Positions 1 to 64,000 of a stretch of DNA of 64,000 nt are shown here, piece by piece. Source of the stretch: an uncultured delta proteobacterium (GTDB lineage Bacteria > Desulfobacterota > Zymogenia > Zymogenales > Zymogenaceae). Every line of letters begins with the position of its first letter. Positions within the stretch are counted from its first letter, which is position 1. The notes under the pieces are model-generated. The model saw only the letters and a list, made by a program, of their open reading frames with translations. It did not search any database and was not told where the DNA came from. The position numbers were made by a program, and so were the translations under genes. Location of the stretch: positions 672,001 to 736,000 of the forward strand of contig CAVTLK010000002.1 in assembly GCA_963735595.1 (NCBI GenBank). The letters are read 5' to 3'.

Positions 1-134
1 CGGGCGCCTTCAGCCTGCCTGATGTCCGTCGTTTACGCGCTAATGCATTCCAGATGAATATACGCTGACGGTATGGGGGCCGCGCGCCGCGGCGCGCGGC
101 AATCGTATCGGCCTATTTCGGGTATACGTGAGAG

Positions 135-1043
135 GTGAAAATGATGCTGAAATGGATCCGGTCTGCGATCAGCGAGCTATTCCTTTTCGTCCTCGGTTTC
201 ATCATGACGCGGACTCCTCTCCGGTTCAACCGGTGCTGTTCCGATGCTATTTTTGTCTGCTTCTATCCGTTAATCCGGTTCCTTCTCTCCTACGATAAGA
301 CCCTCAAGAAGAATCTCACCATGATTTACGGCGATTCCATAACGCGGCGGCAGGTCAGGCGCCTCGCCCATTCATGCATGAGGAATATCTTAAGGATGCC
401 GGGAGACATCCTCTACTATGGTTCGCCTAACCACCGCGGGCGTCTTCTCCGGGATATCTCCATTACGGGAACGGAGCATATCGAAGAGGCGCTCAAGAAA
501 GGCAAAGGGGTGATCGGGCTGGGGGCGCACATGACGCACTTCCTCCTGCTCACGGTGAGGCTCGCCCAGTCGGAGCTTCCCTTTGTCGTGCTTACCAAGG
601 ACCCCGATAACCCGGTGATCAGGAAAAAACTGCGCGATTGGCGGAACGCCAGCGGGGTGATATCCATCGACGTCGGCGCCGAGGACAAGGGCATGTCCGC
701 CATTGACAGGGCCTTCAAAGACAACCGGCTTGTCTACTTCATCGCCGACGAGCGCAGGAAACGCAACGCCATGGTCGTGCCGTTTTTCGGAAGGCCTGCG
801 TATACCGCGGTAGGTCCCGCGGTCTTTTCCAAGAAGACCGGCGCGCCGATCGTCCCGATCTTAGTCGCGCAAAGAAACGGGGGCATCTGTGTCGATATCA
901 TGCCGGCGGTCGAAGACAGCTCCACGGGCGATTACCAGGACGATATCAGGATTATCACGGAGCGCGCGAACGTCGCAATTGAGCAGTACATCAGGAAGTA
1001 TCCCGACCAATGGCTCTGGACGAGGCCGCGCTGGAAACCGTAA
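135..1043 (+). CDS. Lipid A/lysophospholipid acyltransferase (LpxL/HtrB-like)
   Basis: KGKGVIGLGAH, VPFFGRPA, PDQWLW motifs of the bacterial lipid A acyltransferase family. Confidence 0.8.
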   Translation: MKMMLKWIRSAISELFLFVLGFIMTRTPLRFNRCCSDAIFVCFYPLIRFLLSYDKTLKKNLTMIYGDSITRRQVRRLAHSCMRNILRMPGDILYYGSPNHRGRLLRDISITGTEHIEEALKKGKGVIGLGAHMTHFLLLTVRLAQSELPFVVLTKDPDNPVIRKKLRDWRNASGVISIDVGAEDKGMSAIDRAFKDNRLVYFIADERRKRNAMVVPFFGRPAYTAVGPAVFSKKTGAPIVPILVAQRNGGICVDIMPAVEDSSTGDYQDDIRIITERANVAIEQYIRKYPDQWLWTRPRWKP

Positions 1044-1085
1044 TAAGCCGTTATTGTTTTGAGTGGACGGTGTAAATCGCTGAAT

Positions 1086-1120
1086 AAAAAACCCCTTCAG
1101 GTTTCCCTGAAGGGGTTTTT
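1086..1120. terminator. Bidirectional rho-independent terminator
   Basis: AAAAAACCCCTTCAGG-tttc-CCTGAAGGGGTTTTT between convergent genes. Confidence 0.85.
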
Positions 1121-1140
1121 GAGTTCTCTTATTTTACCGC

Positions 1141-2535
1141 TTAGAAGTCGTAGGTAAGGACGTTGTTGATCATCCAGATCGGGCCCCATTCCTGGTGGGT
1201 GCCACCGACGTTATAGTCGAACGAATCGCCGGTGAAAAGCACGCCGCCCGAGAAGGTGTAGGTCAGGCCTTCCATGATAACGTACTTCACGCCGAGGTCG
1301 ATCTCCCAGCCGAGGTCCATGCTCCCGTTATACCACGGGGTGTAGGTGGTGGCGGGATTATAGTAATTCATCGGGTGACCATAGGCCCTGGTGGCGCCTA
1401 CCGGCTCGGTCCACTTGGCCCAGATGACCGCCGCGGAGAGCGTGAGCTTGCCGTCGCAGCAGAGCGGGGTGGTCTCGAAGTAGAGCTTGACCGCCGTCAG
1501 GTTCTCGATGTCGTTGGCAAAGCCGAGGCCACGGACCCAGGGGTCGTTCAGGCCGCCGCTGCCGTATCCGCCCGCGATGATGTTGCCGAAGTAGAACGCG
1601 TCGGCGAGTATGTAGTTGGCGTTCCAGACCTCGTCGTCCCAGTCGTTGTCGTTGCTGCCGCTTCCCAGGATGAAGGCAATGCCGGCACGCAGCACGTCGT
1701 TGTGATAGGAGGCGTCGAGGTAGACGTTGATCCCGCCGTTGAACGCGTTATCGACGCCGGGATAATCCTCGCGGCCGAACAGGCCGCTCACCTCGCCCTT
1801 GAGGGTGACCATTTTGGCGATCTCGCCGGTGTAGGTGATGCCCGCAAACCCGAGGTTCGCGTGCGCCCTGGGGGCAGTCGCCCCCCACCCGTGGGATATG
1901 TTGTAGCCCGTCCCGTATTTGACGTAGCCGCCGAAGAGCTCGATGGCGTGGTTCGCGTTCGGGGTGTACTTGAGGTCCAGCGCCCAGATCTCGGAATCGC
2001 GGTTATAGAATTCGCTCGCGCCGCCCGCTATAACGTTGTCGTTCCACTTGAAGTACATCGCGGATACGCCCACGGGGCCCCACTTGTTGGCCCACTTGAG
2101 GCCGTCGAGCTTGCCGAGGCTGTCGGAAAACGCGAGCCCGTACCCGAGGGTCACCGGCTGCTTGCCGACGGTGAACGTCCCGATTGTGGGCACGTTGAAT
2201 TCGAGATACGCCTTCCGAACGAATTCACCGGTGATGCTGTTGTTGATCCTGAAGTTCCTCTGCTGGCCCCAGGTGTCCTCGACGAGGTCAAACTGGACGA
2301 CGGCCTTGAGGAAGTCGCTGCTCTTGTGCGTGATGGTCAGGCGGAACCTCTGGTCGAAGTAACCGGTGTAGAGGCCCCGCTCGGACGTCGGGTCGGTGGC
2401 CTTCTTGTCGAAGTTCCAGTTCGAGAACGCCCTGATCCGGTACTGCCCGTTGAAGGTCGTTTCGGCCGCGAACAACGGGGCCGTGAAGGCGACCGTCAGG
2501 ATAACTGCTACCGCAAGAATTAATAGTCTCCTCAT
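1141..2535 (-). CDS. Outer-membrane beta-barrel/porin (alginate-export-like)
   Basis: Signal peptide, alternating aromatic/Gly beta strands, C-terminal LTYDF. Confidence 0.7.
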   Translation of the reverse strand: MRRLLILAVAVILTVAFTAPLFAAETTFNGQYRIRAFSNWNFDKKATDPTSERGLYTGYFDQRFRLTITHKSSDFLKAVVQFDLVEDTWGQQRNFRINNSITGEFVRKAYLEFNVPTIGTFTVGKQPVTLGYGLAFSDSLGKLDGLKWANKWGPVGVSAMYFKWNDNVIAGGASEFYNRDSEIWALDLKYTPNANHAIELFGGYVKYGTGYNISHGWGATAPRAHANLGFAGITYTGEIAKMVTLKGEVSGLFGREDYPGVDNAFNGGINVYLDASYHNDVLRAGIAFILGSGSNDNDWDDEVWNANYILADAFYFGNIIAGGYGSGGLNDPWVRGLGFANDIENLTAVKLYFETTPLCCDGKLTLSAAVIWAKWTEPVGATRAYGHPMNYYNPATTYTPWYNGSMDLGWEIDLGVKYVIMEGLTYTFSGGVLFTGDSFDYNVGGTHQEWGPIWMINNVLTYDF

Positions 2536-2721
2536 CCAATTACCTCCCGATTCTTTTTACTACATACTACATACTAATGTCGGTATCTGAATACAGTAAT
2601 ACATTGTTGTACTTTTTATCATCTCTATAGCAGCCGTGTCAAGAAAAAAATTAAGATATTCTAATAGTAGCGGTAGGAAAGGCCGTTCTTGCCTCCGGGC
2701 CGCGAAGAGACGCGTGGCGGC

Positions 2722-3390
2722 CTATGTGGCGATATCCCTGATACCGACGATCGTCCTGACGATTTCATCGATGTCGTCCATCTGCTTGATGATACCGATA
2801 TCGGCGGGGGAAATGTTCTCGTACTTCAACACGGTTGAGTTAATCCAGTCCAGGAAGCCCTTCCAGTAGTCACTGCCGACCAGTATGACGGGGAACGGCT
2901 TGATCTTGTGGGTCTGGATGAGCGTGACGGCCTCCGACAGCTCGTCGAGCGTGCCGAAGCCCCCGGGCAGAACGATGTAGGCCAGGGCGTACTTGACAAA
3001 CATCACCTTCCGGCAGAAGAAGTAGCGGAACGAGAGCCTGACGTTAGCATAGTCGTTAGGTTTCTGTTCCATGGGCAGCTCTATGTTGAGCCCCACGGAC
3101 TTTCCCCCGGCCTGGGCCGCGCCCTTGTTGGCCGCCTCCATGATTCCGCCCCCGCCCCCGGTGATGACCGAAATCCCATTTTTTGCAAGCTCTCCCGCAA
3201 GCCGCTCGGCGAGCCGATAATAGGGGTCGTCGGGCTTCACCCGTGCCGATCCGAAGATGGACACGGCCGGCGTCACGTCCGGCAGGGTCTCAAAGCCGTC
3301 CACGAACTCTCCCATTATGCGGAACATCCGCCATGAGTCCTTGGACCCGATGGCGTCGATCAGGTATTGCTTTTCAGAGTTCTTATCCAC
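2722..3390 (-). CDS. LOG family (TIGR00730-type) Rossmann-fold nucleotide phosphoribohydrolase
   Basis: SIFGSAR, TGGGGGIMEAAN, PGGFGTLDE motifs; GTG start inferred. Confidence 0.9.
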   Translation of the reverse strand: MDKNSEKQYLIDAIGSKDSWRMFRIMGEFVDGFETLPDVTPAVSIFGSARVKPDDPYYRLAERLAGELAKNGISVITGGGGGIMEAANKGAAQAGGKSVGLNIELPMEQKPNDYANVRLSFRYFFCRKVMFVKYALAYIVLPGGFGTLDELSEAVTLIQTHKIKPFPVILVGSDYWKGFLDWINSTVLKYENISPADIGIIKQMDDIDEIVRTIVGIRDIAT

Positions 3391-3589
3391 TATCGGTATT
3401 CCTTTAGATAATAATGACTGCGGCGGCCGGTGAGGCGGCGAGTGGGCGAAGGCCACCAATATCCGTATTGTAGTATATCTGCGTACAAAAGGAAATCCTA
3501 ATGTGGATGAGCAGCGGTTTTTTCGGCTTACCGATTGCCGGGCCGGCATTCCTATTGACAATTCGTGCGTTCTGATTTAGGATTTAGCC

Positions 3590-3988
3590 ATGAAGATACT
3601 ACAGAACAAACGGGGGGCTTCCGGCCTCGGCATTCTCGGCTACATCATCGCAGTAATCCTCATCCTCTGGGGATTGATCAATCTCTATTCCCTGGCGGCC
3701 CCCGGCGCGGGCAACCCCACCGGGAGGGTTATCATCGGTCTCGTGTTGATAGCCATCGGCGGCGGGCTCCTCTTCTTCATCCCGAAGTGGGAATCCCGGC
3801 GGCCCCAGCAGATAGAGATGACCCAGAAGATAGACCTGGCGGGAAACGTCAACACCGCGAAACTAAAATGCCAGAACTGCGGGGCCGATCTGGACAAAGA
3901 CAGTGTGGCGGTGAGGGCGGGGGGTATCTTCGTCAACTGCCCCTACTGCAAGAGCGCATACCAGATCACCGAGGAGCCCAAGTGGTAG
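3590..3988 (+). CDS. Two-TM membrane protein with C-terminal zinc ribbon
   Basis: Two hydrophobic segments, CQNC...CPYC. Confidence 0.75.
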   Translation: MKILQNKRGASGLGILGYIIAVILILWGLINLYSLAAPGAGNPTGRVIIGLVLIAIGGGLLFFIPKWESRRPQQIEMTQKIDLAGNVNTAKLKCQNCGADLDKDSVAVRAGGIFVNCPYCKSAYQITEEPKW

Positions 3989-4141
3989 GATGCCGGCCCC
4001 TGACCGGACCGGTCGGTTTATTCCAGCCGTGCGTTCGGTAATCGACCGGGCCTGCGGCGCATGGTACTACCGTTCCTGTTCCCGGGCACTTTCGCCGGGA
4101 TTCGTCGGATAACCGTCTGTATTCATATTGGGGAGTGAGCT

Positions 4142-5744
4142 GTGAATATAAAGAGGGTACTTCGTGTCGTCGCCCTGATATCGGCGGCCGTTGCTTTTTC
4201 CCGTCGCCCCCTCGTTTGCCCAGACCTACTATTTCTCCGTCCCGTCCAACCACTCGGACGTCTTCATCAACCAGGACGGGTCGATCACCATCTCCTACGC
4301 GATCACCTTCGCCAATGATTCCGGGGCTTCGCCCATAGACGTCGTCGACATCGGCCTGCCCAACGACAACTACGACCTGTCCACCGCAAAGGCCTGGATC
4401 GGCGATCAGCCGATCACCGAGATCTACAAATCGACCTACATCGATACGGGTGTGGAGGTGCGCCTGGGGTCCCAGAGCATCATGCCGGGCGCGACCGGCA
4501 CCCTGTACTTCCAGATCGACAACCCCCACATGGTCTACACCGACGACGAGAAGCCGGACTATGCCTCGGTGGAGTTCTCGCCCACCTGGTACGGCTCGGA
4601 TTATACCTACGGCACGACAGACGTCATGGTCAATTTCCACTTTCCCGCCGGCGTAACGGCCGAAGAGACCATCTATCATTACCGACAGTACGACACCTAT
4701 TCGTTCGACAAGGACGGGCGCATCGTCTTTACCTTCCGGGAACCCGCGGGGAGCCCGTCGTCCCAATATATGTACGGCGTCTCGTTTCCCGCGAAATACG
4801 TCACGACCGTCTTCGAGCCGTATCGCCCGCCCTTTATCCTCAAGGTGCTCGAGTTTTTCGTTGAGCATATCTTCCTCTTCTTTTTCCTAGGGATGATCGG
4901 GTTCATCGTTCTCAATCTCTTTCGCAAACGGCAGCGCAAGATGCAGTACATGCCGGCAAACGTGGCCATCGAAGGGGTGGGGATCAAGCGGGGCCTCACG
5001 GCGCCGGAGGCGGCCCTCCTCACGGATACGCCTTTGGCCAAGGTCGTCACGATGATCCTGTTCGGCCTCCTTAAAAAGGGAATCGTCCGCGTGGAGACGG
5101 TGCCGACACCCAAGGTCTTCAAGCTTGACGGCGCCGGGAGCGAGGCGCTGCGGCCGTACGAAAAGGCCTTCCTGGCCTGCGTAAAGGCCGACGGCACGCT
5201 GGACACCGGACCGCTCAAGCCGGTCATGGTGGACATGATTAAGGAAACCAATAAGGCCCTCAAGGGGTTCTCCCGCGCAGAGACCACCGACTACTACCGC
5301 GCGATCGTCGATCTGGCCTGGAAGCACGTGAAGGCCGCCAACACCCCGGAGCTGCTCGGGCAGGAGTGGGACAAACAGCTCGAGTGGACAATGATGGATA
5401 AGGACTACGACAAAAGGATGGAAGATACCTTCGACGGCCGCGACGTGGTGATGCCGAGGTGGTACGGGAACTACTCCGGGCCGGCTACGCCGGCCGAGTG
5501 CGGCGGGCGGCACAGTTTGAGATGCCCGGGGCCAAGCTCGCCAACGATATGGTCATCCTCGGTGGAGGGTTTCTCCGGTAAACTGATAACCAACGTCGAG
5601 AGCTTCGTGACCGGGGTATCGCGGGTGACCAACCCGCCGCCACAGACCAGCAGCGGCAGGAGCTCCGGCGGCGGCGGGGGCGGATGCGCCTGTGCATGCG
5701 CCTGTGCCGGATGTGCGTGCGCCTGTGCAGGGGGAGGGAGATAG
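4142..5744 (+). CDS. Membrane-anchored protein (DUF2207-like architecture) with Cys-Ala repeat C-terminus; apparent frameshifts
   Basis: GTG start after GGGGAG gives a signal-peptide-like N-terminus that shifts frame near 4190; extracellular domain, one TM, cytoplasmic domain, tail GGGGGGCACACACAGCACACAGGGR. Confidence 0.7.
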
Positions 5745-5747
5745 ACC

Positions 5748-7109
5748 ATGAAGATGTTTGACTCGATTGCCGGGCTCTTTACCAGGGAAAAACCGCTCGG
5801 TGCAGGCGTCTACCACCGCCGGGTAACCGGCGAGGACGGAAACAACTATCGGCTCCACCTGCGGGTGGAAGAGGGGGGCGCCGGGATACTCTCGATCAAC
5901 GCCGCCAAGATCCTCCACCTCAACCCGACTGCGGCGGAGCACGCCAAGCTCATCATCGAGGGCATACCGCGGGAGCAGGCCGTCAAAGAGATCACGAGGC
6001 GGTACCGGGTCGGCACGAAACAGGCCGCCGCCGACTATGACAAGCTCATGGACGTCGTCCATGCCCTCTCCTCAACCGACGACGTCTGCCCCATCTCATA
6101 TCTGGACGTCTCCCGCATCGAGCCCTTTTCCACCCCGGTGAGCGCCCCGTACCGGATGGACCTCGCCCTCACGTACCGGTGCGACAACGGCTGCGGCCAC
6201 TGCTACGTGAGCAGGGACCGCAAGGTCGCGGAGATGGATACCGCGTCCTGGAAACGGGTTATCGACCGTCTCTGGGAGATCGGCATCTACCACGTCTCGT
6301 TTACCGGAGGGGAGGCAACGCAGAGAGACGACCTGGCCCGGCTCGTGGCCCATACCCAGGACGTCGGGATGGTCTCGGGGCTGCTGACCAACGGGAGGAG
6401 GCTTTCGGACAAAAAATTCCTCAAGACCCTCGTGGACGAGGGCATCGACTATTTCCAGGTCACGCTCGAATCGGCCGACAGGTCGATCCACAACGCGATG
6501 GTCGGGACCGACGGCTGGGACCAGACCGTCGCGGGCATAAAAAACGCGGCCTCGACGGCGCTCTACACCATCACCAACACCACCATTACCCGGCATAACA
6601 TCAAAACGCTTTCCAAGACCGTCGATTTCATCGCGGGGCTGGGCGTCAACGCCTTTGCCATGAACGGCATCATCTACAGCGGCGAGGCCAAGTCGGGTAA
6701 AGACGCCGTCACCGAGAAAGAGCTCGAAACGGCGCTGCGGGAGGTGTCCGACGCGGCCGCGAGAAACAACCTGCGCTTTATCTGGTACACCCCGACCCAG
6801 TACTGCAAGCTGGACCCGATGGACCTTTCCATCGGGATCAAGCAGTGCACGGCCGGCAAGTTCAACATGCTCATCGAGCCGGACGGGACGGTGCTCCCCT
6901 GCCAGAGCTACTTTGAGCCGGTGGGAAACATCCTGAAGGACGACTGGAAGGCGATCTGGAACCACCCGCTCCTGGTATCGTTGAGGAACCGGGATTTCGT
7001 GATGGAAAAGTGCCACACCTGCGAGAAGCTCGATGTCTGCGGCGGCGGCTGCCCGCTGGAGCTGCAGAAAGACAGCTACTGCTGCCCGGACAGCCTGAGC
7101 AACCCGTAG
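5748..7109 (+). CDS. Radical SAM/SPASM protein with N-terminal PqqD/RRE-like domain
   Basis: CDNGCGHC, FTGGE, SPASM C...PDG...PC...CxxC...CGGGC; LNPTA...Y.V....A..D pattern of the RRE winged helix. Confidence 0.85.
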   Translation: MKMFDSIAGLFTREKPLGAGVYHRRVTGEDGNNYRLHLRVEEGGAGILSINAAKILHLNPTAAEHAKLIIEGIPREQAVKEITRRYRVGTKQAAADYDKLMDVVHALSSTDDVCPISYLDVSRIEPFSTPVSAPYRMDLALTYRCDNGCGHCYVSRDRKVAEMDTASWKRVIDRLWEIGIYHVSFTGGEATQRDDLARLVAHTQDVGMVSGLLTNGRRLSDKKFLKTLVDEGIDYFQVTLESADRSIHNAMVGTDGWDQTVAGIKNAASTALYTITNTTITRHNIKTLSKTVDFIAGLGVNAFAMNGIIYSGEAKSGKDAVTEKELETALREVSDAAARNNLRFIWYTPTQYCKLDPMDLSIGIKQCTAGKFNMLIEPDGTVLPCQSYFEPVGNILKDDWKAIWNHPLLVSLRNRDFVMEKCHTCEKLDVCGGGCPLELQKDSYCCPDSLSNP

Positions 7110-7176
7110 GCGATTCGAAAGGGACCGTGCCCGTCCGGGGTTTCCCAGCGAAGACGAATAAAGCCGAAAAATTACT

Positions 7177-7204
7177 AAAGCCGCCCGGAAGGTGGGCGGC
7201 TTTA
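7177..7204. terminator. Rho-independent terminator
   Basis: AAAGCCGCCC-ggaaggt-GGGCGGCTTT. Confidence 0.75.
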
Positions 7205-7245
7205 TCGTCTGTTTTACCTGATAATCCAGGGCCACGGGGACCCGG

Positions 7246-7572
7246 CTAATAGACCCTTTGCCCGTTGGCAACCTGCCGATCCACCGACAACAGCACTATC
7301 CCCGAGTAGCTGTCCACCCCGAGCACCAGAACCTCCGACCTGACGCCCGCGACCTGCTTGGGCGGGAAGTTGACCACGCAGATCACCTGCCGCCCCACCA
7401 GATCTGCCGTGGAGTAGAGCTTCGTAATCTGGGCGCTCGACATCCGCGTGCCGAGGTCGCCGAGGTCGATCTCGAGGATGTATGCGGGCTTGCGAGCCAG
7501 CTCGTTGAGCCGGGCCGACTTTATCGTCCCCACCCGCATGTCCACCGAGATGAACTCTTCGTAATCTATCAT
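7246..7572 (-). CDS. csaA: tRNA-binding/secretion chaperone CsaA
   Basis: DMRVGTI, SSAQIT, VVNFPPKQVAG.RSEVLVLG. Confidence 0.85.
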   Translation of the reverse strand: MIDYEEFISVDMRVGTIKSARLNELARKPAYILEIDLGDLGTRMSSAQITKLYSTADLVGRQVICVVNFPPKQVAGVRSEVLVLGVDSYSGIVLLSVDRQVANGQRVY

Positions 7573-7667
7573 GGGTTGGCTCCTGGCAGACAATTATGAA
7601 TTGATTGAAATACCTTGTCAAAGGAAAAGAATTGACAGGGGAACAGAAAAGCGGGAATGATAGTCCC

Positions 7668-8428
7668 ATGGCGAACGTCACGGAAGATCGGGAGCTTTCC
7701 TACCTCGGCCTCCAGGCCGGCTGGACAAGGGCCATGCGCGTCCATCTCTACCGCAGGATCGCGCTTATGGCCCGCCGGCGCATCCTTGACATCGGGTGCG
7801 CCGATGGATTGATAACCGCCGAGATCGCGGCGCGGACCCGGGGAGAGGTCATCGGAATCGATATCCGCCCCGAACGGGTCGGCGAGGCCCGCAGGAACCA
7901 CCCGGACATCGACTTTCGGGCGGCCGACGCCCATGAGCTTCCGTTTGACGACGGGGCGTTTGACGCGGTAATCACCAACTTCACCCTGATGTGGACGGAG
8001 CGCCCCGGCCGGGCGATGGCCGAGGCCGCGAGGGTCCTGAAAAGCGGGGGGGCGTTCCTCGCGTCGGGCGAGCCCGATTACGGCGGCAGGATCGACGAGC
8101 CGGGGTCCCTCTCGGCGCTTACCGGGGCCTGGGCCGAATCAATCGGGGCCGACGGGGGCGACCCCTTCTTCGGGCGGCGGCTGAAGGGCCTCCTTGCCGG
8201 ATCGGGCCTTCGGTCGGTGGAGGTCGGGGTAATACCGTCGGTATGGGAGCCATCGCCGGGCGATGAGCTTGAGGCGTACCTGGATTGTCTGAGGTATTTG
8301 TTTTACGGCCGGGTCCCCGGGGGGGGCTTGACATAGACGAGATTATCAAGCGCGAGCGGCAGGCCGCCCGCTCCGGGGCGCGCCTGGTCTTCCTGCCGAT
8401 CTTCTGGGGGATCGGGGAAAAGCCGTGA
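7668..8428 (+). CDS. Class I SAM-dependent methyltransferase (frameshift in G-run near 8320)
   Basis: ILDIGCADG, DAHELPFDDGAFD; plausible C-terminus continues in another frame to TGA at 8426-8428. Confidence 0.75.
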
Positions 8429-8500
8429 AAAGCGATCGCGCCGCCGCGCCCGGCCGGAACTCTCCCGTCATGGTGTCCCGTCCGGCGGGATACAAACCCG

Positions 8501-10826
8501 TCAATCTGCCCTGTCCGTCAGTCTGGCGGGCCTTTCCGGTTGTTTCCTGCGGTTTTTTCTCGGCAGGAACGTCACAAGCCCTGCCGGCAGGAGAAACAGG
8601 TCGCCGAAGATCGCCGTGATCATCGTAATCCCCGAAAGGAGGCCGAAATACGTCGTCGGCCTGAAGCTCGCAAACAACAGGCACCAGAAGCCCAGCACGA
8701 GGGTGAGCGACGTGATGACCGCGGCCCTGCCGGTCGTCCTGAACGTGGTGGCGATCGCCTCCTCGTGGGAGGCGCCCGCCCGTACCTCGTGCCGGAAGCG
8801 GCTGAGGAAATGGATCGTGTCGTCCACCGCGATACCCGTGGCCACCGAGGCGATCATCACCGTTGCGGTATCGAGGTTTATCCCGAACAGGCCCATCGCC
8901 CCCATCGTCATCGCCACGGGGATGATATTGGGGATGATGGAAATCAGCCCCAGACGGACGGAGCGGAGCTGGAGGGCCAGGATGAAAAAGATCACCAGAA
9001 ACGACGTGGTGAACGAGGATATCTGGCTCTGGATTATGTAATCGACCATGTGGACATAGAGCGGTATTATGCCGGTGACGCGCCCCGTCAGCCCCTCGGG
9101 GAGGTTTGCCGAAAAGTAGTCGTCGAACTTCTTGATGAGCCGCTTGGAGGTATTGGAGGTCAGACCTCCCGCCGCGCACGCTGACCCGCAGCTCGGAGGC
9201 GTCGAAGTTGACGAAGTAGTCCAGCTCCCCTTCCTGGGAGGTCTCGTAGAGGAGGAGGAGCTGCGCGACGCCCTCCCGCGAGTCGGGGATGGAGTAACGC
9301 TCCGGGTCGTTGTTGAAGAACGCCATGTTCAGCCGCTTAATAAGATCGGTGGCGGCAACCGAGGTGGAGACGTTGGGATCGGTCAGGACAAAGCGCTGGA
9401 ATTTCTCGACTGCAACGAGCGTCCGGGGGTCGTGGGCGCTGCCCGGCTCCCCCGCGATAACCACCTCAACCGGCGAAATATGCCCGAAGTTCTTCTCGAT
9501 AAAACCGTAGGCGTAGCGCAGCGGCTGGCCCTTTTTGAGATAGTCCAGGTTTTGCGTTTCGACCGTGATCCTGGTGATAAAAAAGACCGAGACGGCAAAG
9601 AGGAGCGCGCCGACGATAAGGATAGGCACCGGGTGCCTCAGGTCGAAACGGCAGATAGCGGCGGTGAGCCGGTCGATGATGCCGCCGGCGCGGTGGGCTT
9701 TCGCCCGCGGCTTAGGCCTCGGCATCAGGCTCAGCGCGATCGGGACAAACGTGACGTTGAGGATATAGGCAATGGAGAGCCCCAGCCCGGAAAAAAGGCC
9801 GATCTCGCGCAGGGGAACGATCTTGGCAAAGAGAAATGAGGAAAACCCGACGATGGTCGTTATGGCGGTCATCAGGCATGGCGTCCCCAACAGGCCGATT
9901 GTCTCAACGACAGCGGCCCTCCGATCCATACCCGCACCGATATCGTCCAGGTAGTGGCTGGTGATGTGGATGCTGTCCGATACGCCGATGACCATGACGA
10001 GGGGGGGCACCATCGTGGTGATCAGGCTCATGGTAAAGCCGAGGGCGTTGTATATCCCCATCGAGATGATGACGCTGGAGGCCATCGAAAGGGTGGATAG
10101 GATCGACGTCGACCAGCGACCCATCAGGAAATACAGGACAAAGATGTTAAGGAAGATGGTCAGGGGAATAAAGACGTTGAGATCCCGGAAGGTGAGGGCG
10201 TTCATGTCCACGTTGAGGACGGGGATGCCGGCGACGTAAAGGGTATCGCCCCACAACGTTTCGTATTTCTCCGCGACCGCCCGGACCTCGCCCACGATAC
10301 GGGGCCGCTCCTGGTCCATGGAGCCGGCCTGTTCAAGCCGCGCGGTGATGAGGGCGGTTGTGGCGTCCTCCGAAATCAGCGTCCCGATAAAAAGCGGGTT
10401 ACTGAAGACGCGCGTTCTGAGCTCGGCTAACTCCTTGTCGGACCGGGGGATTTCACCGGTTAGCTTTTCGATTACGATGCCGTCCGTTGTCCCCCAGACA
10501 TCGACCGAATCGGTAATGCTGGCGACCCGCGAGACCCCGTCGATCTTCGCCAGGTCGGTCCCGATGTCGCGGATGATCTCGAGGTCGCGCGTATTGAAAA
10601 CGCCCCGCTCGTCCTTAAGAGCGATCACGACGAACTCGTCGCCCCCGAATGTCTCCTCGAACCGGTCATAGTCGGCAAGGTTCGGATCGTCGCTGACGAA
10701 ATAGATGCGGACGGCGTTGTTGATCCGCATGTCCCTGGCTTCGTGGATCGAGAAAGCCAGGATGACGATAAAGGCCGCCAGGATCGGCCAGCGCCACGCG
10801 AGCACCAGCTCGGCGAATTTCTTCAT
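8501..10826 (-). CDS. MMPL/RND-family transporter (frameshift near 9140)
   Basis: Two repeats with GVSDSIH / GIAVDDTIHF motifs split over ORFs 8346..10826 and 8501..9049. Confidence 0.85.
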
Positions 10827-11980
10827 ATCTTGTTCCTGATGAACCAGCCGGTTCTGATGGTAACGGCTCCCTCGGGGCAGATCTCCTGACAGCAGAAACA
10901 GCGGATGCAGGCACTATAGTCGATAGCCATGCGCCCCGGCGGCATCGCCGCGCGCCGCCTGGACGGCGGCGGCCCCGTGATGGCCCGGGCGGGGCAGATC
11001 TTCTCACACCGGCCGCACCGGGTGCAGATCTCGGGTATGATGACGGGCCGGGGAGTCAGGATGCGGCGGGCGATGCGTGACAGCGCCGCGGGCATGGCGG
11101 TGATGACGGGGCCGGTGGGCGGAAAGTGAAAACCGGTCACCGAGACGTCCTCGATTTGTTCACCCCGTACGGTTATGCGGGAAAGTTCGGTTATGCCGAG
11201 GCGCGCCTTCTTGGCCTCGACGAGGGTATAGAGGAGCGACGGATCAAGGCCCACGATCCCGCATGAAACGGCATCTATTGCGGAGGCGTCGGCGCCCGCG
11301 ATTATCAACCCCAGGTCCACCGGGTCGCCGCTCCCGGGGCCGTTGCCCTCCATGGCGGTAACGGCGTCCATGATGGAGAGGACGGGGGCCACCCGGTAGT
11401 GTAGGTCGACGAGCATCCGGGCGAAATGGGCGGGCTTATTGCCGACCCTGAGGTGCCACTGCGTCTTACGCACCCCCGGCACCAGCCCGAAGGTGTTTTT
11501 GACGGCCATGGTCATGACCATCTGGCCGTGGGTCTTGAGCTTGGGCAGGTTGATGATGGTGTCCACCTCGAGGGCGTCTTTCGCCACTTCGAAGGTCTTG
11601 AAGGCGGCGTCGGGGCTCCTAACGGTGGCCGGCTTCTCGCAAGCCAGCAGGGGAACGCCATATTTCTTCAGGACGGGACTAAAGCCCCCCTTTTCGGCGC
11701 AAGCCCTGGCCGATCCCAGGGCCGGGCTGTCGCCCACGAGGGGTGTTGCACCGGCCTCCAGCACGAGGCGTATGGCCGCCTCCAGCACGGCCGGATGGGT
11801 CAGCGCCGCGCGGTCGGGGGTCTTTGCCACCAGGAGATTGGGCTTTATCAGGACGCGGTCGTTTCTGGAGACGAACGCCCCGATCCCCCCGACGAGATCA
11901 ACGGCCTGTTTCACCCTTCCGTAGACCGTCTCGTTTTCATATCCGTCGCATCGGACGATCGAAACCGCTGCCGGTCGCAT
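10823..11980 (-). CDS. DUF362 domain protein with C-terminal 2x[4Fe-4S] ferredoxin
   Basis: VLIKPNLL, NLPKLKTH, MEGNGP, two CxxCxxCxxxCP motifs. Confidence 0.85.
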   Translation of the reverse strand: MRPAAVSIVRCDGYENETVYGRVKQAVDLVGGIGAFVSRNDRVLIKPNLLVAKTPDRAALTHPAVLEAAIRLVLEAGATPLVGDSPALGSARACAEKGGFSPVLKKYGVPLLACEKPATVRSPDAAFKTFEVAKDALEVDTIINLPKLKTHGQMVMTMAVKNTFGLVPGVRKTQWHLRVGNKPAHFARMLVDLHYRVAPVLSIMDAVTAMEGNGPGSGDPVDLGLIIAGADASAIDAVSCGIVGLDPSLLYTLVEAKKARLGITELSRITVRGEQIEDVSVTGFHFPPTGPVITAMPAALSRIARRILTPRPVIIPEICTRCGRCEKICPARAITGPPPSRRRAAMPPGRMAIDYSACIRCFCCQEICPEGAVTIRTGWFIRNKI

Positions 11981-12037
11981 ATATGATCCTCCTACGGTGA
12001 CACCGCACCGGGCGCGCGGAGGCCGGTGCGGGAAAAA

Positions 12038-12910
12038 CTACATCAGGTAGACAAGCACCACGCCCGCCGTCATCAGGGCCGCCCCAACGAAGCGGGCCCT
12101 GAAATGAGGCTCATCGAATAGGATTCTCCCGAACAATACCCCGAACAGCAGGCTCGTCCGTTTGACGGCTACCATGGAGGCCGCCTCGACCAGGCGTATC
12201 GCAAAGAAGTGCGTGACGACGTTTACCGCGCCGACAAGACCCAGAAGGACAATGATACCCCAACTGCGGCGGATTCTGCCGGCCGACTCCTGCCGTGAAG
12301 GCCCGAGCCAGAAGACTATCGGGGTCATCGCGATCGTGAGAAGCGCCGTGTAGGACACCCCAAAAAAGAGGGGATTGCTCAAAACAACCGCCTTCTTGCC
12401 GAGGGTGCCCGTGACGCCGTAGATCAGGGCAACGATGATCATCAGCAGGGAACCCTTCTCCCTTGAAATCGAGAGTATGGGCTGAAGGACCCCGTCCCTG
12501 ATCGTGTGGATATTGATGAGATAGGCCCCGGCCGCTATCAGGACGACCCCGATGATCTGGGCGGGCCTCAGCGTTTCGTCCAGGAAGAGATAGCCCGTCA
12601 GGATCATGACGATGGGTGTCAGCGAGAGGAACGGGAGCGTTACGTTGAGGGGGGAAATCCTGATCGCCTTCATATAAAGGACCAGGGCAAACACGTCCAG
12701 CGGAACCAGGACGCCCGTGACCAGCCAGAACTCGCCGGAGAGGGGCGGGATCGTGACAAAGGGCAGGCAGAACAGGAGGAACGGAATCGAAGAGGCCCAC
12801 CTCAGCCACGCGATGAGCAGGGTTCCGGTGGAGTCCGCGATCTTCTTGCTGAAGACGTCCTGCAGCGTCATCGCAAGGGCGGAGACCAGGGTAAGGATGA
12901 GCCACAGCAT
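12038..12910 (-). CDS. EamA/DMT family transporter
   Basis: About 10 TM helices in two repeats. Confidence 0.8.
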   Translation of the reverse strand: MLWLILTLVSALAMTLQDVFSKKIADSTGTLLIAWLRWASSIPFLLFCLPFVTIPPLSGEFWLVTGVLVPLDVFALVLYMKAIRISPLNVTLPFLSLTPIVMILTGYLFLDETLRPAQIIGVVLIAAGAYLINIHTIRDGVLQPILSISREKGSLLMIIVALIYGVTGTLGKKAVVLSNPLFFGVSYTALLTIAMTPIVFWLGPSRQESAGRIRRSWGIIVLLGLVGAVNVVTHFFAIRLVEAASMVAVKRTSLLFGVLFGRILFDEPHFRARFVGAALMTAGVVLVYLM

Positions 12911-12925
12911 CGATCGGTCGTGACC

Positions 12926-13237
12926 TCACGCGCGCTGTTTGTATTGGGACAGGCATTCCTGACTGCAGAAATAGAGGGTCCGGCCGCCCATGGTTTCCCT
13001 GATGGCGTCGCCCTTGGGAAGGTAGAGGCCGCAGACCGGGTCCTTTACCATCACGTCGATCACGGGCTCACCGTCAGCGCCCATGACGACCTCCTTTTTT
13101 CCGGCCTTTCTTTTAAAAGGGGAGAAGAGGAGGCTCAGGGCCCTCAGGAGAAACGAGGCCCCGAGAAGGGCAATAATAAAGACAATGGCCACAAACAGGA
13201 TGACGACAATAAAAAAAAACGCGAGAAGCGCCTGCAT
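12926..13237 (-). CDS. YHS/TRASH domain membrane protein
   Basis: N-terminal TM; DPVCG...YFCSQEC. Confidence 0.8.
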   Translation of the reverse strand: MQALLAFFFIVVILFVAIVFIIALLGASFLLRALSLLFSPFKRKAGKKEVVMGADGEPVIDVMVKDPVCGLYLPKGDAIRETMGGRTLYFCSQECLSQYKQRA

Positions 13238-13710
13238 ACTTTTTCACCCGTGCTGCCTGTCGGCAGCCCGGGGCCTATCTCATAGCGGAAAGCCTGGAAA
13301 CCGCTTTACGTCGCGGCCGCGACCCGATCCCCGTGAGCGGGTCTGAAGATTGTCCACATACATATCACGAAAACCGTGGTATGTAAAGAAGTTGTATTGC
13401 CCCGTGCCTACATTCGGCAATCAGGTGGGCGGGCCACGTGCAGAGGCGGGAACGCGATATTTTTCTGAAGGGCAGGAATAGTCCGCCGCAGACAGTCGCA
13501 TAGGACGGCCGAAAAATAGTACTTGCAATTTGGCAAGAAATAATATAACATTTATCAAGATAGGGGGCGGGAACGCGGACCGTCGTAATAAAAAGGACGA
13601 ATATGCGACGCGTATCCGGTTATCGTGGGTTATTGTGATATTTAAGTTGTGCGGGTTGCCCCGTATGGGGCGTGAGTTATAATAAACAGTATCCTTTAAG
13701 GAGGTGTCTT

Positions 13711-13893
13711 ATGAAGCTCTCCGCACCGAAAAAGATTACGTGGTGGATCGGCCTGATCCTTTTGATCGTCGGCGCGATCCTGGTGATCCTTCCCCTGCTG
13801 GGCGTGGCACTCCCGTTCGTCGGGGCAGGAGTATGGCTGCTCCTGATCTCCGCGCTCCTGTATGCCATCGCGACATCGATGAAGGGAATATGA
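13711..13893 (+). CDS. Small two-TM membrane protein
   Basis: AGGAGG RBS, MKLSAPKKITWW, hydrophobic; hairpin terminator near 13950-13978. Confidence 0.7.
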   Translation: MKLSAPKKITWWIGLILLIVGAILVILPLLGVALPFVGAGVWLLLISALLYAIATSMKGI

Positions 13894-14035
13894 CACTGAT
13901 CTGAGGATTGTATTCGTCTTCTTAGCATTTCAGAATACGATTGTTTGACAGGGGGGCGATCAGCCCCCCGATCTTTTTACAGGAATTGACAGGGGCCGCA
14001 TAAATACTCCGCCGATTATACAAGGAACCGATACC

Positions 14036-14482
14036 GTGACGTACGACCAGATCAAGAAGAACCTCGCCCCCTGCGGGCTCAACTGCGTCAAATGCATGGC
14101 GTACGCCGAAGGCGACATCAGGCGCCACTCCACTGAACTCAGGGGTCTTCTCGGCGACTTCGATAGTTACGCCGAACGCTTCTCGAGATTCGCCCCCGCC
14201 TTTTCCAACTACCCCGCCTTCAAGGAACTGCTGGCCCATTTTAGTGCCGGCTCCTGCCGGGGCTGCCGGTCGGGCGACTGCGCGTATCCCAACTGCGGTG
14301 TCAGCCCCTGTTCCCGCGAAAAGGGCGTCGATTTTTGTTTCCAGTGCGGCGAGTTTCCGTGCGATAGGAGCAACTTCGACCCGAACCTGAAGGTCCGCTG
14401 GATCGAGATGAACACGCGCATGAAGGAGATCGGCGTCGAGGCCTACTGGGAAGAGACGAAAGACCAGCCGCGATACCGGTAG
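14036..14482 (+). CDS. DUF3795-like Cys-rich protein
   Basis: APCGLNCxxC ... CxGC ... C ... FCFQCGEFPC. Confidence 0.75.
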   Translation: MTYDQIKKNLAPCGLNCVKCMAYAEGDIRRHSTELRGLLGDFDSYAERFSRFAPAFSNYPAFKELLAHFSAGSCRGCRSGDCAYPNCGVSPCSREKGVDFCFQCGEFPCDRSNFDPNLKVRWIEMNTRMKEIGVEAYWEETKDQPRYR

Positions 14483-14680
14483 TAATCCGCGGGCCGGTGC
14501 GGACCGTAATTCTACTCGCGCGCCCCCTTCCACCCGAAATCCCGTTACGACGGACGCTGTTGCCTTTATCGAGTGAAAACGCCGTATACTCCCCCCCATA
14601 AATACTCGCCTGTGTTCAAATAAGACCGAAATAAGGCCGGGAAATTAAGAATTTCCTTGACTTCGGCACGGAATATAGGT

Positions 14681-14713
14681 AAATAAATAATTAGTCCATT
14701 AACTTATTTATTA
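14681..14713. promoter_or_regulatory. Inverted repeat, putative TetR operator
   Basis: AATAAATAA-N13-TTATTTATT just upstream of the tetR ATG, after a TTGACT promoter. Confidence 0.5.
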
Positions 14714-14720
14714 TCCTGCC

Positions 14721-15339
14721 ATGTCACGTACTACCGAAATAACCACAGAAGCCATCCTGGACGCCGCCATTACCCAGTTTTCCCGTTACGGCTTCAAGAA
14801 GACGAGGCTTTCGGACATCGCGGCGGCCCTCGATATCTCGGCGGCGGCGCTCTTCCGCTATTTTACCGATAAGCGCGCCCTGTACGATGCGGCGGCAAAC
14901 CGGGGTTTGAGTCGCTGGCAGGAGGCGGCCTTTTCCGTCGCTACCCGCCACGGCGACCCTATTGCGGCCCTCACGGCGCTTGCCCGGGCCAGCTTCGATT
15001 ACCTCTCGGACGACCCGGAGTTTGCGGCCATGCTTAAGAACGATCCGGGGATATTCCCGCTTTTTTCGGGTGACCATTTCGAGGCGATCAACGACGCGTC
15101 CAAAGCGATGATCCGCCGCCTCATCGAGGAAGGGCAGCAAACGGGGGTTTTTCGCCCCGTCGATATTGACCGGGTGAGCCACCTCTTTTTTTCGGTCTAC
15201 AAGATGTTCATCGTCGGAAGCTACATCGAGACAGGACACCCAGACTTCGCGGGAGGCGTTCGACCAGTTCATCGATATCGCCGTGCGGGGGCTGTTAACC
15301 GAGAAGGGGGCCGAGGCATACAGCCGATTGGACAGATAA
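14721..15339 (+). CDS. TetR/AcrR family regulator (frameshift near 15245)
   Basis: N-terminal HTH ILDAA...F...GF.KT...DIA...YF.DK. Confidence 0.8.
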
Positions 15340-15457
15340 TCCCCGGCCCTTATCGGGCCGTATCCGTGGTGCTGACTGCCGCGGGCAATGGACAATCCGC
15401 CCGTGCAACCTATAGGCAAGAGGATTTATTATAAGTCAAACGGAAGGAGGAATCGCC

Positions 15458-16667
15458 ATGATGGTCTACATCAATTTCCCGCAACGGATCAAGAAGATCC
15501 AGGAAGAGCTGGCGGCAAAGGGCGTGGACGTCCTGGTCGGCACGCGGCTCAAAACCATCACCCACTGGTCGGGCGGGTTCGTCCCGTGGCGCAGCGCGCT
15601 GATCATCCCGGCCAAGGGAGAGCCGACCCTGATCACCCCGCTTCTGGACTCCGGCCGCCTTGCCAGCGAGAGCTGGATAACCGACGTGTCGGGTTACGGG
15701 GCGCTGCCGGGTATCGACTTTTTCGACGTGATCAAGATGAAGATCGCCGACATCGCCACCGACGGCGGCACCATCGGTATCGAGGACGGCACCACCAATT
15801 ACCTGCCCGAGGGATTCATCACCAACCACGAGTACCAGACCCTGAAGGCCATGTTCCCCAAGGCGGAGCTGGTCAACTGCGCGGACATTACCGACCGGCT
15901 CTGCATCATCAAGGAGCCGGCCGAGATCAAGCTGATGCGGCAGGCCACCGCCATCGTTGACAAGGCCCACGAGGCGGTCAGGCAGAATCTGCGCCATCGG
16001 GATGAGCGAAAAGCAGATCGCCGGCATTGCCGAGAAGGTGATGCGGGACGCCGGCAGCGAGTTTGCCTGGACGTTCACCGGCGGCCAGGAGATCGCCACG
16101 GGCGAGCGGACCTGGTGGCCGCTGGGCGGCTGCACGCCGGCAACCGACCGCCTTGTTCAGCTCGGGGAGCCGGTGCTGGTGGACCTGCACGGGATGTACG
16201 GCCTCTTTTTGGGGGACGTCTCCCACAACTATATCATGGGCAGGCCCACCAAGGAGCAGCGGGAGACGATGACCGCCTACACCGAGACGGCCTATAAAGT
16301 CATCGATGAGATGAAGCCGGGTAAATCCCTCAAGGAGGTCACGCTGACCGTCCACGAGTTCGTGGCCAAGAACAACTGGAGCGCCTGGGTGCTGCCGGGC
16401 TACGGCCACGGGATCGGGCACCTGGGCAACGAATGGTACCCCTGCGTAGCGGACACTCCGTCTCCCGGCAACAACGAACCGGACTTCATCCTGGAGCCGG
16501 GGTACATGCAGATGATTGCGGTCGTCTGCAACCGGCCGGGCGCGGCGGGGTTCCGGCTGGAACGGCCGCTGGTGATCACCGAGACCGGAAACGAGGTGCT
16601 CAGTAAACTCCCCATCGAGCCGGGGGTCATCGAGTGCGACACGGGGATGGTGTTTCGGGACAGATAG
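15458..16667 (+). CDS. M24 (Xaa-Pro peptidase/creatinase) family protein (frameshift near 15990)
   Basis: Creatinase_N domain, IKEPAEI..MR.A, GHGIG, GFRLE split over two ORFs. Confidence 0.8.
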
Positions 16668-16752
16668 CAGGACACGAATCACGATTCATAGGGCGCCCAC
16701 CGGGCGCCCTTTTCATTTGCAGGACCTACTTCTCGGCAGTAGCTTTCGTCTC

Positions 16753-16869
16753 GTCATTGCGAGGAGCGAAGCGACGCGGCAATCTCGGACGCGATAAGTA
16801 CCGATAAACATGTTAGTATTTAGATCAGTGTCCGAGATCGCCACGGGCCTTTCGGGCCCTCGCGATGAC
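16753..16869. repeat. Palindromic REP/MITE-like element copy 1
   Basis: GTCATTGCGAG...GCAATCTC ... GAGATCGC...CTCGCGATGAC; homologous to 23660-23785. Confidence 0.75.
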
Positions 16870-16939
16870 ACTCCTTCAGAATCTATACTTTGTCAATACA
16901 CTGGGGCACGACCTGTCGTGACTCGTCCTTCTAAATACA

Positions 16940-16968
16940 TTGACTCTTTTTTTAACTTCACATATAAT
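16940..16968 (+). promoter_or_regulatory. sigma70 promoter of tRNA-Sec
   Basis: TTGACT-17-TATAAT. Confidence 0.75.
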
Positions 16969-16974
16969 GTTTTC

Positions 16975-17072
16975 GGAAGTGGATAGGTCACTGGTGGGCC
17001 TCCCGGACTTCAAATCCGGTGATGGGCGCTAATAACGTCCATGGTGGGTTCGATTCCCATGCACTTCCGCCA
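16975..17072 (+). tRNA. selC: tRNA-Sec (anticodon UCA)
   Basis: GGAAGTG...CACTTCC-GCCA acceptor, CCGGA-CTTCAAA-TCCGG anticodon arm, long variable arm, GGTTCGATTCC. Confidence 0.93.
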
Positions 17073-17140
17073 GCTCATTATACTATCGGCGGGTATTCGA
17101 ATACGGGGCAGGCCCGTGTTGCTCCGCCCAAAGGAAGGAA

Positions 17141-17326
17141 ATGTTCGGATTGGGTGCTACAGAAATTATTCTCATCCTCGTCATCGTCCTGCTGATCTTC
17201 GGGGCAAACAGGCTCCCGCAGCTCGGCGCAGGCGTCGGTAAGGGGATCAGGAATTTCAAGAAATCGCTCAAGGGCGAAGACGAGATCGACATCTCCCCCA
17301 CGAATAAAGAAAAGATCGGTAAGTAA
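17141..17326 (+). CDS. tatA: Twin-arginine translocase TatA/E
   Basis: MFGLG..E....L...FGA..LP.LG...GKGI.NFKK. Confidence 0.92.
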   Translation: MFGLGATEIILILVIVLLIFGANRLPQLGAGVGKGIRNFKKSLKGEDEIDISPTNKEKIGK

Positions 17327-17329
17327 CGA

Positions 17330-18169
17330 TCAGACTGCCTGCCGCCGGGAAAGCAGCCGGCGCGCGGTGGTCATGATAACGTCGTGGAGCGTCGAGTCGG
17401 CGGCGATCTCGGAAAGATCCTGTTGTTTCAGGAACAGCATGAGGCCCAGGGCGATCGGGACCGGCGCGTAGGGATTGCGGACGATGGCGGTCTTGACGTC
17501 GTACGAGGATACCCAGCGGTCGTTCCGGTAGATGGTGATGAGCACCTGTTCATGGTTGGGCCGTCGGGACGCCATCTTGAGGACATCCGGCCCGGTCAGC
17601 GACGGGTTTTCGAGGATATTCCTGACCACCAGGGGGTTCGTGTCATATAAAAGCCGATCCAGTCGGTCCTTCGTATGGGTGCGGGCAAGGCTCCGCTTCT
17701 CGCCGAGCGTCAGATAGTCCAAATCTCTTCCCTCAACAAAATCATATTCACCGTATGGTATCTTCTTGGGTGACGGCGCCATGAAGATATGCGCGGTTGT
17801 CGCGTATCCCTTGCTGATCGACCGGTGGTAGAGGGCCAACAGCCGCATCTGCGGCATTCCCGAAAGACTGAATATATCCACGCACGACAGGATGAATTGC
17901 GCCCGGTCGATATCGCCCGGCTTGGCCCGCGTAAAGACATCGTTGACGATATCGGTCAGGAGATCATCGGGCAGAGGGAGCAGCTTTTCGGAAAGCCTCA
18001 TGGTCCGCATCGTTCGCTCGGGTATCACGGCGTGGCTTGCGACAAGCCGGTCGGCATACCGGCCGGTCTTTGAGGGGATAAGGGCCTTGAGGAGGGAGAC
18101 GAGGCGATCGACGGGACGGCCCGCCGCGCCGGCGGAGCGGCCGTCCGGCGGATGAAGAAGGTCGGCCAT
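17330..18169 (-). CDS. Hypothetical protein with helical repeats (DUF2336-like C-terminus)
   Basis: D.NP.VV.NIL.NP and AIVRNPYAP repeats. Confidence 0.55.
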   Translation of the reverse strand: MADLLHPPDGRSAGAAGRPVDRLVSLLKALIPSKTGRYADRLVASHAVIPERTMRTMRLSEKLLPLPDDLLTDIVNDVFTRAKPGDIDRAQFILSCVDIFSLSGMPQMRLLALYHRSISKGYATTAHIFMAPSPKKIPYGEYDFVEGRDLDYLTLGEKRSLARTHTKDRLDRLLYDTNPLVVRNILENPSLTGPDVLKMASRRPNHEQVLITIYRNDRWVSSYDVKTAIVRNPYAPVPIALGLMLFLKQQDLSEIAADSTLHDVIMTTARRLLSRRQAV

Positions 18170-18333
18170 ATATTCTATCCTTGGGACTGGGCTGGGCACA
18201 CAGCCTATTAGTATCATAGCAGAAAACGGCCGCAGTGGCAATCCCGGTCAGGCCGCCGTATCGGCAAAAAGGTATTCCTTGACAACGAACTTATCGACAT
18301 CGTAGTATACGATTAAAGCAATGGGAAAAGACT

Positions 18334-20041
18334 ATGTGGCTATTTCCCGTCATCGTAACGGCAATGATACTGCCGGCGCTCGTCGCTCTCGTATTCTATC
18401 TGCTGACGCTTGCGCGCCAGATCGACGATCCCGAGATCAAGGCGCGACGCCGCTGGCGGATGATAAGCCGGGGAAACGCCGATCTGGATACTGGCGATTG
18501 TCGCCGGGCTCATCGCCGATCGCCGAGGCGCCGATACCGGGATTTGGCCCCGCGGCACGGGCCGCCGCCTCGATCTGTCTTTGTCGTCATTGCCTACTGC
18601 CCTCTCGTCACGGTTCTGGGAATTGTCGACAGGAAGATCAGGGGGATCGAGTACTCCCTGAGGGGATACCTCAAGTTTCAATTCGCGTTCTTCTTCTGCC
18701 GCTGGTCTGCCTTCCTGGTCGTCGTAGTGCTTACGTACGTTCCGCTTGGCTTTGTGGATCGGCAGGGAGAGGTTTCGTATCCGGGGATCGTCCTGACGGT
18801 TGCCGGCGCCGCCCTTTTTATCGCGGTCGTCCTATTCCAAATGCGGCTGATCGGCCGCGCCACCGGTATGCTGACAGCCGTCAACCCCGACCAGGAGCCG
18901 GCGCGAACCTTTGGCGGGCTGGCGGCCCGCGCGGGCGTGAACGGCGTGCGGGTATCGGTAATGGAGACGTCCGGATACCCCTTCTATAATGCCTTTGCCG
19001 CCCCCGGAAAGACTATCTATGTCACGCGGCCCCTCCTTTCCGCCCTGAACCGTGAAGAGCTTTCGGCGGTCGCCGCCCACGAGATCGGCCACCTGGTGAC
19101 GATGAAACAGAGGACCGCCCTTATGCTCACCCTTATGACGGCGGGTGTCGTTGCGCTGTGGTTTGTGATCTCCCGATTGGCCTGGATACTGTCTGATCTC
19201 AGCGCCTTTGTCGTCGAGATTGCGGCCGGAGTGATCTTCCTTGCCGTCGCGATCCTGCTGCTGGCCGCCGTGAGCCGAAAGTACGAAACCCGGGCGGACG
19301 CCACTGCGACGGAGCTCATGGGCGAGACCGAAGCGGTTATCGGTGCCCTTGAAAAGATATATGCCCTCAATATGATACCCCGGCGGTTTGACAAGAAGGG
19401 TTCGGAGAACGCCTCGCATCCGAGCCTCGAGCGGCGGATCGCACAATTGAAAGGGGAAAAGCTCCCCAAACCGAAAAAGAAGATCGGGGTGCTGCTGATC
19501 ATAATCATCTCAGTCCTGATTCTGGTGTGCCTGAGGCTGTTGTCGTATTATGGCGAGCGCTCGTTAGCGCCGGCCTATCCCGGCACTCCATACGGTTACA
19601 CGGTTGCCTCCCTCGAAGAGCGGCTCGCCGAAGACCCCAATGACTTCGAGGCGCTCAAGCGCCTGGCGATCGAATACTACTCCATTGAGGAAGACAAACG
19701 CGCCCTCGAGACCATCGACCGGGCCCTGGCCGTAAAAAGGGACCCGGGCCTTCTGACTGCTCAAGGGATTCATCCTGGAATGGGCGGGAGACGTGGGCGG
19801 CGCCCTTGCGGCTGTCGAAGACGCGTTGGGGGCCGGTGCCGGGCCCCAGGCGTTCCGCTGGGCGGCGGCCCTGGCCGTTGAACTCGGTGATATGAAGAAG
19901 GCGCAAGACTATCTCTCGGCCCTCCGGGCGATCTATCCGGAAGACCCGTATGCCGAAAAGATGCAGCGGTATCTTTCCGGGGACGGGGGAGAATACCCGT
20001 TTCCCGATTACACTATTGTTTTCCAGGGTACCGGCCGTTAG
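18334..20041 (+). CDS. M48 (HtpX-like) membrane metallopeptidase with C-terminal TPR; frameshifted
   Basis: NAFA, AVAAHEIGH, E..AD, SHPSLERRI; TPR-like tail continues in ORF 19793..20041. Confidence 0.8.
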
Positions 20042-20083
20042 CCGGGGAGGAGCGTTTACGATACACATCCGAGGGAGGAAACT

Positions 20084-20269
20084 ATGACCGAAAGTAAGGA
20101 CGGCCTCTACCTGATGATCGCAAAGGACATCATGGTGGCGTTTGCCGACAGGATGGAGTTCACCACGAAGAGCCCGGAGGGATACGCAGAAACGCTGGGG
20201 GCGATATTCAATATCCTGGCCCGAGAGATCAAAAAAGCCGATATAGACCTGAAACAGGTCAAAGAGTAG
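20084..20269 (+). CDS. Small hypothetical protein
   Basis: GGAGG RBS, 61 aa ORF. Confidence 0.55.
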   Translation: MTESKDGLYLMIAKDIMVAFADRMEFTTKSPEGYAETLGAIFNILAREIKKADIDLKQVKE

Positions 20270-20279
20270 CGGGGGAGCA

Positions 20280-20564
20280 TCACTCGGCCAGGCGCTTGAC
20301 AGACGCCCGGTCGACCCCCGATACCGAGATCCTCTTTTTCTTTGATTTTTCCCCGGCAACAATCGATACGCGGGAGGGGGCGACGTCAAGCGACCGGGCG
20401 ATGAGCTTGGTGACGGCCGCGTTGGCCTTCCCCTCGACGGGGGGGGCGTTCACCTCTACCCTGAGGATGCCGTTTTCCTCCCCGACGATCCGGGTCTTAC
20501 CCGATGAGGTCTTAACCGAAATGCCGAAAGATACGGCGCCGCCTTTTTCGGAGATCTCGATCAT
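20280..20564 (-). CDS. yggU: DUF167/YggU family protein
   Basis: APPVEGKAN...GEKSKKK. Confidence 0.85.
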   Translation of the reverse strand: MIEISEKGGAVSFGISVKTSSGKTRIVGEENGILRVEVNAPPVEGKANAAVTKLIARSLDVAPSRVSIVAGEKSKKKRISVSGVDRASVKRLAE

Positions 20565-20566
20565 GC

Positions 20567-20884
20567 TCAGAGCCCGAAGAAGCTGGTAACGCCCATATCG
20601 ACGGAGACGCGCATGAGGGTCGGGACGAGGAAATAGCGCAGGAAGATGAGAATAAGGATCACGATTACCGGCGAGATGTCAAGCCCGCCCATATAGGGGA
20701 GCCGGCGGCGGATGGGACCCAGGACCGGTTCGGTTGCCGCGGTCAGGAACCTGACGATGGGGTTATAGGGATCGGGACTTACCCAGGACAGGAGCGCCCG
20801 GATAACGATAATCCAGATGTAGGCGGTAATGGCGATATTCAGGACCATGGCCAGGGCGTAGATGAGATTTCCCAGAACGTACAT
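20567..20884 (-). CDS. yggT: YggT family membrane protein
   Basis: LSWVSPDPYNPIV...TEPVL.PIRR...GGLDISP. Confidence 0.9.
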   Translation of the reverse strand: MYVLGNLIYALAMVLNIAITAYIWIIVIRALLSWVSPDPYNPIVRFLTAATEPVLGPIRRRLPYMGGLDISPVIVILILIFLRYFLVPTLMRVSVDMGVTSFFGL

Positions 20885-21140
20885 ATCTCGGCGTACCTCC
20901 CCTTTTTGACGGTATCGTACCTATTTTAGCATCAATAATCAAGTCAAAAACTGTGTGACGAAGCGGCGGCACCGTGCGAGGCGCGCCGCCGGGAGCGGAC
21001 TTTTTTTCGCGGCCGCCCGAGTCCATTTATGATACAATAAAACGAGTACCCGGATTATGAGAGGGGCGCCCCCCGGCGGCCGTTCTATTACGAGCGGGAT
21101 TTCCGGCCTCTTGGGCGGTCCCCCTCTTCGGAGCGTTTAG

Positions 21141-22884
21141 ATGCGCGTTATCATCGCAAAGAGCGCCGGTTTCTGCATGGGGGTTAGGCGGGCAATGAGC
21201 AAGGCCTTCCTTACCCTTAAAAAAGAAAGCGGGCAGATCTACACCTATGGGCCGCTCATCCACAACCCGCAGGTCGTCAGGCTCCTGTCCGAGAAGGGAG
21301 TGTCGTCCGTTGCCGGACGTATCGGGTACCGACCGGGGGACGATCGTCATTCGCGCGCACGGGATATCTCCGCAGGAACGCCAGCAGATACGGACGACAC
21401 ACCTGAAGATCGTGGATGCGACCTGTCCCAAGGTCATGAAGATACACGCCGCCGCAAAGAAACACCACAAGCAGGGCTATCTCGTTGTCGTGGTGGGCGA
21501 CAGGGATCATCCCGAGGTCTCGGGGATACTTGGATATACCGAGGGCAAGGGGGTCGTGGTGGCAAACCCCGAGGAGGTCGCCAGCCTGCCGGACGCCGAA
21601 CGCGTCCTTGTGGTGGCGCAAACCACGTTCAGCCAGGAGGTATTCTCGGGCATCCTCGAGTCGATCGCTCGGAGGTATTCGCGGGCCGAGGTCGAGGCGG
21701 TGGACACCCTCTGCGATTCAACGAAGCGGCGCCAGGACGAGGTCAGGGAGCTTTCGGAGCGGGTAGACGCGATGGTGGTGGTCGGCGGCAGGGACAGCGG
21801 CAACACGCGGCGGCTCTACGAGACGGCGTTAAAGAGCGGGGTGCCATCGTTCCAGATAGAAGACGAAACGGAGCTCGACCCCTCCGACTTTGCCCGATTC
21901 AAGACGGTGGGGTTGACCGCCGGCGCCTCCACGCCCAACTGGGTGATCATGCGGGTGTGCGACCGCCTGGCGGATATCGACCGGGAGCGGCGCTCCGGGC
22001 CGGTCGAGGCGATTTCCGACATACTGCGTTTTGTGGTTAACGGTTATCTTTGGGCGGGACTTGCGGCGGGGGGGCTCGCCACCGCCGCGTCGCTCCTGAT
22101 GGGGGTGGCCTCCTTTTTGTGGGTCCCGGTCGTCTCCGGCCTCTACGTCTTCTCGATGCACCTCATAAACCGCGTTATTGATACGGAGGCAACGCGGTTC
22201 AACGACCCCGGCCGAGAGCATCTCTTCACGAGGAGGCGGGGGCTCTTTATAGTAATCGCGGTTGTATCGGCCCTCTGTGCGGTCTTTCTCGGCTGGCGTC
22301 TTTCCGGGCTCGTCGGGATACTGGTGGGGCTCGCCGTCCTCTTAGGACCCGTCTTCACGGCCCAGATCATCCCGCCGGGCTTGCAGCGGCGGCTCGGCTA
22401 CCGGCGGATCAAAGACATACCGGCGTCAAAGACGTTCCTGGTGGCCGCGGCGTGGGCGGCGGTCTCGGCGGGGGTGCCGTATCTCTCCGATATGTCCCGA
22501 ATAGGCCCGGTTACGTTTCTCACCGTTTTCGCTTTTTGTTTCCTGGCCGTCTTTATCCGGGCGTCACTCTATGACATCCGGGATATCCAGGGAGATGCCG
22601 TCGTCGGGAAAGAGACCATTCCCGTTATCATCGGCAAACCCTGGACACAAAGGCTCGTCCTTATCCTGACGGGCGTCATCGCGCTGCTCCTGGTATGGGC
22701 GACGCCGGCCCGGATCGTAACACCTCTCGGGTGGTGGCTCATGGTGGTCCCCGCCTATTGCCTGCTGACCCTCTGGCTCTATCACCGCCGGGTGATCTTC
22801 CAAGGGGTCGCGTTCGAGGCGGTGGTGGACCTTGAGTTTATCCTGGCGGGGGTAATTTCGACGGCCTGGTTTCTGACGACATGA
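21141..22884 (+). CDS. ispH: IspH (LytB) fused to UbiA-like prenyltransferase domain (frameshift near 21310)
   Basis: AGFCMGVRRA, HNPQ, DATCP, AQTT, TLC, SGNT, TAGASTP; TM C-terminus with YDIRDIQGD. Confidence 0.88.
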
Positions 22885-23009
22885 ACCTCCTGCTACGGAC
22901 AGACCGGGCGGCTACTTACGTTTATCTAAATTGCGAACGACTCCAACGGAACCGAGACTACGTGGAGCGATGATCCTAATACAATCTGATCGGAAAGCGA
23001 GGTGCAGAA

Positions 23010-23561
23010 ATGGATGTGATGGAAGCAATCAAGACTAGGCGCAGCGTCCGCCGGTTCAAGCCTGACGCAATCCCCGATGAGGTGATGAGCGAGATCCTCG
23101 AGGCGGCCCGATGGTCGCCGTCGTGGGCCAATACGCAATGCTGGGAGTTTATCGTCGTCACGGACCAGGCGACCAGGACCCGGCTTTCCGAGGAGGCGCT
23201 GCCCCAGGGCAATCCCGCCAAGCGCGGCGTGGCCGAAGCGCCGGCCGTGGTCGTGGCGCTGGGCAAGGAAGGAGTCGCCGGATTCTACAAAGACAGACCC
23301 TCCACCGACAAGGGCGACTGGTTCATGTACGACGTAGGTGTCGCGATGCAGAACCTGTGCCTGGCGGGGTGGGGACTGGGGCTCGGCACCGTCCACGTGG
23401 GGCTCATGGACGCGGTCAAGGCCCAGGAGATACTCGGGGTCCCCGCCGGGGTGCGGGTCGTGGCGCTGACCCCGCTCGGGTACCCCAGCGTAGTGGGGGG
23501 CAGCCCGCCCCGGAAGGAAATCAAGGATTTCGTCTGGCACGAGAAGTACGGGGGGAAATAG
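23010..23561 (+). CDS. Nitroreductase family protein
   Basis: RRSVRRF, SPSWANTQ.WEF, GLGT, LGYP. Confidence 0.9.
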   Translation: MDVMEAIKTRRSVRRFKPDAIPDEVMSEILEAARWSPSWANTQCWEFIVVTDQATRTRLSEEALPQGNPAKRGVAEAPAVVVALGKEGVAGFYKDRPSTDKGDWFMYDVGVAMQNLCLAGWGLGLGTVHVGLMDAVKAQEILGVPAGVRVVALTPLGYPSVVGGSPPRKEIKDFVWHEKYGGK

Positions 23562-23659
23562 CGGCCGTATCGTTCCAGATGCTGTAATACCAAGGGGCGG
23601 CTCACGGGCCGCCTCAGAGGTATTGACAAACCTTCTTTTTCAGTATTAACGCTATTCCT

Positions 23660-23785
23660 GTCATTGCGAGGAGGCCCCATCGGGGCCGACGTGGCAATCT
23701 CGAACGTCGTAACTACCCGTAATCATGTTAGTAGGTGAATCAGTATCCGAGATCGCTACGGGGCCTGAAGGCCCCTCGCGATGAC
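23660..23785. repeat. Palindromic REP/MITE-like element copy 2
   Basis: Same terminal palindromes as 16753-16869; outer imperfect IR (TATTGACAAA / TTTGTCAGCA). Confidence 0.75.
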
Positions 23786-23868
23786 AGCTCTTTAAAAAAC
23801 GAGACTTTGTCAGCAGTCTGGGGCGGCCTACGGGCCGCCCTTTTCATCCCGCCTCACCGCCGTTCCCG

Positions 23869-24900
23869 TCACTTTCCGTCGGTGCCCGTCGATCGCCCGA
23901 TCGGCGGGCTGTCCTGGATAGTGTCCTCAAGCGGTCCGCGGATCTGTATGTCCCAGAGTGCGGGCGAGAAGTCCTGTTTGCCTCTCTTGAAGTACTGGGT
24001 TGCCCGTACCGATCCGTCCGGTAACAGCGTTATGACGTTAAAGTTATGGCCCACTGACCGGGTCCATTCGTCCGGCGGACCGGCCGACGCCCCGCATCCG
24101 AGGACGGCGATCTGGTTCTCCCGCCCCCGATAGTCGAAGTACGCAGCTCGACAGAACTGGGGGTAGTGGCGGTGACCATGCAGCACGAGATCGAATCTCT
24201 CTCTGGTTAGCCGGTCGAGAAACATACCGGCGTTTTCCAGCATCATGAAGGATTCGTCCGCCAGCCGGGGCAGGAAACTGTAGGTTATCGGCATCGGGTG
24301 ATGATGAAGAGCGGCGATCTTAAGTGATACTCGACGGTCTTCACGTTCCGGGTATGGCAGTGTCTTCTCGATCCATTCCGAGAAATCTTGCAGGTCGCGC
24401 TCAATAATGAGGCCGTGCGACATGAAGCGGATAAGCTGAACGAACTTCCTCCAGAATCCCCCCGTGGGCTCGTACAGTTGATTCGAGTCAAAGGCCGCGA
24501 TCATCACGGGGCTGTCGGGTGACGCGTAATTGCCGCGTTCCTCGGGCGTGAACGCCCTGTAGAACTTACCGGTTCGTCTCAGTCCGTACGTCCCCTTATA
24601 GAAGAGGTCATGGTTTCCCGGCACGACGCGCAGCATCGGCGTAAAACCGTAGTACTTTTCGACAACCTTCAGCGCGCTCCTGATCATCGTGGCCGGGATA
24701 GTAGGATCGTCCATCGGACCTTCGGCGATATCGCCGGTTACAATGACAAACCGGGGGCCTATATCAACAATATGCCCCATGACCTCGGCAAGAAGACCCA
24801 GGTTATCCCCGTTATAGTGCAGATCTGAAAGGTGGACGATCCGTATTACTTCCGGATTCGTCTCGTGTTGTTTTTCCGCCGGGAAATCGATAAACTGCAT
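23869..24900 (-). CDS. Metallophosphoesterase (CpdA/Icc-like)
   Basis: SDLH, TGD, GNHD, HH, HGHRH. Confidence 0.85.
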   Translation of the reverse strand: MQFIDFPAEKQHETNPEVIRIVHLSDLHYNGDNLGLLAEVMGHIVDIGPRFVIVTGDIAEGPMDDPTIPATMIRSALKVVEKYYGFTPMLRVVPGNHDLFYKGTYGLRRTGKFYRAFTPEERGNYASPDSPVMIAAFDSNQLYEPTGGFWRKFVQLIRFMSHGLIIERDLQDFSEWIEKTLPYPEREDRRVSLKIAALHHHPMPITYSFLPRLADESFMMLENAGMFLDRLTRERFDLVLHGHRHYPQFCRAAYFDYRGRENQIAVLGCGASAGPPDEWTRSVGHNFNVITLLPDGSVRATQYFKRGKQDFSPALWDIQIRGPLEDTIQDSPPIGRSTGTDGK

Positions 24901-24941
24901 ACGTGTTCTTACTCCAATATACGGTGCCGCTTCGCCCCGGA

Positions 24942-26120
24942 CTACCGCTGCGACACGATCGGGTGGAGCGGCTTGCCGTCGTTTCCGTCGTGTCCCGAAT
25001 ACGGGGAGCTAAAATCATAGTAGTGTTTCGGATGGGGGAGGTACCCCTCGATCACACGCTCGTACAGCATGCGTACGTTGTCTGATGAGCCGCTCATCGC
25101 GGGGAATCCCTTCATGGCCTGAGCATCGGCGGTGTCCGCGACGAGGTCAAGCCTTCGCTGTGCGACTGAATGGACCCACCCCATCTCTTCGTAGTAGTCC
25201 GAGAGGTACTCCTGTTCCGTTTGGCCGGGAGTCGGGATAAAGAGGATACCCTTTTTCCCCAGCTCGGCAAGCTCCATGACGGTCGTGTAGCCGCTGCGCG
25301 TGATGATGAACTTCGCTCGGTTCATGAGCGTTGCCATCTCGTCCCTTTGCGCGTGGGACTTCACGATTGTCTCGCCGTCGAGCCGTTCCTCGGGTTCGGC
25401 CCCCGGGTCGCCCAGCAGAATGAACTTCCTTCCCGAAAGCCCGCCGATCTGACCCATTATCACCTCTCTCAGCGCGTCCTTTGTCACCTTCGGTCCGGCA
25501 ATACTCACGAGGTAATCTATATCCTGGGGGACGTCCTGCCTCCGTATATCCGTGATTATTCCCGCCCAGTATGCCTTTCTTCTGGTAACCGGCCTTTGCG
25601 CATGCCCGAGTTTTCCGGAGAGTGACCGGGGGCCGGGCGGATTGTCGGGGATGATCACCCGCTCGAAATTTCGATGGTAGCGGCCGTTGAAGACCTCCAT
25701 CATCCGCTCGATTGACTCGATGTTGCCCGGTGTCGAAAAGCGAATCTGGTGTGAGATGAACAGGCCGGGTACGTCTTTGGCGTAGGCTCCGAAACGGTTA
25801 TCGCTGATGACCAGGTTGTATCCCTCGCGCCTGATAATGCGGGAGATCGTGCGGTGCTCGCGCGCTATCTCCCTGACTATGAGGGGAAAGAGCCCCAGGA
25901 CTCTTGGTATCGAAAATCCGCCGCTCGTGTAGGGCGAGGGGTAATCCGGGACGTCATAAAATTTGAGATCGGCAAATTCACGCGAGAGAAGCTCCAGCGC
26001 GGCGCCGGTCGCAGCCACTCCCACCGTATGGCCGCGATCAAGGAGGTCTGCAATGATCGCAACGTCCCTCGTGGCGTGGCCGAGCCCCCATGAAAGCGGG
26101 CTGATAAGTATCTTTGCCAT
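24942..26120 (-). CDS. Glycosyltransferase (GT-B, GT28-like)
   Basis: GLGHATR, ISDNRFG, RSGYTT, IPTPGQTEQEY. Confidence 0.85.
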   Translation of the reverse strand: MAKILISPLSWGLGHATRDVAIIADLLDRGHTVGVAATGAALELLSREFADLKFYDVPDYPSPYTSGGFSIPRVLGLFPLIVREIAREHRTISRIIRREGYNLVISDNRFGAYAKDVPGLFISHQIRFSTPGNIESIERMMEVFNGRYHRNFERVIIPDNPPGPRSLSGKLGHAQRPVTRRKAYWAGIITDIRRQDVPQDIDYLVSIAGPKVTKDALREVIMGQIGGLSGRKFILLGDPGAEPEERLDGETIVKSHAQRDEMATLMNRAKFIITRSGYTTVMELAELGKKGILFIPTPGQTEQEYLSDYYEEMGWVHSVAQRRLDLVADTADAQAMKGFPAMSGSSDNVRMLYERVIEGYLPHPKHYYDFSSPYSGHDGNDGKPLHPIVSQR

Positions 26121-26467
26121 TATTGTTTTCCCTTTTAATCTTATTCGAGGGTTCGCGTACCGTCCTTACGGTACTGCTTACCTATAGTAATAGTATACCG
26201 CGTCTGTATACAACGGATGTACGAACGGTGATTTTTTAGTAAATTACTTACTGTGCAGGGATTTAAAAAGGAAATGGCAGAAGGAGGAGAAAAGAATACC
26301 GAATCAACTAAGTACGATTGAAGGACCGATAGGCAGCAATGTCGGCCGTAAAAGTCAAGCGGACAAGAGGGATGGATTTGCGGTGCCCGTTAATACCAAC
26401 CGGTATCCGTCTGTGTCGCTCCATACGTTTCATCCGGCTCCCGCATACCCGAATATCGGGCGAACAA

Positions 26468-27723
26468 CTACTTCGACCCTTTCCTTTCCAGCAGCATCTC
26501 CATGAAGGCGTCCACCCTGGTCTCGAACTGGGCGGTCGAGAAGTTGCGGGCGTCCATGTGGTCGGCGTCGATGACCACCGACGGCACGCCCAGCTCGCGC
26601 TCGAGCGCCCGCTTGATGTCCATCTGCCCCAGCGTGATGGGAGCGCAGGACTTGTTGGAATGAAGGATGGCGCCGTCGATCTTGTAGTCGCGGCACGCCT
26701 TGACGACCATTTCTTTTCTCCGCTGCATCGAGACGCAGGAGACCAGGGGGTAGGACATGAGGGACTTTACGGCCAGGGCCTCGACCGGTTTATCGACGTC
26801 CAGCCGTATCGACCAGGCCGCCGAGTAGGTCTCGGCCACCACGACGCCCCCCATCTTCTCGAAGTAGTTGAATATCCCCATATTGTACCAGAGGGGGATG
26901 TTGTCCCAGAAGAGGCGCAGCTTTTCTTCCTCGATCATCCCGATTCCCTGCTCGGCGCGCTCCCTGACCTCGTCTCGCACCTTGGTGAGGAAATCGACGG
27001 CGATCTGGGTTCCCTGCCGGGTGACCATGACGAACATGACCCCGATCTCGGCCGCCGAGATCGGGGTGGGGACATGCCGGCGGAAGGTCATGATCTCGTC
27101 CCAGAGGGCGCAGGCCTCGGTCGGAGAGACGGACCGTCTCCGCGAGCCGATCCATAGTCCAGCTTCCTGCCGGTCGTTTCCGTCACGAACTCGATGACCC
27201 GCTCGATCTCGCTGGTGGCATAATCTATGTGGTAGCGGCGGATCTTCTCCACCGGGACCTGGGGGAGATCGGCGTGAAAGACCTTCGCGTTAGGGAACCG
27301 GCGCGCAATGAGCTGGAGTATCTTCTGCGCCGGCACGCACCCCCCGCCGGCGGTAAACACCATATCGGGCTCCGGCAGACCCCCCAGGGGGATGCCGTCG
27401 GCACCCATGAAGCCGTGTATATAGCCGACGATGTTGCGCAGGTAGCCGCAGAGGTCCTGGGAGTATCCCATCGATTCGGACAGACCGCAAAGTCGCCCTC
27501 GGTCAGCCCGAAGGCGGCGCACACCGGCGACCAGTTTTCCGGAAAGACCGGCATGAGGTCCATGGCGTAGAAGATCTCGATGAGGCCGTTCATCGGCGGC
27601 ATCCAGCCGACGGGGATACCGCTTCGTTTCGCCTCGTGCCCCTCGAGATAAAAATCGGCGACGACCTGCCTCAGCTCCTTCGCCGTGGCAAGACGCTTAT
27701 GTGATTTCTGAGTCTTATCCCAT
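26468..27723 (-). CDS. 2-hydroxyacyl-CoA dehydratase subunit (HgdA/BcrB-like), two frameshifts
   Basis: PENW, GYSQDLCGY, GGLPEPD, HSNKSC, DADHMD...TRVDAF across three frames. Confidence 0.8.
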
Positions 27724-27724
27724 G

Positions 27725-28882
27725 CTATGCCCCGATCATTTCGAAGAATCCCTCAAGACGGGTCGTGAGCTGGCCCTCGTTTATACCGGTTTCCTCCATC
27801 TCCACCAGGAGCATGGGGATCTCGGAGGCCTTGAGGTCCTCACGGAGGGCCGGATAGTCGGCCAGGTGAGGCGTACAGAACTTCTGAAAGAAGAAGACGA
27901 TCCCCCGCGCCCCCGACCGCTCGATGAGCCCCTTGATGGGATCGGTGCGCTCCCCCACGACCGACCGGGCGGGACAGGGGAACCGGCGCTGATAGCGGTC
28001 GATGAGTCGGTCCATCGGGGTGGGGCCCGAACCGTCGGCGGGTTCAATAAAGCGGTATCCGGTGCACAGGTCGTCGGCGGCGGTCCTGCCGCCCGCCTTC
28101 TCGACGACGTCGAAGATCCGCATATCCTCGATGAGGCTTCCCGAGATGAGTATCGGGATGCCCGGACGGCTCGAGGTATTGCCCTCCCGGGCCGACTTAA
28201 CGAGCGCCGTCACGAGCGGGAGGGATTCTTCGGGCGGCAGGCAGAGGCAGGCCTCAAGGACGGTATAAAACTCCCGGCCGGACAGCGCCAGCCGATTATC
28301 GTACCGAAGCTCGTAGAGCTCGCGCAGCGACGCGCGGATCTCCCCGAACAGATCTAATGAGCGCGCGAGGGATAAATCGTCGACGGTCCCGCCGGCCGCT
28401 GTAAGCCCCTCGGCGAGCTCACGCATCGTCTCGCGGAAGAACTCGGTCGCAGGTGCGTTGGTATGATAGGGCAGGGGAATGGTCTGAAAGAACTCGGCGG
28501 GGACGTTTTCCTCCCAGATGTTGATCATCCCGCAGGCGGCATCGCACGTATAAGCGGTGATGACGCCCGCGAGGTAGTCGTACCGGCCGTTCAACGCGTG
28601 TTCCAGGCTGGCGCGGAGGTAGGGACAGACGAAGCTCGGGACAAGCGTATTGGCCTTCTCTATCCTGGTGGAGCCGCCGGATACCCGCACGGGAACGAAA
28701 CCCGCGGCGTGGATCATCTCGACCGGGGTATAGGTGCAAAACCACCCGAAGATCTTCGTGGTCTGTCTCAGCCGCCTGAGACGCTCTGTTCGGTTGGTGA
28801 CCGCTTCCTGAAAGGGAGATATATCAATCGGTAACGTGGCAATCGGTGACGTGGCAATCGGTGACGTGGCGATCGGCGACAT
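27725..28882 (-). CDS. 2-hydroxyacyl-CoA dehydratase subunit (HgdB/BcrC-like)
   Basis: CTYTPVEMIHAAG, DDLCTG, QKFC.PH, TRLEGF. Confidence 0.85.
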   Translation of the reverse strand: MSPIATSPIATSPIATLPIDISPFQEAVTNRTERLRRLRQTTKIFGWFCTYTPVEMIHAAGFVPVRVSGGSTRIEKANTLVPSFVCPYLRASLEHALNGRYDYLAGVITAYTCDAACGMINIWEENVPAEFFQTIPLPYHTNAPATEFFRETMRELAEGLTAAGGTVDDLSLARSLDLFGEIRASLRELYELRYDNRLALSGREFYTVLEACLCLPPEESLPLVTALVKSAREGNTSSRPGIPILISGSLIEDMRIFDVVEKAGGRTAADDLCTGYRFIEPADGSGPTPMDRLIDRYQRRFPCPARSVVGERTDPIKGLIERSGARGIVFFFQKFCTPHLADYPALREDLKASEIPMLLVEMEETGINEGQLTTRLEGFFEMIGA

Positions 28883-28887
28883 GGCAA
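28825..28887. repeat. 15-bp tandem repeat (~4 units) encoding SPIAT
   Basis: CAATCGGTGACGTGG repeated. Confidence 0.85.
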
Positions 28888-29056
28888 CTCCCTCAAGTGT
28901 GGTGGAGGGTTTGGGCCGGCGACTCAGCCGCATCAGAATACCGGCAATACGTGGGCGGTGTCAAGACAAATAGATCACGTCACTTAGGACTTGATTTTAT
29001 CGCGTTTTTTTCTTATTATCAAATGGAAGGGTCTTAGTAAAAAAGGAAAGGAAACA

Positions 29057-30051
29057 ATGCCCGCAAACCTCACGCCCGAATACCGCGAAAACGAACGGAA
29101 GTTCCGCGAAGCCAAAGACCCCGAGGAAAAGCTGCGCTACCTTGAGCTGATGCTTGCAACCATCCCAAAGCATAAGGGTACCGACCACATGCAGGGGGAT
29201 ATCAAACGCCGTATCTCTCAAACCAAGGCGGCCCTCGAAAAGAAATCCGGCCTCAAGCGCTTTAATCCTTTCAAGGTCGAGCGCGAGGGGATCGGCCAGT
29301 TTGCCGTCGTCGGCGCCGTTAATGTCGGCAAGTCCGCGCTCGTCGGCAAACTGACCAACGCCAGGACCACGGTGGCCGATTACGCGTTTGCCACCACCAA
29401 GCCCGTTCCCGGCATGATGTCCTTTGAGAACGTCCAGATCCAGATCGTCGACCTTCCGCCGGTTCCGGAGGAGTTTACCGAGCCGGCCATGGTGGGGATG
29501 ATCAGAAATACCGACGGGGTGATCCTCGTCTGTGATCTTACGTCGCCCGATCCGGCGGCCCAGATCGAGGGCGTCAGAGAGACTACTCCTCAAATACAAG
29601 GCCGAGTTGTGCCCCCGTCCCGAGGAGAAGTACACGCTCGACGGCTTCGCCCACCTGCAGGCCTTTGTTGTCGGCAATAAGCTGGAGACCGCGGCGGCCG
29701 AACAAAACCTGAAGGCCGTCACCGACCTCTACGGGGCCGATTTCCCGGTCATCGGGGTCTCGGTAGAGCGGGGGGTCGGCCTGGAGGAGGTCAGGCGCAC
29801 GGCCTTCGAGATGCTTGACATGATCCGGGCATATACCAAGTCGCCGGGCAAGAAACCCGACTTCGACGAGCCGGTGGTCCTGAAACGGGGGGCAACGGTG
29901 ATTGACTTTCGCGGCGACTATCCACAAGGACTTCGCGAAGTCGCTGAAGTTCGCCCGTATCTGGTCAACGGATCCCGATAAATTCGAGGGGCAGAAGGTA
30001 AACCGGGAAGATGTCCTCTACGACGGCGATGTCATCGAGCTGCATCTATAG
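29057..30051 (+). CDS. DRG/OBG-family GTPase with TGS domain (two frameshifts)
   Basis: MPANL, PKHKGT, GxxNVGKS, DY.F.T..P.PGM, DLP, NK, YTK.PG, L.DGDVIELH. Confidence 0.85.
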
Positions 30052-30215
30052 CCACGTCGGGGGCCACGTCGGGGGCCGTTCGGCAGAGAGGCGAAGGCAT
30101 GAATATATCGCCGGTGGGCAGTCCGTTCTTCCGCGCCGTCGGGAAACGGTAGGAATTGTATTCGATCGAAAATGGATAGAATAAACGTACTGAATTAACT
30201 ATAGTCGAGGTTACC

Positions 30216-30668
30216 ATGACACAGCAATGCGAGATCCCGGCTGGAAATCCCGACAGCGCCGAGATCGACGAGATACTCAAAACGGTCACAACGATCGCGG
30301 TGGTGGGCCTCTCTCCAAAGGAGGATCGGCCGAGCTACCGGGTCGGCGCGTACCTGCAGGCCCAGGGCTACCGGATCGTTCCGGTCACGCCGGCAGCGGA
30401 AGAGATCCTCGGTGAGCGCGCGTACGGCGACATCGCCGGGATTCCCGCCGAGATCAGGATCGACATGGTCGATATATTCCGGCGGGCCGAAGACGTCGTG
30501 CCGGTCGTCGAGGCGGCCATCGCCCGGGGCGACGCACGGGTCATCTGGATGCAGGAGGGCATCGTAAACAACGAGGCGCGGGAACTGGCGCTCTCGAAGG
30601 GTCTTCGGGTTGTTATGGACAGGTGCGCCATGAAGGAGCACCGGAGGATGCGGGAGGAAGCCACATGA
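30216..30668 (+). CDS. CoA-binding protein (YccU-like)
   Basis: IAVVGLS....RPS, DMVDIFR, WMQEG, MDRC. Confidence 0.9.
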   Translation: MTQQCEIPAGNPDSAEIDEILKTVTTIAVVGLSPKEDRPSYRVGAYLQAQGYRIVPVTPAAEEILGERAYGDIAGIPAEIRIDMVDIFRRAEDVVPVVEAAIARGDARVIWMQEGIVNNEARELALSKGLRVVMDRCAMKEHRRMREEAT

Positions 30669-31108
30669 AGGGAACTTCGCTCAGGGCCGTCGTTGCGATG
30701 GCGGTGCTTGCCATTGGCATCTACTTTTTCGTGATCAAACCCCAGGAAGAGCCAAAAGATACCCCGGCCGTCACAGAGACCAGGATCTGGCCCGACAAGG
30801 TGGACGCCATCGCGAAGATGAAGACGACGATGTACGCCATCATCGGGGCCGAGAGGAACCGAAAGGCCCTCGGGGGGTCGTATCTCCCCTGCGCTCCGAA
30901 CCCGGCCGAGGTGCCGGATACACGGATCACCTGGAAAATGAGTGACGCAGAAGGCTGGAAAGAGCTTGACGTGGCAATGCCCAGGGAGTCCTGGTTCCAG
31001 TATGAGGTCGTGGTAACGGGGGACGATACGTTTGACGTCTACGCCCGAACGCTGGCCGAAGGGACGCCGCTGGAGTTTGTCATCGATCAGGATATGAATT
31101 TCCGCTGA
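30665..31108 (+). CDS. Membrane-anchored hypothetical protein, possibly pilin-like fold
   Basis: ATGA overlap with previous gene, N-terminal TM. Confidence 0.55.
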   Translation: MKGTSLRAVVAMAVLAIGIYFFVIKPQEEPKDTPAVTETRIWPDKVDAIAKMKTTMYAIIGAERNRKALGGSYLPCAPNPAEVPDTRITWKMSDAEGWKELDVAMPRESWFQYEVVVTGDDTFDVYARTLAEGTPLEFVIDQDMNFR

Positions 31109-31189
31109 TCCGATTGCCGATTTTCGGACTATGGTGATGAACTGAGAAGGTAACACGCCCTTTTTGCACGAACGGGCGCACGGCGGCGA

Positions 31190-31939
31190 TCATATATACG
31201 ATATCTTGTGGTTTCTTTCTCCCAGCGTCCGCTTTCTGATGCTCGTGGATTTATCCACGTATTCCTCGATATACTTCCGATCCTCCAGGTCAAGGTTGAG
31301 AAACTCGAGGGCCATCCCGGAAAACAGACCGAGCTTTTCCCGCTCCTTTACCGTGACAACTTTCGTAATCCGCGCCTCAGCATGTATATCCCGCCTCGGG
31401 ATCGGGACGGTGAAGTGGATGGTGTAGGTCTGGTTGGCCGGCAGGGGGTCGTCGGTTTCGACAAATATGCCGGTCACGGAAATATCAACGCTGTCGTATC
31501 TTTTTACGTCGCCCACGTACCGCAGGTACACCTCGGTTCTCAGGAGCGCCCTGGGGTAATAGAGGGAGCCGCGGACCTTGAGGAGCTTGCCTACGGCCCG
31601 GATGAACTCCGCATGGTCGATGGGTTTGGTCAGGTAGTGGTCGGCGCCCGCCGCCAGGCAGTTTACGCGGGTGTCTCCCTGGTGATCGCTGGAGACGATC
31701 ATGATGGGGATGTCTTTAAAGCGGGGATCTCCCTTGATGATCTCGCAGGCCTTGTCCCCGGTGAGGTCGGGCAAGTTATAGTCCATGAGCACCAGCTGCG
31801 GCTTTTCTTTTTTTATGACCTTGAGGGCCTCGAGGCCCGAGCGGGCCGTGAGGATGTCGCAGTCTATACGGTCCAGCATCTCCTGCTGCACGTCACGAAA
31901 AAACTTGACGTCATCTACGATAAGGATCTTGTTTTTCAT
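31190..31939 (-). CDS. Response regulator receiver + PilZ domain protein
   Basis: ILIVDD, LMD...P, TKP; PR...DISVTGIF PilZ motif. Confidence 0.85.
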   Translation of the reverse strand: MKNKILIVDDVKFFRDVQQEMLDRIDCDILTARSGLEALKVIKKEKPQLVLMDYNLPDLTGDKACEIIKGDPRFKDIPIMIVSSDHQGDTRVNCLAAGADHYLTKPIDHAEFIRAVGKLLKVRGSLYYPRALLRTEVYLRYVGDVKRYDSVDISVTGIFVETDDPLPANQTYTIHFTVPIPRRDIHAEARITKVVTVKEREKLGLFSGMALEFLNLDLEDRKYIEEYVDKSTSIRKRTLGERNHKISYI

Positions 31940-32078
31940 GGACCGCACCTTCTCCTGCCGAGTTGTGCGTAACCATACCACACGAATCCCGGGAAAGTAA
32001 ATAGCCGACTCAATCGAATCTGTACAAGCACCCTCTAAAGTGCTTGATTTTCGAGTTCATTATCGGTAGCATAGTATA

Positions 32079-33005
32079 ATGGGTAAAGATCAACAGGGAC
32101 AATCAAAGTTCTTCTCGTGGTATCACCGCTCGGTCATCGTGCGGTTTCTCCTCCAAATAACCCCGTGGGTCATGCGGACGTTCTCCCGAAAGGGAGTCCA
32201 CCGAATCCGGTATCCCTTCATCTTTCTCTATTACTGCATGGGAACACGTTTCAGGAGGGCGGTCAGGGAAAACCTGAGAATCGCCCTCGGCAGTACCGTA
32301 TCGGAACGGGAATTACGGCGGATAACCAGGGGGGTTTTTGATAACGTAACCAAGTCGTTTGCCGATTCTTTCTATGTAGCCTCAATCCCGCCGGAACGAT
32401 GGCCGGAGATGATGGACCCCCCCGTCGGGAGAGAGAACATCGCCAAGGCCCTCGAAAAGGGGAAGGGGGCGATTATCCTGACCGGCCACATCGGCAACTG
32501 GGAGGTCGGGGGGATTACGCTGGGCCGCGTCGGGGGAGAGACCCACATGGTCTACATGCCCGACCGTTTCACCGCGTTTGAACAGGCGCGGCGCAAAGCC
32601 AGGGACCTGCAGAAAGTCCACGGGCTGCCGATGGGAAGCTCCTTTGATACGTCGCTCAGGGTAATACGCTTACTGGCCGAAAACAAGATCGTGACAATGA
32701 AGGGCGACCGCTCCCTAAACGGGGAGGGGATCGTCATACCGCTTTTCGGGAGAGATACGGTTTTTCCCAAGGGACCGTTTTTGGTTTCGTACATCTCCGG
32801 CGCCCCGATCCTACCCGCATTTGTGGTCCTCAACCATGATGAGCGGTACGTGCCCATCGTCGAGGAGCCGATATACGGCCAGCGGACCGGCGACCGGGAA
32901 AAAGATCTCAAGGGGCTTACGCTTCGCATGGGCCGTGTCATCGAGGAATATATCAGGCGGTATCCCGACCAGTGGTACATGTTCTATCCCTTCTGGAAAC
33001 AGTAG
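32079..33005 (+). CDS. Lipid A/lysophospholipid acyltransferase family
   Basis: GKGAIILTGHIGNWE, YPDQWY. Confidence 0.85.
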   Translation: MGKDQQGQSKFFSWYHRSVIVRFLLQITPWVMRTFSRKGVHRIRYPFIFLYYCMGTRFRRAVRENLRIALGSTVSERELRRITRGVFDNVTKSFADSFYVASIPPERWPEMMDPPVGRENIAKALEKGKGAIILTGHIGNWEVGGITLGRVGGETHMVYMPDRFTAFEQARRKARDLQKVHGLPMGSSFDTSLRVIRLLAENKIVTMKGDRSLNGEGIVIPLFGRDTVFPKGPFLVSYISGAPILPAFVVLNHDERYVPIVEEPIYGQRTGDREKDLKGLTLRMGRVIEEYIRRYPDQWYMFYPFWKQ

Positions 33006-33065
33006 TGTCCGGCCGGGCGGGCCCACGGAGCGGCCGAAGACCCGAGCGAGGCGGTAAACAGAAGT

Positions 33066-34499
33066 ATGGACCAAAGACCGACCGATAGCAAGCGTCTGCT
33101 GATGATCTTTCCCACATTTGAGGGGACCCCGCTCGCCTACCGGGCCTTCATCCCTCCGCTGGGCCTCCTGACCCTGGCGGCCCTGACGCCGCCCGAGTTC
33201 ACCATCGGTTTTGTGGATGAGCGTAGCGATACCGTCGATTTCGATGCCCGGGCAGACGTCGTGGCCGTGTCGGCCATGACCCCGCAGGCGGCCCGCGCCT
33301 ACGAGATCGCCGACCGGTTTCGCGCCCGGGGCGTGCCGGTTGTTCTGGGCGGCCCGCATCCATCTCTGATGCCGGAGGAGGCGCTGCTCCATGCCGATGC
33401 CGTCGTAGTGGGGGAGGCCGAGGATATCTGGGCCGGAGTCCTGCGTGACCTTTTCGAGAACCGGTCGGAGGGAATCTATGTCTGTCGGCACAAGCCCGAC
33501 CTTGCGGGACTGCCCTTCCCCCGCCATGACCTGCTCAACGACGACAACTACCTGCCGATCCGGTCTATCCAGGTGACGCGGGGCTGCCCCCTTAACTGCG
33601 AGTTCTGCACCGTGCCCAGGAATTTCGGCCGGGAATACAGGATTCGCCCCATCGACGACGTCGTTTCCGAGATCGAGCGTTTGGGCACCCATATCTATTT
33701 CGTTGACGACAATCTCATGATCAAGCGCAGGAGTTTTGCCGGCCTCTTTGACCGGATGGCCGATATGCAAAGGGGGTGGACGGGCATGGCGCCCCTTGCG
33801 ATCGCCTCGGACGAGAAGTACGTGGGGCTGCTGGCACGGTCCGGCTGTTGGTCGATGTACGTGGACGTGGGGCCGTGGCTCTCGGTAGGCCTGAGGGGCG
33901 ACGTCTCGTCGCTTAAGCAGCAGGTGTCCCGCTCTGTGGGCTACATCAGGACGCTGCAGGATGCCGGCATCAAGGTGATGGGGTCGTTCGTCTTCGGCTT
34001 CGATTATGACGACGAATCGATCTTCGATGCCACGTTGGAGTTCCTTCAGAAAAGCGGGATAGTCGAGGCGGAGTTCCTGATACTGACCCCGTACCCGAAT
34101 ACCCCGCTGGCCGAGAAGCTCGGGGCCCAGGGACGCATCTTCAATCGGGACTGGTCGAGGTATAACACCACCCACGCGGTCTTTCGGCCGGCCCGCATGA
34201 GCCCGGAGCGTCTGGAACAGGGGGTGAACTACCTCTGGCGGGAGTTCTATCGCCGGGCGGACCGGACTGACGGTTTTGCCGTTCGGGGTACGACGGCTGA
34301 GGGGCAGCGGGCCCATGAGCGGATACTCTCTGCGGTCCCGATCCTTTTTCGCGATATAGCCCATGAGTCCGTGGTACAGGGGCTCGGTGATATTTCCGGG
34401 ACGATCGGGATAGCGGAGCTCGTGCAGGCATGGCGGCGCCACACGCCGGCCGTGTTCGGCAAGATCGTGGGCCGGGTATACGAGGAACTTGGGTGCTGA
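33066..34499 (+). CDS. Cobalamin-binding radical SAM protein
   Basis: PPLGL, VVLGGPH, GEAE, TRGCPLNCEFC, TPYPNT. Confidence 0.88.
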   Translation: MDQRPTDSKRLLMIFPTFEGTPLAYRAFIPPLGLLTLAALTPPEFTIGFVDERSDTVDFDARADVVAVSAMTPQAARAYEIADRFRARGVPVVLGGPHPSLMPEEALLHADAVVVGEAEDIWAGVLRDLFENRSEGIYVCRHKPDLAGLPFPRHDLLNDDNYLPIRSIQVTRGCPLNCEFCTVPRNFGREYRIRPIDDVVSEIERLGTHIYFVDDNLMIKRRSFAGLFDRMADMQRGWTGMAPLAIASDEKYVGLLARSGCWSMYVDVGPWLSVGLRGDVSSLKQQVSRSVGYIRTLQDAGIKVMGSFVFGFDYDDESIFDATLEFLQKSGIVEAEFLILTPYPNTPLAEKLGAQGRIFNRDWSRYNTTHAVFRPARMSPERLEQGVNYLWREFYRRADRTDGFAVRGTTAEGQRAHERILSAVPILFRDIAHESVVQGLGDISGTIGIAELVQAWRRHTPAVFGKIVGRVYEELGC

Positions 34500-34579
34500 T
34501 TACCTGTTTTGCCCGGCGGGCCATTAGAACGGGAACGTTGGGGATCACATAACCGTTTGAATGCAGAGGAGAAATTGTT

Positions 34580-34948
34580 ATGAGAATCGGTCACGGACGG
34601 CGATACGGGTCGGCCATCGGCGTGCTTTTCATCATCGTGCTATTGACCGTCACTGCGCCCGCCGCCTTCGGGTGCCCGGCCTGGCCCGCCCAGGCCACGC
34701 GTTACCTGACAAACGCCGACCTCGCCGATTGCGGCTGCGGCGACCTGAAGATCCTGCGCAACGAGATCTACGCACGACACGGGAGGATATTCAAGGCCGA
34801 TTACCTGCGCAACTACTTCATGGCGCAGCCCTGGTATTCCCCCGATCCCTACAACCCGGAAGGAACCGGCGGGCAGAACGTATATGAACAGTACAACCGG
34901 GGATTTATCCTCCAGTACGAGAAGGGCAGGGGATGTAATCCCCAGTAG
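34580..34948 (+). CDS. Secreted YARHG-domain protein
   Basis: Signal peptide; LRNEIYARHG. Confidence 0.85.
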   Translation: MRIGHGRRYGSAIGVLFIIVLLTVTAPAAFGCPAWPAQATRYLTNADLADCGCGDLKILRNEIYARHGRIFKADYLRNYFMAQPWYSPDPYNPEGTGGQNVYEQYNRGFILQYEKGRGCNPQ

Positions 34949-35044
34949 CCGCCGCAAACGGGTCGATCTGATCGCCGTTCCGTTCAATACGGCGGCCCTC
35001 TGGGCGCACACGTCCGGCCGCGTTGATCGGCCGCGAGGCGAACC

Positions 35045-35755
35045 ATGAACACTACGATACAAAACCTCAGGGCGGAGTTAACCGACAGCGCCGACGAAAA
35101 AACGCGGGCCGCCACCCAACGGTTTTTCAAGGAAGAGGTGCGCTGTTACGGCGTGAAGTCCGCGGCCGTTAAAAGTATCGCCAAGAGGTACTGGAAAGAT
35201 GTCGCTGCGCTGGACAAGGGCGAGGTATTTGCGCTCTGCGAAGAGCTGTTTCGGTCGGACCTCTGCGAGGACGCGTTTGTCGTCGCCGAGTGGCTCCCCC
35301 GCATGGCCGATAGGTTTACGCCGGGAGATCTGGCGATATTTGAGGACTGGATCGAGCGCTATATCAATAATTGGGCCACGTGCGACACCTTCTGCAACCA
35401 CACCGTGGGCGATTTTATAGAGATATATCCCGAGTGTATGCCACGAATCATCGGGTGGACCGGGTCGGCCAACCGGTGGATGAAACGGGCGGCGGCGGTC
35501 TCCCTGATCATCCCCGCGAAGCGTGGGAAGCACCTTGCCGAGGTCTTCGTGATAGCCGACCGGCTGTTGACCGACGGCGACGATATGGTACAGAAGGGGT
35601 ACGGCTGGCTGCTGAAGGAAGCGAGCCGCCTGCACCAGAAAGAGGTGTTTGACTACGTGGTGAAACACAAAGACGCCATGCCCCGCACAGCGCTGCGTTA
35701 CGCTATCGAGCTGATGCCTAAAGAGATGAAGGTCGAGGCGATGAGACGAACGTGA
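35045..35755 (+). CDS. DNA alkylation repair protein (AlkD-like)
   Basis: NNWATCD, MVQKGYGWLLKE, MPRTALRYAIE. Confidence 0.85.
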   Translation: MNTTIQNLRAELTDSADEKTRAATQRFFKEEVRCYGVKSAAVKSIAKRYWKDVAALDKGEVFALCEELFRSDLCEDAFVVAEWLPRMADRFTPGDLAIFEDWIERYINNWATCDTFCNHTVGDFIEIYPECMPRIIGWTGSANRWMKRAAAVSLIIPAKRGKHLAEVFVIADRLLTDGDDMVQKGYGWLLKEASRLHQKEVFDYVVKHKDAMPRTALRYAIELMPKEMKVEAMRRT

Positions 35756-35900
35756 AGAGGATGTGTGGGCGGTTCACGGACCGCCCCTACCGATACCCAG
35801 TAGATCCAATTACCCTTAAGCGGCGGTTAATACGCCGCTATACGGTTATAACGCCCACTATACTCCCGGTAATACAGATGAATAGACGGCCGGCCGCTTC

Positions 35901-36350
35901 TTACTGATCGTATCCGCTGTCCCGGCTGCCGAAACCGCCCGATCTGCCGTTGCCGAAGCGGCCCCCCGGCCCGAATCCCCGGGGGACGTCACCGGGAGAA
36001 TCCGGGGCATCGGAGCCGATCCCGGTCCTTTCGTATCCATTGCCGTACCGGTGCGGGCCGGAGCCTTCCGGTCCCCCGACAAACAGCAGGGCTACCGCGA
36101 CAAGGGCCGCCGCCGTCGCCGCGATAATCGCGGAGCGATTTTTAAAATGCGTGATAAACGTCTTCCCGTTGAGCGCCAGGTGGACGGCGCCGGCCAGTAT
36201 AAAGACGATCCCCATCACGACGTGCAGGGATTTTAAATCCAGGCGAATATCGAGGTGCAGGAGCATTACCAGGCCCGAGATACTCAGGGCCGCGAAGGCC
36301 ACGCCCACGACCGCGCTGATCCAGCTTTTCCCGTTTCGTACGTCCGACAT
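35901..36350 (-). CDS. DUF4405-like membrane protein
   Basis: SG..ML...LH...HL.LN heme-b-type His pattern, Gly-rich tail. Confidence 0.65.
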   Translation of the reverse strand: MSDVRNGKSWISAVVGVAFAALSISGLVMLLHLDIRLDLKSLHVVMGIVFILAGAVHLALNGKTFITHFKNRSAIIAATAAALVAVALLFVGGPEGSGPHRYGNGYERTGIGSDAPDSPGDVPRGFGPGGRFGNGRSGGFGSRDSGYDQ

Positions 36351-36576
36351 TCCAATTCTCCTTTAATTTCCAAAATGCTGCGGTATTGTTCTGTGTCACT
36401 CTTTACGTCCGCCCGCCGAGTCCGTCCCGATACGGGGTATCGGGAGACGCGAAGCCGGCCGTGATCCTTAGATACCGGCGGCGGTTCCACATTAAGTTTG
36501 ACACCGCCGTTGAATATGCTAAAATCACCGTGGTGCTCAAGTGCACCGATTTTTTTACTGAATTGAACAGGCAATC

Positions 36577-37752
36577 ATGACAATACCTTCGGAATTTCAC
36601 CGGATAAAGCGCCTGCCCCCGTACGTCTTCGCTGAAGTGGATGCGCTGAAAATGGAGGCGCGGCGGCGCGGCGAAGATATCATCGACCTCGGGATGGGAA
36701 ATCCCGACAAGGCAACGCCCCCTCATATCGTCGAGAAGCTCGTCGAGGCCGCCGCAAACCCAAAGAACCACCGATACAGCTCATCCAGGGGGATATACCG
36801 GCTCAGGTGCGCGGTCGTTGAATGGTACAAGCGGCGGTACGGAGTCGAACTTGACCCGGATTCGGAGACGATCGTCACGATAGGGGCAAAGGAAGGGCTT
36901 GCCCACTTCGTGTTGTCGGTGATTGAGCCGGGCAGTTCCGTCCTGGTCCCCAACCCGACCTACCCGATCCACACCTATTCGGTCATCATCGCCGGGGGCG
37001 ACATCCGCAGCATTCCGCTCTCGCCCGAGCGGGACTTCTTCTCCGACCTCATGATGGCCCTCAAGCTCATCTGGCCCCGCCCGGTAATGATGATTATCTC
37101 GTTTCCCCACAACCCCACCGGGCGCGTGGTGGAGCGGGAGTTTTTCGAGGAAGTGGTGAGGTTTGCCCGCGAAAACGACGTGATCGTCGTGCATGATTTT
37201 GCCTATTCCGATATCGTCTTCGACGGGTACGTCGCCCCGTCGTTTCTCTCGATCCCCGGGGCAAAAGACGTGGGCATCGAGTTCACCTCGATGTCAAAGA
37301 GTTTCAACATGCCGGGGTGGCGGATCGGTTTTGCGGCGGGAAACCCGAAGCTCATCGCCGCCCTGGCGCGGATGAAGAGTTATTTTGACTACGGCATCTT
37401 CCAACCCATCCAGATCGCCTCCATCATCGCGCTGACGGAGGACCAGGCCGCGGCCACCGAGATCGCGGCCAACTACGGCAAGCGGCGTGACGCGCTGGTA
37501 GACGGCCTTGTACGGTCGGGCTGGGAGATCGAAAAGCCGAAGGGGACCATGTTTGTCTGGGCGAAGATCCCCGATCAATACCGGAAGATGGGCTCGCTGG
37601 AATTCTCGAAATTCCTCCTGAGGGAGGCCAAGGTAGCCGTTTCTCCCGGTGTCGGTTTCGGATCTGAGGGAAACCAGTACGTTCGGTTCGCGCTCGTCGA
37701 AAACACTCACCGCATTACGCAGGCGGTCAAGGGGATAAAACGGATACTGTAG
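36577..37752 (+). CDS. alaC: Class I/II PLP aminotransferase (AlaC-like)
   Basis: [31 protein letters not shown]. Confidence 0.8.
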
Positions 37753-37767
37753 AAGCGGGAGTCTGGC

Positions 37768-39105
37768 ATGACCAATAAGCCTCGGGCGATTAACGTCGGG
37801 ATCATCGGCTACGGGACGGTTGGATCGGGAGTGGTGAGGATCCTCGTGGAAAATCGCGGCCTGATAAAGCAGCGCCTCGGCGCGGAGATCGTTATAAAAA
37901 AGATCTGCGACGTCGATATCAACCGGGATCGGGGTATCCCGGTTGACGTCTCGGTGTTGACGACGAACGTCCGGGAGGTGATCGAAGACCCCGGTATAGA
38001 CATCATCGTGGAGACCGTGGGGGGCATCGATATCGCTAAAGAGATCATCATGGCGGCCGTCGGCTCCGGCAAGCACGTGGTGACCGCCAACAAGGCGCTG
38101 CTGGCCGAGGCCGGCGACGATATCTTCGCCGCGGCAAACCGGCTGGGCGTGGACGTCAATTTTGAGGCCTCCGTCGGGGGAGGGATACCGATCATCAGGA
38201 CCCTCAAAGAGGGGCTGGTGGGAGACCGAATACAGTACATATTCGGGATCATGAACGGAACCTGTAACTATATCCTGACCCGTATGACCGACGACAACAT
38301 GGAGTTTTCCGCGGCGCTGGCCGAGGCCCAGCGGCTGGGGTATGCCGAGGCGGACCCGACGCTCGATATCGAGGGGTACGACACGGCCCATAAGCTTGCC
38401 GTCATCATCCCGCTGACCTACGGCGTCAAGATCGACTACACGGATATCCACATTGAGGGGATATCGCAGATCCAGGCTATCGACATTCGATTTGCCGGGG
38501 AGATGGGATACAAGATAAAGCTGTTGGCGATCCTGGTTTCTACCTCGGACGGGATCGAGGCGCGGGTACACCCGACCCTCATTCCGTTTCGGTACCTGCT
38601 TTCCAACGTGAACCTCAACATGAACGCCTTCTATATCCGCGGGCTGGCCGTCGGGTCGATCCTCCTGTACGGCCAGGGGGCCGGGAGGATGCCCACAGGG
38701 ACGGCCGTGGTCTCCGACCTCGTGGAGCTTGCCCGGAATATCTCCTCCGGGATCAAGCGGCGGGTGCCCCCCCTCTCCTTTTCGGACGAGGACATCGAGC
38801 GCATCAAGCCCAAGAAGATGGAGGAGGTGATCACCAACTACTACCTGCGTTTCTCCGCCCTGGACAAGCCCGGCGTGCTATCCAGGATTTCGGGCATCCT
38901 GGGCGACCATAAGATCAGCATCGCCTCGGTCATCCAGAAGGGGAGGGCCGAGGGTGACCGGGACGTCCCGGTCGTCATCATGACCCACGAGGCCCGGGAG
39001 CGGGACATAAAGGCGGCGCTGGCCGAGATAGACGGGCTGGACATTATCGCGCGGCCGTCGATCCTGTACCGGGTGGAAGACACGGCGATGAAAGGGGGTG
39101 CGTGA
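37768..39105 (+). CDS. hom: Homoserine dehydrogenase with ACT domain
   Basis: GYGTVG, TANKA, EASVGGGIP, GYAEADP. Confidence 0.95.
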   Translation: MTNKPRAINVGIIGYGTVGSGVVRILVENRGLIKQRLGAEIVIKKICDVDINRDRGIPVDVSVLTTNVREVIEDPGIDIIVETVGGIDIAKEIIMAAVGSGKHVVTANKALLAEAGDDIFAAANRLGVDVNFEASVGGGIPIIRTLKEGLVGDRIQYIFGIMNGTCNYILTRMTDDNMEFSAALAEAQRLGYAEADPTLDIEGYDTAHKLAVIIPLTYGVKIDYTDIHIEGISQIQAIDIRFAGEMGYKIKLLAILVSTSDGIEARVHPTLIPFRYLLSNVNLNMNAFYIRGLAVGSILLYGQGAGRMPTGTAVVSDLVELARNISSGIKRRVPPLSFSDEDIERIKPKKMEEVITNYYLRFSALDKPGVLSRISGILGDHKISIASVIQKGRAEGDRDVPVVIMTHEARERDIKAALAEIDGLDIIARPSILYRVEDTAMKGGA

Positions 39106-40164
39106 ATGCAGAGGTATCAGGGGCTCATCGACCGGTTTTTTAGCCGGCTGCCGGTCAAGAACCGGTCGCAGATCGTGACCCTGCTCGAGGGCAATACCCC
39201 GCTCATCCGGGCGGACCGGCTCCGGGATCGGATCGCCCCCGGCATCGAACTCTACCTGAAGTACGACGGGCTCAACCCCACATGCTCGTTCAAAGACCGG
39301 GGCATGACCGTGGCGGTTACCCGGGCAAAGGAGGAGGGAAGCACGGCCGTCATATGCGCCTCCACGGGCAACACGTCTGCCTCCGCGGCCGCCTATGCCG
39401 CCCGGGCGGACATGAAGGCCTTCGTCCTCATACCCGAGGGCAAGATCGCGATGGGAAAACTCTCCCAGGCGGTGATGCATGGGGCTACCGTCGTCCAGAT
39501 CAAGGGGAACTTCGACGAGGCGCTCGAACTGGTGCGCGAAATCTCCGAAAAGCACCCGATCACAATGGTAAACTCCCTCAACGAGGACCGGATCGTTGGC
39601 CAAAAGACGGCGGCCTTCGAGATCATCGAGGTGCTGGGCGACGCCCCGGACTACCACGCGCTTCCGGTCGGCAATGCCGGCAATATCACCGCCTACTGGA
39701 TGGGCTACACCGAGTATCATCGGGACGGAAAGGCGAAACGGCTGCCGAAGATGATCGGTTTCCAGGCGGAGGGGGCCGCCCCGATCGTGCGGGGAGAGCC
39801 CGTGAAGAACCCCGAGACGATCGCCACGGCCATCCGCATCGGCAACCCCGCCTCGTGGCGGCGGGCCGTCGCGGCCCGGGATGAGTCGGGCGGGCTTATC
39901 GATATGGTCACCGACGAGGAAATCCTGGCGGCCTACCGCATGATCGCCTCGACCGAGGGGATCTTCTGCGAGCCGGCATCGGCCGCATCGGTGGCCGGCG
40001 TCATCAAATCGACCGCTAAGGGCCTGTTCACAAAGGGCGACGTGGTGGTCTGCACCCTGACGGGCCACGGGCTCAAGGACCCCGATACGGCTATCAAGGT
40101 TTCACCCGAGACCCATATCGTCCCGCCCAGGATGGATGAGGTGCTGGGGGTGATCGGATTTTAG
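39106..40164 (+). CDS. thrC: Threonine synthase
   Basis: [24 protein letters not shown]. Confidence 0.95.
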
Positions 40165-40217
40165 CTCTCCCGCCCCCGGCTGTGACTGCGCGCCGGACGT
40201 GATTATTGAGTTACCGC

Positions 40218-41441
40218 ATGGAGTCAATCAAATACATTATCCTCCTCGGCGACGGCATGGCCGACGAGCCGATCGAGGCGCTCGGGGGCAGGACGCCGCT
40301 CGAGGCGGCCCACACCCCGAACATGGACCGGATCGCCGCCGGCGGGATCGCGGGCATCGTCCGGTCGATCCCGGAGGGCTTTGAGCCGGGCTCGGATGTG
40401 GCAAACCTCTCCATCATGGGTTTCGATCCGGCCGGCTACTACACCGGCCGGGCGCCCATTGAGGCGGCAAGCCTCGGCATCGAGCTTGCCCCGTCGGACA
40501 TCGCCTACCGGATGAACCTGGTTACTTTGAGCGGGCGGGAGGGGCCGGCCGGGCGGCGCATGATGGTCGACTATTCGGCGGGCCACATACCGGACGCGGA
40601 TTCCCACCCGCTGGTCGAAAGCCTTGAACGCGGGCTGGGCAGCCACGAATTCAGGATGTACCCCGGCAAATCCTATCGTCATATCCTGGTGTGGAGAAAC
40701 GGGAATAAGGACATCGCCACCACCCCGCCCCATGACATCACCGGGAGGGAGATCGGGACCTACCTCCCGCACGGAAACGGCGCGGGCCGCCTCCTTTCCC
40801 TGATGCGGGAGGGGGAGCGGGTGTTAGCCGACCACCCCGTGAACCGGAGGCGCATCGCCGGGGGGAAGCGCCCCGCCACGTCCCCCTGGTTCTGGGGGCA
40901 GGGAAACAGGCCCGCGCTCGTCGCCTTTAAAGAGCGCTGGGGGATTCCCGGCGCCGTGATCTCGGCAGTCGATCTTATCCAGGGGCTGGGGGTCCTCTCC
41001 GGGCTCGAGGTGATCACGGTCCCCGGCGCTACCGGCTGGATCGACACGAACTACGCCGGTAAGGTTGCCGCCGCGCTGGAGGCGTTCCGGCAGGGGACCG
41101 ATTTCGTCTACCTCCACGTGGAGGCGCCCGACGAGGCGGGCCATTCCGGGGAGGCCGCGGTAAAGGTCAGGGCTATCGAGGAGTTCGATTCACAGGTTGT
41201 CGGCCCGATCCTCGCGGGGATGACGGCGTTACCACGGTGGCGCTGCATGGTGCTGCCCGATCACCCGACGCCCATCGGGACCAGGACCCACAGCAGCACG
41301 CCGGTGCCGTTTGCGGCCGCGGGCCCCGGCCTTTCGAAGGGCGGCGCCGCGGGGTTTTCGGAGGCGGCCTGCCGCAAGACCGGCCTTTTTGTCTCCGAGG
41401 GCCACGCGCTCATCGGGCGCTTTCTGACGGGGACGCTGTGA
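40218..41441 (+). CDS. apgM: ApgM-like cofactor-independent phosphoglycerate mutase / proposed homoserine kinase
   Basis: GDGMAD, GSDVAN, HVEAPDEAGH, PDHPTP. Confidence 0.85.
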   Translation: MESIKYIILLGDGMADEPIEALGGRTPLEAAHTPNMDRIAAGGIAGIVRSIPEGFEPGSDVANLSIMGFDPAGYYTGRAPIEAASLGIELAPSDIAYRMNLVTLSGREGPAGRRMMVDYSAGHIPDADSHPLVESLERGLGSHEFRMYPGKSYRHILVWRNGNKDIATTPPHDITGREIGTYLPHGNGAGRLLSLMREGERVLADHPVNRRRIAGGKRPATSPWFWGQGNRPALVAFKERWGIPGAVISAVDLIQGLGVLSGLEVITVPGATGWIDTNYAGKVAAALEAFRQGTDFVYLHVEAPDEAGHSGEAAVKVRAIEEFDSQVVGPILAGMTALPRWRCMVLPDHPTPIGTRTHSSTPVPFAAAGPGLSKGGAAGFSEAACRKTGLFVSEGHALIGRFLTGTL

Positions 41442-41863
41442 GCGGGCGCGGACACATAAGCCGATATCCGGCGCGGGTCCGGTATGCGGACGTGGACCCG
41501 ATGGGTTTTACCTATTACGGCAACTACCTGCGCTGGTTTGAGATCGGCAGGACCGAGTTTCTCCGGGAGCTCGGGACGACCTATCGGGACGTCGAGGCGT
41601 CCGGCGTGCTCTACCCGGTCACGGAGACCCACGTAAAATACGCCGCGCCGGCGCGTTACGACGAGGCGATCGTCATCGTCACGAGGCTTGCCTATGTCAA
41701 GAAAGCCTCGCTCAGGTTCGACTACGAAATTATTGGCGCAGACGACGAGACGCTTCACGCAACGGGCTGGACGGTACACGCGGCGGTGGACCGAACAGGC
41801 AGGATCATACGGATAGCGGACGAATTACTACATCTCCTCGACCCCGTGGGAGACCAGTCCTGA
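41438..41863 (+). CDS. Acyl-CoA thioesterase (YbgC/4HBT family)
   Basis: RYADVD.MG..Y..NYL.WFE.GR. Confidence 0.85.
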   Translation: MSGRGHISRYPARVRYADVDPMGFTYYGNYLRWFEIGRTEFLRELGTTYRDVEASGVLYPVTETHVKYAAPARYDEAIVIVTRLAYVKKASLRFDYEIIGADDETLHATGWTVHAAVDRTGRIIRIADELLHLLDPVGDQS

Positions 41864-41994
41864 ACAGGTGCAGTCGACCCGGGCCCGAGCGCGTCTCAAG
41901 CGAGGCGCGGGGGATAGCCGGGGCCGGCCAAAAAAGATTGATTTTTCATGCGCGGCATGATATATTACCATAATAATGTAAAAGGAGTCTCACT

Positions 41995-42201
41995 ATGTTC
42001 GGGTTAGGGACGACCGAACTGCTGGTTATCCTGGTGATCGCCCTGGTCATCTTCGGGGGGAGTAAGCTCCCGGAGCTCGGGGCGTCCTTGGGCAAGGGGA
42101 TCAAGAACTTCAAGAAGGGGCTTTCGGCCATCAACGAGGATGACGAGAAGAAAGAGATCAATACGCCCGGTGACCAGAGCGGTAAGAAGATCGAGCCGTA
42201 A
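41995..42201 (+). CDS. tatA: Twin-arginine translocase TatA/E (second copy)
   Basis: MFGLG..EL...[19 protein letters not shown]. Confidence 0.92.
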
Positions 42202-42310
42202 TAGTATCCGGCTATTGTCCGGCTGCCGGACGTCCGTGCCGACCGCGGTTCGGTCGGTTCTCCGTCGATCCCGGGTTCGGCTTTTTTATTCATGAAACCG
42301 GCCATTTTAG

Positions 42311-42339
42311 TTGACAGAGGAGGCGCAGCCTGTTATAGT
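42311..42339 (+). promoter_or_regulatory. sigma70 promoter of tRNA-fMet
   Basis: TTGACA-17-TATAGT with extended TG. Confidence 0.75.
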
Positions 42340-42352
42340 TACTGAATAATAT

Positions 42353-42417
<65 letters not shown>

Positions 42418-42429
<12 letters not shown>

Positions 42430-42470
42430 GCATAATCAAGGACTTACGTGAAAGCGTGGGTCCTTTTTTT
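42418..42470 (+). repeat. att-like repeat 1: tRNA 3' core + IHF-like site + terminator
   Basis: TCCCCGCTACCA, then AATCAAGGACTTA (matches WATCAANNNNTTR), hairpin, T-run. Confidence 0.9.
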
Positions 42471-42499
42471 GTATTTGTCCTATAGCTATAGGTTCAAAA

Positions 42500-42700
42500 T
42501 CAGTACTATTTCGAGTTTAAGTAAGCGAAGCTCTTGACAGTGAAGTGGCGGCGGGAGTATAACACCATCAGGCCGCATAGTTCCCTTGGTTACCATCCAC
42601 CGGCTCCCGGAACCATACTCCCGTGGCATTTGGAAGTTCAACATACAACCTAAGCCTATGGACTAATCTAAACAGTGGTGCCGTTAGCGGGGGTAGGTCA
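42500..42700 (+). mobile_element. IS3-family 3' remnant with right IR
   Basis: Encodes KWRREYNTIRPHSSLGYHPPAP (IS3 transposase C-terminus); ends ...GGGGGTAGGTCA. Confidence 0.8.
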
Positions 42701-42773
42701 CTTTGCCGGAAGATTATAATCCTTTAAACTTTATAATTTTGTTTTTTCCATTATTCCATGACAAGGAGCTATT

Positions 42774-44274
42774 ATGGAGAAGACCCGATGCCTGATAAAA
42801 GTTGACGCAGGCGCAGTTCTTGGATCCTGTCGACCCACGAATTTACGGCCAGAATATAGAACACATGGGCAGGCAGGTTCTGGGAGGCCTTATTGCAGAA
42901 ACGGGATCGGCGGCCCCTCAGGATGGCGACAATTTCCGGCTTGACGTCCTGGAATCGATCAAAAGCCTGAATCCGTCTCTGCTGAGATGGCCCGGAGGCT
43001 GTTTCGCCGATTCATATCGCTGGAAAGACGGCGTCGGAGCGAACCGCCCCACAGTAAAAAACCGCATGTGGGGCAGATTCCTTGCACAGCATTTCTTCGG
43101 CAATCCCCCTTTTCCTGTCGGCCCTGTTGAAGACAATCGCTTCGGAACCGATGAATTCATGAATCTCTGTCGAAAAACCGGCGCCGAGCCAAGCATAACA
43201 GCAAGCCTGGGAGAAGATGATCCTGATGAGGCGTCAGCTTGGATCGGCTATATAAAAGAGAGATACGGAGCGGGAGCCGTTCCCGCTTGGAGCGTCGGGA
43301 ACGAGCAGTGGAATCCCGTAGAGCCGGGAGGCTGCTTCCTAAGGCCTCGTAAATATGTGGAGCGTTTCCACAGGTTCGCTGGAAAAATGAGAGAAGCCGA
43401 CAAGGATATAAAGCTGATCGCATGCGGAGGCGATGTCCTGATTTTCCCGGGCTGGAACAGGGAAATCATAGAGGGAATAGGCGAAAGCATGGACTATCTG
43501 TCCATGCATCTGTATACGCCTGCCGGAATACCCTTTCTTTCTCGTATAAACGCCTCCCCCGAACATTATTATGCTGTCGCTGCATCAGGACTTGCGGTTC
43601 AGGAACAAATCCTATGCATTGAAGATCTTGCTGAGAAACTTATCGGCAAATCAATCCCCGTTTCTTTTGATGAATGGAACATTCTCGGACCTCTTCGCAG
43701 TTTCATCAATCCGTGGCGCTCAATGAGGGAAGCCATAGGCGCAGCAGGAATCATCCACGTGTTTCACCGTCATGCCAACTATGTGAAGATAGCCGCAATG
43801 TTCGCAATGCTCAACGCAGCAAGCCCTCCCATCATAACGACAAGAGACGCCGTCATACTCGCTCCGGTTTTCCATATTCTGAAGCTTTACAGAGAGTTTA
43901 CGGGAAAATTCAGCGTACGCAGCGAAACGGCATGTCCGTCAATCGACATTCCCAAACTCATTAACCTGCCTGAGCGCAAGTCGTTTCCTCTTCTGGACGC
44001 CAGCGCCTCGATAGACGGCAATCGTCTGACCGTGTTCGTAATAAACCGCGACCATGCAGCAAGCCATGAGGCGGAGCTCGAAATATCAGGAGCCGGTTTT
44101 TCAGGAACGGCTGAAATCCACACGGTGGCGGCGTCGGGATATCTTTCTCAAAATTCTGAGAACCGGCCGGAAACAGTCTGCGAAAAAACTGAAGAAGTCG
44201 AACTGAAAGGGATCCTTTCATTTCACCCCTGTTCGGTAACCGCGATTGTAATGAAAAAAACGGAAACGAAGTGA
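42774..44274 (+). CDS. GH51 alpha-L-arabinofuranosidase (apparent frameshift near 42830)
   Basis: IYGQNIEH, LRWPGGCFAD, FGTDEF, GNE, FDEWN; RBS AAGGAG before ATG 42774. Confidence 0.85.
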
Positions 44275-44478
44275 CCTGCCCCCCGAAAATGACCTGTCCC
44301 CTGAGAACGAGTCCGTGTTGAGAGTTAGACCCGGGGTCCGGATCAGGGTCATTTAAGATTTACGACAAACTTTAGCGATTTCAGAGCTATCTCCTCTGTA
44401 GGTTTTCCTTTTTCACAAGATTGTGTCCCCGCTACCAGAATAATCAAGGACTTACGTGAAAGCGTGGGTCCTTTTTTT
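44272..44478 (+). mobile_element. Tandem IS3-type left IR + conserved arm + att-like repeat 2
   Basis: TGACCTGCCCCCCG at 44272 and TGACCTGTCCCC at 44290; core at 44426-44437; near-identical to 49101-49290. Confidence 0.8.
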
Positions 44479-44972
44479 ATGCTCCACATGGATATATACA
44501 GAGGCCACGGGAGGGTTCGTGCGCATGCCGAAATCATCGGGGTTTCGGTAAAGCAGTCTGCGGCTGGCTTAATTCAAGGGATAGCTACCCATCGAGAGAC
44601 TCCGGCCGGGGTTGAGGAGCTGCCGACAGCAGCATTACGGTATGTCATCTTAGAGGAACCGTGAGAAAGGGCGGTGACGGGAGGTGTCCCCATATCTTTG
44701 AATTAAAAAACTTGACGAAATAGCGATACATAGAGTATAAAGCCATAAATTCTTATCGTATTTCTAATGATTGTCCATGCGCCCGCCCATTGCGTATGAC
44801 GATTCAGGAAATGACAAGACACACTCGATCAGGACGCCTCGAATTGAGACCGGATTATCCGAGAGTGGGGATAGGCTGGTTTTGAAGATGTAAATTGGGG
44901 AGCTACGGACTGATTTGTTATAGGCGTTAAAAAGATATCTTAAACGCATAAAACGTCAAGAGGAAAGCGAAC

Positions 44973-45647
44973 ATGGAAGTGTTTCTTGATTTCTTCAATA
45001 TATTTAGCAGGTACATACCCTTTTTCCTGAAAGCGAGTCTCCTGACGGTCGAGATCTCGGCGCTTTCTATTGTTATTGGATTCTTTTTAGGTCTCTTTGC
45101 TGCCCTTGGAAAGATGTCCCATAACAGGCTGATACGCTGGCCGTCCCGTTTCTATGTCTGGTTTTTTCGCGCTACCCCGCTCCTCGTGCAGATCTTCCTC
45201 ATTTATTTCGGTCTTCCCCAGTTTGGCATTAACCTCAGCCCTTTCGTAGCCGGCGTTATGGCTATGAGCATCAATGCGGGGGCCTATTATTCGGAAATCA
45301 TCCGTGCGGGCATCCAATCGATTCATCAAGGCCAAATGGAAGCGGCCCGATCACTCGGAATGAGCTACAGCCTGGCTATGCGCCGCATTATTCTTCCTCA
45401 GGCCCTCAAGGTTGTTATCCCCCCGTTTGGAAACGAATCGATTATTCTCATAAAGGATACTTCTCTCTTATCGACAATAACCATCGTGGAGATCACGCTC
45501 ATGGCACAGCGACTGATAAGCTCAACGTGGAGACCCTTCGAGCTGTATCTTGTGGCCGCCGCCTACTATGCTATGATTACCTCGGTATTGAACTATGTCC
45601 TGAACCGATACGAGAAAAAGCTTGATGTGTCTCAAAGAAAAGGATAA
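44973..45647 (+). CDS. Polar amino-acid ABC transporter permease
   Basis: FRATPLLVQ, EAARSLGM, IKDTSL. Confidence 0.92.
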   Translation: MEVFLDFFNIFSRYIPFFLKASLLTVEISALSIVIGFFLGLFAALGKMSHNRLIRWPSRFYVWFFRATPLLVQIFLIYFGLPQFGINLSPFVAGVMAMSINAGAYYSEIIRAGIQSIHQGQMEAARSLGMSYSLAMRRIILPQALKVVIPPFGNESIILIKDTSLLSTITIVEITLMAQRLISSTWRPFELYLVAAAYYAMITSVLNYVLNRYEKKLDVSQRKG

Positions 45648-45689
45648 TATGACTAAAAGAGTCTTAATACACTTGCGGAGGTTTTCACA

Positions 45690-46454
45690 ATGAAGAAGTT
45701 TTCAGTGCTCATCTTAGCGTTTCTTCTTCTTTTTGCCTTTTCCTGCACTACGGAGAAGGGCGATACGCTCGATAAGATCAAGGAACAGGGATTCATCACA
45801 ATCGCGGTAACCGCCGGTAGCCCCCCTTTCAGTTTCGTGGATGAAAAGACTGGGCTGGAAATAGGGTTCGATGTTGATTACGCTACCGAGGTTGCCAAGC
45901 GCCTCGGGGTGGAGCCTAAAATAATTATGGTGGAATGGGATGGGATACTTCCCGGGCTTCTGGCCGGGAAATACGATATCATAATCGGGAGTATGGCGAT
46001 CACCGATGAGAGGAAGCTGCAGGCTAATTTCACCCGTCCCTATTATTCATCGGGCGCCCAGCTTATCGTCAGGGCCGATGATACCTCGATCAACGGCATC
46101 GAAAACCTCGAAGGCAAGTCGGTCGGCGTAACCATCGGCACGACCTACGAGGAGAAGGCCAAAGAGATCCCCGGCTGTATCGTCAAGACATACAAAACCG
46201 AAATGGATGAGCTCCTTGACCTGAAAAACGGCAACATCGACGCCGTCATTACGGACCGATACATCGGCGCGTATACCATTAAGGAATCGGGACTTCCCCT
46301 CAAACTCGCGGGAGATCTCATCTACAAAGAAGATGAGGGAATCCCGATCAGGAAAGAAGATGCTAAGCTTCTGGATGCGGTAGATAAGGCTGTTGAGGAG
46401 ATTACTAACGACGGCACGTTTAAGACCCTGAGCGGAAAGTGGTTTGGTATCTAA
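45690..46454 (+). CDS. Polar amino-acid ABC substrate-binding lipoprotein
   Basis: Lipobox-like AFSC, PPFSF, GFDVD, IT.ERK..NFT.PY. Confidence 0.9.
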   Translation: MKKFSVLILAFLLLFAFSCTTEKGDTLDKIKEQGFITIAVTAGSPPFSFVDEKTGLEIGFDVDYATEVAKRLGVEPKIIMVEWDGILPGLLAGKYDIIIGSMAITDERKLQANFTRPYYSSGAQLIVRADDTSINGIENLEGKSVGVTIGTTYEEKAKEIPGCIVKTYKTEMDELLDLKNGNIDAVITDRYIGAYTIKESGLPLKLAGDLIYKEDEGIPIRKEDAKLLDAVDKAVEEITNDGTFKTLSGKWFGI

Positions 46455-46533
46455 GAACTAGGCAAGTATTCTACGAATACCCAAAGGGGAGGGAGACGAT
46501 TATCCCTCCCCTTAAGCATGGAGAAACAGATCT

Positions 46534-47304
46534 ATGTCTTCCCTCCGGAAAAAAGACAAAATCATAGATGTGAGGGGGTTGAGAAAAGACTTTGGTAAGC
46601 TTCACGTCCTTAAAGGGGTTGACGCAAGTATCACAAAGGGCGAGGTCCTGGTCATTATCGGCCCCTCGGGTTCAGGGAAGAGCACCTTCTTGCGCTGCTT
46701 GAACATGCTCGATATGCCGACCGGGGGCGATATATTTCTCGACGGGGTCAAGGTAAACGACCATTCCCTTTCGAAGAAGGATTTCCAGCGACATATTAAT
46801 GGAATCCGAGCCAGAATGGGTATGGTTTTCCAGCAGTTCAATCTGTTCCCCCATATGACTGCCCTCGGAAACGTGACCGAAGCCCCTATTCGCGTTCTCA
46901 ATATCCCAAGCGACAAGGCAACCTCTATGGCCCAGGATCTCCTCAAGAAGGTCGGTCTTCAGGATAAAGCCGACGTTTACCCCGAGTCGCTTTCCGGCGG
47001 CCAGAAACAACGGGTGGCCATTGCACGTGCGCTCGCCATGAATCCCGAGGTAATGCTCTTTGACGAGGTGACATCCGCTCTCGATCCGGAGTTGGTAGGG
47101 GATGTTCTCAAGGTTATGAAGAACCTAGCCAAAGATGGGATGACCATGATCGTTGTAACCCATGAAATGGGTTTTGCCCGGGAAGTGGGAGATTGGCTTA
47201 TCTTTATGGATGAAGGGGTGATCATGGAAGAGGGCAAGCCCCGGGAGATATTGGCAAACCCACGTAATGAGAGAACCAAAAAATTTCTCAAAGAAGTGTT
47301 ATAG
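46534..47304 (+). CDS. Polar amino-acid ABC ATPase (GlnQ-like)
   Basis: [27 protein letters not shown]. Confidence 0.93.
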
Positions 47305-47341
47305 ATACGGTTAACCTATTATCCCATTATTCCCGTTTCTG

Positions 47342-47644
47342 AGGTCATAGGTTCGAATTCTATCCCCGCTACCAGCATAATCAAGGACTTACGTGAAAGC
47401 GTGGGTCTTTTTTTGTATTTGTCCTATAGCTATAGGTTCAAAATCAGTACTATTTCGAGTTTAAGTAAGCGAAGCTCTTGACAGTGAAGTGGCGGCGGGA
47501 GTATAACACCATCAGGCCGCATAGTTCCCATGGTTACCATCCACCGGCTCCCGGAACCATACTCCCGTGGCCTTTGGAAGTTCAACATACAACCTAAGCC
47601 TATGGACTAATCTAAACAGTGGTGCCGTTAATGGGGGCAGGTCA
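47342..47644 (+). repeat. ~303-bp near-identical copy of 42397-42700 (tRNA 3' half, terminator, IS3 remnant, right IR)
   Basis: Direct comparison shows only a handful of differences. Confidence 0.92.
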
Positions 47645-47770
47645 GTACTCTTGATATCACTTTCTTTTCTAAAATCCCGTAACCGCGGGCGAATATTTCT
47701 CGGGAATGACATCCCTTGTATCGCGGCTGACGTGTAGGGAATTCAAACAGTCGAAGAGAGGGGAATATCG

Positions 47771-48949
47771 ATGAATCCAACTGAGCGAGTTATTGCTGCT
47801 ATTGAAGGAAGAGTACTGGATCGGGTGCCGACTTTCTGTCCTTTCCTTGACCCATGGCCGGTGCAGCAGGTTCTCGGGAAGCCAATCCTGTCGGATAAGA
47901 TTGTTTTCCTCAATCCTCTTACCCGTTTCATTCTTGATCACTGGGGCCCCTCGCTTAAAAAAGCCATTTCCGATCCCGCCCTCGAAAAGCTCAACCTCAA
48001 GCAGATCGAAGCCGCACGTCGAATCGGACTAGATTCGATATGGGGCCTATACGACATCAGAAACATCGTCAAAGATTCCAAGACGTTTATCGTGAGCCCG
48101 GGCTTCTACTACGACATCATTCAGGACGGTCACGGCAACCTGACCTACATGTACCGAGGTCCAGCTATTTCATCCGAGAAAGAGTTCGATGAGTGGCCCT
48201 ATCTTCATAATAACGACGAAATGGCCCATTCCTGTTTCCTCTTTTTCAAGAAGGCAATGCCGCTTTATGGTGATAAAATATGCGTCATTGGAGAGGTCTC
48301 GGGCGGTATCCAGGAGGTGCTTTTTCACCTCCTTGGGTTTGAGAAGTTCTCGCTTTTCATCAGGAAAGAGCCGCGCTTCATACAGCGGCTTATCGGCTTC
48401 TTCGAGGAATACAAGATGAAGGGGTACATGGCCATGATGGACGCGGGAGTCAAGGTTATTATGGCCGGAGACGATTTCGCTTTTAAATCGGGCCCCATTC
48501 TCAATCCAAGGATCATTGACGAGCTCTTCGGCCCCCCGTACACCCGCCTCACCCGGACCGTTCACGATCGAGGTGGGAAGATCCTGCTCCACTCGTGCGG
48601 TGACAACACGGTTCTCTTCGATCTCTTCATCAAGTGGGGTTTCGACGGCGCTCATGCCTATGAAAACACGTCAAACGTTGACATCTATCGAGAAAAAGAG
48701 GTTCATGGAGACCGATTCTCTATCGTTGGCGGTCCCGGGGTTGACTACTTGCTCACGGAACGCTCAACGGCCGCGGAGGTGGCCGATGCAACAAGATACA
48801 TGATCGATCGTCTTGCACCGGGAGGGCGGTTTATACTGAGTCCGGTACACGCCCACGGAGAAATGGACATGAGCAAGGTCAGGGTTATGATCGAAACCGC
48901 GCGGGAATATGGTCTGGGAAAACCGCAGGCCTGTAAGACGGCGGAGTGA
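47771..48949 (+). CDS. Uroporphyrinogen decarboxylase (URO-D/MtaA-like) family protein
   Basis: ERV.AA.....DRVP, GDD.AFKSGP, LHSCG, PGGRFIL. Confidence 0.8.
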   Translation: MNPTERVIAAIEGRVLDRVPTFCPFLDPWPVQQVLGKPILSDKIVFLNPLTRFILDHWGPSLKKAISDPALEKLNLKQIEAARRIGLDSIWGLYDIRNIVKDSKTFIVSPGFYYDIIQDGHGNLTYMYRGPAISSEKEFDEWPYLHNNDEMAHSCFLFFKKAMPLYGDKICVIGEVSGGIQEVLFHLLGFEKFSLFIRKEPRFIQRLIGFFEEYKMKGYMAMMDAGVKVIMAGDDFAFKSGPILNPRIIDELFGPPYTRLTRTVHDRGGKILLHSCGDNTVLFDLFIKWGFDGAHAYENTSNVDIYREKEVHGDRFSIVGGPGVDYLLTERSTAAEVADATRYMIDRLAPGGRFILSPVHAHGEMDMSKVRVMIETAREYGLGKPQACKTAE

Positions 48950-49100
48950 GCCGTCACCGAGACTTATCGAAGATAGGCCCCACTCCGGCTAGGATAGAAT
49001 ATGGGTAACCAAAGGGGGTTGATTCTATCAGGATGACTGTAAGGGACCCCCAGGGAAGCCTGACCGAGTACCTGACGATATTTCTATATCTAACCTACTT

Positions 49101-49290
49101 TGACCTGCCCCCCGAGAACGAGTCCGTGTTGAGAGTTAGACCTGGGGCCCGTATCAGGGTCATTTAAAGATTTACGACAAACTTTAGCGATTTCGGAGCT
49201 ATTTCCTCTATTGGGTTTCCTTTTTGACGGTAGCGTGTCCCCGCTACCAGAATAATCAAGGACTTACGCAGAAGCGTGGGTCCTTTTTTT
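49101..49290 (+). mobile_element. IS3-type left IR + conserved arm + att-like repeat 4
   Basis: TGACCTGCCCCCCGAGAACGAGTCC...; core 49238-49249. Confidence 0.8.
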
Positions 49291-49317
49291 ATTGATGAAC
49301 CACAGTACCCTGATATC

Positions 49318-49710
49318 TTATGTATCGAGCCAGTCTAAGGCCTCGGGGAGCGTGTTGAAGTTTTCCATCTGCGTATCGGACTCCCTGCCGACCCTGCCGG
49401 AGGCCAGTGTCTGTATCGGCTGATCGGTGACGGTGGCCGATTTCCTTACCCCTTTGTTCTTAGACAATTCCTGGGCCTTGATGAATGCCTCCATGATCGA
49501 CTGCGGCGGTACCTTGAAGTCCCGTACATCGATGAGGCTGCTAAAGCCGGGGCTCATTCTTGACAGCAATCTCTCCACATCGGCAAGATACCCCCTTTTG
49601 AATTCCTCCCTATCGGGCCAGAAACCTCGGAATACGACATAGGTCCTGTTGACCACCGTATCGGCCTCTATCGTATAGAATTCGTTGTCCGCTATCAACT
49701 CTCGTGCCAT
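49318..49710 (-). CDS. Hypothetical protein (STAS/SEC14-like)
   Basis: 130 aa; GFW...LIDVR.FK...F....EA..WL pattern; AGGAGG RBS. Confidence 0.6.
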   Translation of the reverse strand: MARELIADNEFYTIEADTVVNRTYVVFRGFWPDREEFKRGYLADVERLLSRMSPGFSSLIDVRDFKVPPQSIMEAFIKAQELSKNKGVRKSATVTDQPIQTLASGRVGRESDTQMENFNTLPEALDWLDT

Positions 49711-49883
49711 CTTAGCCTCCTTGCGTATGCTCTGTTGTTTTACACCGTGTATCAATTATAAGATAATGTCTGGATTAGACAACCGTTTGATTTTTCATCA
49801 GCGTAACGATCACACCATTACCTGTCACGATGAGAAATAACCCATCATTTTTCGTATTTTTCGTCAGTGACGACGTTTATTCC

Positions 49884-49938
49884 TGTCCCCGCCGGCAACG
49901 AACTCAAGAACTCACACGAAAGCGTGGGTTCCTTTTTT
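49884..49938 (+). repeat. Degenerate att-like repeat 5
   Basis: TGTCCCCGCCGGCA...CTCAAGAACTCACACGAAAGCGTGGGTTCCTTTTTT. Confidence 0.65.
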
Positions 49939-49993
49939 GGGGCGGTCGATCGGATCAGGGAGGGGGGGGACGGAATTCAATCCGCAAAATAAA

Positions 49994-50021
49994 CGGGAGG
50001 CGGCTATAGGCCGCCTCCCGT
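49994..50021. terminator. Hairpin downstream of the aldo/keto reductase
   Basis: ACGGGAGGCGGC-tata-GGCCGCCTCCCGT. Confidence 0.55.
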
Positions 50022-50287
50022 CATCTCCGTATTGTCGGAACCACCCTGTTTAAAACTCATGTGCGTATTGACCCAGCGGTAGATCGGTCCCCGGTGCTCC
50101 CGCCCCGTCTTTACGGTCGTTCCGGGGCGTCACGGTCGTCCGACCTGCCTCTCGAAAGCACGTCCCTGCCAGGGACGGGAGCGCCCGTATAATGACGGGG
50201 GTCAGGTACGCGTACCGTGGGCTTCGGCCTATCACGGAAGGCTATACTTGAATGCGGCGCACGAGTTACATGCTTACCCCTAACCCT

Positions 50288-51307
<1,020 letters not shown>

Positions 51308-51532
51308 TCAGGATCAAAGCGATTTATAACCTTTGCTCACCTCTATTTTCCGCTTTGTTAAGAGATAGTTTACCCCTGAAAAAACGAAGGAGATAGACCG
51401 ATCCTGTTAGTTTCTTGCCTAATCCTCCGAGTACCTCAATAAATGGGTTGTATGGGGGGGTGGTATCTAGTACTATTTACCAGAAGACATCAATGGGTGG
51501 GAACATGGCTCGGGTATTCGAGAGGAAGTTAG

Positions 51533-52435
51533 ATGGAAGCGGCACTTGAAGCTTTGGGAAAGGGCATAGCCCGATGGACCGACAGGGCCGACATATTCGA
51601 GACCGCGGTCCCGGGCTTGTCGCTATTTCGATGGGACGAACCGACCGAGCCCATGAGCAGCATGTACGTGGCGAGCATCTGCGTGATTGCCCAGGGGGCC
51701 AAACGCGTGTTACTCGGGGAGGACTCATATATCTACGGCGCACACCGCTATCTGGTGACGTCCGTGGATCTGCCAACGGTCGCTCAGGTTATCAAGGCGA
51801 GCCGGGAGAAGCCCTGCCTGGGGTTTACGCTGAGACTCGATCAACGGGAAATTTCACAGCTGATGGTGGACAGCAAGCTTCCCCCGCCGCGTGCCCGGCA
51901 GTCGGACCGCGGAATGGCGACCGGGGAGGTCACGCTGCCGTTGCTGGCCGCGTTTCAGCGGTTGATCGACCTGCTTTCCGAACCAAGAGATATCCCGATC
52001 CTTGCGCCGATCATCCAGCGGGAGATTTTCTACCGGTTGCTCGTGGGCGATCAGGGTACCCGTCTACGACAGATTGCGTCGGCGGGAAGTCAGAGCCAGC
52101 AGATCGCGCGGGCAATCGATTGGCTGAAGGACAACTTCGCACGGCCGCTGCGTATCGATGATCTGGCTAATCACGTCAATATGAGCACCTCAACCTTCCA
52201 CCATCATTTCCGGGCGTTGACGGCCATGAGCCCGTTACAGTACCAAAAGTGGCTGCGTTTAAACGAGGCGCGACGGCTGATGCTCGCCGAGCGCCTGGAC
52301 GCTACAAGCGCTGCGCTTCAGGTAGGATACGAAAGCCCATCCCAGTTCAGCCGCGAGTATAGCCGCCAATTCGGGGCGCCGCCGTCGCGCGACATTATGA
52401 GCCTCAATCAAATTACCGTCGGTGAAATGGTTTAG
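51533..52435 (+). CDS. AraC family regulator (AraC_N/YqhC-like)
   Basis: QGAKRV, MSPLQYQK..RL, VGYESPSQFSREY. Confidence 0.92.
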   Translation: MEAALEALGKGIARWTDRADIFETAVPGLSLFRWDEPTEPMSSMYVASICVIAQGAKRVLLGEDSYIYGAHRYLVTSVDLPTVAQVIKASREKPCLGFTLRLDQREISQLMVDSKLPPPRARQSDRGMATGEVTLPLLAAFQRLIDLLSEPRDIPILAPIIQREIFYRLLVGDQGTRLRQIASAGSQSQQIARAIDWLKDNFARPLRIDDLANHVNMSTSTFHHHFRALTAMSPLQYQKWLRLNEARRLMLAERLDATSAALQVGYESPSQFSREYSRQFGAPPSRDIMSLNQITVGEMV

Positions 52436-52444
52436 ATTCGCCTG

Positions 52445-52796
52445 TCAGGGTCATTTGAGTTTCATCGAGAACCCGACCGGGGGGGGCAGGTCATCATCTA
52501 TTCCTTTCGATTGAATCCTATCCCCGCTACCAGTAAAACCAAGGACTTACGCAAAAGCGTGGGTCCTTTTTTTGTGAGTGACCTAAAGTTATTTTGGGGT
52601 TTACCGATTAAATGGCGCGGTGTTAATTGTTGACAGAAAAGTGTCGAAGAGAGTATAAGATGACTAGGACGCACAGTTCTCTTAACTACAATCCCCCGGC
52701 TCCTGAAACCATACTTCCCCGGTCTTCGGGAGCTCAAAAAGGAGCGTATGCCTATGGAATAACTCAAACACTGTTACAGTTCTCGGGAGCAGGTCA
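52445..52796 (+). mobile_element. Composite junction: arm fragment, IS3 IR, att-like repeat 6, diverged IS3 3' remnant with right IR
   Basis: TCAGGGTCATTT; GGGGGGCAGGTCA (ends 52493); GAATCCTATCCCCGCTACCA (52513-52532); CRREYKMTRTHSSLNYNPPAPET; ...GGGAGCAGGTCA (ends 52796). Confidence 0.78.
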
Positions 52797-52879
52797 ATCG
52801 TTTTCATGTAACTTCACGCTTGACAGGAGCCAATAAGTACTATCGGGTGTTTCACACGACATTTATAGTGGGGAATAGC

Positions 52880-52996
52880 ATGAAAAAGAACTTTATCCTC
52901 TTTTTGTCTATGTCACTTGTTGTTGTGTGTGCTCTCTCATCTATCGCAGCGCACGCGATACTAACTCTTGACAACGTCTCATATTTAATAGTATAA
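52880..52996 (+). pseudogene. Signal-peptide-only ORF, probable truncated gene
   Basis: MKKNFILFLSMSLVVVCALSSIAAHA... 38 aa with RBS. Confidence 0.4.
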
Positions 52997-53300
52997 AAAA
53001 GCGTCAAGGATCAAAGTACGTTCCGGTGGCGTGGGGCAACGGCCTTGCCTGCCGGCCGTTACACAAGGCCCCTGTTATGACGGACTGTCCTTATTCAATC
53101 GGCTGTAACCGATGGGAAGGCGACTTCGAATTCCCATTTGGCCAGTAATGCATAGGTGCTTTCGCCGTAAAATAGTACGAAGGGGCACTTAAGCACGTTT
53201 GCCGGTCTTCCGGATACGGGAGTGAAACGTGAGCCGATGGGCTCACGTGAAAACCGGTTCTCTTGATCGGGATAGACACTATCGAGTGAGAGGAAATCAG

Positions 53301-54131
53301 ATGAAAGACAAACCGGAACTCCTTTACCTGGAGCTACTGAAAAAGACGCTCACATTTACCCTGTGGCCCGAGCCGCCGATACCGATCACGGCTATACGGC
53401 ACAAATATAATCCTGTCAACTGGTTCTTTGTTACCGCTATCGCGAAGCTGCTGAAGCTTGGAAAACTCCAGATCGTCAAAGACCGCGGTTATTCGGAAGA
53501 AATGAGAACGGACGGGGGAATATGGCCGGTCTATGCCGATACCATGATTGGGATGAAGCGCCTCGATAACATCCAGTACTGCGTTGAAACCGTGATCAAG
53601 GATGGAGTCCAGGGGGACTTCATCGAGACGGGCGTCTGGAGGGGCGGCGCATGTATTTTAATGCGTGCCATACTCAAGGTCCGCGGTGTTGAGAACCGTA
53701 GGGTATTCGTTGCCGATTCTTTTGCGGGACTGCCGAAGCCGGACGCCGTAAAATACCCCGCCGACAGGGGGGATAAACACCACACTCGAAGCTTCCTCAC
53801 CGTAACAAAGAAAGACGTCGAAAACAATTTCAAGAAGTACGGTCTATTAGACAAGCAGGTCGTTTTCCTTAAAGGGTGGTTCAAGGATACCCTTCCGAAG
53901 GCGCCCATCAAGAAGCTTTCAATACTCCGTCTCGACGGCGATATGTATGGCTCGACTATGGAGGCCCTGGAGATCCTCTATCCGAAGCTGTCAAAGGGCG
54001 GTTTTTGCGTTATCGATGATTACGCCTTACGGGGCTGTAGAATGGCGGTGGATGACTACCGGTCTAAATATAATATAAAAGAGGAAATCAAGTCTATCGA
54101 CTGGACCGGCAGATACTGGAGAAAAAACTAG
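53301..54131 (+). CDS. TylF/MycF/NovP-family O-methyltransferase
   Basis: TMIG.KRL, ETGVWRGG, DSF.GLP, GWFKDTL, RLDGDMY. Confidence 0.9.
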   Translation: MKDKPELLYLELLKKTLTFTLWPEPPIPITAIRHKYNPVNWFFVTAIAKLLKLGKLQIVKDRGYSEEMRTDGGIWPVYADTMIGMKRLDNIQYCVETVIKDGVQGDFIETGVWRGGACILMRAILKVRGVENRRVFVADSFAGLPKPDAVKYPADRGDKHHTRSFLTVTKKDVENNFKKYGLLDKQVVFLKGWFKDTLPKAPIKKLSILRLDGDMYGSTMEALEILYPKLSKGGFCVIDDYALRGCRMAVDDYRSKYNIKEEIKSIDWTGRYWRKN

Positions 54132-54374
54132 CGGGTACGATTACTAGAGAGGGTTTTTCTTTTCTCGAGGGTGTCGCAGATTCAGTTGAAACCGGGCGAC
54201 GGTACAGCTTCTCATATTACGCTACCTGTTTCGCATTTTCAACATAAGGATCATCTTCAAGGGCGGATTTAAGTATCCGGAGGTCCCGGTACCCGCTGAT
54301 CCGCCGAAAGCTCTTCTCCACCGCGAGAGTTCCCGGAGCCCCGAGATTCTTCCGTTGAAGTGCTTATCCGCTCC

Positions 54375-55250
54375 TTATCTGGCTAATTCCCTGAGCAATT
54401 CCCGCGACGTATCGATAATAGTCTGGTTGCGAATAATCTGTTCCCTTTTCTTCTTGGACAGCACGCCCAGCAGTTTGCCTATCTTCAGGAAGAACAGCTT
54501 TCGCCGGGCGTTACCGATCTTTTTCCGGACGATAAATTCTATCTGGTCTTTCGTATAGTGTTTTTTATAAAAGACCTGCTTTCCCCGCTGCCTTCTCAGC
54601 CGGACTTCCCTGGAAGGCAATGTTGCGGAGCTGACGCCGCCGATATGGTCAACGGTGACGTCCCGATACCATGATACAACGAGTCCCTGCTTTCTGATTC
54701 GTAATGCGAGATCGGTCTCCTCGGCATATAAGAAATAATCCTCGTCAAAGCCGCCGACGTTTTTATAGACATCGTACGGTATCATCATGCAGGAACCGCT
54801 TATCCACGCGATTTCGCCCGGCAGGTTCTTAATCATGTGGCCCGGGTGGATTTCGCCGGGGTAATCATAGTGCGGCACCAACTCTTTCCCGTCGTGGGCT
54901 ACCGAAGGCCCCATCAGCCCGCATTCAGGGTGGCTTTCCATGAAATTGACCATCCGGCGCAGGGCGTCGTCGCTCCGCAGCTCAATATCGGGATTGGATA
55001 CCAGTATAAAGCGGCCTTTCGCACTCCGAAACCCTAAATTACAGCCGCGGCCGTAACCGAGGTTTTCATCGCTGGAAACCAGCTTCCCCGGGAAGGCCGT
55101 TTTCTTCAGGACCTCAATGCTATTGTCCGTGCTGGCGTTATCGACGACGATAATCTCGAAGGTAACGTCCTTTTGCCTCAGCACCGAATTTATACACGGT
55201 ACGATGACGTCCGCCGAATTGTAGCTGACGATTACTACACTTACGTCCAT
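54375..55250 (-). CDS. GT2 glycosyltransferase (WbbL-like)
   Basis: VVDNASTD, NPD, GFDEDYFLYAEE.D. Confidence 0.9.
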   Translation of the reverse strand: MDVSVVIVSYNSADVIVPCINSVLRQKDVTFEIIVVDNASTDNSIEVLKKTAFPGKLVSSDENLGYGRGCNLGFRSAKGRFILVSNPDIELRSDDALRRMVNFMESHPECGLMGPSVAHDGKELVPHYDYPGEIHPGHMIKNLPGEIAWISGSCMMIPYDVYKNVGGFDEDYFLYAEETDLALRIRKQGLVVSWYRDVTVDHIGGVSSATLPSREVRLRRQRGKQVFYKKHYTKDQIEFIVRKKIGNARRKLFFLKIGKLLGVLSKKKREQIIRNQTIIDTSRELLRELAR

Positions 55251-55283
55251 TATATTATAAACCTCTCAACAGGGACTTGTTTT

Positions 55284-55297
55284 GGGGGGGCAGGTCA
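55284..55297 (+). mobile_element. Isolated IS3-type IR
   Basis: GGGGGGGCAGGTCA. Confidence 0.55.
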
Positions 55298-55313
55298 ATA
55301 GATAGATAAGGGA

Positions 55314-55481
55314 TTAAATGCCATCCAGCAGTGGGGAATCTTTATCGGTTAAAGGATCAACCGCAAACTTGTATTTCGCCTTTATTCTGAAGAAATTCTT
55401 ACCGCCGGATATCCCGATTTCAAGGTAAGTACGAGCATTTACCGCGCCGACTATTTTCTGGATCAAATCCGACCTTTTCAT
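55314..55481 (-). pseudogene. N-terminal fragment of class I SAM methyltransferase
   Basis: MKRSDLIQ...YLEIGISGGKNF...VDP, stops after 55 aa next to the IR. Confidence 0.6.
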
Positions 55482-55687
55482 TACTCCCCCTTTCGGTTGT
55501 AGTTGAGGGTCTGGGAACGCTTGATGGAATGAGAGGTTGAGATTGAATCAATCCTGATCTCGTAATTATGCGTTTCAACAAGCCAACAATAGGGCATTTT
55601 TACGAATTGTATTGAGAATGTCGATTTATCTCCGAACCGGCCCGACTGTTCCCTCACGGCTGGTATCGTCAAAAGAAAAAGGCCGCG

Positions 55688-56287
55688 CTAAACCTCGCCA
55701 TTTTCGACCGCGCGCAGGAAGGTTTGAGTATCGGTACTCAGCATAAAAGGGATAGCCCTGCCAATTCGTTCGTCATCCCAATCCCACCAGCGTATCTTCA
55801 GAAGTCGATCGACTATTTTTCTTTCGAACCGCATCTTAACGATTCGTGCCGGATTACCAGCAACGATGGCATAGGGGGGGACGTTGCGGGTTACAACAGC
55901 CCGCGCGCCCACGACCGCCCCGTCGCCGATGCGCACTCCGGACAAGATGATCGCTTCCGCACCGATCCAGACGTCGTTGCCGATAATAACGTCACCCTTG
56001 GACGCCGGGTGACCGGAGATATGACGGTAGTCCCCCCAAATGAAATTAAAAGGAAAAGTCGTTATCCAGTCAGTGCGATGCTCTCCTCCGACGAAAACCT
56101 GAACACCCCGTGCTATCGAACAAAACGATCCTAACTCGAACATACCATCAGTCGCCGCAGAGCGTCTAATCCGCAAGTCGCCGTAGGACCATCTGCCAAT
56201 ACTGTAACGTGCGGAGTATCTCTCATGTACAGTCTTCCGTTTCTTCTTGAACGGATTCCGAGTTATCTTTTCCAGAAGGTCCTTCAT
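55688..56287 (-). CDS. CatB/Vat-like hexapeptide O-acetyltransferase
   Basis: IGNDVWIG, GV.IGDGA, GNPAR, WWDW. Confidence 0.88.
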   Translation of the reverse strand: MKDLLEKITRNPFKKKRKTVHERYSARYSIGRWSYGDLRIRRSAATDGMFELGSFCSIARGVQVFVGGEHRTDWITTFPFNFIWGDYRHISGHPASKGDVIIGNDVWIGAEAIILSGVRIGDGAVVGARAVVTRNVPPYAIVAGNPARIVKMRFERKIVDRLLKIRWWDWDDERIGRAIPFMLSTDTQTFLRAVENGEV

Positions 56288-56386
56288 ATCGTACTTTTCC
56301 TAAAATAAACTAATATCCGGGTACGTATCACGGGGTACCTCTCGAAAGAGTCACCTCTAAGATATGGGGACGAGTACCAGTACCTG

Positions 56387-57553
56387 TTACGTAGAGAGAA
56401 CCCGCTCGTATATCTCCTGGAACATCCTGGCGTTTTCGATTTTGGTGTATTGCGTATAGACTTTCCGGGAAACAGCCAAGGCCTTTATCCGGGCTTTCTC
56501 CGGGAAATAGCATGACACGGCCGCCGCCATAGCTTCGTGATCTCTCGGATCGTCGAGCACCCGTCCCATTATTTTGGATTTAACGAACACGGACGCACCG
56601 GCGTTCCTGGTCGTTACTACCGGAAGCCCCGACGCTATTGCCTCAAGGATGACGTTGCCGAAAGTATCGTAAAACGTCGGCAGGAGAAAGATATCCGCGG
56701 CGGCGTACAGTGGTACGATGTCTTCTACGTAGCTCATAAATACAACGCGGTTCGAAACACCGAGGCGTTCGGCTTCCTTCCGGTATGGACGATCGTCGTC
56801 CCTGCCTGCGATAACCAGCCGAAACGGTTTCTTGACCCGTCTCTCGAGGAGCGGCAACATGCGGATTGCGGGAAATACACCCTTGAGCCGGTAGTTGTTG
56901 GTCGCGGTCAGGATCATGATCTCGTCTTCGGCAAGACCCAGCTTTGCCCGCGCCGATTCGCGGTAACGGTCGCGGTTTTGGGGTTTGAACCGTGCGATGT
57001 CGATACCGTTGTAAATAACCTGGATGCGGTCGGCTTTAACACCGTGAAACCGCATAATATCGTTTTTAACCTTGTCGCTGTGGGAGACAATAGCCCTGAC
57101 TCCCGAATCCCGGTACTGCTGCCTCTGGAGTGAGAGGATGAGTTGCCTGCGCGGGGATAGGAACCTGACGATACGGCCACAGAGCCGGGCCGGTACCGAC
57201 TCGCGGGACTTGTCGTCTGCATCAAACCAAGCCTGTTCGACGCCTGTATGGGAATTAAGCACCGTTACTCCCGGATTATGCCCGAGACCGTGGACGATGT
57301 CGTAATCCTCTTTCTTGACGTGTTTCTTGATCCCCCGCACAAACGTCAGGAGTCTCAGGAACTTGGGATGGCCGATCGTCGGGATTTCGTGAACGACGAT
57401 GTCCTTATGTGAGGAGCTACCGCGACGGCAGAAGACGTGCAGCTCGTGGCCGTCGTCCGTAAGGCTTTCCGCTAAATACTGAGTATACCGCTCAACGCCC
57501 CCCGACCGGGGGTCGAATTTATCGATAATCAGGGCTATCTTCAGTTTCTTCAT
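56387..57553 (-). CDS. GT4 glycosyltransferase (WaaG-like)
   Basis: GGVERY, IYNGID, KG, D.FG...LEA.ASGLPV. Confidence 0.88.
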   Translation of the reverse strand: MKKLKIALIIDKFDPRSGGVERYTQYLAESLTDDGHELHVFCRRGSSSHKDIVVHEIPTIGHPKFLRLLTFVRGIKKHVKKEDYDIVHGLGHNPGVTVLNSHTGVEQAWFDADDKSRESVPARLCGRIVRFLSPRRQLILSLQRQQYRDSGVRAIVSHSDKVKNDIMRFHGVKADRIQVIYNGIDIARFKPQNRDRYRESARAKLGLAEDEIMILTATNNYRLKGVFPAIRMLPLLERRVKKPFRLVIAGRDDDRPYRKEAERLGVSNRVVFMSYVEDIVPLYAAADIFLLPTFYDTFGNVILEAIASGLPVVTTRNAGASVFVKSKIMGRVLDDPRDHEAMAAAVSCYFPEKARIKALAVSRKVYTQYTKIENARMFQEIYERVLST

Positions 57554-57853
57554 ACTGTCCTGGTATCCTCGTGCCGGGTAGTGCCGGCAGCGTAATACCC
57601 AACACCACGTATTTGTTTCCCGCCGGACCGATGGCGGCCGGGTCCGCGACCTCCGACGTTGGCGGGAGCGCGGGCGCCGGTTTTGCCTAACCACGTAACC
57701 GTATCATTTTTCGGCCGGGGCGAATTCGACTCTCAAATACAACAGGTTGATTAAAGAGTACCTCAGCAGGTGTTTAAAAGCAAGACGTTTTCCTGGACCT
57801 CGGCTTACCTCTCTTTTCGGCTGGTAAAGCCGCACCTGGTAGTTGAACCTGCG

Positions 57854-58804
57854 CTACACGTTGTCGTTCGTCCTCTGCACATAGAAGCATGCCTGATCAC
57901 CGTTGCGGTTATTATTTAAGACTGTTGCCATCTTGACGTAACGGTTTATTTCATTTCTTGAGAAATCTGATCGCTTTAGTTTTTTTAAAGGTATACCTTT
58001 CTTATAGCCTTCGCTACCCAAGAACTGAAATCTGGAGGAATCATATACGACATATTTCTCATGAAGGTTACATTTCTTTAAAAGCAATCTAAAGCTTTCC
58101 AATGTATGTAAAAAAAGATGCCTCGGAGCATCTATTTGTACCCAGTTTTCCCTATAATGATGCCATGCGTATGAAGACGCTATCGGTATGCGAATGAGCG
58201 CGTATGCATTGGGTGATAATAAATCATATATCTTGTTTAAAACCCTTTCCGGTTGGGGCATATGTTCAAAAGAATGACTTAAGACTATTAAATCATATGT
58301 ACAATCCTGTATGTCGAAGATTTCTTTTTTATAGATATTGATATCTTTATACTTAATATCATTGTCAATAAAGGGATCGACACCAGTTAAATCAGTAAAG
58401 CCGGAGTCAAGCAATTTTTTTAGCAGGCGACCTGAACCGCAACCCACATCTAATACTCTCATGGAAAAATCTATGTCAATTTTCTCTAACCACGTTACAT
58501 GCTCGGGCTTTTTCATTCCTAAGGACAGTATCCTACTAAGTATGGTACGTTTATCTAACCAGTATTTAGACATGTGTCGAAGGCGGAGTTTTTTCCATTT
58601 TGAGCGTTCAGCCTTAACTTTAAACGAGCAGTAGTTATCCGGGTAGTACTTCGACAAATCATGAGGTATACTTGCCAGCTGCAAGCATCCACAGTTTGAA
58701 CATTCAAGATATTCAAATTCGTCCTTGGTCCCGAAGTGCATCTCTTTGACAACGTAAGTACTATTATTTTGCTTGTTTCCACATATATTACACCGAATCT
58801 CCAT
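57854..58804 (-). CDS. Class I SAM methyltransferase with N-terminal Zn-binding motif, AT-rich
   Basis: CNIC...CSNCG, VLDVGCGSG, HSFEH, PRHL. Confidence 0.85.
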   Translation of the reverse strand: MEIRCNICGNKQNNSTYVVKEMHFGTKDEFEYLECSNCGCLQLASIPHDLSKYYPDNYCSFKVKAERSKWKKLRLRHMSKYWLDKRTILSRILSLGMKKPEHVTWLEKIDIDFSMRVLDVGCGSGRLLKKLLDSGFTDLTGVDPFIDNDIKYKDINIYKKEIFDIQDCTYDLIVLSHSFEHMPQPERVLNKIYDLLSPNAYALIRIPIASSYAWHHYRENWVQIDAPRHLFLHTLESFRLLLKKCNLHEKYVVYDSSRFQFLGSEGYKKGIPLKKLKRSDFSRNEINRYVKMATVLNNNRNGDQACFYVQRTNDNV

Positions 58805-59080
58805 TTGAACCTCGCGAAAGACTACTCAAACTATATAATAAGTGCTTAGAAGCGTGATCCATAGAGGTGCTTGTGGTTTTCAGAAACAAATAGTCGGGAA
58901 GCTATCCGGCATATAGCTTAAACCTAACAAAAATTTAATGGCAAAACTGTCTCATATACTACTGCATAAGGCTCGCTTTTTCAAGATGAAAATAGGCATC
59001 CGGGCCGGACCGAGGAATCCAGGAATGAGAGAACCGCTGTTCAGTCGATAGGGCGGTATAATGCAAACTACGCGTGCCTG

Positions 59081-59262
59081 AGACCTGTCCCCCGAAAATG
59101 AGCCCATGTTAGAAGCAGGACCCCGGCACAATGCCGGAGTTATTTATTGACGACGAACGTGATAAAGGGGTCTCTCCTCAACTGCTTGTCTTTTCTACAC
59201 GTAACATGTCCCCGCTACCGGCATCATCAGGGACTCACGCAAAGGCGTGAGTCCTTTATTTT
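59081..59262 (+). mobile_element. Diverged left IR + arm + att-like repeat 7
   Basis: GACCTGTCCCCCGAAAATGAGCCCATGTT; core TCCCCGCTACCG 59209-59220; GGACTCACG/CGTGAGTCC hairpin. Confidence 0.75.
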
Positions 59263-59418
59263 GATCTCCGTATTCCTATAACGATTAACAAAATGATATC
59301 AAGAAAGACTTTACAGGCAGAATGAAGAAGTGCTATAAACCAGAAAGGGATAGCATTCTTCCGTCGTAAGGAGAAGTCATCGATATCTATAAAAAATCAT
59401 TTAACAAGGAATAAAACC

Positions 59419-60585
59419 ATGAATGCCCACGAACGAGTACGTGCCGCCCTGTCTCATCAGGAACCGGATCGCGTTCCCACGATCTCGTGTATAGATGTCC
59501 AGAGCCATGTCTATGAGATTCTTGGGGGAAAGCCGGACAACTCATACAAGTACATCACCAACCCCTTCACCGCGAAAATTATCGATTTCACATCCCCGGT
59601 CTTAAACGCGTTAAACGTTTTCGATCGGGACGTTACCGAGTTTATGCTCAAGAAACTCGAATCGGATGTCATCATGGGATATGATGCCACATGGGCGATA
59701 TATGCCAACATCTTTCTCTTTAAAAACTCGAAATACATGACCGATATCTACGGCGGGCGGCTCTATAAGATCGCGGATGACGGCCACGGCAATATGGATA
59801 CTCCCATGTATCTGGATGGGACGTTCCAAACTCCCGATGATTGGCGGCGTTTCAATAAGAAAAGATGGGAGGCGCTCCCCGACAAGATGTTTCAATTCAA
59901 CACGCTTATAAATAAAAAATTCGGAAAAGATATCTATATCTTCGGTTCTCTCTTCATGGGCCTCTTCGAAAACGCCTGGCAACCGTTCGGTTTTGCCCGT
60001 TTTGCCCGCTTCGTAAAAAAAGAGCGGGCGTTTCTCGAAGAAATCATCGAATACAGCAAGAACATCTACCTCAGGGTCATCGACGCCATCGCCGATGCGG
60101 GTCTTCCCGGTTTTATCATGTCAGACGACATGGCGTATAAATCAGGCCCCATGCTAAATCCTGTAACCACCGATGAGCTATTCGGCTACGCCTACCGGGC
60201 GGTCAACGATTATGCCCACAAGAAAGGCCTTGTAACTATCATCCACACCGACGGCTGGACGATCCCCCTGCTCCCGTATTTCGTCAAATGGGGGTTCGAC
60301 GGTCACCACTCACTCGAGCCAACCGCGCACGTTGACCTCGGAGAGGTCAGGAAAGTGATCGGGCACAAGCTCTCTCTGCTTGGTCATCTCGATATCGCCC
60401 ATGTCCTCTCGTACGGTTCTAAAGAAGAGGTCTTCGAGCATGTTCGGGACTCCATACGGAAGGCCGGCGCAGGCGGCGGGCTCATCTTAGGCCCTTCCAA
60501 TTCCCACGCCGATATCAGGGTCCAAAATATCCGGTGGATGATGGAGGCGATCGATACATACGGAAGATACCCACTCTCGCTATGA
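59419..60585 (+). CDS. Uroporphyrinogen decarboxylase (URO-D/MtaA-like) family protein
   Basis: ERV.AAL.H.EPDRVP, SDD.AYKSGP, HTDG; paralog of 47771..48949. Confidence 0.8.
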   Translation: MNAHERVRAALSHQEPDRVPTISCIDVQSHVYEILGGKPDNSYKYITNPFTAKIIDFTSPVLNALNVFDRDVTEFMLKKLESDVIMGYDATWAIYANIFLFKNSKYMTDIYGGRLYKIADDGHGNMDTPMYLDGTFQTPDDWRRFNKKRWEALPDKMFQFNTLINKKFGKDIYIFGSLFMGLFENAWQPFGFARFARFVKKERAFLEEIIEYSKNIYLRVIDAIADAGLPGFIMSDDMAYKSGPMLNPVTTDELFGYAYRAVNDYAHKKGLVTIIHTDGWTIPLLPYFVKWGFDGHHSLEPTAHVDLGEVRKVIGHKLSLLGHLDIAHVLSYGSKEEVFEHVRDSIRKAGAGGGLILGPSNSHADIRVQNIRWMMEAIDTYGRYPLSL

Positions 60586-60749
60586 ACGCGCGGTACGTAG
60601 AATTGTCGCGGTATCGCGGCATCGGGTATTTTACTCAGGATCATACGGTTTCCGAAACCATACTCGCCGGGTTTTAGAATAGGGCTCACAAGAGCTGAGC
60701 CTATGGCTAACCCGGATATCGTACCGCTCCCGGCGCGGGTAAGTGCACA

Positions 60750-62621
60750 ATGAATCCAACACTGCGGAGATTACGAGGAATCGTAAGAAAGATCGTCGCG
60801 CTCCTTTGGGGATGTCTGCGTTCTCTCAGGAATCCTTTCAGGATCGCAAAAAGATGCGGATACCTGGCGAGTCGGTTCTATACTGAGATGAGGACCAATG
60901 GGGCACTATCCGCAGTTCTCCAGATACACCGGTTTATCGCGATACGGGTAACCGCAGGATATACCTATAGAGATACCTTCGACGCGAAAAAAATCCGCGA
61001 TACGATTCAGGACTTCACCTGCCGGCCCCTCGTAAGCATCATCATGCCCGTCTATAACGCCGACCGCAAATGGCTTGTGTCCGCCATCGAGTCCCTCAGA
61101 TGTCAACTGCATGAGAACTGGGAGCTATGCGCGGTCGACGATGGGTCCACAAAAGGCCATGTCAGAAAGACGCTCACCAGGTACGCCAGGAAGGACAAAA
61201 GGATCAAGGTCCGCTTCCTGGTCGAGAACACCGGGATAGCCGGCGCATCCAACGAGGCCCTGTCGATCGCATCGGGCGATTTCGTCGGGTTCCTCGACCA
61301 CGATGACGAACTTACTCCAGATGCCCTATATGAATCGGCCAAGGCCATTAACGAAACGGGGAGGGACCTTTACTATTCCGACGAAGACCATATAGCGAGA
61401 AACAATGAATATGCGACCCCATACTTCAAACCGGACTATTCCCCGGATTTCATCCTCTCCAGGAACTACATCACCCATTTCGTCGTCTGCCGGAAATCCG
61501 TGATCGACAAAATCGGCGGATTCAGGAAAGGATTTGACGGCGCACAGGATCACGAGCTGCTCCTGAGGATACTCGAAGGAACAAATACGGCGCATCATAT
61601 CCCGAAGGTGCTCTACCACTGGCGGGAACACCCCGGATCGGCCGCGGCAAGCCCGAATGCGAAACCGTATGCCTGGGAAGCGGGCAGAAGGGCCGTCGAA
61701 GCGGCCCTGGAAAGGAGAAACATAAGAGGAGAAGTATCGCTCGGTATAGAGCCCGGGATCTACCGCGTCAGGAGGCACGTAGCGGGTAATCCGCTCGTCA
61801 GCATCGTAATCCCCTTCAGGGATAAGCCGGGGTACCTGAAGGGCTGTCTCGATTCGGTTCTGGAACGGTCTTCGTACGCCCGGTACGAGATCATCGGTAT
61901 CGACAACGGGAGTGGCCTTGGAGAGACACGGGACCTGATCGATTCGTACCGCAAGATGGACGGGAGGATACGGTTCCTCGAGTATGACGTCCCGTTTAAC
62001 TATTCCCGTATCAACAACTACGGCGTGAACCAGGCGAGGGGAACGCACATCGTCCTTATGAATAACGACATCGAGATCATCGCGCGCGACTGGATCGAGG
62101 CGCTGCTCGAGCACACACAGAGGCCCGAGGTCGGGGCCGTGGGGGCAAAACTCTACTATCCCGACAATACCATACAGCACGCGGGCGTAGTCGTCGGCTA
62201 CGGGACGTGCGGGGCCGCCCATTCCTTTTACCGTGATGGGAGGGATACGGGCGGTTACTTCGGGAACATAAACTGCATCCATAACGTTAGCGCGGTGACA
62301 GGAGCGCTAATGATGGTACGAAAGGAGGTCTATGAGGCGTCGGAAGGTTTGAACGAGACCGATTTTCCCGTGGCGTTCAACGATATCGATTTTTGCCTGC
62401 GCCTCATCTCAAAGGGACTGCTGAACGTTTTCACTCCGTACTGCGAAGCGTACCATCACGAGTCGATCTCGCGCGGATATGATGACGTGCCCCGGAATCA
62501 GGAGAGACTGGAGAGAGAATCGGAGGCATTCAAGGAAATACATCGAGAGATTCTCGGCAGGGGCGACCCGTACTACAATCCAAACCTGACGCTCACCGGA
62601 AAGCTCTGGGACATGAAATGA
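60750..62621 (+). CDS. Two-domain GT2 glycosyltransferase
   Basis: VSIIMPVYN, DHDD, GAQD; second domain NND, VTGA, FNDID. Confidence 0.9.
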   Translation: MNPTLRRLRGIVRKIVALLWGCLRSLRNPFRIAKRCGYLASRFYTEMRTNGALSAVLQIHRFIAIRVTAGYTYRDTFDAKKIRDTIQDFTCRPLVSIIMPVYNADRKWLVSAIESLRCQLHENWELCAVDDGSTKGHVRKTLTRYARKDKRIKVRFLVENTGIAGASNEALSIASGDFVGFLDHDDELTPDALYESAKAINETGRDLYYSDEDHIARNNEYATPYFKPDYSPDFILSRNYITHFVVCRKSVIDKIGGFRKGFDGAQDHELLLRILEGTNTAHHIPKVLYHWREHPGSAAASPNAKPYAWEAGRRAVEAALERRNIRGEVSLGIEPGIYRVRRHVAGNPLVSIVIPFRDKPGYLKGCLDSVLERSSYARYEIIGIDNGSGLGETRDLIDSYRKMDGRIRFLEYDVPFNYSRINNYGVNQARGTHIVLMNNDIEIIARDWIEALLEHTQRPEVGAVGAKLYYPDNTIQHAGVVVGYGTCGAAHSFYRDGRDTGGYFGNINCIHNVSAVTGALMMVRKEVYEASEGLNETDFPVAFNDIDFCLRLISKGLLNVFTPYCEAYHHESISRGYDDVPRNQERLERESEAFKEIHREILGRGDPYYNPNLTLTGKLWDMK

Positions 62622-62670
62622 GGCATTGACGAGCAGCCACTTCCCTGAAAACTGCTATTGAAGCTTGCAG

Positions 62671-62863
62671 TGATCCGTTCCCCCTGCAAATGCGTCCCTA
62701 TCAGGAATAAGCCCACAACACAATGCGCGGGGGGTCATTTGAGGTTCGCGATAAGGTCGTCGGCTTCGGCATTATCTCGTTAAAGATGTTTCCTTCTTGG
62801 CCGAATCATGTCCCCGCAACCGGCATAATCAAGGACTCACGCATGAGCGTGAGTCCTTGATTT
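62671..62863 (+). mobile_element. Diverged left IR + arm + att-like repeat 8 (array end)
   Basis: TGATCCGTTCCCCC; GGGTCATTTGAG; core TCCCCGCAACCG 62811-62822; AATCAAGGACTCACG hairpin. Confidence 0.7.
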
Positions 62864-63010
62864 ATAGGTGACGTACGGGCCGCAATATGATACCGTAGCG
62901 CGGGCGGAAAACGTCTCCCGGGTCTAAACCTCACAACTCCTTGAAAAACACGCTCCGGCAGCTTATGCCATCCGGATGAACCGGCATACGCCTGCCGATC
63001 AATATAAACG

Positions 63011-63820
63011 GTGAAGCCACGAATGAATAACGAAATGACATATCAGGCTGACCTGATAAAGATGGAGGAGTATCAGCGTATATTTGCGCGGTACAACCGT
63101 ATCAAGCGGTCGTATCTCCGCTGGTATTTCCGGCTCTATCACCGGCTCGATGTTATCGGCCTCCACAACATCCCGGAGGGCGCGGCGCTGATTGCCGCCA
63201 ATCACGGCGGCGGGTTTGACCTCGATATTATCTCGCTCGCCTATTTCGCCCACCCGGACCGACCGATTCACCCGCTCATCGCGCAGGAGTGGCACTACCT
63301 GAACAGCGCCTGGGGGCGGTACGGCGTCGGCACCGGTATCCCGCTCCGGACGCGGGGCGGCATCCGGTGGGAATACATCGAGCCGTACCTTTCCGCGAAC
63401 GGCAGCGGCTATCCGGGCCTCGTCGCCATATTCCCGGAGGGCAACTCGAGCACCTTTTCGCGACGGCGCGTGCTGGGGACATTCTTCCCCGGCGTGGTCA
63501 GGATCGCGCTCAGGTACCGGGTCCCGATCGTCCCGGCCGCGATGGTCGGGTTCTCGCTGGCCTCTCCGATACTCAAGGAGATCGAGCGCGACCACACCGC
63601 AAACGACGTCATCTGCACGCCGTTCACGTTTCCGGTCAAGCTGAAGATAGAATTTGGTAAGCCCTTGGATCTGAGCGACTATTACGGCATGAACTTGAGC
63701 CGGGCGGAGGAATACTGGGTGGCCAACGAGGTCGTGCGCCCGAGGCTGGCCGAGCTGTTGGGCCGGCACACGAAGGTGGAGCCGGCGAAGGTGGATGCCG
63801 AGATGAGAAGGCCGAAATAG
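63011..63820 (+). CDS. Lysophospholipid acyltransferase (PlsC/DGAT-like)
   Basis: ANHGG..D, IFPEG, VPIVP, FGKP. Confidence 0.85.
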   Translation: MKPRMNNEMTYQADLIKMEEYQRIFARYNRIKRSYLRWYFRLYHRLDVIGLHNIPEGAALIAANHGGGFDLDIISLAYFAHPDRPIHPLIAQEWHYLNSAWGRYGVGTGIPLRTRGGIRWEYIEPYLSANGSGYPGLVAIFPEGNSSTFSRRRVLGTFFPGVVRIALRYRVPIVPAAMVGFSLASPILKEIERDHTANDVICTPFTFPVKLKIEFGKPLDLSDYYGMNLSRAEEYWVANEVVRPRLAELLGRHTKVEPAKVDAEMRRPK

Positions 63821-63858
63821 CCCGGTTCGGCTTATAGGCGGTGGTTTAAGATCACGAG

Positions 63859-63888
63859 AAACGGGGCGGCTTTTGGGCCGCCCCTCTT
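63859..63888 (+). terminator. Rho-independent terminator
   Basis: GGGGCGGC-ttttgg-GCCGCCCC-TCTTT. Confidence 0.6.
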
Positions 63889-64000
63889 TGCTTGTACACG
63901 GTTATTGAGATGTACTATTTAGAGCTCATCGGCTCCAGCTTCGGCTCGATTACCGGGGCGGGGGCCGGGGCGGGAGCTACTGGCTTCGCGCAGAGGTCAA

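Follow-up and report, generated by a model that had tools for sequence, protein, structure and literature searches.

The locus considered here raises the question of whether the substrate of a radical SAM enzyme may be the C-terminal end of an integral membrane protein. In the window (the whole stretch of 64,000 nucleotides analysed, from an uncultured delta proteobacterium), an initial annotation had noted a membrane protein ending in a 7-cysteine tail, CACACACAGCACACAGGGR, after a Pro/Ser/Gly linker, and a radical SAM gene beginning three bases later; both observations hold, the tail occupying 5685-5741, its stop codon 5742-5744, and the enzyme starting with the ATG at 5748. We describe the unit as a cassette of four genes, two for membrane proteins (one with a zinc ribbon, the other DUF2207-like and single-pass) and two for an RRE-radical SAM/SPASM enzyme and a methyltransferase, and propose, with a probability of roughly 0.5, that the radical SAM enzyme acts on the tail in the cytoplasm, several cysteine thioether crosslinks being the likeliest product. 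On sequence grounds, modification of the cytoplasmic tail by this enzyme is probable; that the modification consists of thioether crosslinks is an evenly balanced prediction. The features concerned are as follows.

3555..3583, + strand: sigma-70-like promoter match TTGACA-17-TAGGAT, 5' of the first gene (consensus match only, 10/12)
3590..3988, + strand: 132-residue protein; two hydrophobic segments, a zinc ribbon (CxxC...CxxC) in the C-terminal part, conserved terminal PKW (homologues)
4142..5744 (open frame as assembled, 4191-5744), + strand: single-pass membrane protein with Cys-Ala tail (homologues, model)
4833..4940, + strand: membrane helix (approximate), then a basic RKRQRK stretch (helix at residues 232-267 of the P0006 homologue model; hydropathy)
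5685..5741, + strand: 19-residue tail CACACACAGCACACAGGGR, candidate substrate (conservation among homologues)
5748..7109, + strand: RRE-radical SAM-SPASM enzyme, 453 residues (domain matches, model)
7176..7204, no strand: terminator-like hairpin, scored on both strands, between the enzyme gene and the convergent gene
7246..7572, - strand: tRNA-binding-domain (CsaA-like) gene between the enzyme and methyltransferase genes (Pfam tRNA_bind)
7668..8428, + strand: class I SAM methyltransferase, belonging to the cassette's own clade (homologues)

The unit had originally been delimited at 3590-7109; the genes within that span belong to it, but the end at 7109 does not stand, since the methyltransferase gene, overlooked at first, also belongs. 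The intervening CsaA-like gene was absent from the conserved neighbour clusters examined (the 22 largest). Contigs of close relatives lack the bases at 4194, 5514 and 5556, and close relatives are without one base near 5488; because of these private indels, the open frame as assembled falls short of the signal peptide and is scrambled at about 5490-5556. The membrane protein gene most likely starts, with its signal peptide, at GTG 4142. The last 35 or so codons of the methyltransferase gene are likewise out of frame, with 2 extra bases near 8319.

The membrane protein, about 535 residues long in relatives, comprises a signal peptide, an outer beta-sandwich domain with the fold of M1-aminopeptidase N-terminal domains and ribophorin I, one membrane helix, a DUF2207_C-like cytoplasmic domain, a Gly/Ser linker and the Cys-Ala tail; in P0006, an intact relative, the cytoplasmic domain and tail together span approximately residues 268-535. 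Homologues and the structural model indicate a conserved, folded body; the signal peptide and single helix are predicted to place the disordered tail in the cytoplasm beside the enzyme, and the model thereby backs the cytoplasmic location suggested earlier. No part of the protein is better conserved than the tail (column conservation 0.996, against 0.588, or about 0.59, in the body), which is identical in 99 of the 120 best homologues, the window's own counted. Six-frame scanning of the 3.63 Mb genome found its motif at a single site, and a reversed-pattern control matched none of the 201 genomes of a Chloroflexota sample and none of the 301 of a Bacillota sample. Neither Pfam nor NCBIfam yielded a family named for the membrane protein: PF09972/PF20990 exceeded the cut-off in 0 of 72 class I proteins, and one class II protein scored 17.6 against 24.4 bits. 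Comparison of its cytoplasmic domain with DUF2207_C gave TM values of 0.57-0.67 between predicted models and a feature score of 0.90; by this modelled cytoplasmic fold the protein is a distant DUF2207/YciQ relative, outside the curated membership.

Domain searches bore out the PqqD-like N-terminus and radical SAM/SPASM organization first read from the translation: PqqD matched at 23.6 bits (cut-off 23.4), together with Radical_SAM and SPASM, and in the model of an 85%-identical relative the RRE (approximately residues 33-109) forms three strands followed by three helices. The CxxxCxxC cysteines (C145, C149 and C152) are invariant in all 63 class I sequences, a set selected by that motif. Cysteines of the SPASM region lie at 353, 367, 385, 422, 425, 431, 435 and 446/447, and the seven-cysteine SPASM motif CX9-15GX4C-gap-CX2CX5CX3C-gap-C is present (C367-X12-G380-X4-C385, C422, C425, C431, C435, C446/447), its last cysteine being kept in 28 of the 59 class I enzymes that are complete. 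The linker cysteine C353 occurs in 98% of class I enzymes; C114 (84%) and C375 (79%) are also conserved, the window's own enzyme having Leu at 375. Active-site residues Y153, T186, Q237, T239, Q386 and S387 are invariant (62-63 of 63 and 24 of 24) across two divergent versions of the system, which also have the tail core and outer domain in common and differ in gene order and cytoplasmic domain.

Among solved structures, the fold nearest to the enzyme is that of the sactisynthase SkfB, the epimerase EpeE ranking far below SkfB and SuiB; the best PDB sequence match is PqqE, not SkfB. At the five assignable positions (all but position 3) of six catalytic-proximity residues defined in PMC10288494, the enzyme (Y,T,T,Q,S) is closest to SkfB (Y,T,S,Q,L), compared with PqqE (S,S,S,H,A), SuiB (F,L,S,I,A) and CteB (F,F,S,H,Q). 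Scores stayed below every thioether-synthase family cut-off, including those of SkfB (79.6 vs 300 bits), StsB (81.8 vs 625) and AlbA (57.9 vs 850). In SuiB the linker supplies a fourth ligand to Aux I and the site is filled, whereas the CteB and SkfB sites are open (PMC6231123). The enzyme has four candidate cysteines (353, 367, 385 and 435) as in SuiB, with C353 at about the place of SuiB's linker ligand, which would favour non-thioether chemistry; SkfB, where an extra cysteine is non-ligating, shows that cysteine count cannot settle ligation. A cluster-less enzyme paralogue occurs at about 28 of the 49 class I loci (a few frameshift fragments counted in), and the enzyme tree, with only four distant own-genome outgroups, joins classes I, II and this paralogue with support 0.92. 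A predicted complex of enzyme and cytoplasmic domain, with clusters and SAM, scored 0.38, against 0.37 for one control, and is given no weight in either direction.

Tail-bearing homologues usually have the enzyme as a neighbour, as had been anticipated: an intact enzyme gene lies within 6 kb at 69 of 79 distinct tail loci and a cut or frameshifted one at 3 more, and all five checked tail loci without an adjoining enzyme gene have the enzyme elsewhere in the genome. In the reverse direction, each of the 10 metagenome loci whose enzyme is at least 47% identical has a tail just upstream. The enzyme occurs in 17 of the 201 Chloroflexota genomes and the tail in the same 17; of 41 relatives, the same 10 have the enzyme, the membrane protein and the methyltransferase. 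In the Bacillota sample the tail marks the same genomes as the enzyme (7 of 301), and the 6 of these without the exact tail pattern all carry a variant Cys-Ala tail gene directly 3' of the enzyme gene. These counts are not independent events, because the sampled genomes are related; the co-occurrence shows that tail and enzyme share a pathway and says nothing about which partner is the substrate, or about the reaction. By estimate, the exact core motif is present in some 2400 stretches of a species-level genome collection, its carriers including Chloroflexota, gut Clostridia, Planctomycetota, Thermoplasmatota and Asgard archaea, with Ornatilinea apprima (L092) and Gemmiger formicilis (L093) as cultured examples; the named carriers are mostly anaerobes.

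The absence of a short precursor gene remarked on at the outset extends to all 79 loci, across which there is no conserved short ORF. A hidden short precursor was rejected, since the 15 largest clusters of small ORFs look like shadows cast by larger genes in other frames and the Cys-rich sequence ends a 535-residue membrane protein. Enzyme co-occurrence and cytoplasmic placement in the model support the view, put forward in the initial annotation, that the membrane protein's tail is the enzyme's substrate; the sacti/ranthi-type crosslinks or metal site suggested there are candidate outcomes.

Two further products accompany this pair. The methyltransferase gene is near 25 of 49 loci with tails ending GGGR-stop, compared with 0 of 30 with tails running on, and was not found in 12 genomes with tails continuing past GGG, a contrast that represents one lineage because all 12 methyltransferase-free genomes are Bacillota. 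Among archaea there are tail variants ending GGAG or GGAR. There are exceptions: a class I genome (G556) without a methyltransferase match, one (G555) with a weak match, and one (G047) having a methyltransferase and no cassette. The best PDB match of the methyltransferase is LahSB (E 7e-10, residues 29-131, the generic SAM-binding core only), a C-terminal carboxyl methyltransferase (PMC11285071); by analogy, it may cap the free C-terminus of the tail. Identification as ArsM was rejected (42 vs 263 bits; no invariant cysteine in the methyltransferase). A homologue of the zinc-ribbon protein, which gives sub-threshold zinc-ribbon Pfam matches only, is encoded at 41 of 49 class I loci, with the PKW end in 40 of 41, and at 0 of 30 class II loci. 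Of 26 class II membrane proteins, 10 have an internal zinc ribbon; we do not claim fusion of the stand-alone protein into these, homology being undetected (E 0.08 or worse).

How the cassette might work can be outlined from these parts. The RRE, or a larger surface, would dock the enzyme on the cytoplasmic domain; a 5'-deoxyadenosyl radical would take hydrogen from an Ala or Gly carbon, and a tail cysteine sulfur would capture that carbon, giving either the S-C-alpha link made by SkfB or an S-C-beta link. As CACAC units vary in number and spacing, processing would proceed motif by motif and not as a fixed nested hairpin. Like LahSB with its peptides, the methyltransferase would place an ester on the carboxyl group that is free at the C-terminal Arg. 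In what is the weakest step, the tail would stay attached and provide an envelope sensor or scaffold with a rigid or metal-binding module, the zinc-ribbon protein acting as a partner in the membrane.

Other accounts draw on the same evidence. The enzyme could act on the tail without crosslinking it, epimerizing alternate residues (L to D) or oxidizing or desulfurizing cysteines to give a defined shape: proteusin epimerases act on alternating Ala/Gly-rich peptides, anSME oxidizes a protein cysteine, and the strict two-residue alternation of small residues, an Aux I possibly saturated by C353, and conserved C114 and C375 that could donate hydrogen would all suit such chemistry. We consider it unlikely, given the low rank of EpeE in the fold search, the Leu at 375 in the window's own enzyme, and an invariance of cysteine, not of any small residue, that better suits sulfur chemistry. 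Arrays of the form CxCxCxC can bind soft metals, and the tail might be an unmodified metal, metalloid or Fe-S carrier, holding a cofactor or an As/Hg-type substrate for the enzyme and methyltransferase or taking a cluster from the enzyme. The zinc-ribbon partner, the cluster-less paralogue and the predominance of anaerobes among named carriers are in keeping with this role, which is nevertheless rather improbable: the RRE fold indicates a peptide substrate, the invariance of Ala and GGGR exceeds the needs of metal binding, the methyltransferase lacks an invariant cysteine and falls far below ArsM cut-offs, and the conserved neighbour clusters examined include no metal-transport or ars genes.

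Cleavage and release of the modified tail as a small RiPP, with the membrane protein serving as an oversized leader, would fit the flexible Gly/Ser linker predicted to precede the tail and the classification of the tail as a sacti/ranthipeptide precursor by a published predictor (supplement of PMC10288494, group 40). The conservation and folding of the protein body, the neighbour clusters examined (in which no protease or exporter is conserved), and two Bacillota proteins in which the motif is internal and followed by a further hydrophobic segment (with a TPM domain in the one scanned) make this quite improbable. A still smaller chance attaches to the true substrate being a small molecule or another cassette product, such as the zinc-ribbon protein with its PKW end, and the tail only a docking or redox arm; the PKW end in 40 of 41 homologues and the SuiB-like cysteine layout speak for it, but 30 class II loci keep tail, enzyme and active-site residues, with no zinc-ribbon homologue found. 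That the repeat comes from DNA slippage or is low-complexity noise in an incidental neighbourhood is scarcely credible despite its 6-base period and the nearby indel errors in the assembly: it is conserved across bacteria and archaea with matched presence and absence, and one 10-residue core has 119 DNA spellings among 121 loci. The Cys and Ala codons of the window's tail are mixed, as originally pointed out, and a microsatellite was rejected on these varied spellings.

Enzymatic crosslinking of the tail, the reading we prefer, has partial precedents. The RRE-SPASM/Twitch sacti- and ranthisynthases SkfB, CteB, AlbA, StsB and PapB likewise combine an RRE, a radical SAM domain and an auxiliary-cluster domain with a Cys-rich partner encoded next door, SkfB being the best fold match, with active-site residues that look similar; the partners of these synthases are short leader-core peptides, whereas the partner here is a 535-residue membrane protein and the enzyme has an extra linker cysteine. 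In Methanococcus voltae, the RRE-SPASM enzyme CrpC (TIGR04463) acts on a whole protein, CrpA, and was shown to install thioethers motif by motif in its Cys-rich C-terminal part (PMC13692751). CrpA differs in its size of 29 kDa and in having ten repeats of a 17-residue motif (PMC13692751); neither the Cys-Ala tail nor the term DUF2207 was found in three text supplements of that paper, and TIGR04463 was not among the best 25 of 74 family matches. Group 40 ('Other Uncharacterized') of PMC10288494 (2023) contains three C-terminal fragments of this membrane protein family, each with a radical SAM enzyme and predicted to be sacti/ranthipeptide precursors. These are short fragments, with no experiment in the portion of that source consulted; because its pipeline dropped genes above 600 bp as false positives, that portion does not describe the whole membrane protein, the other genes or their range.

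Proteins of TIGR04222, paired with MNIO (DUF692) enzymes, similarly are membrane proteins whose C-terminal segment, rich in Gly/Ser and Cys, has been proposed to be a RiPP-type enzyme substrate, but differ in enzyme class, in having no signal peptide, several membrane segments and a predicted periplasmic tail, and in their diverse sequences (PMC12452194). Weak TIGR04222 similarity was detected in the cytoplasmic domain of 13 of 72 homologues at E<0.01 (14.2 bits for the window's protein, cut-off 43), and no MNIO-like cluster occurred among the 22 largest neighbour clusters. DUF2207/YciQ-like proteins share the modelled cytoplasmic DUF2207_C fold and are set apart by the invariant Cys-Ala tail and radical SAM partner found here. 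LahSB (PDB 6UAK; PMC11285071), the best PDB sequence match of the methyltransferase, would fit through leader-independent methylation of a free C-terminus, albeit with the match confined to the SAM-binding core. No description of the system was found in curated families or in the paper texts searched, a search that most subscription literature lay outside.

Radical SAM modification of whole proteins has been shown in few cases, and in none on an integral membrane protein in the literature consulted. It is tempting, if somewhat unlikely in full, to envisage a widespread bacterial and archaeal pathway that builds a new polycyclic Cys-Ala structure, methyl-capped and of a chemistry so far unseen among RiPPs, on the cytoplasmic end of an integral membrane receptor as a permanently tethered cofactor or metal site, which in Chloroflexota a cluster-less enzyme copy might read or chaperone. 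With a candidate substrate of just 19 residues that hardly varies, one co-expression could reveal the chemistry. If the proposal is true, precursor filters that drop genes above 600 bp miss a class of substrate, and the cassette would provide the first biochemical handle on the DUF2207-like family.

The Cys-Ala tail that forms the last 19 residues of a single-pass, DUF2207-like membrane protein is encoded in a cassette whose fourth gene, a methyltransferase, was recognised by clustering of neighbour genes:

3590-3988, + strand: zinc-ribbon gene, co-oriented with the next two genes
4191-5744, + strand: membrane protein gene, open frame as assembled, ending CACACACAGCACACAGGGR-stop
5748-7109, + strand: enzyme gene (453 aa; PqqD, Radical_SAM and SPASM matches)
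7668-8428, + strand: methyltransferase, member of the neighbour cluster, with a frameshift near 8319

As the initial annotation had it, the tail ends the membrane protein and the enzyme begins three bases on, its ATG following the stop of the tail gene at that distance in the window sequence; the domain matches likewise confirm a PqqD-like N-terminus on a radical SAM/SPASM protein. A genome scan placed the Cys-Ala motif at this single site in the window's genome. The membrane protein gene carries private indels: 4194, 5514 and 5556 each have a base absent from close relatives' contigs, and a base near 5488 is absent in two close loci. A second reading frame yields FEMPGAKLANDMV, matching homologues, and the start is likely the GTG at 4142, with a signal peptide. 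Because other window genes also look frameshifted and relatives are intact, these indels are probably long-read errors; they leave tail and enzyme untouched. Two genes at 8346-10826 and 15458-16667, read by eye as presumably an RND/MMPL-like transporter and an M24-like peptidase, are apparently frameshifted, which fits an indel-prone assembly. On the opposite strand, 1141-2535 (-) encodes a 464-aa secreted protein ending in Phe and without Pfam match; it looks like an outer-membrane beta-barrel, in which case the tail protein's outer domain would be periplasmic.

Homologues numbered 2202; among the best 120, listed at 32-100% identity, 99 repeat the same 19 tail residues and all share the CACAGGGR end. 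Mean column conservation in a 72-sequence alignment was 0.996 for the tail vs 0.588 for the body. The 10-residue core has 119 different DNA spellings among 121 loci, upholding the earlier view that this is not a simple DNA microsatellite; sequence comparison indicates that the tail is under protein-level selection. Below E = 1e-30, a profile search gave 459 clusters (50% identity), and among the best 150 a Cys-x-Cys-x-Cys tail was present in 136, a shorter tail in one and none in 13, most of which end within the body and appear truncated or frameshifted. Variants differ in unit number and spacing (4+3, 3+4, 5+3, no break, VS or AS spacers). Four loci with the 3+4 form, CACACAGCACACACAGGGR or shorter (L002, L013, L037, L041), have the enzyme upstream, a different pre-tail sequence and enzymes of one subclade (support 0.92). 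Two Bacillota proteins (L158:1864-3939 (-); L162:1943-3784 (-)) carry the motif internally, with a hydrophobic segment and one more domain beyond it; that domain is TPM in L162 (31 bits against a Pfam cut-off of 22.1). These may be fusions or read-through errors.

A scan with the tail core only, covering 4 of the 64 parts into which the genome collection is divided, yielded the 121 loci (about 2400 stretches estimated overall); 80 had flanks, and 79 were analysed after removal of one duplicate. The co-occurrence of tail and enzyme clade that had been proposed as a check was found in both classes. Class I, the window's type with tail ending GGGR-stop (n=49), has an intact enzyme within 6 kb in 43 loci, the zinc-ribbon gene in 41 and a second, cluster-less enzyme copy in about 28. 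Six class I loci lack a neighbouring enzyme: genome-wide searches for five found it in all five (49-55% identity), and in the sixth the contig stops 121 bases beyond the tail. Class II, nearly all from Clostridia (n=30), has a tail continuing as GGGRAGC; the enzyme is intact in 26, cut or frameshifted in three, and one contig is cut. In genome samples, where related genomes make counts non-independent, enzyme and tail occurred in the same 17 of 201 Chloroflexota, and enzyme and membrane protein in the same 10 of 41 relatives, all from the window's family. Among 301 Bacillota genomes the exact tail pattern occurred in one and the enzyme in seven; in all six apparent exceptions the next gene has a variant tail, CVSCACACVSCACACACAGG.GAGC. 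Of 15 metagenome loci found via the enzyme, the 10 at ≥47% identity all have the tail; the others comprise one class II locus with tail, two cluster-less paralogues and two weak partial matches without tail. By record titles, the link persists across about ten phyla, archaea included.

The methyltransferase lies near 25/49 class I vs 0/30 class II loci. Every one of the 17 Chloroflexota carriers has it, as do one non-carrier and all 10 cassette-bearing genomes of the window's family; where the enzyme is displaced from the tail gene, it goes with the enzyme (4/4). Searches of 12 genomes whose tails are all of the run-on type, every one of them Bacillota, turned up no copy, and a Chloroflexota genome that has a class II locus carries the gene adjoining a class I cassette. 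Eight further class I genomes gave five clear matches, one weak match, one divergent neighbour only and one without any. The best PDB match of the methyltransferase is LahSB, described as a C-terminal carboxyl methyltransferase working without leader (PMC11285071). The cluster-less enzyme paralogue, which keeps the RRE and has lost CxxxCxxC and the SPASM Cys (class I, e.g. L066:7393-8559), goes with the cassette at most Chloroflexota loci and in L013 shares a reading frame with the membrane protein; the window's genome has no such paralogue. A 115-aa stand-alone PAS-like protein occurs in the cassette region of L050 (8430-8777) and 10 other Anaerolineae loci, and in G551, the Chloroflexota genome of L018, there are three cassettes, two of class I and one of class II, with several genes frameshifted.

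The membrane protein homologues reach no Pfam or NCBIfam family. The model of an intact homologue, P0006 (pLDDT 86), has an N-terminal helix (1-27; a putative signal peptide), a beta domain (28-225), and a long membrane helix (232-267) with basic residues after it; the cytoplasmic domain that comes next is helical and the tail disordered. Structure comparison relates its outer domain to ribophorin I and M1 aminopeptidase N-terminal domains, and the inner domain to DUF2207_C models. Class II proteins have this outer domain too, with a reduced cytoplasmic part; 10 of 26 (including L004, L011, L019, L023) carry an internal CxxC...CxxC ribbon in the place of class I's separate zinc-ribbon gene, with no homology detected between ribbon and stand-alone protein.

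The modelling predicts that tail and enzyme lie together in the cytoplasm, and we consider it probable (about 0.8) that the enzyme acts on the tail. A conserved short precursor ORF was sought at cassette loci and none was found, in agreement with the absence first noted. The enzyme model (pLDDT 85) contains the RRE fold and lies closest to SkfB, then SuiB and PqqE; by sequence the PDB order is PqqE, SkfB, SuiB. Y153, T186, Q237, T239, Q386 and S387 do not vary in either class. Compared at five of the six positions defined in PMC10288494, they most resemble SkfB; it counts against the SkfB-like reading that C353, a Cys of the linker, could occupy Aux I in the manner of SuiB (PMC6231123). The class II enzyme lacks the second auxiliary-cluster motif. 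C114 and/or C446/447 (window ~6087; 7083-7088) are present in 58/59 complete class I enzymes and may stand in for each other as fourth Aux II ligand.

As likeliest chemistry, at about even odds, the enzyme would form thioethers on the tail unit by unit. Epimerisation of tail residues or oxidation of Cys is unlikely, and a tail serving as unmodified metal or cluster carrier slightly more so. Release of the modified tail as a peptide appears improbable, and action of the enzyme on another substrate marginally less probable again. The role of the modified product is the least supported step.

In PMC13692751, the radical SAM enzyme CrpC is shown to install thioethers into the whole protein CrpA, and by analogy the cassette enzyme would likewise modify a whole protein; PMC12452194 proposes MNIO enzymes as modifying Cys-rich tails of TIGR04222 membrane proteins, a parallel in the proposed substrate. 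The cassette belongs to neither family. Three fragments of this tail family stand in the PMC10288494 spreadsheet under 'Other Uncharacterized', group 40, and that pipeline dropped genes > 600 bp; the searched paper texts gave no description of the Cys-Ala tail cassette as a system. The cassette is real, widespread and uncharacterised, and would represent a RiPP-like modification of a protein.

Follow-up and report, generated by a model that had tools for sequence, protein, structure and literature searches.

Cassette arrays that lack an integrase are common behind tRNA genes, and the route by which genes get packed between their att sites is, to our knowledge, usually not known. Ordered and variable arrays of cassettes, with one to a few genes in each, are also the hallmark of integrons, together with IntI and attC. 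Other described systems share further features with the locus reported here. In CIMEs and tandem accretion arrays, attL and attR are kept, the integrase and transfer genes have been lost, and the elements are stacked at the 3′ end of the target gene (PMC5704250). For the translocatable units and pseudo-compound transposons of IS26, circles of one insertion sequence (IS) plus adjacent DNA, arrays, a lack of target duplication and docking at the end of a resident IS have been described (PMC7986276). IS911 and IS150 are copy-out/paste-in elements of the IS3 family (PMC9330008, PMC11708052), while in MITEs, transporter IS and TMos (ISEcp1 and ISPme1) non-autonomous ends are used in trans and neighboring genes are captured, the passengers being located within the outer ends (PMC9330008).

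The locus analysed here comprises 11 repeats of a core and a terminator, placed 3′ of a tRNA-Met(CAT) gene (42353-42429, forward strand) in an uncultured bacterium from sediment; eight of them lie inside the 64-kb stretch of DNA that was studied (the window) and repeats 9 to 11 lie past its end, so that the repeated units noticed in an initial annotation form an array larger than it had stated. The tRNA, presumably the initiator tRNA from its known features, anchors the array, since the shared core is the 3′ end of the gene (42419-42429), and it was the sole match in an Rfam scan of the locus. Every core is followed by a conserved spacer and an intrinsic-terminator hairpin (42430-42472 after the tRNA, forward strand), an element-borne att arm; the terminator is part of the downstream unit and the unit proper therefore extends from core to core. 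The five terminator hairpins that were folded each scored better than all of their 200 shuffles (z from -4.3 to -9.5). The att-type nature of the repeats, which had been proposed from their layout, is supported by a phage contig in which a tRNA-Met end and the same spacer and hairpin adjoin a PF00589 tyrosine integrase. The hairpins were also considered as attC sites or CRISPR repeats, and both were rejected: T runs follow them, they show G-U pairing, and they match the phage att arm. Most cassettes are devoid of IS ends; among the 35 cores examined, eight are preceded by a left inverted repeat (IR) and seven are directly followed by a fused remnant (several of these cores being seeds of the profile). 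The order of the cassettes and their neighbors change at the cores among the G000, G001, G002, G003, and G005 genomes.

Genuine IS3-family ends flank three units, namely A (42419-44426), C (47364-49238), and the diverged F (52522-59209), and in all of them the IR tips point toward the cargo. The left bracket of unit A (42523-42700) consists of the terminal 178 bp of an element of the IS3 family, a transposase C-terminal remnant with a match to rve_3 that is 73–81% alike to the intact IS copies L060, L062, and L070 and ends in a right IR (42660-42700). Its cargo (42701-44271) holds the tail of a small upstream ORF and a gene for a GH51-type alpha-L-arabinofuranosidase (42774-44274), whose stop codon comes from the IR tip. 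Two left IRs follow: an 18-bp stump of the original one (44272-44289) and a full copy (44290-44330) which, joined to an arm of about 95 bp, constitutes the right bracket (44290-44426). Unit B (44427-47341) is composed of core, terminator, and an amino-acid ABC transporter (44973-45647, 45690-46454, and 46534-47304), has no IS ends, and is also found behind a different att in a metagenome contig. After a long (33 bp) copy of the tRNA 3′ end with its terminator (47342-47415), unit C presents a left bracket (47467-47644) made of an IS remnant and a right IR (47604-47644), a cargo (47645-49100) with a gene of the URO-D family (47771-48949), and a right bracket (49101-49290) made of a left IR (49101-49141), arm, core (49239-49249), and terminator; all these features of A to C are on the forward strand.

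Two units without IS ends lie between C and F (49291-52521). The first, which reaches the core at 49887, holds a reverse-strand ORF of 145 aa belonging to no known family (49318-49755), and the second an aldo/keto reductase (50288-51286, reverse strand) and an AraC regulator (51533-52435, forward strand). An IR-like motif at 52482-52493, inside an att arm, is probably a motif of the arm rather than an IS end. In unit F, a left bracket with core, terminator, diverged IS remnant (52625-52796), and right IR (52522-52796, forward strand) precedes a cargo (52797-59080) encoding a TylF methyltransferase, a GT2, a hexapeptide acetyltransferase, a GT4, and a methyltransferase, with an additional, inverted left IR (55258-55297) immediately before the GT2 start; the right bracket (59081-59262, forward strand) contains a diverged left IR (59081-59121), arm, core (59210), and terminator. 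Another GT2 glycosyltransferase gene (60750-62621) is probably enclosed by a fourth bracketed unit, older and decayed (60600-62866, forward strand), in which a weak remnant, a degenerate left IR near 62672, an arm (62721-62811), a core (62812), and a hairpin can be discerned; its homologue in G001 sits after a clearer remnant (E 1.8e-16). The cargo proteins are members of known families. Every part of the layout that the initial annotation had named, twice nearly exact and once diverged, was found at its place.

The assignment of the ends to the IS3 family was confirmed by their terminal IRs, which are imperfect, measure about 40 bp, start with TG and end with CA, and by their matches to intact copies; within this family, they presumably belong to the IS407 group. 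Such copies with these IRs, whose existence had been anticipated, occur in metagenomes and measure, from IR to IR, 1265 bp (L060) and 1264 bp (L065); the OrfB of L060 scores 234.8 on NCBIfam NF033516 (cut-off 160) and its OrfA matches HTH_Tnp_1. With respect to the intact copies, the right IRs of the window are identical at 32–35 of 41 positions and the left IRs at 28–33. The two IR types are indeed imperfect inverted repeats of each other, as had been noticed, but their similarity is low, with only 22–24 of 41 positions identical without gaps (19 of 41 in the intact IS). The IR motif was observed 11 times in the window, where shuffling predicts 0.66, and nine of these copies are within 42689-59092. 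The units of the window retain about 50 C-terminal transposase codons and have no transposase gene of their own.

The geometry of the brackets is fixed. The distance from left IR to core is 129–138 bp in seven right brackets and that from core to right IR is 274–281 bp in five left brackets (both in G000, G001, and G005), across two genera and around unrelated cargos. Brackets are kept while the cargo changes: between A and C, the left brackets are 98% alike and the right ones 88% alike, whereas the genes, of the GH51 type and of the URO-D family, are unrelated. The left bracket of F is 68–69% alike to those of A and C. Between lineages, left brackets are 66–87% alike, so the fusion of IS and att predates the capture in unit A, and the brackets appear to be old and reused. 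Units A and C show three fixed differences in their left brackets, all of them within the outermost 14 bp of the right IR (a probability of about 0.002 by chance, for an interval picked after seeing the data); this hints that the tip was brought in together with the cargo and docked on a bracket already in place. The remnant also contains a putative outward promoter with a perfect -35 box, yet the promoter scan made no call. By a crude rule applied at selected loci, the ORFs downstream of 50 right-IR tips were co-oriented in 28 cases, opposite in 10, and absent in 12. That such a promoter might drive the cargo is a weak idea. Among the sequencing runs listed as containing this DNA, none is of RNA.

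The source of a cargo could be compared in the case of unit A. In the relative G002, the 1571-bp cargo is found at 97.8% identity in a tRNA-Thr islet with no IS match within 19 kb. Its homology with G000 begins at the base immediately following the right-IR tip and stops at the first base of the tip of the left IR. An ORF of 50 codons spanning the left cargo boundary is whole in G002 and truncated by the right-IR tip in the window, and the arabinofuranosidase gene of G002 has its own TAA stop. As judged from this comparison, which concerns one cargo, the two cuts that removed the DNA from its source coincide exactly with the IR tips, the limits foreseen in the initial annotation. For the cargos of C and F, and for those searched in G001, G003, and G005, distant homologues and no close donor were found. 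A second tip-bounded event is seen in contigs from two of the four runs, which depart from the window after 44289, at the very edge of the second left IR. A right-IR tip in G005 is likewise the starting point of an acetyltransferase-like C-terminal fragment of 40 residues. No target duplication, which would measure 3–4 bp for the IS3 family, was detected across the cargo when a shared repeat was sought at both cargo edges in eight units. This is expected after deletion or exchange, and the missing duplication does not tell the loading routes apart.

The breakpoints of unit A at the IR tips, along with brackets older than the capture, point to an explanation that we consider probable as a whole: cassettes without an integrase, each bounded by att sites, would be arrayed in tandem behind tRNA-Met, where IS ends fused to att arms load cargo and an integrase supplied in trans probably stacks the cassettes. 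In one cassette lineage, both att arms are joined to IS3-family ends whose tips face the cargo. As the comparison shows for one cargo, DNA from another locus is cut at IS tips and comes to lie between the right and left IRs. The cutting may be performed by a cognate IS3 transposase acting in trans, either through insertion followed by adjacent deletion or through an exchange between an incoming IS end and a resident IR; adjacent deletion or exchange at an IR explains the product by known reactions. Finally, since the order of cassettes changes at the cores, a visiting phage or island might supply a tyrosine integrase specific for tRNA-Met that excises, moves, and stacks them. Among the loading routes, loading in place or docking on a resident bracket, which fits at least as well as a free IRL-att-IRR mini-element, seems reasonably likely; the mini-element is a possible route of lower probability, and any other is rather improbable.

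The array itself carries no candidate for these enzymes. No integrase was found in any of the five arrays, the four PF00589 matches of G000 being elsewhere; a search for serine recombinases (PF00239) found none, and none of the 28 ORFs scanned was identified as a relaxase. The cognate transposase is absent in 10 genomes of the family, in which 24 of 26 matches are C-terminal scraps. A parent island with these arms was not found in 401 genomes and a viral set. The core and motif pattern matched nine of the 401 genomes, and the five outside the family had no profile match and no recognisable integrase within about 1.5 kb on either side. In the viral set, the IR pattern had no matches, and a single match to the IR-to-core pattern, in a GC-rich phage gene, was dismissed as chance.

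It is important to consider ordinary decay, in which islands accumulate next to the tRNA, composite transposons arise from IS3 copies that insert into them, deletions leave little more than att arms, IS ends, and the useful genes, and the brackets are scars without any repeated role. The locus lacks an intact IS and an integrase, and the formation of CIMEs via decay and accretion is established (PMC5704250). IS150, of the IS3 family, generates adjacent deletions that leave no target duplication (PMC11708052). The same IS ends are found near many other tRNAs of the family as ordinary miniature elements, and IS remnants and miniature copies with varied internal breakpoints occur at many of its tRNA islands; they form once a normal IRL-gene-IRR unit and once, in G005, an inside-out pair without a tRNA att, so IS debris is common at islands here. 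Nonetheless, the identical spacing of seven right and five left brackets in two genera is unexpected from separate events. Moreover, the cargo of unit A has diverged by 2% from its donor, but the left bracket next to it is 98% identical to a bracket around a different gene and has the spacing of brackets that have diverged by 13–31%; the bracket thus preceded the cargo. Decay on its own is in our view unlikely. An IS-excision enhancer was rejected as a cause of decay, as PF22548 is absent from G000.

The full route of the initial annotation, a sub-case of the explanation favoured above, postulates that a free mini-IS of about 420 bp (IRL-att-IRR) transposes beside a gene, a circle is formed, and an integrase delivers it to the tRNA. 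Each unit, circularised at the core, would equal one mini-IS plus neighbor DNA, like a translocatable unit, and att-less miniature copies of 116–306 bp exist. However, the contiguous IRL-arm-core-terminator-remnant-IRR element was not found away from the tRNA array; it was seen as a junction between two units in G001 and, weakly (a 49269-to-42449 joint with a likeness of 85), in one metagenome contig whose context is unknown. A profile search found no arm outside the array in G000, a DNA search of limited reach gave no match outside arrays in 41 genomes, and the confinement of the A/C differences to the tip speaks rather for exchange at a bracket already in place. The proposal that the captured gene is the junction spacer conflicts with the 3–4 bp described for the spacer of IS3 circles (PMC9330008). 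Of that reading, the IS3 ends, the att repeats, and the tip-bounded cargo of unit A are supported, and the free mini-element and the gene as spacer so far are not; taken alone, the complete route is doubtful.

Less likely still is a passive role of the brackets, by which cargo flanked elsewhere by free IS or miniature copies would be exchanged by the homologous recombination machinery of the host, using the remnant (180 bp) and the IR (41 bp) as homology, the transposase not acting on the fused ends. The abundance of free IS ends in the family and the location of the A/C differences in the outer right IR agree with it, but the homology is short, the intact copies found are only 73–82% alike to the remnants, and the 44289/44290 junction is at a tip, outside any homologous tract. 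Collapsed or misjoined repeats are highly improbable: this is a metagenome assembly with one surplus base in the cargo of unit A (near 42822, absent from three of four runs), but the array copies differ among themselves, G003 shares the left junction of unit A, and contigs of separate studies span tRNA, remnant, IR, and cargo (42380-43226 and 42491-44289).

The packing step has left exact footprints at this locus, a gene from another islet with both cuts at att-fused IS tips, and this is suggestive of a device that collects genes with two distinct, borrowed enzymes. If the two-enzyme model is true, DDE transposition and site-specific integration would be united in one non-autonomous element, and the genesis of cassettes would have a testable route, for which an intact cognate transposase has already been found. 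Only tentatively, this could be a dedicated capture system selected in one bacterial family: a heritable, gene-less hybrid site whose IS3 ends cut and load genes and whose tRNA att allows integrases of phages or islands to stack and disseminate them, in effect a factory of cassettes for an array resembling that of an integron.

Compared with integrons, the array is alike, but there is no IntI, no attC was seen, each repeat is made up of the 3′ end of the tRNA and a terminator, and no tyrosine recombinase is present at the locus. We know of no accepted origin for integron cassettes, and here a cassette-making step seems visible. With IS911 and IS150, the units share IR sequences, an OrfB remnant, tip-bounded junctions, and adjacent deletions; they differ in being non-autonomous and in having the ends inside-out around the cargo. 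MITEs and TMos resemble them in the use of IS ends in trans and in gene capture, but carry their passengers inside the outer ends and are not tied to a tRNA att for insertion; att-less miniatures exist here, and no free-standing att-containing copy was found away from the array. The putative circles and docking, the arrays, and the lack of target duplication recall the IS26 units, which require an intact IS6-family element with its passenger. In this case the ends are of the IS3 family, there is no transposase gene, and the tRNA att replaces the IS interior, so that a tyrosine integrase could do the placement. As in CIMEs, att-like sites are kept in units stacked at the 3′ end of the target gene and the integrase gene is absent (no PF00589 or PF00239 in the array). 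The units, however, measure 1–7 kb and form rows of as many as 11, and the att arms of some are joined at a constant distance to IS3 ends, which set the cargo edges, a fusion not described in the account of CIMEs consulted (PMC5704250). The literature search, which covered main texts without supplements and mostly papers outside subscription, found no report of IS ends fused to tRNA att sites. What seems new is the joining of IS3 ends to tRNA att arms; CIME accretion arrays and IS26-type translocatable units are the closest known systems.

The tRNA-Met(CAT) gene at 42353-42429, in a genome assembly of 3.63 Mb and 93% completeness, is followed by 11 copies of its last 11 bases, some in worn form. 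These core copies lie at 42419, 44427, 47364, 49239, 49887, 52522, 59210 and 62812 inside the window, and at about 67187, 69247 and 70705 past its end. Behind every copy stand the same spacer and hairpin; five of five folded hairpins beat all shuffles, and a T-rich run follows four of the five. Each segment between repeats carries from one to five genes of ordinary metabolic or envelope types, and no tyrosine or serine recombinase was found within the array. A phage contig has this spacer and hairpin behind a tRNA-Met 3′ end, adjoining a PF00589 integrase, so the hairpin is element-borne; on sequence grounds, the array repeats are identified as att sites. A selenocysteine tRNA gene is also found in the window, at 16975-17072.

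Similar tRNA-Met arrays are present in three relatives of the same genus (G001, G002 and G003) and in one of another genus (G005), and are absent from five of nine family relatives. Cassette content and order vary between arrays, matching the tandem accretion pattern that PMC5704250 describes for CIMEs. For instance, the genes of unit F (among them TylF, GT2 and GT4) lie ahead of the second URO-D gene in the source genome and behind it in G003, whose array has one additional unit at the front. The ABC transporter unit (B) occurs behind a different att in a single contig (likeness 85, weak), and a reductase/AraC pair is found at other tRNAs too. The latter module was also seen at tRNA-Arg 3′ copies in G003 (L133 and L134, on C2 and C3), twice as inverted pairs. 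In the source genome, tRNA-Thr(CGT), -Pro(GGG), -Phe, -Leu(CAA) and -Arg(TCG) each have one or two downstream 3′-end copies within at most 26 kb; islets are therefore common across this genome. Single outer-membrane beta-barrel-like paralogues occur as cargo in tRNA-Met arrays, and long tandem clusters of them lie at G000:C3 76359-84066 (source genome) and G003:C1 371364-382026.

Some cassettes are bracketed by IS ends, with core, terminator, IS remnant and right IR on the left, left IR and arm on the right, and the IR tips facing the cargo. The geometry is fixed: the left-IR tip lies 137, 138, 129, 133, 134, 137 and 133 bp from the core, and the core 281, 280, 274, 274 and 281 bp from the right-IR tip. 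In five arrays, left IR and arm stand ahead of 8 of 35 cores and the remnant directly after 7 of 35, several of these having seeded the profiles. Apart from the arabinofuranosidase unit (A) and the GT2 unit, both common to more than one genome, the bracketed cargos all differ. Between lineages, left brackets are 66-87% alike and right brackets 55-72% (shuffle control 47%); for unit A against the URO-D family unit C, the values are 98% and 88%, respectively.

A scan of metagenomes with the IR pattern gave 12 loci. Two contain the complete element (1264-1265 bp); in four more, a long transposase frame reaches the right IR. An intact IS3 copy with these IRs, which the initial annotation suggested searching for, exists in metagenomes as the two complete elements, and the OrfB of the 1265-bp copy (L060) passes the IS3 model. 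Right IRs of the window share 32-35 of 41 bases with the metagenome IS copies, full left IRs share 28-33 of 41, and the bracket remnants are 70-82% identical to the final 170-180 bp of the IS. This homology identifies the bracket ends as ends of an IS3 element, presumably of the IS407 group. Clear IS homology extends over ~41 bases of the right bracket; judged by eye, the next ~30 may be a worn IS leader.

A whole-array search located the cargo of unit A at another locus of G002 (97.8% identity over 1572 columns), within a 2.3-kb islet at tRNA-Thr(CGT) where no IS or arm match was found across the 19 kb examined. Homology begins at 42701, the first base past the right-IR tip. It runs as far as 44272; the T at this position opens the left IR and corresponds in G002 to the TAA stop of the cargo gene itself. 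Cargo homology had been predicted to stop at the IR tips, and for this one cargo it does so at both. In one of four runs, a contig likewise departs from the window sequence after 44272 (83 further letters). A 50-codon ORF spanning the left cargo boundary is whole in G002, while only its last codons remain in the source genome and G003; G002 therefore represents the uncut state. Since the cargo differs from its source by 2% and the bracket spacing equals that of brackets 13-31% diverged, loading came after the fusion of IS end and att arm. Weaker support for capture at the tips comes from G005, where an acetyltransferase-like tail begins at a right-IR tip. Close donors for the remaining cargos were searched for and none was found. 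An extra base at 42822, absent in three of four runs, puts the opening of the arabinofuranosidase gene out of frame; an assembly error or a mutation in the strain is its probable origin.

The IR tips have also undergone later events. Unit A ends in the source genome with the 18-bp stump of one left IR and, right behind it, a second left IR; in G003 the sequence diverges after the first left IR, and in two of four runs contigs cease to match the window after 44289. This is most simply explained by a deletion that ran from the tip of the second IR into the first, adjacent deletion from an IR tip being a known IS3-family reaction (PMC11708052). In G001, a right-IR tip directly adjoins an inverted left IR. 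Another inverted left IR (55258-55297), also present in G003, lies 8 bases upstream of the GT2 start codon and may supply a promoter.

The comparisons establish the IS origin of the ends, the att-type repeats, the fixed spacing, the tip-exact edges of cargo A and the order changes between genomes. As for mechanism, a transposase and an integrase would each work in trans. A search of 10 family genomes gave no full cognate transposase, and 24 of the 26 IS transposase matches there span only the last 95 residues or fewer; genomes of this kind often lack assembled IS. The retained C-terminal transposase piece contains a perfect -35 box. An integrase specific to these arms was searched for and none was found. 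Three routes of loading would all lead to the same product. In route (c), a free IS end would cut the donor and then be swapped for the resident end. In route (b), a resident bracket would drop its cargo, its joined ends would insert into the circle formed by an excised islet, and adjacent deletion would trim the product. In route (a), a free IRL-att-IRR element would insert at the donor, circularise with neighbouring DNA and integrate at the tRNA. The initial annotation relied on such a mini-element; none was found away from the arrays by a profile search of the source genome or a DNA search, of limited reach, in 41 genomes. Because no att-bearing copy was found off the arrays and the three fixed differences between units A and C all fall in the right IR, within its outer 14 bp, the evidence leans towards route (c) or (b).

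The same IS ends are found elsewhere on miniature elements (116-306 bp) that lack att and vary in their breakpoints, often directly behind other tRNA ends. A co-oriented tRNA end lies at most 1.2 kb upstream of 15 of 50 scored right-IR tips, at loci picked for IS matches. One transporter-like miniature element (L108, G001:C57 region, 5931-7681), 73 bp behind tRNA-Glu, lacks a transposase; its IS ends, in normal orientation, enclose a passenger gene of 452 aa. In G005 (L114, C4 region, about 4380-5390), an inside-out right IR and left IR without a tRNA att flank a small membrane-protein ORF that extends into the left IR, the whole unit lying between ~70-bp direct repeats unrelated to tRNA. Since these ends often occur without att and the majority of cassettes lack any IS end, the brackets arose from common IS debris at tRNA islands. 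In the G005 tRNA-Met array (L033, C25, about 11027-12296), a short-chain dehydrogenase-like gene lies between two directly repeated miniature copies of 142-143 bp; this pair is a miniature composite. IS remnants or miniature copies also lie right after tRNA ends (Leu, Phe, Pro, Arg and Met) at nine loci from several genera (L101, L102, L106, L109, L113, L115, L119, L125 and L068), some with integrase scraps; these are separate juxtapositions of att and IS ends.

The array phenomenon is real, and what is new at tRNA-Met is loading by IS ends. The literature searched gave no account of inside-out IS ends joined to tRNA att arms. By the features tested, the locus belongs to none of the IS26, MITE and integron kinds. 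Its mode of working resembles that of a CIME array in which loading is by IS26-style translocatable units (PMC7986276).
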